DNA of 64,000 bases from NCBI GenBank assembly GCA_964016885.1, contig OZ024742.1:195858001-195922000 (forward strand), in the 5' to 3' direction. Source of the DNA: Eledone cirrhosa (lineage: Eukaryota). Below the pieces are notes generated by a model, which saw only the letters and a program-made list of their open reading frames with translations, ran no database searches and was not told the origin of the DNA. Positions 1-64,000 of this stretch are shown piece by piece (the stretch's first letter is position 1; each line of letters begins with the position of its first letter). Both the position numbers and the translations under genes were made by a program.

Positions 1-1128
1 TTTGGCCTGCTGAACTGGTCATTGCAAGAACTAAGTGAGATGGATGTTAGAACTCACAAACTTCTAAGTGTTACTGGGAACTTTAACATCAATGGTGATG
101 TGGATAGGCTATACTTCTCACGCAAGGAAGGTGGCCGGGATCTAAAATCCATATTAACATCATATGAGACCCGGATAGTAACACTGAAGCAACATCTTCA
201 ACAGAGGAAAAAGGTTGGCAACCATCTTGCTGAGGTTTATGAGCATGAAAAAAAAAATATCATTAGAATAGCCACTGATCTGGAGGAGAGATATGGAATA
301 AAGCCTGATATAAATCTTTCACTCAGAGAAATCGGAAGATCCTATTCAATGTTCAAATAAGATGAAAAAATTGACCAATTTACAGAAAAGGTTGTGCATG
401 GATACTTGAGACGTAAAACACAGACCATAGAGGGGATAAACCACTCAAAAAGCCTGGTATGGAGTTCCGACAAGTTTATGACATAACACCTTGAGGGATA
501 TCTCTATGCAATACAGGAACAAGAACTCCCTACCAAATATCTTCTGAACAAAAGGGGAGGGCCATGTAAAACAAAGATCGAGGATGTAAGCCACATTGTT
601 GCCAGCTGCGAAAGAATGTCATCTCGCTACTACCTCCCCATGAGACACGATGTGATAGCTAGAACCACCTGGAACGCACTTCGGAAAACAAAATTAAGAA
701 CAAACGAGGAAGAATATATTGAGACAGATGGCACTAAGGAATACCGGTGGAACTTGAAAATAAAAACTGCCACCAAATTAAAGCACAACCGGCCTGATAT
801 TGTTGTTTGGGACCACACATTGAAAACGTGTTCTGTTGTGGAGAGCAGCTGCCCACTTCATGTAAACGTTGTCAGAAAAATACAGGAGAAGGAGGACATC
901 TACGGACCATTGATGAGGAGTTTACAAATCCAGTATCCAAGATGCACCTTTAGCTTCATACCCATCATTATTGGAGCTACGGGTTATATACCAACCCGCT
1001 TGGACCAAAGTATGACTGAACTTGGATTTGCGGACAAACAGCGCAGCTCCCTAATTCATAGTCTACAAATGGCTGCGATATCTGGCACCTTCAAAATTTG
1101 CAAAACATTCTTGCGATTCAAGGGATGA
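1..1128 (+). mobile_element. Degenerate 3' part of a Dong/R4-like (restriction-like endonuclease) non-LTR retrotransposon
   Basis: Broken ORFs 22-360 (DVDRLYFSRKEGGR, RT C-terminal region) and 616-1128 (RHD...HNRPDIVVWD...VVESSCP...KEDIY, RLE motif), separated by stops. Confidence 0.85.
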
Positions 1129-1224
1129 CAATTTCTTTTCTTTTACAACCTTGCCACCAGGAAGGTGGCCGGTCAAAAAAATATACTCGAAATTAGGAGA
1201 AAGAGATAACATACATACATATAA

Positions 1225-1834
1225 GATGGCTGCCCCCTCGTTATAGAGTATGGCCATTGCACGATATACCATTATTAAAAATTATTAAATAATTCTACCG
1301 TGCAATGTCTGTGCGTGAAGATTTTTTTTAAGTGAGGAAAGACTGAGCACTGAGCCAATCCCACTCTCTCAGGGATAGTAGCTATAACCCGAAAAGAAGA
1401 ATAGATCAACATCATCGGTAACGACTGAGCCGCAGGTTTTATATCGGAATTATCCCAGTTTCCTGAGTTACCTTCTCCTAGAAGAATTCCCTGATTAAGG
1501 ATAGGGGTCCTTCACTCCCAGTGGTTTAACCGCGCGATCGGGTGTCCAGCCCGACTATTTCTATGTCCCCGCGCATATACATACACATGCACCCATGTAC
1601 ATATACATACATATGTACATGTGTATATACATATTTACACACTTTTGGATGGCCGTTGACTCTTATGAGTTGTTCCGCTCTTTGTCAGGTTTTGTTTTTT
1701 GTTCTGCAGGGTGTCCAAAATCACCCTCCTTACCAAGTAAACTTGGTGGGGTTGCCGGTTTAGTCGCGACGACCCGGCCATGCAACAGGTTGTACTGGGT
1801 TACATGTTACCAGTAGCACTCAAGAGTGACCCGA
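1225..1834 (-). mobile_element. Non-autonomous bipartite RTE derivative (5' UTR joined to 3' terminus), family 1
   Basis: ~1295-1574 matches the RTE 5' UTR at ~5825-6102 and 37467-37745; 1225-1265 matches the RTE 3' end (tcgtgcaatggccatactc-gataacgagggggcagccatc); no ORF; (CATA)n on both sides. Confidence 0.8.
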
Positions 1835-1896
1835 CATACATACATACATACATACATACATACATACATACATACATACATACATACATACATGAT

Positions 1897-4800
1897 GATG
1901 GCTTCCCCCTCGTTATCGAGTATGGCCATTGCACGAGGAGAAAAAAAATTAATAAATAAATAAAAAAGAAAATAACAAAAAAAAAGAAATATATATATAT
2001 ATACACATATACACATACATATACACACACACATATACATTAATAACAATAATAATAATAATAATAACAACAATAATAATAACGACAACAACAATAATAA
2101 TATACATATACATATATATATACACATACACGCACACACATAAACATATCTATACACACTCAAACATACGATAGCAACTAACAGCGCTGCGATCGAATGT
2201 GGCTTTTTAGCCTAGCCAATTATCTAAAATGTCTTGCACAGAGTCGGCAACCAAAACATTCACTGGGAATAGTCGGCTGTGGTTGGAGTTCGTGTACTTT
2301 TGCATGTCGCTTGAGCCCTCCTGCTGATTTACATTCTCTACCACATGCTTGGCAAGCATGATGAGTAGCATCTCCAACAGCAGCCTGGTAGTCAACCACT
2401 GGTCTTACTTTATGACTGCGAAGATGACTTTCGAGTCCAGCTTTGCTTAGGCAGAGTCTCGCACAGACGCTGCATGTCAGCACCATAGGAGGACCCTCGC
2501 CGTCTGGAAGTGCAACAGCAATGCCCTTCCTCACATCCTGCTTTACTTTCTCGTATGCGATTTGAGATGCCTCAAAGGCAACTTTTCCCTCATATACAGT
2601 CTTTCTCCATTTATTACGATCAGCAGCAATATTTTCCCATGTATCAGCAGAGATGTTAGCGTCTTTCAGAGAGGCTTTCAAGGAATCCTTATACCTCTTT
2701 TTTGGTTTATGTGGCGGTCGTTTTCCTTTAACCAACTCTCAATAAAAGAGTTGTTTTGGTATTCTAGAATCCTTCATCCTGGCAAGGTAACAAGTCCAAC
2801 GGAGTCGTTGCTTAAGCACAAGAGCTTCTATACTGTCACACATAGAGCTTTCCAAAATCTCGACATCACTGATGTGGTCCCTCCAGTGGACGCCATGGAT
2901 CCGTCTGAGACACATCTGATGGAAACGCTCCAATTGCTTAAGGTGGTGTCGATATGTGACCCAGGTCTCGCAGGCATAAAGAAGACAAGAGAGCACACAT
3001 GCCCTGTACACCTTTACCTTTGTCCTCCTGCATATGTCTCGCCGACCCCAGAGTCGCTTTTGTAGCTTTCCGAAAGCATCGCTTGGTTTCCTAATCCTAA
3101 GTGAGATTTCACTGTCAAGGTTGCTGTATCGATTGACAGTGCTTCCCAGGTAGACAAACTGATCAACCACTCCAAGTAGTTTACCATACACATAGATGTT
3201 TGGTTCAGTGTACTGCTTACCAGGGGCAGGTTGGTACATGACGACGGTTTTCTTGAGACTGACAGTCAATCCTAGTGCAGTGCAAGCGTCAGAAAATGCA
3301 TTCAAAATGTGCTGCATATCACTCTCTGTGTGCGCTACAAGATCGCAATCATCTGCATACAAGAGGTCTCTTATGATTGATGTAAATACTTTTGTCTTTG
3401 AAGCAAAGCGCCTGATGTTAAATATGCTGCCTGAGGTTCGATATCGGATGTAAACACCGTGCTCGCAATTCCTGAATGCAATACAGAAAACCATTGCAAA
3501 GTATATGGCAAACAGGGTCGGTGCTGGAATATCCCCCTGTTTCACTCCATTTTTTACTGAGATAGGCTCCGACATGTTACCTCCGACATTAACCCAAGCC
3601 TTCATGTCGTCATGGAAAGACCTAACTAAAGCAAGGAACTTATCAGGGCAACAAAGTTTCTGGAGAACCTTCCATAATGCATCTCTGTTGACAGTATCGA
3701 AAGCCTTTGTCAGATCGACAAAAACCTGATACAGATCCAAGCCTTGTTCAATGCACTTCTCCTGGAGCTGTCTAGCTGAGAAGATCATATCAGTAGTGCC
3801 GCGTCCAGCACGAAAACCAGATTGACTTTCAGGAAGAACACAATCTGCAATGTGTGTCAGCAGACGGTCCAGAAGCACCCTACATAAAACTTTCCCTACG
3901 ACAGAAAGCAATGATATACCTCTGTAGTTCCCACAATCATTCCTGTTACCCTTTCCCTTGTACAAGACCATCGTTACTGCATCTCTCCAGTCCTCAGGTA
4001 CGGATTCATTAGCCCATATCCTGCCAAACAAAGAGTGAAGATGTTGCAGGAGTCTCTCACCACCGTATTGTAGGAGCTCAGCATGTATGCCATCCATACC
4101 TGGAGATCTTCCACTGTTCAGTTTCGAAATAGCCACTGCAACCTCCACAAGCGTCGGAGGTTCTGCGAGAGCTACTTTCACAGGACTTTCTGGAATGAGA
4201 TTGAGGAAATCTTCACTGACGACAGACGGCTGATTCAAAATATCATCAAAGTGCTCTCGCTACCTTCGTAGAATTCCTTGTGAGTCACGAAGAAGTTCTT
4301 TGCCATCCTTGCTGCGAAGCGGTGTCACCAGAGAAGAAGACGGTCCATAAACCTCACGCAAGAGACTGTGCAACAGCTTTGTGTTATTGGAATCAGACGC
4401 AGTTTGTATCTCACCAGCCTTCTCACTCCACCACTGATCCTTCATCTGAGAAAGACTCCGCCTAACACGTGATTTTACATCCCTGAGTTCCTCATGCAAC
4501 GTATTCCTCTCCTGTGGTTTTGCCGTCAAGTAGCGTGACAGAGCACGCCTCTTATCAGCCAACAAGTCTTCTATATGTACATCATTCTCATCAAACCAGT
4601 CCTGATGTTTCCTCTGCGCCAATCCCAGAACACGCCTGCCTACATCATAAACCGACTTTTTAAGGATCGGCCAATCCTCACCAAGATCTGCAGCCTGCAT
4701 CTCTTCTTCCAATGTCCTCTTCACATTTTTATTCTTAAGACGAGCAGCATTCAATCTTTTGGGCAGGGCAACACCAGGAGCCCGGATTTTACGTTTAGTG

Positions 4801-5764
4801 ATTAGTTTCACTTTTGCGCGTACCAGGCGGTGGTCCGTCCAGCACTCAGCTCCACGAAGAACACGAACACACTGCACATCCTGTCTGTCACGTATCCTGA
4901 CTAGGACGTAGTCCAAAAGATGCCATTCCTTAGATGCAGGATGCATCCATGTGGTCTTGAATTTGTTCTTTTGTTGGAACATGGTGTTGGTAACAGACAG
5001 ATCCAGCTCCTCACACATCTGCAGCATGAGCATACCATTGCTGTTACACTTTCCCACCCCATGCCTTCCGATTACATTCCATGTGTTAAAATCCCTACCC
5101 ACTCTAGGATTAAAGTCACTAAGCACGATGACTTTGTCTGCCTGAGTGATATTTCTTAAAACACCTTTCAAGGCATGGTAAAAGGACACCTTTTCCTCAT
5201 CGACAGAACTCATAGTTAGAGCATACACACTCATCAGGGTAGTATATCTTCCCTTGTCCAGCGGAACTCTCATGGACATAAGACGCTCACTAATCCCTAC
5301 TGGGAATTCTTCTAATTTGTTCACAAGCACAGTCTTAACAACAAATCCTACCCCAGCCTCTCTTCTGGTTCCTTCATCTCTTCCTTTCCAGAAGAATGTA
5401 TATTCTCCACGAAATTCCGTAAGATGACCATCTCCAGCTAGCCTCGTCTCAGATAAAGCCACGATGTCAAGATCGTAACGTCGAAGCTCCTTTGCAACAA
5501 GAGCGGTCCTTCGTTCAGGACGCCCCAAGGAATCCCTGTCAAGCAGCGTCCGTACGTTCCAGCAGCCAAGACTAAATGCCTTGTTTGGCTCTATTACAAT
5601 GGCACGATGACGAGCGGGCCCAGGCTGTGATAACCTGGGGCCCCTGCCCTTATTTCCAATGATCTTTTTTGTTCCAGAACCTAAATTGCCAATTATCTCT
5701 TTTATATTGTTCTGGAACATCAATGAATTGGAAAAAAAAAAAAAGAAAAAAAAAAGTAATAATA

Positions 5765-5795
<31 letters not shown>

Positions 5796-6100
5796 TAGTA
5801 CACTATTAATAATTATTAATGCACTCGTGCAATTCCTGTGCGTGACGAATATTTTTAAAGTGAGGAAAGACTGTGCACTGAGCCAATCCCACTCTCTGAG
5901 CGACAGTAGCTATAACCCGAAAAGAAGAAAAGATCAACATCATCGGTAACTACTGAGCCGCAGGTTTTATATCGGAGTTAACCCAGTTTCCTGAGATGCC
6001 TTCTCCTAGAAGAATGCCCTGACAAGGGCTAGGGGTTCTTCACTCCTAGTGGTTTAACTGCGCGATCGGGCATCCAGCCCGATTATTTCTATGTCTCCGC

Positions 6101-6102
<2 letters not shown>
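1897..6102 (-). mobile_element. RTE-clade (BovB-like) LINE, copy 1; single APE-RT ORF (5723 to 2178) broken by premature stops
   Basis: APE motifs GCWNVRTL, ALSETR, SDFN, TDH; RT motifs QSGFR, FVDLTKAFD, GVKQGD, LYADD; C-terminal C2H2 fingers; stops near 4260, 2739 and 2220; (TATG)n tail. Confidence 0.95.
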
Positions 6103-6134
<32 letters not shown>

Positions 6135-6364
6135 ATTGACACTTATACGTACGACACACACACGCGCATACATATGCGCGCACACAGAAACACTCATACA
6201 TACAAACAAACACACACACGCTACTCTACTCACTTACACACACACACACACATATATATATATATTACCGTCATTACTGATACAAGATTACAAGATTATG
6301 TCAACTGTTGACTTTCAAGAGTTTGTATAGTCGAAGCCGATCGTATTACAGTCCAGTATTATTA

Positions 6365-6520
6365 TAATTGCTTTACAGCATAGAGTCACGGCCCTCCACA
6401 CTCTGAGCTTAAATCCCGCCGAGGTCAACCTTGCCTTTCATCCCCACGGAGTCAACAAAAGAGAGTACCAGTGATGCGCTGACAGTCGCTGGATCCGTGC
6501 CAAAAGCAGAAAAATTATTA
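6365..6520 (+). mobile_element. Diverged copy of the tRNA-derived SINE (mirrored at ~37070-37230 on the minus strand)
   Basis: ctgagcttaaatcccgccgaggtcaaccttgcctttcatcc...gtaccagt...gtgccaaaagcagaaaaattatt matches the SINE copies elsewhere in the window. Confidence 0.75.
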
Positions 6521-6610
6521 TTAAAGTTTTCTTACGGCTCGGTCGCTGGTGATGGTGATGGCGGCGGCGGTAGTCGTGGTGGTGGCAGTTGATGTTGTTG
6601 TTGTGTTGTG

Positions 6611-6646
<36 letters not shown>

Positions 6647-6880
6647 GTTATTTTGAGTTTTGGGTTTTTTTTTCCTTTTTTTTCCCTTTCCTTTCTTTTT
6701 TTTAATCTTTTGATGCCGCTGCTGTTGTTGTTGTTGTTGTAAATGTTCATTTCAGTTCATTCTGAAGCTGTTGTTGCTGTAAACATTAGTGCCGGTGTTG
6801 TTGTTGTAGATGTTGGGGTTGAAATCTGGTCGTTTGACTGAGTGATGTATATACACACATATACATATATATATATATAT

Positions 6881-7647
6881 ATACATTAAAATATATGATA
6901 AACACAAAACATGTTTACATTGTAACAGACAAAGTTAGCCATTAATGAAATAAACTAATTAAAGTGAATACAATTTGTCTGTCTCGATATAAGTCAATAA
7001 AGACAAGCTTATATTGGCAATGGCCATGGTTCCTGGACATATTTAAATTTCAAAATCCAAACCTGCTCCGTAGATGAATTTGAACCTCGAAACCCAAATA
7101 CGTTTCGCAACGGTGGTACGTGAATTGAAAAATAAAGAGAATCGAAATGGAATTGAAATAAAAATTGAAATATCCAAATCTTCTGTACTTTTCAACAGGA
7201 ACCCAGTAAAATTAGTATATTTCACATCAAAAATTTAGCAGGTCTGACTACACGTGTGCAGCCAGGCCAAATTAGCCGTCCCGCATTCCCGGTGCTAGAA
7301 ATAACAGCCGTTTATGCGGGATTAAAGATCAGCTCTACAGTTAAGGAGCAATATACTATATTATATTTTGAGAATAAACTCTCAGTCGTTTACAATAATC
7401 CAGCTCCAAGAAAAGGGGCATTTCCGAGCAGTTAAATACATTAAAATATATGATAAACACAAAACGTGTTTGCATTGTAACAGACAAAGTTAGCCATTAA
7501 TGAAATAAACTAATTAAAGTGAATACAATTTGTCTGTCTCGATATAAGTCAATAAAGACAAGCTGATATTGGCAATGGCCATGGTTCCTGGACATATTTA
7601 AATTTCAAAATCCAAACCTGCTCCGTAGATGAATTTGAACCTCGAAA
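6881..7647. mobile_element. Unclassified non-coding insertion with 212-bp direct terminal repeats (period 555 bp)
   Basis: 6881-7092 is nearly identical to 7436-7647; inserted in (TA)n; absent from the paralogous site near 36720-36760. Confidence 0.75.
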
Positions 7648-8107
7648 TATATACACATTCAACAGAGAGTAGAGAGTTTGACAACAGGTCGATGACTTTA
7701 GTCTAGATAGGGTAATGACATGTGATGGTGGGGAGAGAGTGTAGACGTTATTGTGGTGGCGGGGGACAGTGAGATGTATCTAGTTCATTTGACCGTTTTC
7801 TTCTCTTTGCAAAATTTGAATTTTAGCCATGTTATATTGAGATGTAAGTAAATGTAAAATGTAAAATATAAATAAGGATTGCTCTGCTAAAATATACTAA
7901 AATATTTGTGTAACTTCCACAAACTTCTGTCGTGACATTCCCGAGTCCAGTGACCAAAAAATTGTTGTACTTTGATGTTTCAGAATACAAAAATTAATTA
8001 AAAACTTACCCCACGAAAAGACAGCGTGTGTTGTCCTATCTATAAGCTTCCTCATACATACATACATACATACATACATACATACATACATACATACATA
8101 CATACAT

Positions 8108-8516
8108 GGTGGCTGCCAACTCGTTTTCGAGTACGGCCACTACTTTATATCCATGCAGGAGAACCCCTACCGATGCGCTGAACGAGTGTGACTTTTTAGT
8201 CCAGCCAGCGACTTGTAAACTCTGGTACAAACACTACACTTGTGACAATTATTGACACTTAGTGCTGGGCCCATGGTACCATGTGACGACAAGTGCAGGG
8301 AGATCTCCAGATATAAAGCAATGCCTGTGCCGTGAAGCTTTTATAGTGAGCAAAGGCACTGCACAAAGCCAGTCCCACTCTCTTAACCAAGATGATATTT
8401 ACCAAAAAGAAGAACAAGTCAACATCATTGGATACCATCAGGGTTGCAGGTGTTATATCAGAGTTTTCCTTCTCCTAGAATTCTGCCTTGACAAAGACTA
8501 AGGGGTCATCTCTCCC
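8108..8516 (-). mobile_element. Non-autonomous RTE derivative, family 2, 5'-shortened copy
   Basis: Reverse complement of ~35510-35918; carries the ttctaggagaaggaaaactctga 5' UTR motif and the ctcgaaaacgag 3' stem; (CATA)n on both sides. Confidence 0.8.
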
Positions 8517-8517
8517 A

Positions 8518-8548
<31 letters not shown>

Positions 8549-8558
8549 CATACATACA

Positions 8559-8591
<33 letters not shown>

Positions 8592-8625
8592 TTAAATATT
8601 CGTTTAAATATATATATATATGTAT

Positions 8626-10010
8626 GTAGGTAGGTAGGTCGGTAGGTAGGTAGATAGGTAGGTAGGTAGGTTGGTAGGTAGGTAGGTAGATAGGTAGGTA
8701 GGTAGGTTGGTAGGTAGGTAGCTAGGTAGGTTGGTAGGTAGGTAGGTAGATAGGTAGGTAGGTAGGTTGGTAGGTAGGTAGGTAGATAGATAGATAGATA
8801 CGTAGGTAGATGAGAGGTAGGTAGATAGATAGGTAGGTATGTAAGTAGTTAGGATGGTAGGTAGGTAGGTAGGTAGGTAGGTAGATAGGTAAGAAGCTAG
8901 GTAGGTAGGTAGGTAGGTAGGTAGGTAGGTAGGTAGGTAGGTAGGTAGGTAGGTAGGTAGGTAGGTAGGTAGGTAGGTAGGTAGGTAGGTAGGTAGGTAG
9001 GTTGATATGTAGGTAGGTAGATAGATAAATACGTAGGTACATGAGAGGTAGGTAGATAGATAGGTAAGTAGGTAGGTAGGTAGGTAGGTAGGTAGGTAGG
9101 TAGGTAGGTAGGTAGCTAGGTAGGTAGGTAGGTAGATAGGTAGGTAGCTAGGTAGGTAGGTAGGTAGGTAGGTAGGTAGGTAGGTAGGTAGGTAGGTAGG
9201 TAGGTAGATAGGTAGGTAGGTAGATAGGTAGGTAGGTAGGTAGGTAGGTAGGTAGGTAGGTAGGTAGGTAGGTAGGTAGGTAGGTAGGTAGCTAGGTAGG
9301 TAGGTAGATAGGTAGGTAGGTAGGTAGGTAGGTAGGTAGGTAGGAAGGTAGGTAGGTAGGTAGGTAGGTAGGTAGGTAGGTAGGTAGGTAGGTAGGTAGC
9401 TAGGTAGGTAGGTAGGTAGGTAGATAGGTAGGTAGGTAGGTAGGTAGGTAGGTAGGTAGGTAGGTAGATAGGTAGGTAGGTAGGTAGGTAGGTAGGTAGG
9501 TAGGTAGGTAGGTAGGTAGGTAGGTAGGTAGGTAGCTAGGTAGATAGGTAGGTAGGTAGGTAGGTAGGTAGGAAGGTAGGTAGGTAGGTAGGTAGGTAGG
9601 TAGGTAGGTAGATAGGTAGGTAGGTAGGTAGGTAGGTAGGTAGGTAGGTAGGTAGCTAGGTAGGTAGGTAGGTAGATAGGTAGGTAGGTAGGTAGGTAGG
9701 TAGGTAGGTAGGTAGGTTGGTATGTAGGTAGGTAGATAGATACGTAGGTACATGAGAGGTAGGTAGGAAAGTAGGTAGGTAGATAGGTAAGAAGGTAGGT
9801 AGGTAAGTAGGTAGGTAGGTAGGTAGGTAGGTAGGTAGGTAGATAGGTAAGAAGCTAGGTAGGTAGGTAGGTAGGTAAGTAGGTAGATGAGAGGTAGGTA
9901 GATAGATAGGTAGGTATGTAAGTAGTTAGGATGGTAGGTAGGTAGGTAGGTAGGTAGGTAGGTAGGTAGGTAGGTAGGTAGGTAGGTAGGTAGGTAGGTA
10001 GGTAGGTAGA
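8626..10010. repeat. ~1.4-kb (TAGG)n microsatellite with TAGA/TAGC variants
   Basis: Directly visible; abuts the 3' end of the Tx1 fragment at 10011; a second tract lies at 11281-11408. Confidence 0.97.
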
Positions 10011-11280
10011 TATCTTTCTTTATTTGCCACAGGGGCGTACAAAAATGGGACATTACAAGACGTGGGTTTTATATAAAATCTTTAACAATGATGAATAACA
10101 ATAAACTATATATAAAATAAAACAATCGAAATCCCCATTAGGGGGGGGGGGCGTTACTGCGGGGTTGTTTTACACCCAGTGGATATAACAACCCTCAACA
10201 CCAGGAACACGTGTTGTAGGTGTTCCCCTCTTCTCTCTGTTTATCTTCCTCAACCTACAGGTTTATATACAGAGAAGGCCCATTCACTCGGGCCATTTTC
10301 GTCACATTCACCCACCTTTCAGCGAATTTATTGGGGTGTAGCACCTCTCTCTCCGCTCTCACCTTCCTTCTGAAGTGGTACTTAAAGAAGGGGATAAGTT
10401 GTTGTCCGGAGAGAAAGGTGTTTGCCCTCAGTTCTTTTAACCTCGTCCACCATGTTATCTCTTTCCGCCATAGCCACCAAACAAAGGAAAACCGTCTCTC
10501 CTTCAATCTTTAATGAATGCGGCGGGGTGATCCTCACGATGGACTCGGCTGACAACTGGATGCGTCCCACACGTGACAGTAGCTGTTCGACATAATACCA
10601 CAGGTCGGTCACCCCTAGGAACTGAACAATTGCGTGCAGAACGGTTTCGATGTCCTGCTCGCATCTTGGACATGTCCTTTTGGCAGGATCTCTGCCAGGG
10701 CGTCCGTGCCTGTAGATTTTGTTTCGAACTGGTAAAGCTCCTCGGTAGCACTGCCAGGCCAGAGACCTCTGGAAGTTATCTATAGGTCCTGGACGGAAAG
10801 TCCTCCCGAACAGACTGGTCAGTTCGTCCTCCTCTACGCCTAGAGTTTCTCCTAGCGTGTCGTCGCACTTGCTGCGGACCAACCCTCTATAGAATGTCGA
10901 AGTGGAGTCTCCACTGATCGCCGGGTCCGTTTGCCAGAGGATTGTGAGCGCCTGAGCACATTCGATGTGCCAGTCGCCCATTTTCCTCGGTCTTTGTTTG
11001 ACCCAGGACTGCAGCTTGGTCAGTGAGACGAGTCGTGGGAAGGCTCGCCTCACGAACGGGACCCACACCGGTTGTCTGGTGAGGAATACATTGAGGTGCC
11101 GCAGCCTGAGCGCGTGTTTGCGCATCGTCAGCCACGGCAACCCCAGCCCTCCGTTTGAAGGGTGTTGGCAGCAGATGGATCTTCTCACCAAAGGAGCCCG
11201 TTTCTTCCAAAGGGATTGGAGGAGCGCGCACTCCATTTTGGTGAGCGTTTTGGCTGGACAAGGCACGACGGTCAAGCGGT
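10011..11280 (-). mobile_element. 3' fragment of an L1/Tx1-like LINE (subfamily close to 57381-63216)
   Basis: ORF2 C-terminus (GGLGLPWL, WQCYRGALPVR, CPRC...ETVLHA zinc knuckle); 3' UTR ending cccctgtggcaaataaagaaa then (TACC)n. Confidence 0.9.
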
Positions 11281-12112
11281 AGGTAGATAGATAGGTAAGT
11301 AGGTAGAAAGGTAGGTAGGTAGGTAGGTAGGTAGGTAGGTAGGTAGGTAGGTAGGTAGGTAGGTAGGTAGGTAGGTAGGTAGGTAGGTAGGTAGGTAGGT
11401 AGGTAGGTACACAAACTAGCAAAACAGTCAAAAGTGGTGTGGTGAATAGTAAAACAGAATATGTAACTTGATGTCTTTGACTATGTGAAGTCACTTCAAG
11501 CCCTGAGTTTTCTTTGACCTTCGTAATTTTCAATCCACTACCACCACCACCACTACCACCACCACCACCACTACAACCACCAGTGATACTACTAAATATC
11601 TATTAGTCACCACCATTATAACTACCACCACCACTACAACTACCATCACCATCACAACCACAACAACTATCACCATTTTACATAACTATCTATCTATAAG
11701 CCGCCGCCACCTCCACCGATACCACTACCGATCTGAAAACTACCATCCCACTCGTTTCAGATGCTCATCTTCTCACCTCATCATCAACAAAATGATGACT
11801 GTACAAATTAGTTTAACACTGAAAAGTAAAAGTTAGAGAAAGTCAGACCAAACGTTTCGGGTTACATCCATCATTAAAAAGAAGAAGAAAAGACGAAAGT
11901 TGGGAGAGTTTTGACAACAAATTGTGTATATCGTTGCTAAGAGAGTTTGTGTTTGGTTGCAAAGAGAATTTATATGGCGGTGAGGTAACTGTGTGTGTCT
12001 GTATTGGTGTGTTGAAGTGTTCATTAAATTGTATTCATAAATGTAATCGTTAAAATAATAATTCATGTAATTATAAAGGAGTTAAATTATAGAAGTGGAA
12101 TTAAATTACCTT

Positions 12113-12850
12113 CACCACCACCACTACCACCGCTACCACCTCCACCGCCACTACCACCACCACCACCACTACCACCACCACTACCACCACCACCACCACT
12201 ACCACCACCACTACCACCACCACCACCACCACCACTACCACCACCACTACCACCACCACTACCACCACCACCACTAACACCACCACCACCACCACCGCCA
12301 CTACCACCACCACCACCACTACCACCACCACTACCTCCACTACCGCCACCATCACCACTACCACCACCACTACCACCACCACCACTACCACCACTACCAC
12401 CACCACTAACACCACCACCACTACCACCACCACCACCACCGCCACTACCGCCACCACCACCACCACTACCACCACTACCACCACCACTACCACAACTACC
12501 ACCACCACCACCACCGCCACCACTACCACCACCACCACCACCACTACCACCACCACCACTACCACCACCACCACCACCACCGCCACTACCACCACCACCA
12601 CCACTACCACCACCACTACCTCCACTACCGCCACCATCACCACTACCACCACCACTACCACCACTAACACCACCACCACTATCACCACCACCACCACCGC
12701 CACTACCGCCACCACCACCACCACCACCACTACCACCACCACTACCACAACTACCACCACCACCACTACCACCACCACCACTACCACCACCACCGCCACT
12801 ACCGCCACCACCATCACTACCACCACCACAGCCACTATCACCACTACCGT
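12113..12850. repeat. (CAC/CTA)-type trinucleotide compound microsatellite
   Basis: Directly visible ACCACCACT repeats; source of the spurious poly-Val and poly-His ORFs. Confidence 0.95.
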
Positions 12851-12891
12851 TACTATATTACTAACAGCACCATGACTACTATCACTTATGC

Positions 12892-13721
12892 CACCTCATG
12901 CGATACATTATAGAGAGGGTAGGGTGTAAACCCGGCTTCGGTGGGGCCCTGATCAACTTGGATCAGTCTCAGGCTTTCGATAGAGTTGACCATCGTTACC
13001 TGGATGCGGTGCTCGAGGCGGCAGGCTTCTGACCCGTGTTCAAGGGCTGGATTGCTTCAATGCAGACCAGCAACATCTGCTCAAAGGTCAAGGTTAACGG
13101 CTACTTCTCGGAGCCGTTCCATATCACGCGATCCATCCGACAGGGATGCCCTCTCTCCTCTCTTCTGTACGCACTGACTCTCGAGCCACTACTGCGGAAG
13201 TTGTAGCTATTGCAGGGCATCCCTTTGGAACCGGGACTGCGAAAAGCGGCGTCAGCCTACGCCGACGACGTGACAGTAATGGTGTCGAGCACCTCGCAAA
13301 TAGGGGAGGTCGGCACCTTACTGGAGGAATACGAAAGGTTCACAGGAGCGAAGCTGAACCAGGACAAATCTGTCGGTTTGCAACTCGGTACGTGGAGAGG
13401 CAAACCGATGCCTTCCGATGGCCTCGTCGGACGCTGGACGGAAGGACCGGTAAAGCTGCTCGGGGTCTGGTTTGGTCCGGACCTCCAGGTGGAGAAGAAC
13501 TGGAACGAGGTGACGGCCAAGGTGTTTGCGCTCACCCAGAAGTGGGCCGAGTGTAAACTATCCTTGAAAGGTCGAGTGGAGGTGGCGAACACTTTTATAG
13601 GGTCCGTCATCTACTACCGCTTGACCGGCGTGCCTTGTCCAGCCAAAACGCTCACCAAAATGGAGCGCGCGCTCTTCCAATTCCTTTGGAAGAAACGGGC
13701 TCCTTTGGTGAGAAGATCCAT
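12892..13721 (+). mobile_element. Internal RT fragment of an L1/Tx1-like LINE
   Basis: HLMRYI...LINLDQSQAFDRVDH, RQGCPLS, SAYADD, KLSLKGR, with stops; ends abruptly at agaagatccat. Confidence 0.9.
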
Positions 13722-13764
13722 ACGGTGCTGACGATAGCTAATAAGCTTGAAACTAGTACATCGT
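13722..13764 (+). ncRNA. Minimal type I hammerhead ribozyme motif (Penelope-type)
   Basis: acggtg-CTGACGA-t-agct(aata)agct-t-GAAA-ctag-TA-catcgt: 6-bp stem I with one G-U pair, 4-bp stem II with a T-T first pair, palindromic helix III, GUA site. Confidence 0.7.
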
Positions 13765-14063
13765 TCCTTTGTCAGTGTTGAACAAAAGGGCAACGATGGT
13801 TGCTAAACACAGTACGGCTTAATTTGGGATGTTTGTTTACAAACAGGCATTATAATAAATGTTCGGTAAATCCATACGTACATATATATATATATGTGTG
13901 CATGTATGTATATATATATACATACTACTGTACATCTGTATACATATATGTATGTACGTATATATACTTATATTTAAGTAACAGCCGTACTAAGAGTGAG
14001 AAATGAAATTTCGTTTCATTTTTTCCATTTATCGTTTTCGGTGCGCCCGGTCGATTAACTCAA

Positions 14064-14250
14064 TTCAATGCCAAATACTACAGACAGTGATCTGGGACGG
14101 CCATGGGCACGAAAGTAGCCCGCTCATACGCCCAAGATGTCATGGGATATTTGGAAACCACTCTCTACCGCAAAGTTCTAGACAAATACGGCAACCACTT
14201 CTACCAACACATAGAAAAGAACTGGGAGAGATATCTGGACGACTGCTTCA
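14064..14250 (+). mobile_element. Penelope-like element RT fragment (pseudogenised)
   Basis: Manual translation from 14064: FNAKYYRQ*SGTAMGTKVARSYAQDVMGYLE...NWERYLDDCF, matching the Penelope-like GxAMG and RYxDD motifs; not in the supplied ORF track in this frame. Confidence 0.85.
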
Positions 14251-14469
14251 CTACACCAATACATGTCACTATCATTTGATATTGCATAAAAATGATGAAA
14301 CCGGTAATAGACAATTATTAAATATATAAATAGATAAATAAATGCCATTGTTAATTAATAAATAAATCAACTAATACCTTAACACTTCACACAAAGGAAA
14401 ACATTTCGTTTTAATCATTTTCTAACCCAGAACAAAAAGAGAGAAAGAAAAATACATTTCTCTTCCTAA

Positions 14470-14577
14470 TAATTGTTTCTATTTTAGGCACAAGGCCAGC
14501 AATTACCCAGTGCATTACTGGTACTTTATTTTATCGACCCCGTAAGGATGAAAGGCAAAGTTAACCTCGGCGGGATT
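14470..14577 (-). mobile_element. tRNA-derived SINE, 5'-truncated
   Basis: SINE 3' half; flanked by direct repeat tcttcctaataat. Confidence 0.85.
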
Positions 14578-14675
14578 TTTCTTCCTAATAATATTTTTCT
14601 TCCTAATAATCATCTCTTTCATATATACATATATATCCTAACTCGTGTGCTTCCTCTCCACATGTTATTATTATT

Positions 14676-15362
<687 letters not shown>

Positions 15363-15456
15363 TTCATTAAGTAAGCAAAACAAGACCACAAATTTCACAA
15401 GGAATACATTATTAAAAGATTGTCAACATATTTTAGTTTGATGTAAGGAATGTAGA

Positions 15457-15534
<78 letters not shown>

Positions 15535-15794
15535 TTTCTTTATTAACCACAAGGGTTTACATAAAGTAGACATTAAGGACAGTGCAGGACAATGCAGGAC
15601 GGTACAAATGGGCATTTCTGCGTGTAAAAAAACAAAAACAGAGGATGTAACAAAAATAACAATGAAAATAACAATGAAAAATTCCCCAATAGGGGGGAGA
15701 CTTCGGAGGGACATTTGTGGAGAAAGCCCAGTAAAAAGCCACAATGACCCTGACCACCAAGGCAAGTGCCCTCTCCCAGTTTTCCACCTTTAGT

Positions 15795-18700
15795 TTACAG
15801 ATATATACTCAGAGTCGGCCCATTCACTCGGGCCATTCTTGCTTCTCTCACCCATCTTTCAACAAAATGCTGGAAAGAGAGCACTTCCTTCTCTACTCTG
15901 ATTTTCCTTTTCAAATGAAATTTGAAAAAGTCAATCAGAGCATCACCGAAGAGGTAAGTGCTCGTCTTCAGCCCTTTCAAACGTGTCCACCATACTATCT
16001 CTTTCGCCATGGCCACCAGACAGATAAAAACTGCCTGCCCTTCCCGGCTAAAGGAGGAGGGCGGGGCAATCCTCACGATAGACTCAGATGATAGCTGGAT
16101 CCGTCCTAAACGCGACAGCAGGTGTTCGACATAAACCCACAAGTCAGCAATTTTCGGACACTGGACGAGTGCGTGCAGGACGGTTTCGTCGCCCTGCGCG
16201 CATCTCGGACATGCCCGGCTGACGGCACCTCCATGCCTGTAGAGTTTATCCCGAACTGGCAAGGCTCCTCGGTAGCACTGCCAGGCCAGAGATTTCTGGA
16301 AGTTGTCCATAGGCCCTGGCCCGAAAGTTCTTCCGAAGAGATTGGCTAGTTGATTTTCGTCGACGCCTAGAGTTTCCCCAAGTACGTCGTCGCTCTTCCC
16401 CTCCACTAATCCTCTATAGAACGCCGAGGTGGAGTTTCCACCGATCACATTGCCCGATTGGTCGAGGGCTGTGAGCGCCTGAAGACATTCCAGTCTCCAG
16501 GCGCTCCCTCTCGGTCTTCGCTTGACCCAGGACTGCAGCTCCGTCAAGGAAACGAGCTGGGGAAAAACGCGTCTAGCAAACGGCGACCACACCTGATCAC
16601 CGTCGAGGAAGAGGTGGAGATGTCGTAGCCTGAGCGCGTGCCTGCGCATCATCAGCCACGGCATGCCCAGCCCTCCACGTAGCGGGTGTTGACAACAGAT
16701 GGACCGCCTGACCATCGGAGCACGTCCCTTCCACAAAAAGCGAAAGAGCAAACGCTCCAGCGCAGTCAGGCGAGGCTTAGGACAAGGTACGACGGTTAGG
16801 CGGTAGCAGATGACAGACGCGATGTACGCGTTAGCCACCTCCGCTCGACCTTTCAGGGATAGCTTCCTCTCCGCCCATTTCTGGGTGAGAGAAGCCACCC
16901 TGCTCGTCACCTCGTCCCAGTTTTTGTCCGTCTGGAGGTCCGGACCGAACCAGACCCCTAGCAATTTAACCGGTCCGTCCGTCCAGCGCCCGACGACGCT
17001 GTTGGACGGCATGGACCTGCCTCTCCAGGTGCCGAGCTGCAGGCCCACTGACTTTTCCTGGTTGATCATTGCTCCTGTCACCGCTTCGTATTCTCTTAGT
17101 GTAGTGCCGATCGCCTCGATGTGTTTGGCGTTCGACACCACTACGGTGACATCGTCCGCATATGCTGACACGGATCTTCCGCATCCTAGTTCGCGCGGGA
17201 CTCCCCTCAACGTCTCCAGTTTGTGCAGTAATGGCTCGAGAGTCAATACGTACAAGAGGGACGAGAGGGGACATCCTTGGCGGACCGAGCGCATGATGTT
17301 GAACGGTTCCGACAGGTGACCGTTCACTCTCACCACAGAGCAGATGTCGCTGTGCATGGCAGCGATCCAGCCTCTGAAGACGGGCCCAAAGCCAGCCGCC
17401 CTCAGGACTGCCGCTAGGTAACGATGGTCGACCCTATCGAAAGCTTTCGACTGATCTAAATTGATCAAGGACCCACCCGTGCCAGGTTCCCTAGCTACCC
17501 TCTCTACGATGTATCGCATGAGGTGGAGGTTGTCGTGGATGGATCTGTCGGGAATGGCGCATGTCTGCGCCTCTCCCACCAGACCACCAACGACAAGCGC
17601 CAACCTCTTTGCTAGCACCTTGGCCAAAATCTTAAACTCTGTGTTTAGCAGAGTTATGGGCCGGAAATTGTCTATGTTATCCCCCTTGTTCGGATCCTTT
17701 CTCAGCAGTGCCACCGCTCCTCGGCTCACAGAACTGGGAATTCTCCCGTTCTGTTGCCAGTTGCAGTAGACGTCCGCCAAGAGGCCTCCGAACAAGTCTG
17801 GCATCTGTACGTAAAGTTCATAGGGCAGACCATCCAAACCAGGCGATTTACCCCTTGTGCAGCCAGTCATTGCCTCCCTTACTTCAGCGGCTGTTATCGG
17901 CTTTTCGCAACACTTCGCCTCAGTGGCCGAGAGCCGCGGCAGTCCGTCGAGGTAGACACTAAAGTCCATCCCTCTACCCGGCCCCCCGCTGCCCCCGAAC
18001 AGCTGAGCGAAGTGTCGCTGAAAAGCTTCACACATTTGCCCGGGATCGAGTAGCATGCGCCCGTCGTGGTCCACCAAAGACCGGATCGTGGCTTTGTTGC
18101 CACGACGCGCCTCCGCCACTCGGGCCCATTGAACGGCTTTCGTCCCCTCGTGTCTGAGAGCACGCACCCTAGCTCTGACAACGCAGCCTTCGTGCTTTGC
18201 ATTGAAGAATTGGTCAAGGGCCAATTTCGCCGCAAGCACGTCGGTCGCAATGCCTTTGCTAAGCGCCTCGTCTAATTTTCTAACTAGTTCTCCCTCTGCT
18301 CTATTTTTCTCTATTGCTAAAGCCTTACTAAACCTAATCGATTCTATTCTAATCGCTCTTTTCAGAGCAAACCACCACTTGTTGTTGACGATGGCCCCCG
18401 TCAACGCCCGCTTAACTAGTTCGCTAATCCGGTCTCTGTAGGCCTTGCGCGCTGGTAAGGACGCGTTTAGCTTCCAGTAGCCGGGTCCTCGTCTATGAAG
18501 CCTATCTAAGTCAAGCACACAGATCACGAATTTGTGGTCCGTGTAGCTGACTATCTTGAATTGTGGACAGCCTATGCTAGACCTATCTATTTCCCTACAA
18601 AATACTCTATCTAGATATGATCTGGATGACCCTATGCGGTTTGTCCAAGTCCACATTGGCACATTCGGGAAATCCAATCGGTACCTGTCAGACAGTTCAA

Positions 18701-19214
18701 AACGCCTGAGCAGGTTGGTGAGGCTCTTGCACCCTCCACCCCTATCCGCTAATCCCACACAGTCCCAGCGTGCATCTAAGATCCCGTTCCAGTCGCCCAC
18801 TAACACTAAAGAGCGCGACGTTCCAAGAAAGGTCTCCAGACGCCGGAAGAAATCAGGCCGCCCTGCTCCTGTCGGGGCATAGACGGCCACTAGCCTGAAA
18901 GCTTGCCCGTCTCCGCTGGTCACGTCCAGCACCACCAGCTTACCCTCTGGGTCCAGGAAGATGGCCCGTATGGCGAGATCCAAACCTCTCCGAAAAAGCA
19001 CAGCAACTCCTCCACCCGATCCAGGACGGCTGGGAGATGCGTACACATCGTAGCCGCCGAAGATCGGTGCGAAGGCCCGTGCTTCGGAGATTCTGGTCTC
19101 GCTGATGGCCACTACATCTATGTTTAGTGACCTGAGGTCGTTGAGCAGGTGACCCTGCTTCCATGACGACCCCAAGCCACGCGCATTTATGCTGCCTATT
19201 CTGAGTGAGGTCAT
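15795..19214 (-). CDS. Tx1-like ORF2 (APE endonuclease, reverse transcriptase, C-terminal zinc knuckle), 1139 aa, uninterrupted
   Basis: SINARGL, AISETR, GDWN, YLDR, YTDH; KSPGLDG, FRPITLLN, LDQSKAFD, VRQGCPLS, AYADD; CPRC...ETVLHALVQC. Confidence 0.95.
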   Translation of the reverse strand: MTSLRIGSINARGLGSSWKQGHLLNDLRSLNIDVVAISETRISEARAFAPIFGGYDVYASPSRPGSGGGVAVLFRRGLDLAIRAIFLDPEGKLVVLDVTSGDGQAFRLVAVYAPTGAGRPDFFRRLETFLGTSRSLVLVGDWNGILDARWDCVGLADRGGGCKSLTNLLRRFELSDRYRLDFPNVPMWTWTNRIGSSRSYLDRVFCREIDRSSIGCPQFKIVSYTDHKFVICVLDLDRLHRRGPGYWKLNASLPARKAYRDRISELVKRALTGAIVNNKWWFALKRAIRIESIRFSKALAIEKNRAEGELVRKLDEALSKGIATDVLAAKLALDQFFNAKHEGCVVRARVRALRHEGTKAVQWARVAEARRGNKATIRSLVDHDGRMLLDPGQMCEAFQRHFAQLFGGSGGPGRGMDFSVYLDGLPRLSATEAKCCEKPITAAEVREAMTGCTRGKSPGLDGLPYELYVQMPDLFGGLLADVYCNWQQNGRIPSSVSRGAVALLRKDPNKGDNIDNFRPITLLNTEFKILAKVLAKRLALVVGGLVGEAQTCAIPDRSIHDNLHLMRYIVERVAREPGTGGSLINLDQSKAFDRVDHRYLAAVLRAAGFGPVFRGWIAAMHSDICSVVRVNGHLSEPFNIMRSVRQGCPLSSLLYVLTLEPLLHKLETLRGVPRELGCGRSVSAYADDVTVVVSNAKHIEAIGTTLREYEAVTGAMINQEKSVGLQLGTWRGRSMPSNSVVGRWTDGPVKLLGVWFGPDLQTDKNWDEVTSRVASLTQKWAERKLSLKGRAEVANAYIASVICYRLTVVPCPKPRLTALERLLFRFLWKGRAPMVRRSICCQHPLRGGLGMPWLMMRRHALRLRHLHLFLDGDQVWSPFARRVFPQLVSLTELQSWVKRRPRGSAWRLECLQALTALDQSGNVIGGNSTSAFYRGLVEGKSDDVLGETLGVDENQLANLFGRTFGPGPMDNFQKSLAWQCYRGALPVRDKLYRHGGAVSRACPRCAQGDETVLHALVQCPKIADLWVYVEHLLSRLGRIQLSSESIVRIAPPSSFSREGQAVFICLVAMAKEIVWWTRLKGLKTSTYLFGDALIDFFKFHLKRKIRVEKEVLSFQHFVERWVREARMARVNGPTLSIYL

Positions 19215-19249
19215 GTTTAAAATAGAGTGGAAAAGATGGGAAAGACCAC

Positions 19250-20857
19250 TTACCGTATTTTTGGTAGAGGAGGGATGGTTTTTACATCCCTTTTCACTTG
19301 ATCGTCTGGTGAAGGGACCGTTGAATCGTCCCTTCGGCTGGTCGTCGGCTCTTCTAAGAGAATGTCTGAATATACTCTTCGATTAATGGTTCCTCCTAGG
19401 TCCCTGAAATCACCAACTGCGTTGGGGAATTTCGTTTTAATGTTTGTGTATTGTTTCTGTGCTATTTTTAGCAGTCTTATGTTAGTTGGCGTTTTGATTG
19501 GTGCTGGTATTATGTAGTCCTGTTGTGAAATGTCTGTGTGTTCAATTATGTAAGTCATTAGTTTCTTGTTGTGTGTGTTTATTGCCGTGCATTTGTTTTT
19601 CTGGGGGTGGGGTGTGGTTCTGCTATTTTCTTGTCGTTGTTGCTGGGTGTGTGTGTTTTGTTGTTGTGTTTGCGATGTTGGTGCTTGTGGTGGTGGTGTT
19701 GAAGGTGTTGTTGGCGGTGGGGTTGTCGCCGGTGGTGATGGTGGTGCTGGTGTGGGTGGTGATGGTGTTGGTGGTGTTGCTGCTGTGGGTCTCTTTGCAG
19801 TAGACTTTACCCTTTTCTCATTTCTTTCCTCCCTTTTCAAAGGCGACGATGCGCTGCTTCTGCGTTTGTGCCTTCTTGAGACCTTTTGCCATCCCTCTCC
19901 CACCTCACACTCCATGTCTGATTCTGTAAGGTCGGGGAGGGGTACCAGCTCCACTCTTTCACTTGTTGTTGTTGGTGATGTTTGCACTGGAGTCTCTGTT
20001 GCAGCTGCATTTGGTATTGCTGTTGTTGTTGTTAATATTTCCACTGCTGCTGCTGTCTTTGATTTCCGTGGAGTGGGTATGGGTGCCACGGACCTATCGT
20101 TCCTGGTTGCCGCTTGTCCTGTTGCTGGTAGCCGTGGAACCGGATTCGGGAGGAGGGGGGTTTTCTCCTTTCTCAGGGTCTTCTCGTTGCAGAAGGCCCT
20201 GAGGTGAGTCTTCGATCCACAGCGAAAGCATTTCGGGCGTTTGCCCTCAACACTTATGGGCAGTTGAGTGCCGTTATCGAAGTCTATCACATCCGGGATA
20301 GCTTCGATGCACTCCTGGTTGGTTTGTATTAGCATCTCAATGGAGGAGCCGACCCAATCTTCTCTTACTTTTTTCTGTACTTGCAGTACAGTTGTTTTGT
20401 CCTCGATTCCGACGAGGACAGACGCGGCCAGCCAAGAAGGGGTCATTCCGGGGGGGACGTGGGTCAGTTTGACCCTCACAATTTTTTGCCCGCAGTAGGA
20501 GGGCACCAACACCATTTCCTCGCTCCTTAGGGTCACTACTGATTGGGCCTTTGCCTCCTGGGGTGTGGCAAAAAGTACGTCTACGGTGGCGTATTTTTTG
20601 CCTCGGGTGATGTGCGTTTTCCTCTGCCACACAGACCCCAAGGCTTTTTGTATTTGGGCCTCTGTGGCTCTTTCCACCCTACGGGATTTTGTACTTACTG
20701 TACGGTACGTGACCGTACAGTGCTCTTGGGTTTCGAAAAAATTTTTCGCTGCCTTGCAGATTGCTCGGTGTCCGTTCTTTGTCACCATCTTCTTCGCTTC
20801 CTCTAATTCCTCATTTGTTATGAGGATTGTTTCCAGGTTTTTCGCAATACCTGCAAA
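19250..20857 (-). CDS. Tx1-like ORF1 (gag-like, CCHC knuckle, Pro/Thr-rich tail), N-terminus missing
   Basis: CFRCGSKTHLRAFC knuckle; frame stays open upstream of the ATG at 20788 (FAGIAKNLETILITNEELEEAKKM) and aligns with SFAIVAKQFEAFTVTQEDLENAKQM at ~46610-46683. Confidence 0.85.
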   Translation of the reverse strand, partial: FAGIAKNLETILITNEELEEAKKMVTKNGHRAICKAAKNFFETQEHCTVTYRTVSTKSRRVERATEAQIQKALGSVWQRKTHITRGKKYATVDVLFATPQEAKAQSVVTLRSEEMVLVPSYCGQKIVRVKLTHVPPGMTPSWLAASVLVGIEDKTTVLQVQKKVREDWVGSSIEMLIQTNQECIEAIPDVIDFDNGTQLPISVEGKRPKCFRCGSKTHLRAFCNEKTLRKEKTPLLPNPVPRLPATGQAATRNDRSVAPIPTPRKSKTAAAVEILTTTTAIPNAAATETPVQTSPTTTSERVELVPLPDLTESDMECEVGEGWQKVSRRHKRRSSASSPLKREERNEKRVKSTAKRPTAATPPTPSPPTPAPPSPPATTPPPTTPSTPPPQAPTSQTQQQNTHTQQQRQENSRTTPHPQKNKCTAINTHNKKLMTYIIEHTDISQQDYIIPAPIKTPTNIRLLKIAQKQYTNIKTKFPNAVGDFRDLGGTINRRVYSDILLEEPTTSRRDDSTVPSPDDQVKRDVKTIPPLPKIR

Positions 20858-20858
20858 T

Positions 20859-21575
20859 GCAGGAGCAGGCCCTCAAAACGAAGTGGTTGAAGCACCATAT
20901 TTACAAGGAGGAGGCTAGCCCACTGTGCAGGATCTGTGGAGAGAGAGAGGAGACTGTGGCTCACATTGTGTCCGAGTGTAAACACCTAGCCCAGACCCAC
21001 TATAAGGGCTGGAGACACGATGTGATGGGCAGGGTGATCCACTGGCACCTGTGCAAAGTAAACAATTTACCACATTCTGAGAAATGGTATGAGCATAGGC
21101 CAGAGGCGGTGATGGAGAACGATCAGGTGAAGGTGCTGTGGGATTTTAGGATACAGACGGACAAAAAACTGGAACACAATAGACCTGACCTGGTGGTTGT
21201 GGACAAAGAAAAAAGATCGTGTCTGATTGTGGATGTGGCCTGCCCGTTCGACACGAGAGTGCAAGAGAAGGAGAGGGAGAAAATTAACCGATACCAGGAC
21301 CTAAAGTGGGAGGTGAAGAGGATTTGGAACTGCCATGAAGTCAAAGTGATCCCGATTGTCATAGGCGCACTGGGGACTATCTCCAAAAGTTTCCAGGGAT
21401 GGTTAAAGAAAATCGGCCCCTTCACGCTTTTTGGAACGCTTCAAAAGGCATGCTTGCTTGGAACAGCAAGAACCCTCCGATACGTCCTGAATATCTGAGG
21501 CTGCAGGTAGTGGCTTGATATTCATTCCAACGGACTTTCCAGTTAACCAACATCAATGACTGAGATTCAAGGAAT
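20859..21575 (+). mobile_element. Dong/R4-like LINE family 1, 3' fragment
   Basis: CRICG...[22 protein letters not shown] (CCHC plus RLE); near-identical to 43099-43815; (TAA)n tail. Confidence 0.92.
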
Positions 21576-21584
21576 AACAACAAC

Positions 21585-21630
<46 letters not shown>

Positions 21631-21632
<2 letters not shown>

Positions 21633-23487
21633 CAAAATCACTGGAAGCTGGAGAAGTTAATATTAATTGTGGAATTTTTCAGGGTGACTCTTTATCACCG
21701 CTTTTATTCTGCATCGCACTTATACCATTAAGTAAAATGCTCAATGAAACAAAACATGGATATAAAGTCTATGACAAAACCATTAATCACCTGTTCTACA
21801 TGGATGACCTGAAACTATTTGCAAAAAATGATGAACAATTGCAAGGGCTATTATCCACGGAGAAGCAGTTCAGTGATGACATTAAAATGGAGTTTGGACT
21901 GGATAAATGCGCCAAAGCAACGTTCACCAGAGGAAAGCTGCTGAAGAGTTCAGACATTAATCTTGATCGGGGGAACGTGATAAGAGAACTTGATCAAGAA
22001 AAAACTTACAAATATCTAGGTGTTTGTGAAGGAGACGGAATCAAGCACTCGACAATGAGGGAAAGGATAAGGAAGGAATGTTACCGCAGACAAAGAGCAA
22101 TCTTAAGAACGGAATTGAATGCAAGGAATAGGATCGATGCCATAAACACGCTTGCCATACCAGTAGTAACCTACAGTTACAATGTCATCAACTGGTCAAG
22201 CACAGAGATCCGTAGGCTCGATACAAAAATCCGAAAATTCTTAACCATGCACAGAATGCATCACCCTAAGGCAGACATAGATAGAATATATCTCCCTAGG
22301 AAAGAAGGAGGACGTGGCTTAATCCAGTTAGACATTGCGTTGAAAACTGCAACAATTGGATTATTCACATATCTAAGGGAATCACATGATTGGATGATCA
22401 AACTCGTTTTGAAACACGAAAGCACCGAAAGATCATATTCCATTACAAAAGATGCACAAAGATACAGTAATGGACTACAAATTTTAGAAGTCCCATTTAC
22501 TGCTGAAATGGAAAACACAGAAAAAGCAAAGCAGGTAAAAGTAACTGCAAAGAAAGAACTGCTACAGAAACTGGCTAAGAAATGGCAAGAAAAGCCTCTG
22601 TATGGAAAATACCCAGAGCGAGCTAACAATCCTGATGTTGACAAAACTTTAACCCATCAGTGGTTGGCATCCTCTGGACTGAAATCGGAGACTGAAGGAC
22701 TGATTATATCGGCACAAGATCAGTGTCTGCCAACAAAAAATTACCAAGCCAACATAATAAAAAATGGGTGCAGCCCATTATGCCGTGTATGCAAAAAACA
22801 ACCAGAGACCATTGACCATATAATTTCAATGTGCAGTCCTATAGCTCCAACCGAATACCTAAACAGGCATGACAGAGCTGCACAATACATACATTGGATA
22901 ATGTGTAAGCATTTTGACCTGCCCCATCAAAAGAATTGGTGGGAGTATCAACCACCTCCCATACTTGAAAAAGATCACATCTCAATCTTGTGGAACTTTA
23001 GCATCCAAACAGACCGAAAAATAGATGCAAATAGACCTGATATAATATTGAAGGACTTTCAAAGGAGGGTATGCCTGCTAATTGATATGTCTGTTCCAAT
23101 AGACAAGAATGTATCTATAAAAACATTTGAAAAATTGAGCAAGTATAAGGACCTGGAGATAGAAATTGGAAAAATGTGGAAATTGAGAACTAAAACAATA
23201 CCAGTGGTTGTAGGCGCTCTGGGAATGATACCTAAGGGGTCTAACGACTACTTATCGCAAATCCCAGGAAACCCGCGTATAGGAGAAATACAAAAGATAG
23301 TACTAATGGGAACTGCCCATATACTAAGGAAGATCCTGTCAATATAAGTACATCACAAGTCTAAACACTAAGGATGCATGTGTGAATATGTATGTTCTTT
23401 CTTGAACATGGCGGACCTTGTTGTCTCTTGAGGTCACTGGTTGTGACTTGGTGATAACTCGTATGAACATAAAGCAAGATAAATGCA

Positions 23488-23490
<3 letters not shown>
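21631..23490 (+). mobile_element. Dong/R4-like LINE family 2, 5'-truncated, ORF open to its stop (21737-23347)
   Basis: [10 protein letters not shown] upstream, FYMDDLK, CRVC...HIISMC, RHD, ANRPDII, KLSKY; (TAA)n on both sides. Confidence 0.92.
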
Positions 23491-23527
<37 letters not shown>

Positions 23528-23706
23528 TCTGTGGAAGATGGACGTTAAACGATGATCATATATATATATATATATATATATAGTCATTTGTGTATATATA
23601 CATTCATTCAACATTCATTCATCAATACAGTCATTTGTATGTTTCATTTGTATATATATATATACGCACGCATACCATCATTTGAGTATTTTATATATAT
23701 ATATAC

Positions 23707-23776
<70 letters not shown>

Positions 23777-23970
23777 AAATTATAAAAATAGACAAAGAAG
23801 CCTTCAATACATCAAAAGTCTTTATTAGCCTACAATGTTTCGTCCCATTAATCAGGACTCATCATTTATAATTTTTCGGCTCTGTTGTATTACATTGAAC
23901 TATACCCTATACTGTCATTTCTATAATACGACGAGTGTGTTTTACTCCAACGCACTCTAGTATTTTTATT

Positions 23971-24032
<62 letters not shown>

Positions 24033-24304
24033 AATTTGTGAGAGACAGGGAGCTGTGTGGTTACTAGATAAAGTGTATTTAAAAATAGAAGGAAAGCACA
24101 GACGCGGGACAATCCCTTCTTCAGTTGTCTGCTGGAGATCACGGACATTCCAACGCATTAAAGACAATATGTCTAACTCCAGTGCGTCAATAACCTGTGG
24201 AAGTTATTGGGGGGGGGGGGAAAGGAGAAAGAAGAAATATATATAGATAGATAGATAGATTTTTTTTTTCTTCAAAGTTCCAACTGCAGTTTCGCCGACT
24301 GGCC

Positions 24305-25680
24305 ACTTCCTTGAGAGTAACAATATGCTGAACTCCAACCAGCATGGATTCCGTAATGGAAGGGATTGCCTGACGCAGCTACTGCATCACTTTGATGACA
24401 TTTTGAGAGCCTTGGGAGAGGGTTCCAACACTGATGTTATCTACCTTGATTTCAGCAAGGCCTTTGACAGGGTTGATCACAACATTCTACTGAGAAAGCT
24501 GTCCAATATTGGTGTAACTGGAAAGCTGCTGCAGTGGATCAAGAGCTTCCTGTCAAACAGAACCCAACATGTTGTAGTTGAAGGAGTCAAATCCAGCCCA
24601 GCCAAAGTCAGTAGTGGGGTCCCACAAGGCACCGTGTTGGGCCCACTTCTCTTCATCATCTATATTAATGACATCACTGACATCATCAAACACAGCAACA
24701 TTAAAATTTTCGCTGATGATTCCAAGCTCCAAAAGGTCATCAATGGCGTGGATGACCGGATAAGCCTTCAGTCAGACCAACTGGCTGTTACCCAATGGGC
24801 GGAAAAGAACAACATGTTACTGAACGAAGACAAATTCGAACTGATCCACTTTGGAAAAGAGGATGCTCTGAAACTCCCGTACTCCCTCCCCTCCGGTGAA
24901 ACTCTCGTGGCATCTAACAACATCAGAGACTTGGGAGTAACCGTGAACAGCAACATAAGCTGGGCCACGCATATAAGCAGCAAAGTTGACATGGCCCGCA
25001 GAATGTGTTCCTGGATCCTCAGAACCTTCCAGTCGAGAGATTCCCACACCATTATCCTTCTCTTCTCTACTTTTGCCCGACTACACCTTGAATACTGTTG
25101 TCCACTGTGGTCTCCCCACACGAAACAAAGTATCATGAAACTTGAAGCTCCTCAAAGGGCAATCACGAAAAAGATAGATGGCATGTCAGACCTTGACTAC
25201 TGGGGTCGACTAGAAAAGCTGAAACTTTACTCACTCCAACGTCGCCGTGAGCGTTATATTATCTGCATGATGTGGAAAATGTTCCATCATCACTGCCCAA
25301 ATCATGTTGGCATCGCCTTCAAAATACACCCAAGGCTTGGGCCCCGTGCTATCCGTCCCAAACAAAAATTTAAATCGCAACTCATAACAACAATACGGCA
25401 CAATTATTTCACCTCAATTGGCCCTGCTCTCTTCAAATTCACACCAGGACACGTCAAAACAGAAACTGACCACACAAAATTCAAGAAGTCTTTGGACAAA
25501 TTCCTCCAAGTAATCCCGGACAAACCACCCACACCCGGATATGTCTCCGCAAACAGTAATTCTCTTCTCGAATGGGCCATGGTGCCCAAATCCTGAATTG
25601 AAAGACTTCGCCAGGTGGTGCTATTAAGTTAGACATGGCCTGGGCCAATCTGGCCAAAACATTTCAAAGTTATTCAAAGT
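24305..25680 (+). mobile_element. CR1-group LINE, 5'-truncated RT (ORF 24325-25596)
   Basis: QHGFR, YLDFSKAFD, SGVPQGTVLGP, FADDSK, RDLGV, LEYC..WSP, SLQRRRER; short tandem 3' tail ttcaaagtta. Confidence 0.9.
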
Positions 25681-25695
25681 TATATGTATATATGT

Positions 25696-25816
<121 letters not shown>

Positions 25817-25936
25817 TGTGTATACATGAATGTATATACATGTGTGTATATATATATGTATTTATATATATATATGCATGTATATATATGTATATATATT
25901 TGTATGTCTAAATATGTATATATATATATATACATG

Positions 25937-25985
<49 letters not shown>

Positions 25986-26032
25986 GTATGTATATGTATA
26001 TAAATGTATATACATATATGTGTATGTACATG

Positions 26033-26120
<88 letters not shown>

Positions 26121-26554
26121 CTAAATCTCGTAATACCTGAATAAACATAAATAAATATTAAAAGTTTCAAATTTCAACTTCCGTTATAATCGCGCAAACA
26201 CACACGCACTTTCAAAAATACACACTCATAGACATACATTCACATACTTTCACACAAACACACCCACACATACATTTACACAAACACACATATACGCATA
26301 CACACATACAGTCACACAGCATGATACCAGCGTTGGATAAATGTGAGAATGGGAGGGTAAAGTCAAGCATACCTTTTTATTTATTCTTAATAACACTCTT
26401 TTTTTTATAACACTCTTTTTTTTAAACTCATATGTTGTTACAGCTTTATTCAGAGTTGTATAAATAAAAATATAATAATATAATTGTTTCTACTTTTGGC
26501 ACAAGGCCATCAATTACCCAGTGCATTACTGGTACTTTATTTTATCGACCCCTG

Positions 26555-27640
26555 CTGACCTCAATACTTGAATCCGAGCGGCAGCTGAGGAGATATGCAT
26601 CGTCAGGTTTGACGACATTGGATGGCAACAGGCCACTTTACCTGTTAGATATAGTGGCCTTGGTCTCCGGTCCCCGATCTCGCTGACTTTGCCGGCGTTT
26701 CTTTCATCGGTAACCTCATGCAGCGTTCTCGTCAGCAGGGTTCTCCAAAACAAAATGGAACCCTCTGTGATCGGGGAACGTGAGGACGCCTGCGAGACGT
26801 GGAACCGGCTGGGACTTAGCCCAGTAGACGTCCCTCCTCCATCTCTCCCTGTTGACGTCAAGTCCCTCCCCCCTCCCCAAAGAAAAGCATTTGGGATGCC
26901 ATCCAGTGCAACCTGGCCTCAGACAGGCTCACGCGCCAGCTCGACCAGCACCACCTTGCCTGTTTTCGCGCGGCCTCCAAACCCCACAGTGGTGCCTGGC
27001 TCCATGCCTTGCCCTCCTTCACTGTCACGCAGCTAGACAACGATAGCCTCCGCATCGGCGTTTCCCTGAGGCTTGGCCTCCGGATCTCCGAGCCACATAA
27101 ATGTTGCCGTGGATTCGCCGTGGACTCTTTCGGCCTCCACCCGTTTTCCTTTCGTCACATTGCCGGCCGCCTCCCACGCCATGCTGCCCTCAACGAGGTC
27201 ATAAAGCATGGCTTGGACGCTGCAGGCTTCCCTTCCTAGCTCGAGTCGGTGGGCTGGACCGAGGGGACGGCAAAAGGCCAGACGGTATGACCATCTTCCC
27301 GTTCCGCAGTGGCAGGTGTGGGATGCCACTTGCAGCAACACTTTCTCCAGCCGCAACCTGGTGCAGTCTGCAACTAACCCAGGTACTGCTGTACGTCGGG
27401 CTGAGGAGGCCAAACTCTCCATGTACCGGTCGCTCTCCGGCAGGTTTGCGGTCGTGCCCTTGGCAATGGAGACTTCTGGTGTCCTTGGCCCTAGGGCTAC
27501 CTCCCTATTCACCACCAAAGGCGCTGAGCTGGCCAGCCGCAAGTGTGAACCTCGCGAGTTGGAATGACTCTTCCAGCGCATCTCCTTTACCATCCTACGG
27601 GTAAACGCCTTCTACATTCTGTCCGCCGGGGCTGTGGGGA
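26555..27640 (+). mobile_element. CRE-like RLE non-LTR retrotransposon, degenerate 3' part
   Basis: QATLPVRYSGLGL, LDNDSLRIGVSLRLG, RHAALNEVI, DGKRPDGMT, WDATC, PLAMETSG across frameshifts; GC-rich island. Confidence 0.75.
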
Positions 27641-27719
27641 GGCCAGCACGTGGGACCCCATTTGCTCACCATACGGATTAACGCAAATAAATTATGTATT
27701 AGAATTTTCGAATATTATT

Positions 27720-29050
27720 AAAATCCCGCCGAGGTTAACTTTGCCTTTCATCCTTACGGGGTCGATAAAATAAAGTACCAGTAATGCACTGGATAATTGC
27801 TGGCCTTGTGCCAAAAGTAGAAACAATTATTAAAACTATCCAACTTTAGAAAAAGACTAATGTTTACATGTCATATAATGCTTACAGAACGAAAACACAT
27901 ACAAATGTAATATATACAAAGGAAACGGAAAGGAAAAAAAGAAAGAGGAAAAAACACACAAGCAGGTAATACACATATCTTGGACCACATACAACAAAAG
28001 GCAAGCGAAAGGGGTGGTCAAGCGAGCCCAAAGCAAAAGATAACAATATCGCGAGGAGCACTGCTAGTAATAATAATTAGGTACAAGGCCAGCAATTTTG
28101 GGGGAAGGGAAAGTCGATTGAATGGACCCCAGTGTGTTATTGGTACTTTATGTTATCGACCCCCGTAAGGATGAAAAGCAAAGCTAACCTCGGCGGGATT
28201 TGAACTCAGACCGGAAAGGACCATAGCTCTATGCTGCAAAGCATGGTGTCCAACTCTCTACTAATATTACCAATCCACCGCCCTACTGCGAGTAATAATT
28301 GTTTCTACTTTTGGCACAAGGCCAGCTATTACCCCAGTGTATTACTGATACTTTATTTTATCGACCCCGTAAGGATGAAAGGATTTGAACTCAGAATGGC
28401 AAGGGCCGTAACTCAATGCGTCAAAGCATGGCGTCCGACCCTCTATCGATACTGCCAATCCACCTGATTTAGGCACAAAGCTAGCAATTTGGGGAGAGAG
28501 GAAAGTCGATTAAATCGACCCCAGTGCATTACTGGTGCATTATTTTATCGATCGTAATGGGCCATAACTATATGCTGAAAATGTTCTCCAACGCGCTACT
28601 GATACTGCCAATAATAATAATTGTTTCTACGTTAGGCACAAGGCCAGCAATTACCCAGTGTATTACTGGTACTTTATTTTATCGACCCCGTAAGGATGAA
28701 AGGCAAAGTTTTCTGATTTAGGCACAAGGCCAGCAATTTTGGGGGTGGGGTAATCGATTAAATCGACCCTAGCGCGTGACAGGTACTTTATTTTATCGAC
28801 CCAGTAAGGATGAAAGGCAAAGTTTTCTGATTTAGGCACAAGGCCAGCAATTTTGGGGGTGGGGGTAATCGATTAAATCGACCCTAGCGCGTGACAGGTA
28901 CTTTATTTTATCGACCCAGTAAGGATGAAAGGCAAAGTTTTCTGATTTAGGCACAAGGCCAGCAATTTTGGGGGTGGGGTAATCGATTAAATCGACCATA
29001 GCGCGTGACAGGTACTTTATTGTATCGACCCAGTAAGGATGAAAGGAAAA
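27720..29050. mobile_element. Cluster of tRNA-derived SINE copies and fragments, including three tandem ~115-bp SINE 3' halves (~28715-29050)
   Basis: Repeated ggcacaaggccagcaatt...ggtactttattttatcgaccc...aaggatgaaaggcaaagt; the first copy is on +, the rest on -. Confidence 0.9.
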
Positions 29051-29510
29051 GTTAATTGCGACAAAACCTGAAACCAGAGTGCCGTAGAGTGCCGTAATGG
29101 AATACTGCAGTGCATGTCTGATCATTGTCATTTTCTTTGATGAGACAAATATAAGCAATATTCTATAAATATATCTATTATATATGTTGATAGTGAAGCT
29201 TGAGCAAGGTTTTTACTCTGGGTTATATATATATAACAGAAAGAGGGCAATGAGAGAGAGTGAGGTGTGAGAGAAAGGGAGAGTGAGAGAGACGGAGGAG
29301 TGAAACAGAGGGAGGAATGTGAGTGGGAGAGAGAGGGAGGAGTGAGAGAGGGTGAGAGAGAAGGGGGAGATAGGGGGAGAGTAAGGAATGTAAGAGGGAG
29401 AGAGAGGGGAGGAATATCGATTTAATGTCATTAATATCTTAGACCTAAAATGGAAATTTATTGAAATTAAAACACTATCTCTTATATCTCCCTCCTCCCA
29501 CACAGGCATG

Positions 29511-29553
<43 letters not shown>

Positions 29554-30261
29554 CCATATATAAATATATACATATATATGTGTGTGTGTGCGTGTGTGTG
29601 TGTGTGTGTGTGTTTATTTATGCATGTATGTATATATGGATGTATGCATGTGTGTATGTGTGTATGTATGACAATCGTTTGACTGATAATGTTTCTTCCT
29701 AAACTTACGGATTGCTGGAACGTACTTCATTAAAGAAGTAAACCTCATCCTGCATCACTGAAGCGAGTTAGAAACGTTGAACTACATATGTGACAGCGCC
29801 CAAATTCTCAACTTCCTGATTTGCCAGGATAACGCTGGGAAACCAAATATATAAACAACACCAGACCTGTCAACTCTCCCCGTCCGACAGGGAGATCTCC
29901 CACCAACTTTGGAATGGGTGAGAGATGTCTTCTCTTGTGAAAATGGGTATAGCTTTTATTATGTAAAATCTTCCCATTTTGCCTCATTTCTCCCTGTTTT
30001 AGGGCACTTTTTCTCATGTTACTCCCCGTTTGGGTTTTTAGAGCTCGGCAGGTCTGCAACAAATCTAGTCATGGATTTAAATCCGAAATCTCTCACCACT
30101 GTTCATTACCAACTTGTCTAGCAACAAGACTCAAAGTCTACAGTTATTTGTTTGTTGATTACCAAGTGTCAATGGAAGTATCTATGTGATCGATTGAAGT
30201 TTTAGGCCAAAACTTGACATTTGTACAACTTGCTTATACAAATCTCTGATTTATATATAAT

Positions 30262-30478
30262 GGTTTCTTATATAGGCACAAGGCCAGCAATTTTGGGGGA
30301 GGGGAAAGTCGATTATATCGACTCCAGTGCGTCACTGGTACTTTATTTTATCGACCCTGTATGGATGAAAGGCAAAGTTAACCTCGGCGGGATTTAAACT
30401 CAGATCATAAAGGGCTGTAACTCTATGCTGCAAAGCATGGCGTCCGACCCTCTACCGATACTGCCAATCCACCGCCCT
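30262..30478 (-). mobile_element. Full-length tRNA-derived SINE with 17-bp TSD
   Basis: A box tggcagtatcgg, B-box-like gagtttaaatccc; direct repeat tctga(t/c)ttatatataat at 30245 and 30479. Confidence 0.9.
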
Positions 30479-30954
30479 TCTGACTTATATATAATTAAGT
30501 CTTTATTGTCTATTTATTTCATATTTTGTTCAGTGGTTTATATAGTTATTTATTTATGTGTATTTTGTACATGTAACGATATACGGTATGTTTACGAATA
30601 AACATTTGAAAGCCTTTAGCTATGTATTTTGGAAGCTGAAGACGTAGAGTCATCTAGCAGATTCAAGCAAAGGCAGGGGTAGGTAACTATCGACAATCTT
30701 TTCTGACTCTGGTTGTTATCAAGACAGTGCTCCCTTAACCTGCTCTCAGCTGGAACTCGATATAGGCGAAAATATAATTTTGACGCCTATGTACATTGGC
30801 TGATTAGTTTCATTTGCATATGGAACTGTATACATGTAAGTATGTGTATTTTGTATATCTAACGATATACAGTATGTTTATTTATTTTTACACGTCTGGG
30901 ATCAAGGATTTCATGAAGTGTTTGCACATCCCTAGTCTGTATGTCTAAACAATG

Positions 30955-31300
30955 GACGCAGCATGGCCGAGTGATTAAGAAATTCGCTTCGCAATCATTG
31001 GGTCGCTAGTTCGATCCCAGTACGTGGCAGTTTGGGCAAGTGTCATTTACCAAAACATCGGGTCAATTCATGCCTTGTAAATGAAATCAAGTATATGAAA
31101 ACTGTTTGGAAGCCCGACGTATGGAGTGTACCTGTAATTCAAAGGACCAGCCTTCCCACACACTGTGGCTCGCTTGATCTCCCTGAGAATAAGGTTAAAC
31201 GAACATGTGTCTATGAAATTGTCAGCTACATACATGTTAACTTCATATCCAAACTGTTTCGTTGATTGAGCAACTGGAACACTCATCGTCGAAACGGACG
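30955..31300 (+). mobile_element. Second tRNA-derived SINE family (CORE-like); a related fragment lies at ~34770-34857 (-)
   Basis: A box tggccgagtga, B box agttcgatccc, ttgggcaagtgtc CORE-like segment; no complete cloverleaf. Confidence 0.7.
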
Positions 31301-31366
31301 CCGGTCCATTTTATATTTAAACATTAATTCCTGAACCAACATGACATCTATTATGCTTGATATTTT

Positions 31367-31560
31367 AATTGTTTCTACTTTTGGCACAAGGCCAGCAATT
31401 ACCCAGTGCATTACTGGTACTTTATTTTATCGACCCCGTAAGGAGGAAAAGCAAAGTTAACCTCGGCGGGATTTGAACTCAGACCATAAAGGGCCGTAAC
31501 TCTTTGCTGCAAAGCATGGCGTCCGACCCTCTACCGATACTGCCAATCCACTGCCCTCTA
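31367..31560 (-). mobile_element. Full-length tRNA-derived SINE
   Basis: Matches the copies at 30262, 45055 and 52310. Confidence 0.9.
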
Positions 31561-31854
31561 CCGATACATTTTAATATCATGTCATTCCGTAATATTATTT
31601 TCTCATTGTGTTTATAAACCTCTCTTTTATATACTTTAAACAAATTTTCGACATCTCCGAAGTTATTTAACTGGATGTTTCATAAAATAACAACTGTATT
31701 TATGTAATGTTCGGAGGTTCCACTTGATTCATCGTTTTGAATTTTTATTGCTAATCGTTTGATTTACTCTTCTTGTCAGATTTTTCAAATCCTTTTGATG
31801 TTTTTCTATTAGCCAGGCAAAGCTTGTTTCATACGTCCTGACAATATCTTACAC

Positions 31855-32830
31855 ACACTGTGACCTACTCAATGATAACAACTAAGACTATCATATCTTA
31901 GATCCACTGTGACTAGTCAATGATAACAACTTGGACCGTCATATCCTATCCCCACTGTGATCTAGTCAATGATAATAGCTAGGATCATCATATCTTATCC
32001 CCACTGTGATCTAGTCAATGATAATAGCTAGGATCATCATATCTTATCCCCACTGTGATCTAGTCAATGATAATAGCTAGGATCATCATATCTTATCCCC
32101 ACTGTGATCTAGTCAATGATAATAGCTAGGATCATCATATCTTATCCCCACTGTGATCTAGTCAATGATAATAGCTAGGATCATCATATCTTATCCCCAC
32201 TGTGATCTAGTCAATGATAATAGCTAGGATCATCATATCTTATCCCCACTGTGATCTAGTCAATGATAATAGCTAGGATCATCATATCTTATCCCCACTG
32301 TGATCTAGTCAATGATAATAGCTAGGATCATCATATCTTATCCCCACTGTGATCTAGTCAATGATAATAGCTAGGATCATCATATCTTATCCCCACTGTG
32401 ATCTAGTCAATGATAATAGCTAGGATCATCATATCTTATCCCCACTGTGATCTAGTCAATGATAATAGCTAGGATCATCATATCTTATCCCCACTGTGAT
32501 CTAGTCAATGATAATAGCTAGGATCATCATATTTTTGTCCCCACTGTGATCTAGTCAATGATAATAGCTAGGATCATCATATCTTATCCCCACTGTGATC
32601 TAGTCAATGATAATAGCTAGGATCATCATATCTTATCCCCACTGTGATCTAGTCAATGATAATAGCTAGGATCATCATATCTTATCCCCACTGTGATCTA
32701 GTCAATGATAATAGCTAGGATCATCATATTTTTGTCCCCACTGTGATCTAGTCAATGATAACAAGTTGGAACGTCATATGTTACACTGTGATCTAGTCAA
32801 CGATAAGAACTAGGATCATCATATCCTACA
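31855..32830. repeat. 49-bp minisatellite, about 20 units
   Basis: Unit ccccactgtgatctagtcaatgataatagctaggatcatcatatcttat, near-perfect in the centre and diverged at both edges; no spacers. Confidence 0.97.
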
Positions 32831-33032
32831 CACACAACATATATCCGTTTGAAAAGGAAAAGTTCAAAGATGGATTTGTTTAACTTTAATGTGGTGTCCA
32901 GCATGACTGCAGTCTAATGACTGAAACTAATAAAAGAATTTTTTAAATTGTAAAATAATAGTTTGTCCTATGTCTCTATACGAATGCCCAAGTATTTATG
33001 TTTGGATAAATGGTGCTAAATCGAAATCATTT

Positions 33033-33100
33033 AGTTGAGATGGAGGGTCTGTGGTTTTTCTCACAGATGTGAGAAAAACCACAGACCCTCCATCTCAACT
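33033..33100. repeat. Perfect inverted repeat, 33-bp arms and 2-nt loop
   Basis: agttgagatggagggtctgtggtttttctcaca-ga-tgtgagaaaaaccacagaccctccatctcaact. Confidence 0.97.
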
Positions 33101-33102
33101 CA

Positions 33103-33140
33103 CCTTTTGAAAAGCAGAAGAACTGCGAAACCGGTAAAGG
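33103..33140 (+). ncRNA. Minimal type I hammerhead ribozyme motif, U3-A8 core variant
   Basis: cctt-TTGAAAA-gcag(aagaa)ctgc-GAAA-ccgg-TA-aagg: stems I and II fully paired, palindromic helix III, GUA site. Confidence 0.7.
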
Positions 33141-33272
33141 AACCAAATAAATATATATATTTAAAAAAAAAATAAGACTCCAGTTGCATTTTCGATTTCA
33201 TCTCTTTTTCTTTATACTTTCACTCGTGTAGGACACCTCAGTTATTTTTCATTTTGTAAAAAAAAACCTCAC

Positions 33273-33328
<56 letters not shown>

Positions 33329-33558
33329 GGGTCGTATGTATGTGTGTATGCATGTGCATGCGTGTGTGTTTAGTGTGTATTTATGTATGTGCATGCGTGT
33401 GTGTGTGTTTGTGTACATGTTTGTGTACGTGTGTGTGTGTATGCATGTGCATGCACGTGTGTGTATATGCATGTACATGCGTGTCTGTGTGCGTATGTGT
33501 GTTTGTGAAAGTGTGTTTATGTGTGTTTAGAGTATAGAGAATGATAAAGGAAACTTAC

Positions 33559-33653
33559 GTAAACGGTGAATGTACGTCCTCCCACACGATCTCTGGCTTC
33601 TAATAGTGTGACACTAAGTCCCGCGTCATGCAGTAGCTTGGCAGCAGACAATC
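33559..33653 (-). CDS. MAO: Internal coding exon (95 bp) of a monoamine oxidase-like flavin amine oxidase, FAD-binding N-terminal region
   Basis: ttttcag|GA TTG TCT...GTT TAC|gtaagt; encodes (G)[31 protein letters not shown], very close to vertebrate MAO ([27 protein letters not shown] as I recall for MAOB); phase 1 / phase 0. Confidence 0.9.
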
Positions 33654-33774
33654 CTGAAAACAGGCTACAGATGAGAACAGGAACCAACAACGTAGGGGGC
33701 GGAATTAACATCAGATTACATGGGATGAAATCAGAGAGAGAATTACAGATTACAGGAGATCACAACAGAATGAG

Positions 33775-34260
33775 AATGACAGATTACATGAGTTAAGAAT
33801 AGGGAAAGGATGTCAGTTTACATGAATTAAGAGCAGGGAAAGAATGATAGATTACATGGGGTAAGAACAGAGAAAGAATTATAGTTTGCATGAGGTAAGA
33901 ACAAAGAGAGAATGATAGTTTACAAGAGGTAAGAACAGGAAGGGAATGATAGTTTTCATGAAGTAAGAACAGAGAGAGAATTATAGTTTACGTGAGGTGA
34001 AAACAGAGAGAGAATTATAGTTTATAAGAGGTACGAACAGAAATATAAAATAATAGATTACAAGAGGGAAGAATAGGAATATAGAATACAGATTAGATGA
34101 TGTAACAGTAGAAAGAGAATGACAGATTGGATGAAGTAAGAAAAGCGATTATATGAGGCAAGAACAGAGACAGATTGACAGATTACATCAGAGAAGAAAA
34201 GGGAGAGTGATAAATTACATGGGATAAAAACAGAAATATAGATTAGACTATATTTCAACA
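33775..34260. repeat. Degenerate ~34-bp minisatellite in the intron just upstream of the MAO exon acceptor
   Basis: Units such as agtttacaagaggtaagaacaggaagggaatgat. Confidence 0.8.
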
Positions 34261-34855
34261 GTAAATATAGTACTCCAATATTTCTACAAATCTATCGACC
34301 TACTTCAGTAAATAGAAAGAAAAATGTCATATTTGAAATAGTAGTCGAATTTTTCAGACAAGCTAGGCGCGGGAACGTGAAGCTAGCTGGCTGAAGAATT
34401 AACATTTCAATAAACCGAAACATGGATCAAAGAGATGCACATATGCTTTTCAGAAAAATATCACGTTTTTGACCAAATATGCCAACATGTTAAACAAAAA
34501 ATATCAGAAACATTATCCGCTAGCAGGCATATGATCATATTACTCTTGGGAAAATTTTAACTGCAAGCCGTACATACGAATAGGATTGCATCGATTAATC
34601 GGTATCGACTATGTTGCAGAATAATCGGTTTTGATAATCAGCCGTTAATATTTTCGAGCAATAAAACCATGGGCGGCAAAGAAATTCGGAAAACACATAA
34701 GATTCAACAAGTAGAAATAAACAAGAAACCTATAATTTCCTACGTCACACAATCTAAATGCAACAGTGTAGTGCAACTAACCCAGCAGACATGTGCACCC
34801 TTAACGTAGTTCTCAGAGAGATTCAGTTTGACATAGTGGGGGACAAAGCTGGCCC

Positions 34856-34954
<99 letters not shown>

Positions 34955-35167
34955 AATAATTAAGTATGAGTTATACGTTTAGATTACTTATAGCCCAGCC
35001 TCTATTCTCTTACTCAGAGTGTACACAATATGTTAAACAGGGATTAGACGGCTTAATGGGGGAACAATTGTAGTGCTCCCAACTGTAACAGTTTCATTGC
35101 CGTGTTCTATATGAACCGATTGGATTGCAACTGCACACTAAGCCATCATAACCATTGCTTAACGTAT

Positions 35168-35199
<32 letters not shown>

Positions 35200-35363
35200 C
35201 GCGTGTGTGTGTGTGTGTGTGTGTAAGTATGTATGTATGCATGTATGTATGTATGCACGTATGTAAGTAAGTATGTCAGTATGTATGTTTTTCTGGTATG
35301 TACGTATGTATGTATGATCTTCTGGTATGTACCTATGTATGTATGCATTTATGTAATTACGTA

Positions 35364-35918
35364 CCATGGTCGGGTCGTTGGCGACTAAACTGGCAACCCC
35401 GCCAAGGTTTCTTGGTGAGGAGGGTGACTTTGGACATCCTGCAGGACTAAAAACAAAACCTGTCAAAGACAAAGGAGCTCTTAAGAGTCAATGGCCATCC
35501 AAAATCACCGGGAGAGATGACCCCTTAGCCTTTGTCAAGGCAGAATTCTAGGAGAAGGAAAACTCTGATATAACACCTGCAACCCTGATGGTATCCAATG
35601 ATGTTGACTTGTTATTCTTTTTGGTAAATATCATCTTGGTTAAGAGAGTGGGACTGGCTTTGTGCAGTGCCTTTGTTCACTATAAAAGCTTCACGGCACA
35701 GGCATTGCTTTATATCTGGAGATCTCTCTGCACTTGTCGTCACATGGTACCATGGGCCCAGCACTATGTGTCAATAATTGTCACAAGTGTAGTGTTTGTA
35801 CCAGAGTTTTCAAGTCGCTGGCTGGACTAAAAAGTCACACTTGTTCAGTGCATCTGTAGGGATTCTCCTACATGGATGTAAAGTAGTGGCCGTACTCGAA
35901 AACGAGTTGGCAGCCATC
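35364..35918 (+). mobile_element. Non-autonomous bipartite RTE derivative, family 2
   Basis: 5' part homologous to ~1641-1782 (reverse complement); retains a zinc-finger relic [20 protein letters not shown] at ~35782-35841; RTE-type 3' stem; direct repeat atgtaattacgta at 35351 and 35919 within a compound (TATG) array. Confidence 0.85.
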
Positions 35919-37328
35919 ATGTAATTACGTATGTATGTATGTATGCATGTATATAAGTACGTATGTATGTACGTATGTATGTATGCATGTATGTATGCAC
36001 GTAAGTAAGTATGTCAGTATGTATGTTCTTCTGGTATGTACGTATGTATGTATGCATTTATGTAATTACGTATGTATGTATGCATGTATGTAAGTACGTA
36101 TGTATGTACGTATGTATGTATGCATGTATGTATGCACGTATGTAAGTAAGTATGTCAGTATGTATGTTCTTCTGGTATGTACGTATGTATGTATGCATTT
36201 ATGTAATTACGTATGTATGTATGTATGTATGCATGTATGTAAGTACGTATGTATGTACGTATGTATGCATGTATGTATGCATGCATGTATGCATGTATGT
36301 AAGTACATATGTATGCATGATGAGGGAGCTTATAGATAGGACAACACACGCTGTCTTTTCGTGGGGTAAGTTTTTAATTAATTTTCGTATTCTGAAACAT
36401 CAAAATACAACAATTTTTTGGTCACTGGACTCGGGAATGTCACGACAGAAGTTTGTGGAAGTTACACAAATATTTTAGTATATTTTAGCAGAGCAATCCT
36501 TATTTATATTTTACATTTTACATTTACTTACATCTCAATATAACATGGCTAAAATTCAAATTTTGCAAAGAGAAGAAAACGGTCAAATGAACTAGATACA
36601 TCTCACTATCCCCACCACCACAATAACTTCTACACTCTCTCCCCACCATCACATGTCATTACCCTATCTAGACTAAAGTCATCGACCTGTTGTCAAACTC
36701 TCTACTCTCTGTTGAATGTGTTTATATATATATGTGTGTGTGTATGTATATGTGTGTATATACATCACTCAGTCAAACGACCGGATTTCAAGCCCAACAT
36801 CTACAACAACAACACCGGCACTAATGTTTACAGCAACAACAGCTTCAGAATGAACTGAAATGAACATTTACAACAACAACAACGACAGCGACATCAAAAG
36901 ATAAAAAAAGGAAGGGAAAAGAAAAAAAAAAAAAAAACTCAAAATAACAAAACACACACACACACACGCACACAACACAACAACAACATCAACTGCCACC
37001 ACCACCACCACCACCGCCACCGCCGCCGCCATCACCATCACCAGCGACCGGGCCTTAAGAAAACAACTTTAATAATAATTTTTCTGCTTTTGGCACGGAT
37101 CCAGCGACTGGTCAGCGCATCACTGGTACTCTCTTTTGTTGACTCCGTGGGGTTGAAGGACAAGGTTGACCTCGGCGGGATTTGAGCTCAGAGCGTGGAG
37201 AGCCATAACTCTATGCTGTAAAGCAATTATAATAATACTGGACTGTAATACGATCGGCTTCAACTATACAAACTCTTGAAAGTCAACAGTTGACATAATC
37301 TTGTAATCTTGTATCAGTAATGACGGTA

Positions 37329-37366
<38 letters not shown>

Positions 37367-37466
37367 TTGTTTGTATGTATGAGTGTTGCTGTGTGCGCGC
37401 ATATGTATGCGTGTGTGTGTATGTCGTACGTATAAGTGTCAATAAGTGAGTTTTTTTGTTTTTTTT

Positions 37467-40400
37467 GCGCGCGGGGACATAGAAATAATCGGGCTGGATG
37501 CCCGATCGCGCAGTTAAACCACTGGGAGTGAAGAACCCCTAGCCCTTGTCAGGGCATTCTTCTAGGAGAAGGCATCTCAGGAAACTGGGTTAACTCCGAT
37601 ATAAAACCTGCGGCTCAGTAGTTACCGATGATGTTGATCTTTTCTTCTTTTCGGGTTATAGCTACTGTCGCTCAGAGAGTGGGATTGGCTCAGTGCACAG
37701 TCTTTCCTCACTTTAAAAATATTCGTCACGCACAGGCATTGCACGAGTGCATTAATAATTATTAATAGTGTACTATTATTATTATTATTATTATTATACT
37801 ATTATTATTACTTTTTTTTTTTTTTCTTTTTTTCCAATTCAATGATGTTCCAGAACAATGTAAAAGAGATAATTGGCAATTTAGGTTCTGGAACAAAAAA
37901 GATCATTGGCAATAAGGGCAGGGGCCCCAAGTTATCACAGCCTGGGCCCGCTCGTCATCGTGCCATTGTAATAGAGCCAAACAAGGCATTTAGTCTTGGC
38001 TGCTGGAACGTACGGACGCTGCTTGACAGGGATTCCTTGGGGCGTCCTGAACGAAGGACCGCTCTTGTTGCAAAGGAGCTTCGACGTTACGATCTTGACA
38101 TCGTGGCTTTATCTGAGACGAGGTTAGCTGGAGATGGTCATCTTACGGAATTTTGTGGAGAATATACATTCTTCTGGAAAGGAAGAGATGAAGGAACCAG
38201 AAGAGAGGCTGGGGTAGGATTTGCTGTTAAGACTGTACTTGTGAATAAATTAGAAGAATTCCCAGTAGGGATTAGTGAGCGTCTTATGCCCATGAGAGTT
38301 CCGCTGGACAAAGGAAGATATGCTACCCTGGTGAGTGTGTATGCTCCAACTATGAATTCTGTCGATGAAGAAAAACTGTCCTTTTACCATGCCTTGAAAG
38401 GTGTTCTAAGAAATATCCCTCAGGCAGACAAAGTCATCGTGCTTGGTGACTTTAATCCTAGAGTGGGTAGGGATTTTAACACATGGAATGTAATCGGAAG
38501 GCATGGGGTGGGAGAGTGTTACAGCAATGGTATGCTCCTGCTGCAGATGTGTGAGGAGCTGGATCTGTGTGTTACCAATACCATGTTCCAACAAAAGAAC
38601 AAATTCAAGACCACATGGATGCATCCTGCATCTAAGGAATGGCATCTTTTGGACTACGACCTAGTCAGGATGCGTGACAGACAGGATGTGCAGTGTGTTC
38701 GTGTTCTTCGTGGAGCTGAGTGCTGGACGGACCACCGCCTGGTACGCGCAAAAGTGAAACTAATCACCAAACGTAAAATCCGGGCTCCTGGTGTTGCCCT
38801 GCCCAAAAGATTGAATGCTGCTCGTCTTAAGGATAAAAATGTGAAGAGGACATTGGAAGAAGAGATGTAGGCTGCAGATCTTGGTGAGGATTGGCCGACC
38901 CTTAAAAAGTCGGTTTATGGTGTAGGCAGGCGTGTTCTAGGATTGTTGCAGAGAAAACATCAGGACTTGTTTAATGAGAATGATGTACATATAGAAGACT
39001 TGTTGGCTGATAAGAGGCGTGCTCTGTCACGCTACTTGACGGCAAAACCACAGGAGAGGAATACGTTGCATGAGGAGCTCAGGGATGTAAAATCACATGT
39101 TAGGCGGAGTCTTTCTCAGATGAAGGATCAGTGGTGGAGTGAGAAGGCTGGTGAGATACAAACTGCGTCTGATTACAATAACACAAAGCTGTTGTACAGT
39201 CTCTTGCGTGAGGTTTATGGACCGTCTTCTTCTCTGGTGACACCGCTTCGCAGCAAGGATGGCAAAGAACTTCTTCGTGACTCACAGGGAATTCTACGAA
39301 GGTGGCGAGAGCACTTTGATGATCTTTTGAATCAGCCGTCTGTCATCAGTGAAGATTTCCTCAATCTCATTCCAGAAACTCCTGTGAAAGTAGCTCTCGC
39401 AGAACCTCCGACGCTTGTGGAGGTTGCAGTGGCTATTTCGAAGCTGAACAGTGGAAGATCTCCAGGTATGGATGGCATACATGCTGAGCTCCTACAATAT
39501 GGTGGTGAGAGACTCCTGCAACATCTTCACTCTTTGTTTGGAAGGATATGGGCTAATGAATCCGTACCTGAGGACTGGAGAGATGCAGTAATGGTGGTCT
39601 TGTACAAGGGAAAGGGTAACAGGAATGATTGTGGGAACTACAGAGGTATATCATTGCTTTCTGTCGTAGGGAAAGTTTTATGTAGGGTGCTTCTGGACCG
39701 TCTGCTGACACACATTGCAGATTGTGTTCTTCCTGAAAGTCAATCTGGTTTTCGTGCTGGACGCGGCACTACTGATATGATCTTCTCAGCTAGACAGCTC
39801 CAGGAGAAATGCATTGAACAAAGCTTGGATCTGTATCAGGTTTTTGTCCATCTGACAAAGGCTTTCGATACTGTCAACAGAGATGCATTATGGAAGGTTC
39901 TCCAGAAACTTGGTTGCCCTGATAAGTTCCTTGCTTTAGTTAGGTCTTTCCATGACGACATGAAGGCTTTGGTTAATGTCGGAGGTAACATGTCGGAGCC
40001 TATCTCAGTAAAAAATAGAGTGAAACAGGGGGATATTCCAGCACCGACCCTGTTTGCCATATACTTTGCAATGGTTTTCTGTATTGCATTCAGGAATTGC
40101 GAGCATGGTGTTTACATCCGATATCGAACCTCAGGCAGCATATTTAACATCAGGCGCTTTGCTGCAAAGACAAAAGTGTTTACATCAATCATAAGAGACC
40201 TCTTGTATGCAGATGATTGCGATCTTGTAGCGCACACAGAGATTGATATGCAGCACATTTTGAATGCATTTTCTGACGCTTGCACTGCCCTGGGTTTCAC
40301 TGTCAGTCTCAAGAAAACCGTCATGTACCAACCTGCCCCTAGTAGGCAGTACACTGAACCAAACATCTATGTGTATGGCAAACGAATTGGAGAGGTTGAT

Positions 40401-41387
40401 CAGTTTGTCTACCTGGGAAGCACTGTCAATCGATACAGCAACCTTGACAATGAAATCTCACTTAGGATTAGGAAAGCAAGTGATGCTTTCGGAAAGCTAG
40501 AAAGGCGACTCTGGGGTCGGCGAGACATATGCAGGAGGACAAAGGTAAAGGTGTACAGGGCATGTGTACTCTCTTGTCTTCTTTATGCCTGCGAGACCTG
40601 GGTCACATATCGACACCACCTTAAGCAATTGGAGCGTTTCCATCAGATGTGTCTCAGACGGATCCATGGCGTTCACTGGAGGGACCACATCAGTGATGTC
40701 GAGATTTTGGAAAGCTCTATGTGTGACAGTATAGAAGCTCTTGTGCTTAAGCAACGACTCCGTTGGAGTGGTCACCTTGCCAGGATGAAGGATTCTAGAA
40801 TACCAAAACAACTCTTTTATGGAGAGTTGGTTAAAGGAAAACGACCGCCACATAAACCAAAAAAGAGGTATAAGGATTCCTTGAAAGCCTCTCTGAAAGA
40901 CGCTAACATCTCTGCTGATACATGGGAAAATATTGCTGCTGATCGTAATAAATGGAGAAAGACTGTATATGAGGGAAAAGTTGCCTTTGAGGCATCTTGA
41001 ATCGCACACGAGAAAGTAAGCGGGATGTGAGGAAGGGCATTGCTGTTGCACTTCCAGACGGCGACGGTCCTCCTATGGTGCTGACATGCAGCGTCTGTGC
41101 GAGACTGCCTAAGCAAAGCTGGACTCGAAAGTCATCTTCGCAGTCATAAAGTAAGACCAGTGGTTGACTACCAGGCTGCTGTTGGAGATGCTACTCACCA
41201 TGCTTGCCAAACATGTGGTAGAGAATGTAAATCAGCAGGAGGGCTCAAGCGACATGCAAAAGTACACGAACTCCAACCACAGCCGAATATTCCCAGTGAA
41301 TGTTTTGGTTGCCGACTCTGTGCAAGACATTTTAGATCATTGGCTGGGCTAAAAAGCCACATTCGATCGCAGCACTGTTAGTTGCTA

Positions 41388-41451
<64 letters not shown>

Positions 41452-41539
41452 GCTTATGTGCGTGCGTGTGTGTGTATATATATATATATGTATATGTATA
41501 TTATTATTGTTGTTGTCGTTATTATTATTATTGCTATTA

Positions 41540-41571
<32 letters not shown>

Positions 41572-41639
41572 GTTATTAATGTATGTATGTGTGTATATGT
41601 GTGTGTATGTGTATGTATGTGTGTATGTATATATGTATG

Positions 41640-41723
<84 letters not shown>

Positions 41724-41988
41724 CATATATAGATATATACATACACACATACATACATACATACACATCCAGAGTTGACATTGCACTCAGTACTCCTTTG
41801 GGAGCCCCTACATGGACACACTAGAAGAGGAAGACCAAGGTTAACGTATGTTGATGCCCTAAGGACAGACACTGGTCTGTTGGAGATGCAGGACATGGCA
41901 GCGATAATGAGGGACAGAGACCGCTGGAGAGAACTCGTCCATGGATCTCGGGAATTTTACCCGACTTAGATAGAAATATATATATTTC

Positions 41989-42020
<32 letters not shown>

Positions 42021-42118
42021 TTATTTATTTATTTTTTTTTTTTTTTAATTTATTTATTTATTATTATTTTTTTATTCTCGTGCAATGGCCATACTCGATA
42101 ACGAGGGGGCAGCCATCA
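37467..42118 (+). mobile_element. RTE-clade LINE, copy 2 (ORF 37842-41381 broken by stops and small deletions)
   Basis: Inverted paralogue of 1897-6102; private stops at 38870 and 41000; same motifs and (TATG)n tail. Confidence 0.95.
41768..41975 (+). mobile_element. Short 3' end of a different RTE/RTEX-like LINE nested in the microsatellite 3' UTR
   Basis: [22 protein letters not shown]...[11 protein letters not shown], then a tagataga tail; absent from copy 1. Confidence 0.8.
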
Positions 42119-42594
42119 TGTATGCACGTATGTATATATGCACGTATGTATACATGTATGCATGTCTGAATGTGTGTATGTATGTTTGTATGTATGTATA
42201 TATGTATGTATATATGTATGTATATATGCATGCATGTATGTATGTACGTATGTATATATGTATGTATATTCTCCTAACAAGTAACATTGATTGCTAAAGC
42301 AATACTAAAGAAAGATTCAATGCCTGACCTCAATTTTCATCAAAATGGTGTCAGGCATTGTACATAAATATGTTTGTATATATATATATCAGTGTATGTG
42401 TGTATATATATATGTGTGTTTGTGTGTGTGTGTGTGCGTGTGTGTGTGTGTGCGCGCGCGTGTGTGTGGTTTAAATTTGGCGCTCATATTTAAAGATGGC
42501 TTCAACAGTCTATTTCCGTGGTAGATAAAATTCGACACTGTTAAATCTTAGAATTATTTTTTGTTTTGTTTGTACTTTTTACTGATACATATAA

Positions 42595-42608
42595 CCTTCT
42601 TCTTCTTC

Positions 42609-42675
<67 letters not shown>

Positions 42676-42738
42676 CTTCATTTTATTCTTCATCATTTTC
42701 TTCTTCCCTTTTTTTCTTCTTCTTCTTCTTCTTCTTCT

Positions 42739-42772
<34 letters not shown>

Positions 42773-42896
42773 ATTCTTCTTCTTACATAATCTTACATAT
42801 TCTTCTTCTTCCCTTTTTTTCTTCTTCTTCTTCTTCTTCTTCTTCTTCTTCTTCTTCTTCTCCTTCCTCTTCTTCTTATTCTTCTTCTTCTTCTTC

Positions 42897-42978
<82 letters not shown>

Positions 42979-43098
42979 CTTCATTTTCTTCTTCATCATT
43001 TTCTTCTTCCCTTTTTTTCTTCTTCTTCTTCTTCTTCTTCTTCTTCTTCTTCTCCTTCCTCTTCTTCTTCTTCTTATTATTATTATTATTATTATTAT
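42595..43098. repeat. Higher-order (TTA)n/(TTC)n compound array, resuming at ~51886-51990
   Basis: Spacer atcttcatttt-ttcttcatcattttcttcttccctttttt recurs near 42675, 42980 and 51925. Confidence 0.9.
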
Positions 43099-45921
43099 TC
43101 CTTGAATCTCAGTCATTGATGTTGGTTAACTGGAAAGTCCGTTGGAATGAATATCAAGCCACTACCTGCAGCCTCAGATATTCAGGACGTATCGGAGGGT
43201 TCTTGCTGTTCCCAGCAAGCATGCCTTTTGAAGCGTTCCAAAAAGCGTGAAGGGGCCAATTTTCTTTAACCATCCCTGGAAACTTTTGGAGATAGTCCCC
43301 AGTGCGCCTAAGGCAATCGGGATCACTTTGACTTCATGGCAGTTCCAAATCCTTTTTACCTCCCACTTTAGGTCCTGGTATCGGTTAATTTTCTCCCTCT
43401 CCTTCTCTTGCACTCTCGTGTCGAATGGGCAGGCCACATCCACAATCAGACATGCTCTTTTTTCTTTGTCCACAACCACCAGGTCAGGTCTATTGTGTTC
43501 CAGTTTCTTGTCCGTCTGTATCCTAAAATCCCACAGCACCTTCACCTGATCGTTCTCCATCACCGCCTCTGGCCTATGCTCATACCATTTCTCAGAATGT
43601 GGTAAATTGTTTACTTTGCACAGGTGCCAGTGGATCACCCTGCCCATCACATCATGTCTCCAGCCCTTATAGTGGGTCTGGGCTAGGTGTTTACACTCGG
43701 ATACAATGTGAGCCACAGTCTCCTCTCTCTCTCCACAGATCCTGCACAGTGGGCTAGCCTCCTCCTTGTAAATATGGTGTTTCAACCACTTCGTTTTGAG
43801 GGCCTGCTCCTGCGCAGCCATTAACATTCCTTCTGTAGCCTTTTTGAGGTCTCCTCTTCTCAACCAGTTCCATGTCTGTGGATCTCTAAATTCAGTTTTC
43901 TCAAAGAAGGTACTATGAAGGGATTTTCCCTGAAGGCTGCTCTTTCTCCTTGATGTTATTTCCTCCTTGGACATCCCCTGGCCTACTGTCCCCTCCTTCT
44001 GTACAGTTCTGAGCATTGGCTCCTTACTATCAGTCACGTATTTGTATAGGTTGTTTTTCTCCATCTGAACACAGTCCTCTATGCTGATAAGACCTCTTCC
44101 ACCCTCAGATCGCCTCTTGTGGAACATGTTGTAGATAGTCAATAGCTTCCTAGTCTTCCTATCAATTTCTTTTTGTTCAGCAACATTCCATCTCAGAATT
44201 CCCGCACTGTACCTAATAATAGACACAGCTCGGGAATTTACTGCGCTTATGGCATTTCTGCTGTTCAGATGTGACTTCAATACGCTCCTTACTCTCCGAA
44301 TGTATTCCGTTCTTAACAATTCCTTCATTTTTTTGTTCTTTATGCCATCAGCCTCCAGAACGCCCAAATACTTGTATCCTTCCTCAGAGTCAATTTCCTT
44401 TATCATCTCACCTGTTGGTATCTGGATTCCGTTACTTCTGCTCAACCTACCCCTCCTCATCACAATGACTCCACACTTACTAATACCAAACTGCATACAT
44501 ATATCACTGCTGAAAATACGGACAGTGTCAACAAGCACATCCAACTCCTTCTCACTCTTCCCGAAGAGCTTAAGATCGTCCATGAAGAGGAGGTGATTGA
44601 TGGTAAGCTCTCCCTTTCCCAACTTGTATCCTGCTCTCACTTTTCGCAGCATAATGGTCAAGGGCATCAGGGCAAGGACAAACAACAGAGGGGACAGGCT
44701 ATCTCCCTGGAAGATACCTCTCTTGATCTTCACGCTTCCCAAGGATTCTCCAGTTGATGTCAACTCTGTCTCCCAGGACCCCATACTCCTGCCCAGCAAC
44801 TGTCTGATGTTATCTGCCACCTTGAAGATCTCCAGGCTGTTGGTGATCCAAGAGTGAGGCACCATGTCAAATGCCTTTCTGTAGTCTATCCATCCCATGG
44901 CAAGATCAGTGTGTCTCCTCCTGCAATTCCACATTACCATCTTATCAATAAGTAACTGGTCCTTTGTACCACGTGACTTCTTTCGGCATCCTTTCTGTTC
45001 GTCCGGTAACAAGTTGTTTGTGTGGAGGTGATGGTAGATTTCCTCAGACATAATTGTTTCTACTTTAGGCACAAGGCCAGCAATTATCCAGTGCATTACT
45101 GGTACTTTATTTTATCGACCCCGTAAGGATGAAAGGCAAAGTCAACCTCGGCGGGATTTGAACTCAGATCGTAAAGGGACGTAACTATGCTGGAAAGCAT
45201 GGCGTCCGACCCTCTACCGATACTGCCAATCCACCGCATAATGCTCGTCAACAGTTTCCACATTACGGACAGACATGTGATAGGTCTATAGTTGGTAACA
45301 TCATTACCCTTGATTCGGTCTTTCATTATCAGAACTGTGGTCCCTTTTGTCAACCACTCTGGCACCTCACCCGACACCAAGCAGTCATTGAACATGGCTG
45401 TCAGTTTCGGGTGGAGGGATGTTAAATTTTTAATCCAATACCCTGCACACCATCTGGGCCTGGTGATTTCCAGTTGGTTAGTTTTTTTGCCTGCCCCTTA
45501 AGAGTTTCAACTGTGATACTCAAATCAGTTTGTTGGTGTGCCTGCTCACTGATCTCCCTCTGTACTGTCTCAATCCACCCTGCCTGGTCATTATGTCTAA
45601 CATCCTGCTCCCATATTCCTCTCCAGAATGTTTTAGTTTGTTCCGCCTCAGGGCGTTGCCTCTTTCTTTCCCCTCAAGCTGTCCAAACAGCATCTTCTGG
45701 TTGTTGTCGAACATGCGGTTCTGTTTATACTGACTGACTCTGTTCTCGTATCGCCTGATTTTTGCACTCTTTGCTACAATGCGTTGCTTCAGTTCCTCTA
45801 TGATAATATTTAGCTTTTTCCTCCTAGTTTTGCACTTTATTTCCAGTCTATTTTTAGTGCCTATGTTTTTTAGTGTCCCATTCTGTAGTGACTCAAGCTT
45901 TCCTATGTCATTTCTCATTTC
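43099..45921 (-). mobile_element. Dong/R4-like LINE family 1, 5'-truncated and interrupted by a SINE
   Basis: [41 protein letters not shown] and RLE motifs; (TAA)n at both ends. Confidence 0.93.
45055..45236 (-). mobile_element. tRNA-derived SINE inserted in the Dong RT
   Basis: Splits [14 protein letters not shown]; TSD cataat at 45049 and 45237. Confidence 0.92.
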
Positions 45922-45968
<47 letters not shown>

Positions 45969-48900
45969 GCGACCTACGTAGTAAATCTTATCATCGTGAG
46001 CTCCGCAAAGGTTTGTTATTTCCGTTTGTTAAAAATTGCCATTTATGGAAAATTTTATTGTTAACTGTTTATAAGCACACATACATTGTTTTCCGAAAAG
46101 GACACCCAAACAGATTGGGGCCTTGTGCCCAAAATTTTAACTTTTATTATTATCCAAAAATTTCTTTGAAAAAAAATGGCTAATTCCCCTCTGCACGAAG
46201 CAGCTGAAAGCCTTCCTCACAAAATAACACCTCACACCGACACCACCATTGTAAATGTTACTACATTTGCCAACACAAAAAAAAAATATAAGCAGTAGCA
46301 ATATTTTAAATTTGTCTCAGGCAGACATTCATTTTCCGCCATTACCAATGACTGCAGGTGTTAAAGCCTCCACCACCACCACCACCACCGCGACAACCCC
46401 CCCCCCCCCCCACCACCACCACCGCGACAACAGAAACAAAAGAAGAAAAAATAAATTAACTCGTGATGTCGAAATGAAATCAAGCAAAATGGACTGTTCC
46501 GCACCAAAGACGAATGACGTCACCACCACCACAACTGAAACAAAAATTAAGATTAACACAAATAACGATAGCAACAACAACAACAATGACATTATAAAAC
46601 CGACCCTCAGTTTCGCCATCGTAGCAAAACAATTCGAAGCGTTCACGGTAACTCAAGAAGATTTAGAAAATGCCAAACAAATGGTAAAGAAAGATGGGTA
46701 CAGGGTCAGCCTCACCCCCCCACCCCCCCCCCCCACCTAATAAAATGGAGCATCGGCGCCTGTGCACCGTGTCGTATAGAGCAATAAATGTAAAATCGCG
46801 CCGAGTGGAACGGGCATCCGAGCCCCAAATCCAAAAAGCTTTGGGACATGTGTGAGCAAGAAAAACCCACATCAGACGTGGGCAAAAGTATGGAACCGTG
46901 GATGTGTTCTTTGAAACACCAGAGGAGGCTAGAGAACACTCCATGGCCCCATTAAAAAGTGACGACCTCACACTCGTCCCAAGCTATTGTGGCCAGAGAC
47001 TCGTAAAGATCAGGGTGACCCACGTTCCACCGGCCATCGAAATTCCCTGGCTAATAGCGGCTGTCCTCGCCGGCATCGAAGCCAACACGAAAATAATAGC
47101 AGTAGCAAAAGAAAAGCAGGAAAACTGGTCCGGATCTGGGATGGAGCTCCTGATCCAAGCGGACCAAAAAAGCATTGAGGAGATCCCAGAGGTAATAGAC
47201 CTCACTGACCGCAGCCACCTCACGGTAATTGTCGAGGGCAGAAGACCTAGGTGTGTCGTTTGTGGTGAAGGAACCCACCTAAGGGCTTTCTGCCCTCAGG
47301 CTAAAAGGTTGAGGCCACCTCTCCTACCCACCCCAGTGACACAACCATCAACACCACCAGTAGCAGAGATGGCAGCAACAACTGTAGCAGCAACAACAGA
47401 AGCAACTATAACAGCAACAACCCCAGCAACAGTAGCAAAACCAACACCACTACCACCACCAGCAAAACCAACACCACCACCACCCAACGCTTCAGAACTA
47501 GCACCAGCGCCTACACCATCCACCACACCACAACCAAAACTAACGGCTGTGGAGGATTTTCCACTCCCCGGCCTATCACAACTGGAGACAGATTGTGACG
47601 ACGAGGAGTGGGAAACGATATCCGGAAAAAAAAAAAGAAACCAAAAAAGAAAAAATTCTCTTCCTTCCCCCTCCAAAAACAAAATACAGAGGGAAACAAA
47701 TAAACTAAGAAACAAAAAAGTTAGGACAGATATGCCACCATCCACACCAGCATCACCAACCCCATCAACCCAAACACCAACACCATCACCATCATTAACT
47801 CCAACACCACCATCACCTACACCACAAAAGTCACCAAAATGCGAAACAGAAACAAACCCACAACAAGCGCAAACAAAACAACCAAAACGATACACACTAC
47901 ACAGCATTAAATTTGAACAACAAGCAATTATTACACTACATCCAACACAACACCAGCATCACAGAAAAAGACTACACAACACCCCAAAAATTAACACCAC
48001 CTCCACACATACAAATCACTCGCATCACACAGAAAACGTACACGACACTAAAACAAAAATTCCCCAAAGACATCGGAGACTTCCGACAAGCACTCTCCAG
48101 GAGGATTTATAAGGACATCCTTCCGGAGGACGCCACAGGCAGTGAAAAGGATGGAGAAACCATCCTTCCTCTACGACAAGTAAGGTAAGTGGTCTTTCCC
48201 ATCTTTTCCACTCCTTTTCAACATGACCTCACTCAGAATAGGCAGCATAAATGCGCGTGGCTTGGGGTCGTCATGGAAGCAGGGCCACCTGCTCAACGAC
48301 CTCAGGTCACTAAACATAGATGTAGTGGCCATCAGCGAGACCAGAATCTCCGAAGCACAGGCTTTCGCACCGATCTTCGGCGGCTACGATGTGTACGCAT
48401 CTCCCAGCCGTCCGGGATCGGGGGGAGGAGTTGCTGTGCTTTTTCGGAGAGGTTTGGATCTTGCCATACGGGGCATCTTCCTGAACCCAGAAGGTAATTT
48501 GGTGGTGCTGGACGTGACCAGCGGAGACGGGCAAGCTTTCAGGTTAGTGGCCGTCTATGCCCCGACAGGAGCAGGGCGGCCTGATTTCTTCCGGCGTCTG
48601 GAGACCTTTCTTGGAACGTCCCGCTCTTTAGTGTTAGTGGGCGACTGGAACGGGATCTTAGATGCACGCTGGGATTGTGTGGGATTAGTGGATAGGGAAG
48701 GAGGGTGCAAGAGTCTCACCAACCTGCTCAGACGTTTTGAACTGTCTGACAGGTACCGAATGGATTTCCCGAATGTACCAATGCGGACTTGGACAAATCG
48801 CATAGGGTCATCCAGATCATATCTAGATAGAGTATTTTGTAGGGAAATAGATAGGTCTAGCATAGGCTGTCCACAATTCAAGATAGTCAGCTACACGGAC

Positions 48901-51884
48901 CACAAATTCGTGATCTGTGTGCTTGACTTAGATAGGCTTCATAGACGAGGACCCGGCTACTGGAAGCTAAACGCGTCCTTACCAGCGCGCAAGGCCTACA
49001 GAGACCGGATTAGCGAACTAGTTAAGCGGGCGTTGACGGGGGCCATCGTCAACAACAAGTGGTGGTTTGCTCTGAAAAGAGCAATTAGAATAGAGTCCAT
49101 TAGGTTTAGTAAGACTTTAGCAATAGAGAAAAATAGAAATTAGTTAGAAAATTAGATGAGGCGCTTAGCAAAGGCATCGCGACCGACGTACTTGCGGCGA
49201 AATTGGCCCTTGACCAATTCTTCAATGCAAAGCACGAAGGCTGCGTTGTCAGAGCTAGGGTGCGTGCTCTCAGACACGAGGGGACGAAAGCCGTTCAATG
49301 GGCCCGAGTGGCGGAGGCGCGTCGTGGCAACAAAGCCACGATCCGGTCTTTGGTGGACCACGACGGGCGCATGCTACTCGATCCCGGGCAAATGTGTGAA
49401 GCTTTTCAGCGACACTTCGCTCAACTGTTCGGGGGCAGTGGCGGGCCGGATCGAGGGATGGACTTTAGTGTCTACCTCGACGGACTGCCGCGGCTTTCGG
49501 CCACTGAGGCGGAGTGTTGCGAAAAGCCGATAACAACCGCTGAAGTACGGGATGCAATGACTAGTTGCACAAGGGGTAAATCGCCTGGTTTGGATGGTCT
49601 GCCCTATGAACTTTACGTACAAATGCCAAACTTGTTCGGAGGCCTCTTGGCGGACGTCTACTGCAACTGGCAACAGAACGGGAGAATTCCCAGCTCTGTG
49701 AGCCGAGGAGCGGTGGCGCTGTTGAGAAAGGATCCGAACAAGGGGGATAACATAGATGATTTTAGGCCCATAACTCTGCTAAACACAGAGTTCAAGATTT
49801 TGGCCAAGGTGCTAGCAAAGAGGTTGGTGCTTGTCGTTGGTGGTCTGGTGGGAGAGGCACAGACATGCGCCATTCCCGACAGATCCATCCACGACAACCT
49901 CCACCTCATGCGATACATCGTAGAGAGGGTAGCTAGGGAACCTGGCACGGGTGGGTCTTTGATCAATTTAGATCAGTCGAAAGCCTTCGATAGGGTCGAC
50001 CATCGTTACCTAACGGCAGTCCTGAGGGCGGCTGGCTTTGGGCCCGTCTTCAGAGGCTGGATCGCTGCCATGCACAGCGACATCTGCTCTGTAGTGAGAG
50101 TGAACGGTCACCTTTCGGAACCGTTCAACATCATGCGCTCGGTCCGCCAAGGATATCCCCTCTCGTCCCTCTTGTACGTATTGACTCTCGAGCCATTACT
50201 GCACAAACTGGAGACGTTGAGGGGGGGTCCCGCGCGAACTAGGATGCGGAAGATCCGTGTCAGCATATGCCGACGATGTCACCGTAGTGGTGTCGAACGC
50301 CAAACACATCGAGGCGATCGGCACTACACTAAGAGAATACGAAGCGGTGACAGGAGCAATGATCAACCAGGAAAAGTCAGTGGGCCTGCAGCTCGGCACC
50401 TGGAGAGGCAGGTCCATGCCGTCCAACAGCGTCGTCGGGCGCTGGACGGACGGACCGGTTAAATTGCTAGGGGTCTGGTTCGGTCCAGACCTCCAGACGG
50501 ACAAAAACTGGGACGAGGTGACGAGCAGGGTGGCTTCTCTCACCCAGAAATGGGCCGAGAGGAAGCTATCCCTGAAAGGTCGAGCGGAGGTGGCGAATGC
50601 GTACATCGCATCCGTCATCTACTACCGCCTGACCGTCGTACCTTGTCCTAAGCCCTGCCTGACTGCGCTGGAGCGTTTGCTCTTTCACTTCTTGTGGAAG
50701 GGACGCGCTCCGATGGTCAGGCGGTCCATCTGCTGTCAACACCCGCTACGTGGAGGGCTGGGCATGCCGTGGCTGATGATGCGCAGACACGCGCTCAGGC
50801 TACGACATCTCCACCTCTTCCTCGACGGTGATCAGGTGTGGTCGCCGTTTGCAAGACACGTTTTTCCCCAGCTCGTCTCCTTGACGGAGCTGCAATCCTG
50901 GGTCAAGCGAAGACCGAGAGGGAGCGCTTGGAGACTGGAATGTCTTCAGGCGCTCACAGCCCTCGACCAATCGGGCAATGTGATCGGTGGAAACTCCACC
51001 TGGGCGTTCTATAGGGGATTAGTGGAGGGGAAGAGCGACGACGTACTTGGAGAAACTCTAGGCGTCGACGAAAATCAACTAGCCAATCTCTTCGGAAGGA
51101 CTTTCGGGCCGGGGCCTATGGACAACTTCCAGAAATCCCTGGCCTGGCAGTGCTACCGAGGAGCTTTGCCAGTTCGGGATAAACTCTACAGGCATGGAGG
51201 TGCTGTCAGCCGGGCATGTCCGAGATGCGCGCAGGGCGACGAAACCGTCCTGCACGCACTCGTCCAGTGTCCGAGCATTGCTGACTTGTGGGTTTATGTC
51301 GAACACCTGCTGTCACGTGTAGGACGGATCCAGCTATCAGCTGAGTCCATCGTGAGGATTGCCCCGCCCTCTTCCTTTAGCCTGGAAGGGCAGGCAGTTT
51401 TTATCTGTCTGGTGGCCATGGCGAAAGAGATAGTATGGTGGACACGTTTGAAAGGGCTGAAGACGAGCACTTACCTCTTCGGTGATGCCCTGATTAACTT
51501 TTTCAAATTTCATTTGAAAAGGAAAATCAGGGTAGAGAGGGAAGTGCTCTCTTCCCAGCATTTTGTTGAAAGATGGGTGAGAGAAGCAAGTATGGCCCGA
51601 ATGAATGGGCCTTCTCTGAGTATGTGTCTGTAAATTAAAGGTGGAAAACTGGGAGAGGGCACTTGCCCTGGTGGTCAGGGCCACTGTGGTCTTTTAATGG
51701 GCTTTCTCCACAAATGTCCCTTGGAAGTCCCCCCCCCCCCTATTGGGGAATTTTTCTTTGTTATTTTTTTTTATTTCAACCTCTGTTTTTTTACACGCAG
51801 AAATGTCCATTTGTACCGTCCTGTATTGTCCTGTACTGTCCTTAATGTCTACTTTATGTGAACCCTTGTGGTTAATAAAGAAAA

Positions 51885-51885
<1 letters not shown>
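45969..51885 (+). mobile_element. L1/Tx1-like LINE, family A copy 2, apparently full length; ORF1 (~46480-48188) and ORF2 (48223-51633) frameshifted
   Basis: CVVCGEGTHLRAFC knuckle; ORF2 near-identical to 15795-19214; (TTA)n at both ends. Confidence 0.95.
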
Positions 51886-51926
<41 letters not shown>

Positions 51927-52309
51927 CTTCATTTTCTTCTTCATCATTTTCTTCTTCCCTTTTTCTTCTCCTTCTTCTTCTTCTACTTCTTTTTTCTTCT
52001 TATTTCCCTTCTTCTTCTCCCCCCTCCTCTTCCTCCTCCTCCTCCTCCTCCTCCTCCTCCTACTACTACTACTACTACTACTACTGCTACTACTACTACT
52101 ACTACTACTACTACGTTTTCATCAACCAAATTCCTCTCACAAGGCGAAGCAATTGTAGAAGACACTTGCTAAAGTGTCGCGTAGCAGTACAGGACCCAGC
52201 TGGTTTCGAAGCCAAATCCTTAGTCATATGCTTATACCCATACACACATGCACATACACACACATACACACATGCACACACACATACACACATTATCTAT
52301 ATATCTATA

Positions 52310-52496
52310 GGGCGGTGGATTGGCAGTATCGGTAGAGGGTCGGACGCCATGCTTTGGCGCATAGAGTTACGGCCCTTGCCATTCTGAGTTCAAATCCCGC
52401 CGAGGTTAACTTTGCCTTTCATCCTTACGGGGTCGATAAAATAAAGTACCAGTAATGTACTGGGTAATTTCTGGCCTTGTGCCAATAGTAGAAACA
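52310..52496 (+). mobile_element. Full-length tRNA-derived SINE with 18-bp TSD
   Basis: A box tggcagtatcgg, B box gagttcaaatccc, central gcctttcatccttacggggtcgataaaataaagtaccag (resembles the MetaSINE-type core, from memory); TSD attatctatatatctata at 52292 and 52497. Confidence 0.93.
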
Positions 52497-52516
52497 ATTA
52501 TCTATATATCTATAAA

Positions 52517-52599
52517 CAGGTTGTCCCAAAAATGTATACATAGTTTAATTAGAATGATGTTGAAGTCTGTATACATTTTCGGGGGGGGGGGGCACCCTG
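52517..52599. mobile_element. Tiny Tc1/mariner-type MITE relic
   Basis: Imperfect TIRs caggttgtcccaaaaatgtataca / tgtatacattttcggg...gcaccctg followed by TA. Confidence 0.65.
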
Positions 52600-53025
52600 T
52601 ATATATATGTGTGTTTGTGTCTATGTGTGGGGCTGTAATGCGCCTCTACAGCATGTACCATGTCGCTCCATTGGTAAATGTTATTTATAAACCAATAAAT
52701 TTACAACCCAACATAAATTAATTTATGTATATATATCTGTGTATGTTTGTGTATGTATAATATGCATATGTGTGTACGTGTGTGTGTGCGTGTATGATGT
52801 ATATTTATGTGTGTGTATGTATGTATGTATGTTATTCTGGTTTTAATATTTTATAAATTTCCACCAATAGAGAGAGAACCGGTTTCTAACATAGAAACAA
52901 GACTCTTTCATTGGAATTTATACAACGTAAGCTAGGTAGATATTTATGTATATTTGTGTGTGCGTATGTGTGTGTATGTGTGTGTGTGTGTGTACGCGCG
53001 CGCGCGTGTTTGTGTGTGTGCATGC

Positions 53026-53107
<82 letters not shown>

Positions 53108-53199
53108 GTGTGCGCGCGTGTGTACGTGTATGTATGTGTATGTAGATACGGATGTAATTGCATGTGTAGATCTGTATGCTTTAAGTTATGTGTTCGCGA

Positions 53200-55450
53200 G
53201 CATATGTCTCTGTATCTATACATTTGCATGTGCTGAATTTCTGAAATGTTTTACATATTTTTTCAGTTGCATTAATGAACTGTTCTTGCAACTTCCTAAC
53301 TAGCCGTGCTCTTTCTGGTTCTGTGATGTTCAGCTTCTGAAAATTTGTACTGAGGCTGTTAATAACATAACCCAGAGCCCCAATAATCACAGGTACAAAT
53401 CTAAAGGTATAGTTAGGGTAGAGTATCTGTAGATTCCTCATTAGTTCACCATAAGCGTTCTCCTTTTCCTAATCTTTAGCATTATATTGGGTAAATTGGC
53501 AGTATCGGTAGAAGGTTGGACGCCATGCTTTCTAGCATAGTTACGTCCCTTTACAGTCTGAGTTCAAATCCCGCCGAGGTTAACTTTGCCCCTCATCCTT
53601 ACGGGGTCGATAAAATAAAGTACCAGTAATGTACTGGGTAATTGCTGGCCTTGTGCCTAAAGTAGAAACAATTATATTGGCATCTACTGGGAAGTTTATT
53701 TTCACTGTTGTGCATGCCTTCTTTTTTCTGTCCAATATCATTATATCTGGTCTGTTATGTTTGCATTTTGTTGGAGTTTTGACAGGAACAGCTCACCAGT
53801 ATTCTTCCATATTATATATGCATATGTCCTCCACATCACTAACTTTATATATGTTTATTCTCTGAACTATCCTCTTCTGGCCACTACAGTATGTCTCATA
53901 GATAGATAGTATCGTAATGACATCTTTGGACAGATGCTTATATTGCGGGTAACATCCTCGATGTTTATTCCGCAGAGTCTGCATCTGTTGTCACATCTAG
54001 GTGTATTTTCTACAGCCATAACTCTTTTGTGCACAGGCGCAGCAAACACATTGTGGACCACTAATATATTGTACGCAGAGAGTTCGGAAGACCATATTTT
54101 TTTATTCGGGTGTTATATTCCCTGTCTACTCGTTCCTTGTTACAAATTCCATCATAGGATATATTTTCATCTCTAAGTATCTGTATCTCTCCTAGTGAGA
54201 TACTGTTGAAACAGTCCAGCCATTGATAGCGATGTTGCTAGATTGGCTTGTAATTTTCCTCGCTTTACAATCATATAAGAACATTTATCCCGGCCAAGAT
54301 TTATTCCTATATCTTTCGAGAACGTCGAAACGAAGTGAAAGATTTTCTTCATAAATATTCTGGAGATAAATTTTCAGGTCATCCACAAAGAAGCTATGTG
54401 TTAGGTCTGTGTTTCTTCCCTCCTGTGAACCAATTACGTATCCTTCATATTTCCTCAGTATAAAAGACAATAGGTTTACTGATAGTATAAATGGCATCTC
54501 AGAGAGGCTGCCACCTTGAAATACAGCCCCGTAATATTCTATTTTATCAGTGACAGTATTGTTCTCCTTCTCTGTATTTAAATTTAGAATAGTGGCCCAG
54601 TAAGAAGATGGGTTCTCTGTGGCTCTAATTATGGTAGCTGAAGGGCCTCAAACATTCAAGAATGGGGGACAGAATCGAATGCTTTCCTGTAATCCAATCT
54701 GATTGTAACCATGTTTCTGTTATATCGCAACACCTCTGACATCACGGTTTTGTTAATTAGGAGTGTTGTTAATTACTCATTTGGGATGTTGTTATTGTCA
54801 CAGTGTTCCTAGAGGAATAGGTTCAGACGGCCTATATGCATTTTGTACATTAGGTTCTGGTATGCAATAAGGCGGTAGTTTTTTGCCAAGTAGGTGTCTT
54901 TGTTTTATGACACCGAACTTGTTTCTGCTAATTTCCACCAATTTGAGACATATACATCTCCCTTGAGAACTTGCTGATTAAATACATGCGATAGAAAGTC
55001 AGTTTTTATACCAGTAACCGATAATGAAGCGTCTTCCTGATGCTTTCTTATCTTGAAGTTTTCCCATCAGTCTCAAGAGTATCATCGTTGATGATGTGTG
55101 TTTTTGGTGAAATACTGGAGCAACAGTTCGTTCAGATAATTTTCAACCACACTACATCTTGGTTGAACTTCTTTTCCTCGCCCCATATTTTTCTCCAGAA
55201 GGAATCTGTCTTTCTTCTATGGAGCCTCAGTGACATTTATTGATTTTCCTTTCATATCTCTATAGACTGGTGTTTTTCATTTCGACTCAATCTTTTATTA
55301 ATCATTTTTTCAGTCAGTTTCTTCTGAGATTTTCGCTGACAGCTCTCAATTCTTGTTTGAGTGTGATCAACTTGTTTTGAAGAGTTCTGCTTGTACTGTC
55401 TCCAAACATCATTTATATTTTAATTTTCACTCTGTTAGTGAGGAGTGTAG
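53200..55450 (-). mobile_element. Old, heavily degraded Dong/R4-like LINE (may extend to ~56600)
   Basis: Fragments THSFFVDDLKIY, CRLCG.NIEDVT, YYLSMRH, FVPVIIGALGY; related to 1-1128. Confidence 0.8.
53491..53670 (+). mobile_element. tRNA-derived SINE inserted in the degraded Dong element
   Basis: TSD attatattgg at 53481 and 53671. Confidence 0.9.
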
Positions 55451-56678
55451 TTTTTTTTTGTTTTCTTTCTTGTTTTTTTTTTCTTGTTTTTTTTACATGT
55501 GACAAGCATTGTCATATGGCCGATAGTTTTTCATAGGTCAGCGATTTTTTTTCTATTTTTGAAATATTCGATGGCATTTTTTGTGTTGTTTTACTTCTAT
55601 TAACATATAGACACTCGTAAATTTTCGAAAATGTAAGAGCGTTAATTTATCATAAATATTCACCTCCAATTTCGTCGATAGCATACAGAATTACTTTATT
55701 TGGTTGCTTGTTTACTATTGTCGTTTTATGTCTTTTTCCTGAGGGAAAGTTTAATATATAAATGGATCTCTTTATAGAAGTTTTTCTGGGGATATATTTT
55801 ATCTGTTTGTACTCTTCACTTTCTCCAGTTAATGGTAAACTTATTACCATTGACGGTATTTTGATGCTGATGGTTAGTGTCACTACGAGACATAGAAGTT
55901 GAGTTAAAGTCTGTTGTAGCACGTGATGTCACATTTGTCGCTTGCATAGCTGTTTCAAGAGACTGTTTGTGTATTACTGTTGTTTGTTATATATATATAG
56001 TCGGACTGGTTACGAGAAATGATAGTAACATGGCGGACTATTGTAACATGTGGTAATTGCATGTTTGATCTAGGAGACAGCTCACTTTCGTTATTGTTTT
56101 GAATAATGTTTATGCTATTTTAACGTTCGACAAACGTTGATTATTGGCGTAATTGTTTGGCTGTGGAGCAATTTAGCGCTTGGTGAAGTTCCTCCAAGTG
56201 TAACTTTAACCTGTTGCTATAGCCAACAGAGGGGTCGATTTTGCTATCCTATAACAATTAAATAGGTCGGTATTGAGTTTTTAACTCCATGAAAAATGCA
56301 ATTTATAGATTCGGTTGCACCTTTCTCGATGTTTTTTGTTTTTTTTTTGTTTTTTGTTTTTGTTTTTTGTTATCGATTCTTCAATAGTGTTTTTGGTATT
56401 GATGTTATGTGTCCAGTCATGTTATTTGTAGCTAATCCTTATAAGATGAATTCAATATTTAGGCCGATATCCCTACAATTTCAAGTAAAAAGTGTCTTCA
56501 GTGAATATCATCAGAAGAATATCCAGTTACTTAACACGTCTAGTTGTTGTAGCATTACAGTTGGAGATAGTATTCATCTTGAATTTAATGAATAGTCTCC
56601 TACGCCATATGTGCGACTTCTCGCGTCAAGTATGTATGTACGCATGTATGCATGTATGTGTGTATATATGTATGTATG

Positions 56679-56712
<34 letters not shown>

Positions 56713-57306
56713 TGTATGTATGTATGTATGTATGTATGTATACATATACTGCTGCCTTGAATCATAGCAGGAAATATATAGATATTAGATTATAGTGCGC
56801 GCGCGTGTGTGTGTGTGTGTGCGCGCACATGCGTGCGTGTGTGCGCGCGTGTGTATGTGTATAGCGCCAAACTTCAAAAAGCTCAATTGTTACGAGCTTG
56901 CCAGTCCCGATATTTGCAACAACTTTTGGTTTTTCTAGATGTAGGAGGTCCTCATCACTTCGGGAAATGACATGGATGACAACTTATGACAACTTATTCT
57001 CCTTAAGTTTCGAACTATACGATGCTGGTGTCGAAACTATTGAATTCGAGTCGAAAAAATACCAAGACTGAATCTGTATAACACATAAGCACACGCTCAT
57101 AAAAAAACGCAGAGGCGCGCTCTTCAGATTGAAGTTCAGTCCACCCTTTGTACCCAGGGGAATTAAGACTCGAGAAATTTCGATGTATGTAAACTGACAT
57201 GATATACATAGTTTCTACGGGGCTATAAACACTTTGTTTTGGGGATGGGAGTAGTTCCGTGGCACCTGTCTGATAATCTGACCACTCCTCTCTACTGAAG
57301 ACAGAC

Positions 57307-57380
<74 letters not shown>

Positions 57381-57382
<2 letters not shown>

Positions 57383-60300
57383 TTCTTTATTTGCCACAAG
57401 GGCGCACAAGAAAAGGGGACAATACAAAGACATGCCGGGGATTTTACATACAGTCGTGTAAAAAATATAAAAACAAACAATTACAACAATCGAAATGCCC
57501 AATAGGGGGGGGGGGGGGCGCCACAAATGGGTTGTTTAATACCCCGTCGATAGAACAACCCTCAACTCCAGGAGCGTGTTGTGCAAGTGCTCCTTTCTTC
57601 TCTTTGCTCTCTTCTTCAACCTACAGGCTTATAAACAGAGAAGGCCCAATCACTCGGGCCATTTTCGCTTCATTCACCCATCTTTCAGTAAATTTACTGG
57701 GGTGCAGTGTCTCTCTCTCCACTCTGATTCTCCTTCTAAAGTGATACTTAAAGAAGGGAATCAATTGTTGTTCGGAGAGAAAGGCATCTGTCCTCAGTCC
57801 TCTCAATCTCGTCCACCATATAACTTCTTTCACCATAGCCACCTTACAGAGGAAAACCGCCTCTCTTTCGTTTTTGAAAAAGGCTGGTGGTTTGATCCTT
57901 ACTATGGACTCGGCAGTCAACTGCAGTTGTTCTGCATAGTTCCACAGGTCGGTTACGCCCGGGCAGTGTACAATTGCGTGCAGGAATGTTTCAATGTCCT
58001 GCGCGCATCTTGGACACGTCCTCTTGGAAGGATCCCTGCCGAGGCGTCCGTGCCTGTAGATCTTGTCACGAACTGGTAGAGCTCCTCAGTAGCACTGCCA
58101 AGCCAGGGACCTCTGAAAGTTGTCCATAGGTCCCGGGCGGAAAGTCCTACCAAACAGACTGGCGAGCTCATCGTCTTCGACGCCCAGAGTCTCTCCGAGC
58201 ACGTCGTCGCCCTTGTAACGTACAATCCCTCTATAGAATGTCGAAGTGGAGTCTCCACTGATTGCTGCGCCCGCTTGCCAGAGGACTGTGACCGCCTGAG
58301 CGCATTCAATGTGCCAGGCGCCCATCGTTTTCGGTCTTTTCTTGACCCAGGACTGCAGCTCCGTCAGCGAGACGAGCTGTGGGAAAGCCTGTCTCACAAA
58401 CGGTGCCCACACCGGTTGGGGGTCGGTGAGGAATACCTGGAGATGCCGCAGCCTCAGCGCATATTTGCGCATCATCAGCCACGGCATTCCCAGCCCTCCG
58501 TTGGAAGGGTGCTGACAGAAGACGGATCTCCTCACCAGTGGAACCTGCTTCTTCCACAAAAACTGGAAGAGCATGCGTTCCATCTTGGCGAGGTGTTCAC
58601 GGGGACAAGGCACGATAGTCAAGCGGTAGTAGATAACGGACGCTATGAAAGTGTTCGCCACCGCCGCTCGACCTTTCAAGGACAGTTTGCACTCTGCCCA
58701 CTTCTGGGTGAGCGCAAATACCTTGGCCGTGACCTCGTTCCAGTTTTTCTCCACCTGGAGGTCTGGATCGAATCAGACCCCGAGCAATTTCACCGGTCCG
58801 TCCGTCCACCGTCCAACGACGCTATCGGACGTCATCGGTTTGCCTCTTCACGTACCGAGTTGCAAACCGACAGACTTGTCCGGGTTTAGTTTTGCTCCCG
58901 TCAGCGTTTCGTATTCTTTCAGTAAGTTCCCGGTCACCCCGATTTCCGAGGTGCTCGACACCATTACCGTCACGTCATCGGCATAAGCCAACGCCGCTTT
59001 GCGCAGTCCCGGTTCTAGATGGATGCCCTGCAACAGCTCCAGTTTCCGAGTCAATACATACAGCTCTAGAGTCAATACATACAGAATGGAGGAGAGAGGG
59101 CACCCCTGTCGAATGTAACGCGTGATTGCGAACGGCTCCGATAGGTAGCCGTTCACCTTGACCCTCGAGCAGATGCTGGTGTGCATCGCTTCGATCCAGC
59201 CTCTGAAAACGGGACCGAAACCGGCCGCCTTGAGAACCGCTTCCAAGTATCGATGGTCGACCCTATCGAATGCCTTAGACTGATCAAAATTGATCAGAGC
59301 CCCACCGAAGCCGGGTTTACTACTCACCCTATCTATGATGTATCGCATGAGGTGGAGGTTGTCGTGTATGGACCTGGTCGGGATTGCACACGTTTGCACT
59401 TTCCCTACTAGGTTTCTCGACGACAAGCGCCAACCTCGTCGCTAACACCTTGGCCAAAATCTTTAACTCTGTGTTGAGCAGAGTTATGGGCCTGAAGTTG
59501 TTAATTTCGTCCCCCTTGTTCTCGTCTTTCCTTATCAGCGTTACTACGCCCTTGCCTGCAGAACTGGGAGTTCTCCCGTTCTGCTGCCAATTGCAGTAGA
59601 CGGCTTCGAGGACGCCAGAGAACAAGTCCGGCATGCCTATGTAAAACTCATAGGGTAGACCATCTAGACCTGGTGACTTGCGTTTCCCGCAGCGGCCCAG
59701 AGCGTCCCGTATCTCAGTGTCCGTGATCGGTTTTTCGCAGAACTCGGCGTCCGTGTTCGAGAGACGCGGCAGGCCGACGAGGTATGAACTAAAGTCCATT
59801 ACCCCGTTCGGCTCACCGTCGTTCTGCTCAAACAGTCACGCAAAGTGTTGCTGAAAGGCCGCGCACATTTGCTTGGGGTCAAGTAGCACGCGTCCGTTTT
59901 GGTCTTTCAAAAACCGAATCGTGGACTTGTTGCCACTTTTTGCCTCCGCCACTCGGGCCCAGCTGACAGCTTTCGCTCCTTCGTTTCCTAGAGCACGTGT
60001 TTTGCTTCTGACCACGCAGCCTTCGTGTTTCGCGTCGAAGAACTGGTCTAGTGCCGTTCTCGACGCTAACACTCTAGCTGCGTTGGCACTTCTAAGTTCC
60101 TCGTCTACCTTGGCTACTAGTTCTCTTTCTATTTTGTTTTTCTCTAACGCTAACTCTTTGCTAAAGTCTATCGATTCTACTCTAATTGCTTTCTTGAGAG
60201 AGTACCACCATCTATTGTTAATGATGGCTCCCGTTCACTGTTGCTTGACTAGTCTACTTATCCGTTCACTGTAAGCTTTACGTGCCGGCAACGACATGTT

Positions 60301-63216
60301 CAGCTTCCAGTATCCGGTTCCCTGTCTATGTATTCTATCACCGTTGACTAAGTAGACGACTAATTTGTGATCTGAGTAGGCAACCAGTGCATTCGTGGAC
60401 AGTTTAACATCTCTTTGTCCCTTTCTCTAATGAAGAACCTATCTAAATACGATCTACATGTCCCGCTGAGGTTTGCCCACGTCCACTGTGGTGCAGTCGG
60501 GAAATCCAGTCGATACGTATCGGCCAGTTGGAATTGGCCGATTAAAGTTTTGAGGCTGTTGCACCCCCCTCTACTTGGACATAGTCCCATCGTTTATCTA
60601 GAATACCATTCCAGTCCCCCACTAAAAGTAAGGAGCGAGATGTTCCCAGAAAAGACTCTAGACGCTTAAAGAAGTCTGATCGTGATTGCGATTGCCCGGT
60701 CGGGGCATAAACGGCCACCAGTCTGAAGGCTCCACCTCCAATACTGTTCACGTCTAGGACTACCAGTCTACCCTCCGAGTCCAAGTGTACTTGCTGTACT
60801 TCGACGTCCAGGTTCTTCCGAAACATGACAGCCCCCCCCCCCCCCCTCCACCTCCTGGCTGACAGAAAGATGCGTAGATCTCAAAGTCGTCGAAGATGGG
60901 GGTTAGTTGCTGCCTGTTGTGGATCCTGGACTTGGTGATGGCTATCACATCCATACCGTGTGACCTAAGGTCGTTTAAAAGTTGGCCCTGTTTCCAGGGC
61001 ATCCCTAGGCCACGCACATTCACGCTTCCAACTCGTAAACTAGCCATGTTGGTGGAGAAGATTTGGCGAAAAGGACGAAAAGGTGCACTTACCTTTTCGT
61101 TTCCTGGAGATCGAGTTGTTCCATCTCCATTTCAGTTCTGCTGGGGGTGTTTGGTGGGGTGGAGAAACATTTTAATGAGACGCGGTTAATAGGTTTTTGA
61201 CAGGGGTTGCCAACATCCTGCGAAAACTGTTTTTTCAATTTCTGGTAGGTTTCTATCGAAACCCTTATTAGTTTTAGGTGTGGAGACGATTCTGCTTTGA
61301 CAAAAGTTTTGCCCTCCGTCTCCACCTTGGGGTTTTGGGAGATGACCTCCATCAAACTCTTGTTGTTTGTGTTGATGTATGCATATTGTTGTTTGTGTTT
61401 TTGTTGTGTTGTTTTAGTTTGTTGTCGTCCGGGAGTTTTCTTTTTATGGTGGGTGCTTGTGTTTGGGGTGGTGTTGGTGTTGGTTTTGCTGGTAGGGGGA
61501 TGTTTGACTGTGGTGTTGTTTGTGTTGTTGTTTGTCTCTGTGGTTGTGTGTTGGTGTTGGTGATTGGAGTTTTGGGGGTTTTGTGGTGTTTCTTTTTTTT
61601 TTGTTTTTTAGATTTCCGAGGCTCTCCTTCTTCTTCACTTAAAGAAGGAGAAGCAACCTCATCTGTCGGTGAATAATCATCGTCAGGAGTGTGGGATAGG
61701 GGTATGTTGTGTGGTGGTGGTGTTTCGGTGTGTGTGTTTGTGGTAGTGTTTGGTGGAGTGGGATGGGGTGGGACTGTGTTCTTCAGGGGTGTTGTCTGTG
61801 TTTTTTCTGTTGTTGTTGGTTGAGTGGCTGTTTGTTTTGGTGTGTTTGCTCGTTTCGTCTGTTGTTGTACTTGTGGTGGTGGTTGTTTTGGTGTTGGTGT
61901 TGGTAATAGTGTTTTTTTAATGATGTTGTTGTGGTGTGTTTGTGAAGGACAGGAGGCATTTAGGTGTGCCGTGCTACCACAGCGAAAGCAATGAAGTTTT
62001 CGACCCTCCACCGTAATGTTTATTTTGTTGTTGTCGTCGATGACGTCTTTTTCGGGTATTTTGGAGATTCTCTCCGGCTTCATTTGAATCAGAATCTTCA
62101 AATCAGTACCCGCCTACCTTTGTCTAATAGACTTTCGTATCAAAAGAAGCATATCAACCTCTGTCTCTACGAAGCCAGCCAAGATCCACCAGATGTTGAT
62201 ATTTGGTGGTTTAATTTTTATTTTTATTTTTGTGTCCTTTTTCCCATGTACGTAGGGAAAAAGGTGAATGCTTTTGACACTATTGATGTCACAGAATGTT
62301 TCTGGGCGAGTGCCTCGCTTTTAAACAGTACGAAAACACTTCCGTACTGTTTTCCTCGTTGGAGAAAGTCAATATTTGCTAGAGTCTCCTTGAAGGTGGC
62401 TTCTATATCTCCTTGACTAACAAATATCGGCTTTCTCGTTTTGTTGGAGACAGTCCTAAAGGTCACTGTCCTGCGAACTGTCTCTTCTTTTATTTCGAGG
62501 GGTGAGTTAATTCTAAACCCACCATTGTCTTCGAAAGTTACAAATTTTCTCCCTTGCTGGAGCATATCTCTTGCATTGGAGATGTCAAGATTTATAAAAT
62601 CTTGGTTTTTGTTCACTGTTTCAGCGAAAGACATTTTTTTTTGTGTGGTGTTGCTGTTGTTGTTGTTGTTGTTGTTATCGTTGTTAGCCTCGGTGTTGGA
62701 AATCTCAATTTCTTGACGAGGTGACACTTTATGTGTAGATGTATCTAAGGAGTTGTTGGTGTTGTCTTTTTCATGTGTATGTATGTTAATAGGTTTAATT
62801 CCTGTGTTTTGCTGTGTGTTATTGTTATTTTTCTCCGCTTCGACGGTAGAAATTTTAAAATCTTCAAGTGGTAATATTTTTTTCTCTTTGTTGACAGTCG
62901 TATCTACGGCGACGTCCATAGTAGCAGAAGCAGATATAACGTTAATATCTGCCTCTCTACCTCTCTTCTCTCTGTGGACGTTCTCTAGCGTTCTTTCCGA
63001 GCTATTCATGTTTTATAGTTGCCAAAATTTGATATTTTAAAACAATTTTTTAATTAAATTTTCGCCCCTAAAGGGGCGAAAAATGGGATTACCACCCAGC
63101 TGACAATTCAGCTTGGGGGTTAATCTACAAAATGATATGTTTTTTCAAACAATTAGTTCAGTTTTTTGCATAGAAATTAACAAAAAAGCTTACCGGCGAT
63201 GTTCCATGCATCAGGC
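57381..63216 (-). mobile_element. L1/Tx1-like LINE family B, full length but multiply disabled (ORF1 63009-61089, ORF2 61047-57621)
   Basis: CFRCGSTAHLNASC knuckle; SVNVRGL, GDWN, FRPITLLN, DQSKAFD, AYADD; (TAGA)n at both ends (~57305-57380 and 63217-63295). Confidence 0.93.
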
Positions 63217-63295
<79 letters not shown>

Positions 63296-63836
63296 GACTG
63301 GTAGATTCGAAAATCCAGCAGTCCTCTCAAAGATAAAATACACGCTGCCCCTAAGAGGGTAAGGGGAGGCCATCTTAAAATATAAAACAATATACACGCT
63401 GGTCATTTAAACTTGTTAGGTATTATAACCACGTGTTTAAGAAGTCAATTGGATATTAAAAGAATAACTATATGTATACACAATCAATGCCCACATAGGG
63501 ATATTAAAATATAATAAATACATGTAGGACCACTCATATACACACATAGTTATTCTCTAAGGCTAAATCAGACAGATCAGGAAGATCAATCAGTATTTCA
63601 TATAAAAAATAATAATAATAAATATATCTGGAAATCATATCCGGCCACCAAGAGTATATATTTAATACATTAACAGAGAAAGCCTTAAGCAATACTCTGA
63701 CCAACTCCATCTCACTCAACAAACATTAGGATATACCTAAGTATTTTCCCAATTTAGTATTTGGGGTGCTAACTAATCAGTATTTCGTGGATAGCTGTTT
63801 GTATTATTTTATATGCACACACACACACATCACACA

Positions 63837-63960
<124 letters not shown>

Positions 63961-63969
63961 TGTGGGTGT

Positions 63970-64000
<31 letters not shown>

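Follow-up and report, generated by a model that had tools for sequence, protein, structure and literature searches.

A conserved 5' splice-site motif at the end of ORF1 in L1/Tx1-like elements of Eledone cirrhosa, with a possible role of splicing in ORF1 expression and exchange

In the Arabidopsis Ty1/Copia element EVD, the gag-like ORF ends in a conserved 5' splice site; its use yields a short structural-protein RNA, and genomic RNA that stays unspliced is protected by U1 (PMC5580714, available portion of the text). The Ogre LTR retrotransposon has splice signals in the spacer between two ORFs, which averages 274 bp, and its splicing has been demonstrated (PMC6317226, available portion). In human L1, retrotransposed spliced RNAs known as SpIREs amount to ~2% of full-length L1 and preserve exact genomic splice junctions; the accessible text describes them as "dead on arrival" deletions that start from a 5'UTR donor and stay inside a single element (PMC5860796). 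HAL1 elements, ORF1-only derivatives of L1, have the structure expected of a retrotransposed ORF1-only splice product, as far as the accessible text describes them (PMC5753468). The L1-Tx1 LINEs of Octopus vulgaris, and sequence-specific Tx1 elements, share with the elements studied here an endonuclease-RT-zf ORF2, a CCHC ORF1 and many young families; the accessible text of the Octopus paper contains no occurrence of "splic" or "ORF1" (PMC13282606). A search of titles and abstract openings, mostly outside the subscription literature, found no description of an ORF1-end donor or of splice-born ORF1 swaps.

We analysed a 64,000-nt stretch of Eledone cirrhosa DNA (the window) with three long elements, A1, A2 and B1 (Table 1). 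As in EVD, a conserved donor stands at the end of the gag-like ORF, here ORF1; EVD, however, is an LTR element that encodes gag and pol in a single ORF and polyadenylates early, after a short intron (PMC5580714, available portion), whereas these are bicistronic non-LTR elements with a predicted intron that would span ORF2. ORF2 of A1 matches PF03372, PF00078 and PF13966, that is, an N-terminal APE endonuclease, RT and a C-terminal zinc-binding domain, the set found in the L1/Tx1 group; its best PDB match is human LINE-1 ORF2p (E 2.7e-52), with R2 at 1e-21. The layout is also that of the L1/Tx1 group, with a separate upstream CCHC-bearing ORF1, no LTRs, and a poly(A) signal plus simple-repeat tail; the CCHC knuckle is present in eight of the nine subfamilies whose open ORF1 stretch is at least 399 aa. 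ORF2 has no protease or integrase, which does not fit membership of Ty1/Copia. The elements are provisionally labelled Tx1 rather than L1 clade proper, following the first-pass annotation; protein searches yielded no named Tx1 reference sequence. They have microsatellite tails and targets, and mixed tandem arrays of the subfamilies are present in the genome. Metagenome scans gave no confirmed relative; the second scan had two matches, and the one examined was unrelated.

The three elements had been annotated as long copies, and their features at the ORF1/ORF2 junction stand, with corrections as to how complete they are. ORF1 of A1, a type that reaches ~690 aa in full-length copies, is interrupted by another LINE at ~20859, A2 and B1 are frameshifted, and only A1 has an intact ORF2. 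A1 is 98-99% identical to the full-length copy L152, and at least 40 copies are identical to it across the junction.

Table 1. Elements in the window and their parts (window positions; a slash marks the putative splice point)
Feature	Positions	Strand	Remarks
Element A1	15515..20859	-	Copy truncated at its 5' end, from a chimeric subfamily that is young and abundant; AATAAA and (ATT)n tail
A1 ORF1, 3' part	19250..20788	-	CCHC knuckle; no Pfam match
A1 chimeric junction	19296..19297	-	Boundary of H-type ORF1 and A2-type sequence; likely fossil splice
A1 5' splice-site motif ACG/GTAAGT	19248..19256	-	ORF1 stop inside motif; phase 2
A1 proposed 53-nt intron	19201..19253	-	Donor, pyrimidine-rich spacer, ORF2 ATG, Arg5 AG; local splicing unlikely
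A1 ORF2	15795..19214	-	Intact, 1139 aa; endonuclease, RT, zf-RVT
A1 candidate distal acceptor, 3'UTR	15618..15640	-	T-rich tract and CAG; predicted only
Element A2	45935..51912	+	Near full length; ORFs frameshifted
A2 donor AAG/GTAAGT (48185), spacer, local AG (48236)	48182..48236	+	
A2 candidate distal acceptor, 3'UTR	51779..51800	+	Predicted only; poly(A) signal at 51874
Element B1	57380..63012	-	Degraded, frameshifted; (CTAT)n tail; 5' limit approximate, taken as start of first ORF1 open frame
B1 donor AAG/GTAAGT (61092), spacer, local AG (61040)	61040..61095	-	
B1 ORF2 stop, acceptor-like CTG TAG/G	57621..57640	-	Common to 13/17 subfamilies; predicted only

The donors reported at 19253 (-), 48185 (+) and 61092 (-) were reproduced exactly. 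For comparison we sampled 17 subfamilies of L1/Tx1-like element genome-wide. The motif MAG/GTRAGT, a consensus 5' splice site in the spacer as in Ogre, is kept in all 17, each matching at 8-9 of 9 positions; this exceeds chance, the background being 23 sites scoring at least 8/9 among 87,923 other element positions. The rule that located the donor fixed positions -1 to +4, leaving -2, +5 and +6 free, and these free positions are conserved in 15/17, 16/17 and 17/17, respectively. Conservation spans columns -2 to +6 (14-17 of 17) and falls off at -3 and +7, a footprint of U1 pairing only, and the variants GTAAGT, GTGAGT, GTAGGT and GTAATT are all donor-compatible. The ORF1 stop codon varies among subfamilies (TAA, TGA or TAG), as does ORF1 phase at the donor (2 in ten subfamilies, 1 in six, 0 in one; 3-4 changes on the tree). 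At four-fold ORF2 sites, 3 of 22 are invariant, with ~50% identity between clades. We conclude that the ORF1-end motif is a conserved 5' splice-site sequence, kept independently of stop codon and frame; it is likely a working donor.

A second suggestion of the first-pass annotation, that ORF1 is spliced from this donor to acceptors elsewhere, gains support from this conservation and from chimeric families whose junctions fall exactly on the donor. A1 is itself such a chimera: H-type ORF1 continues up to exactly H's donor (window 19297), followed by A2-type sequence that begins just after a CAG in the A2 ORF1 tail, 42-44 nt before A2's own donor. A search for this chimera gave 2,374 pattern matches; 99 of the first 100 among the matches listed were of this type, and there are at least 2,300 copies. 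A further family, M (3 of the 17 matches in its search), runs from K-type ORF1 to the donor, then through a 76-nt K-type tail unit to the donor again, and then into I-type sequence starting 23 nt before I's donor, so that two donor junctions lie in series; 17 nt of homology just upstream of the junction went unused. Its ORF1 is one frame to I's stop in two of the three copies, bar single point-mutation stops. A2 and I each have only two YAGs in the last 150 nt, and one of the two is the partner site. The pyrimidine tracts of these cryptic acceptors are weak (9-10/20).

In all, three long-range junctions in A1 and M lie on donors; A1 alone was found without selecting for donor position. We propose that these junctions are likely retrotransposed splices between tandem copies, which would have swapped ORF1. 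They are candidate counterparts of SpIRE junctions, but they connect different subfamilies where ORF1 ends and gave rise to families that amplified; the A1 chimera has amplified and has intact ORFs. Two nucleotides, AG, are shared at the junctions, so template switching by RT could mimic splicing. There are also 5-nt slippage deletions at the donor (L255, L259, L276), which would provide a two-step rival route to A1; a search for an A1 intermediate with two donors yielded none, its two matches both being unspliced H/G-type copies. One long deletion at an A donor (L247) is not preceded by AG.

Candidate acceptors for this donor also occur near the end of ORF2. In 13 of 17 subfamilies ORF2 ends on TAG, with G as the usual next base; after splicing to this stop, the product in each subfamily's own phase would stop within two codons in 9 of the 13 (permutation p=0.036, post hoc and with kinship ignored) and would run for 28-79 aa in the remaining four. 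A1, A2 and F have a high-ranking 3'UTR AG in place of the TAG; for A1 the predicted product is ORF1 plus ~20 aa, stopping just before the poly(A) signal at 15544. There is no single homologous distal acceptor across subfamilies, and among ~260 AGs the distal acceptor reaches the top 8 in just four of them (D, D2, E and J), its rank being 14th-70th in B, H, I, I2, K, K2 and L. No retrocopy consisting of ORF1 only, the structure of HAL1, was found among 3,098 A, 30 I and 30 J copies. Their absence is what one would predict of an RNA that has no ORF2p in cis, but it lends no support. Most copy-search patterns miss products that start with GT, as TAG/GT splices in B, C, I, J, K and L would; copies were picked free of this bias only for the 30 I and 30 J, and the B, C/E, G/H and K searches have no totals. 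One loose pattern was discarded (174 matches against 384 in the control).

Taken as a whole, our preferred reading is that the spliceosome would act at the ORF1-end donor and join it to a distant acceptor near the ORF2 end, dropping ORF2 and leaving an ORF1-only mRNA; the nearby AG is likely too close for use, and full-length RNA would retain the spacer. Read-through RNA of mixed tandem arrays may be spliced from the donor to a cryptic AG and then retrotransposed, which would swap ORF1 modules, and U1 on the unused donor may also shield full-length RNA from early polyadenylation. We hold this combined reading to be evenly balanced between right and wrong. A more specific version is offered tentatively, as something short of an even bet: two stop codons would bracket a splice switch, with the donor on the ORF1 stop and the acceptor on or near the ORF2 stop giving a subgenomic ORF1-only mRNA, and the same donor, spliced into the ORF1 tail of the next element in microsatellite-targeted arrays, would create new active families with swapped 5'UTR and ORF1 through splicing by the host instead of template switching by RT.

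A different use of the donor was proposed in the first-pass annotation, namely that a 52-53-nt intron is removed to give a gag-pol-like ORF1-ORF2 fusion. Its description of the segments is confirmed (53, 52 and 53 nt; pyrimidine content 70-77%; free of AG from donor +6 to the acceptor), as is a phase 2 to phase 2 splice with an open product across the junction in A1, A2 and B1. The fusion itself is not supported, and two outcomes named beforehand as counting against it were observed. Ogre elements, whose inter-ORF intron works in this way, are a precedent (PMC6317226, available portion), but here the spacer is 28-53 nt and frame is not conserved: of 17 subfamilies, 10 have their first AG in frame and seven have it out of frame (C, D2, E, F, G, H, K2), among them the young and intact family E. 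In C, D2, E and G an in-frame TAG does follow at 53-59 nt, behind the out-of-frame AG; in H, none is in frame before 137 nt. The local in-frame AG is the ORF2 Arg5 codon (a Ser codon in B), with AGR conservation no higher than in other Arg columns; because it is an ordinary coding codon, the first AG is in frame no more than by chance. At 28-61 nt to the first AG, the segment is below the length of every host intron sampled: the shortest were 89, 90 and 93 nt in a small sample of ~70 myosin introns, counted after removal of wrong-strand or overlapping-alignment rows (C11a 33-237 nt, C8 27 nt) and exon-skipping pairs. Cis-preference predicts intron-less genomic copies, as with SpIREs, yet none of 3,098 family-A copies lacks exactly this segment, nor does any in the B, C/E, G/H, I, J and K searches. 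The 53-nt skip is absent from the contigs, of unspecified kind, of sequencing runs X1-X4 within a narrow junction region, and a protein search, which gave only four matches, found no fused form among the relatives (626-1994 aa). Three candidates were rejected on inspection: the 1438-aa frame of L201 reflects an upstream deletion with the junction intact, and L271 and L274 carry point changes rather than splices. We regard the fusion, even if confined to the phase-2 subfamilies, as improbable.

The strict conservation of the donor alongside no conserved acceptor would also follow if the motif were kept solely as a landing site for U1 snRNP, serving to block early polyadenylation or to aid stability or export of full-length RNA, with productive splicing happening rarely and by accident, as witnessed by the chimeric families alone. 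Binding of U1 to the EVD donor does block premature termination (PMC5580714, available portion), and A[AT]TAAA hexamers occur upstream of the donor in the A-rich ORF1 of 16/17 representatives, with few in ORF2. These hexamers are at non-homologous sites, however, as expected from A-richness, and a conserved AATAAA site upstream of the donor was rejected for that reason; nor would U1 binding explain the TAG/G sites where ORF2 ends and the early in-phase stops that they give. We think this account rather unlikely. The motif might instead act in translation, as a stop context, as tandem stops or as a hairpin that lets ORF2 reinitiate, or it might be a relic of descent; its donor likeness would then be incidental and the chimeras due to template switching, for which the shared AG offers microhomology. 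The ORF2 ATG is preceded by a conserved CAAC context (16/17 in every column), the B donor is paired within a 10-bp hairpin predicted on copy L036, and hairpins over the donor outperform spacer shuffles in B, C and H; in the other 14 of 17 subfamilies they do no better (G marginal, 13/200), and a hairpin as a general feature was rejected. The motif persists with no ORF1 stop inside it (phase 0) or with the stop after it (phase 1), and +5 and +6 are kept beyond the stop; template switching fits poorly with family M, with its successive donor junctions and bypassed homology. This account appears improbable.

Two questions about the L1 group are the balance between ORF1p and ORF2p and the repeated gain of new 5' ends and ORF1s. 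UTR replacement has been noted in L1 (PMC5753468, available portion). The present result removes a tempting but unsupported reading as a spliced gag-pol fusion. The preferred reading, of a donor serving ORF1-only expression and ORF1 exchange, bears on both: conservation of the donor across three clades, at ~50% synonymous identity, points to splice-based control of a kind so far known from LTR elements, and the A1 and M junctions would give exact coordinates for the proposed swapping of ORF1 by splicing, in the case of the A1 chimera within one of this genome's most abundant young families.

The consensus splice donor MAG|GTRAGT lies at the end of ORF1 in all three long LINE elements of the window (A1, A2 and B1, the last from subfamily B), and the first-pass annotation had read it as the start of a candidate 52-53-nt intron that would fuse ORF1 to ORF2 in frame. 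The donor coordinates were reproduced in all three copies, as were the lengths (53, 52 and 53 nt), the pyrimidine spacer free of AG and a product that would read in frame. Tx1 is used here as a provisional name; the closest PDB match to ORF2 is human LINE-1 ORF2p. ORF2 has endonuclease, RT and zf-RVT domains, and the elements end in AATAAA followed by (ATT)n or (CTAT)n, the former found at and around the 3′ ends of subfamilies A, D, E and H and the latter in B, I, J and K. The C-terminal 70 aa of ORF1 form a conserved domain, common to all three clades of the family and lacking a Pfam match. The sole named close protein match is an Octopus sinensis 'tectonic-3-like' model with ~60 aa of the endonuclease (64% identity), reflecting either exonisation or mis-annotation. 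Elements often lie in arrays with a period of ~6 kb, and different subfamilies are stacked head to tail at 5.8-6.1 kb (arrays such as C2:110322082-110352767). One of the nuclease-like LINE fragments listed below sits where the ORF1 of A1 is cut.

Features of the window (positions in nt)
Feature	Position	Strand
Element A1; donor	15515-20859; 19253	-
Element A2; donor	45935-51912; 48185	+
Element B1; donor	57380-63012; 61092	-
ORF1 C-terminal domain (example)	19360-19590	-
A1, ORF2 frame open upstream	19214-19382	-
Simple-repeat ends	15500-15535, 51890-51918, 57330-57380	
Another LINE type, RT + C-terminal nuclease-like region (presumably R4/Dong-like)	616-1128, 20857-21498, 21737-23347	+
Same type	43174-45096	-
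Endonuclease-RT LINEs of other clades (presumably RTE-like and CR1-like)	2739-5720	-
Same group	24325-25596, 37842-41000	+
Tx1-like piece, 5′-truncated	10246-11282	-
Tx1-like piece, 5′-truncated	12891-13721	+

Searches covered the 3.0-Gb assembly, in which the codon pattern of the ORF2 start was matched 11,240 times, compared with 18 for the control. Junctions for the survey were chosen through ORF2 sequence, not through the junction itself, and sorted into three clades with 17 subfamilies in all, of which D2, I, I2, J, K, K2, K3 and L are represented by 1-4 copies only. Identity between clades at four-fold sites is about 40-60%, with 3 of 22 such sites invariant across the 14 subfamilies whose open frames are long. 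The donor scores at least 8 of 9 in 17/17 subfamilies, a level reached by 23 of 87,923 other element positions. Its conserved span runs from -2 to +6 and drops at -3 and +7; the locating rule imposed -1 to +4, and the free positions agree at -2 (15/17), +5 (16/17) and +6 (17/17). The stop within the motif varies (TAA, TGA or TAG). ORF1 phase at the donor, assigned from the longest open frame with an alignment of the C-terminal domain as a check, is 2 in A1, A2, B, F, I, I2, J, K, K3 and L, 1 in C, D2, E, G, H and K2, and 0 in D, requiring four changes on the tree; the phase-1 and phase-0 subfamilies have no ORF1 stop at that place, yet retain the motif. Of the 17, just B, C and H have a predicted hairpin that would mask the donor. 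The donor is very probably recognised by U1 or the spliceosome. A2 and D have a second near-consensus donor inside ORF2 (at +309 in copy L153 and +310 in L157), and D, E, I2, J and K2 have an AAG|GTGGGT site close to the ORF2 end.

The earlier expectation that donor and in-frame first AG would both be conserved was borne out for the donor and not for the AG. The first AG is in frame in 10/17 subfamilies, where it lies 30-61 nt from the donor and is frequently a weak AAG; in the remaining seven (C, D2, E, F, G, H and K2) the frame does not match. Subfamily E is young with intact ORFs; the 30 H copies read mostly carry an out-of-frame TTCAG|G of textbook form, their nearest in-frame AG being at 137 nt. 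The in-frame AG belongs to the Arg5 codon of ORF2 (AGR in 15/16), and six other Arg columns are equally conserved. The proposed intron is also short beside the host introns sampled: the shortest of about 70 introns, from 12 myosin stretches with spurious rows dropped, are 89, 90 and 93 nt. If ORF2p were made from spliced RNA, intron-less copies would be expected because of cis-preference, a parallel being the SpIREs, retrotransposed spliced RNAs amounting to about 2% of full-length human L1s (excerpts of PMC5860796). Family A has T at donor +2 in 3,069 copies and another base in 29; each of these 29 was inspected and proved unspliced. Nor was a spliced copy found among 9 C/E, 4 B, 5 I, 28 G/H/A1 and 17 K matches, in 30 copies each of B, I and J, or among 100 listed matches of the ORF2-start pattern, and the 53-nt skip is absent from contigs (of unspecified kind) of four sequencing runs. 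The fusion intron failed the first-pass annotation's own tests on frame and on intron-less copies. Ogre, an LTR retrotransposon, offers a precedent for inter-ORF fusion (excerpts of PMC6317226), but these LINEs fail two tests that define such an intron, a conserved acceptor that restores the frame and a length within the range of the host introns sampled; we think it quite unlikely that the element relies on fusion. A1 copies (L151, L152, L201) have an ORF2 frame that stays open through the spacer for 43-52 codons upstream, giving frames of 1195-1204 aa; in L201 a deletion joins part of ORF1 to the ORF2 frame (1438 aa).

The donor may instead serve distant acceptors. In 13/17 subfamilies the ORF2 stop is TAG, mostly followed by G, and splicing into it would excise ORF2 exactly; the own-phase product meets a stop within two codons in 9/13 (permutation p=0.036, post hoc and with kinship ignored). 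A1, A2 and F end ORF2 with TAA and offer instead a high-ranking acceptor candidate in the 3′UTR; its use in A1/A2 would extend the product by about 20 aa, to a stop close to the poly(A) signal. The distal acceptor is the weakest step of the proposal, because by our simple score such sites rank high in some subfamilies only. No ORF1-only retrocopies were found among 3,098 family A, 30 I and 30 J copies. We put at about even the chance that the donor is under selection for distal splicing that yields an ORF1-only RNA. Alternatively, the donor may bind U1 without productive splicing, which fits an A-rich ORF1 with scattered poly(A) hexamers. The bases following the ORF2 stop often form AG|GT (CTGTAG|GTAGGT in C), which we take to resemble recursive 'ratchet' splice sites. 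A strong acceptor precedes the ORF2 ATG, 26-48 nt from the donor, in K, K2, K3 (L350-L356), D (L155-L158), E (L070) and F (L278-L306), with a branch-like TTTAAC and TTTTCAG in K; it could serve an upstream 5′UTR donor, yielding ORF2-only RNA.

Chimeric junctions fall on the donor. By ORF1-tail alignment the ORF1 of A1 is H-type, ending exactly at the H donor (window 19297), and what follows is A2-type, starting right behind a CAG 42 nt ahead of the A2 donor. No other clear breakpoint emerged when 275 distinct junction regions were tiled. The pattern of this one is matched 2,374 times, and this chimera accounts for 99 of the first 100 matches in the list. The chimeric family M (3 copies), whose junctions came from a pattern anchored on the donor, has ~1.7 kb of K-type sequence up to the donor, a 76-nt K-type tail unit reaching the donor again, and I-type sequence from a CAG 23 nt before the I donor through the I ORF2. 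The unit is preceded by AG in the K copies read and by GG in K2 and K3. In both A2 and I, the partner site is one of just two YAGs within 150 nt. Mixed tandem arrays are present in the genome, and read-through RNA over them would allow multi-exon splicing and retrotransposition into chimeras, which we infer as the simplest reading. A rival is template switching at the 2-nt AG that the two sides share, and the second M junction skips a 17-nt homology just upstream. A1 could also have arisen in two steps by slippage deletions at the donor, but no intermediate was found. Chimeras by splicing would be similar to SpIREs, but these join two subfamilies and later amplified.

We found no description of the donor or of splice-born ORF1 swaps in the literature searched (mostly titles and abstracts), and 'splic' and 'ORF1' are absent from the main text of an Octopus vulgaris repeat paper (PMC13282606). 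In EVD, an Arabidopsis Ty1/Copia element, subgenomic-RNA splicing and U1 binding act together (excerpts of PMC5580714). The LINE donor would work like such a subgenomic RNA switch, in an element that is itself not copia.
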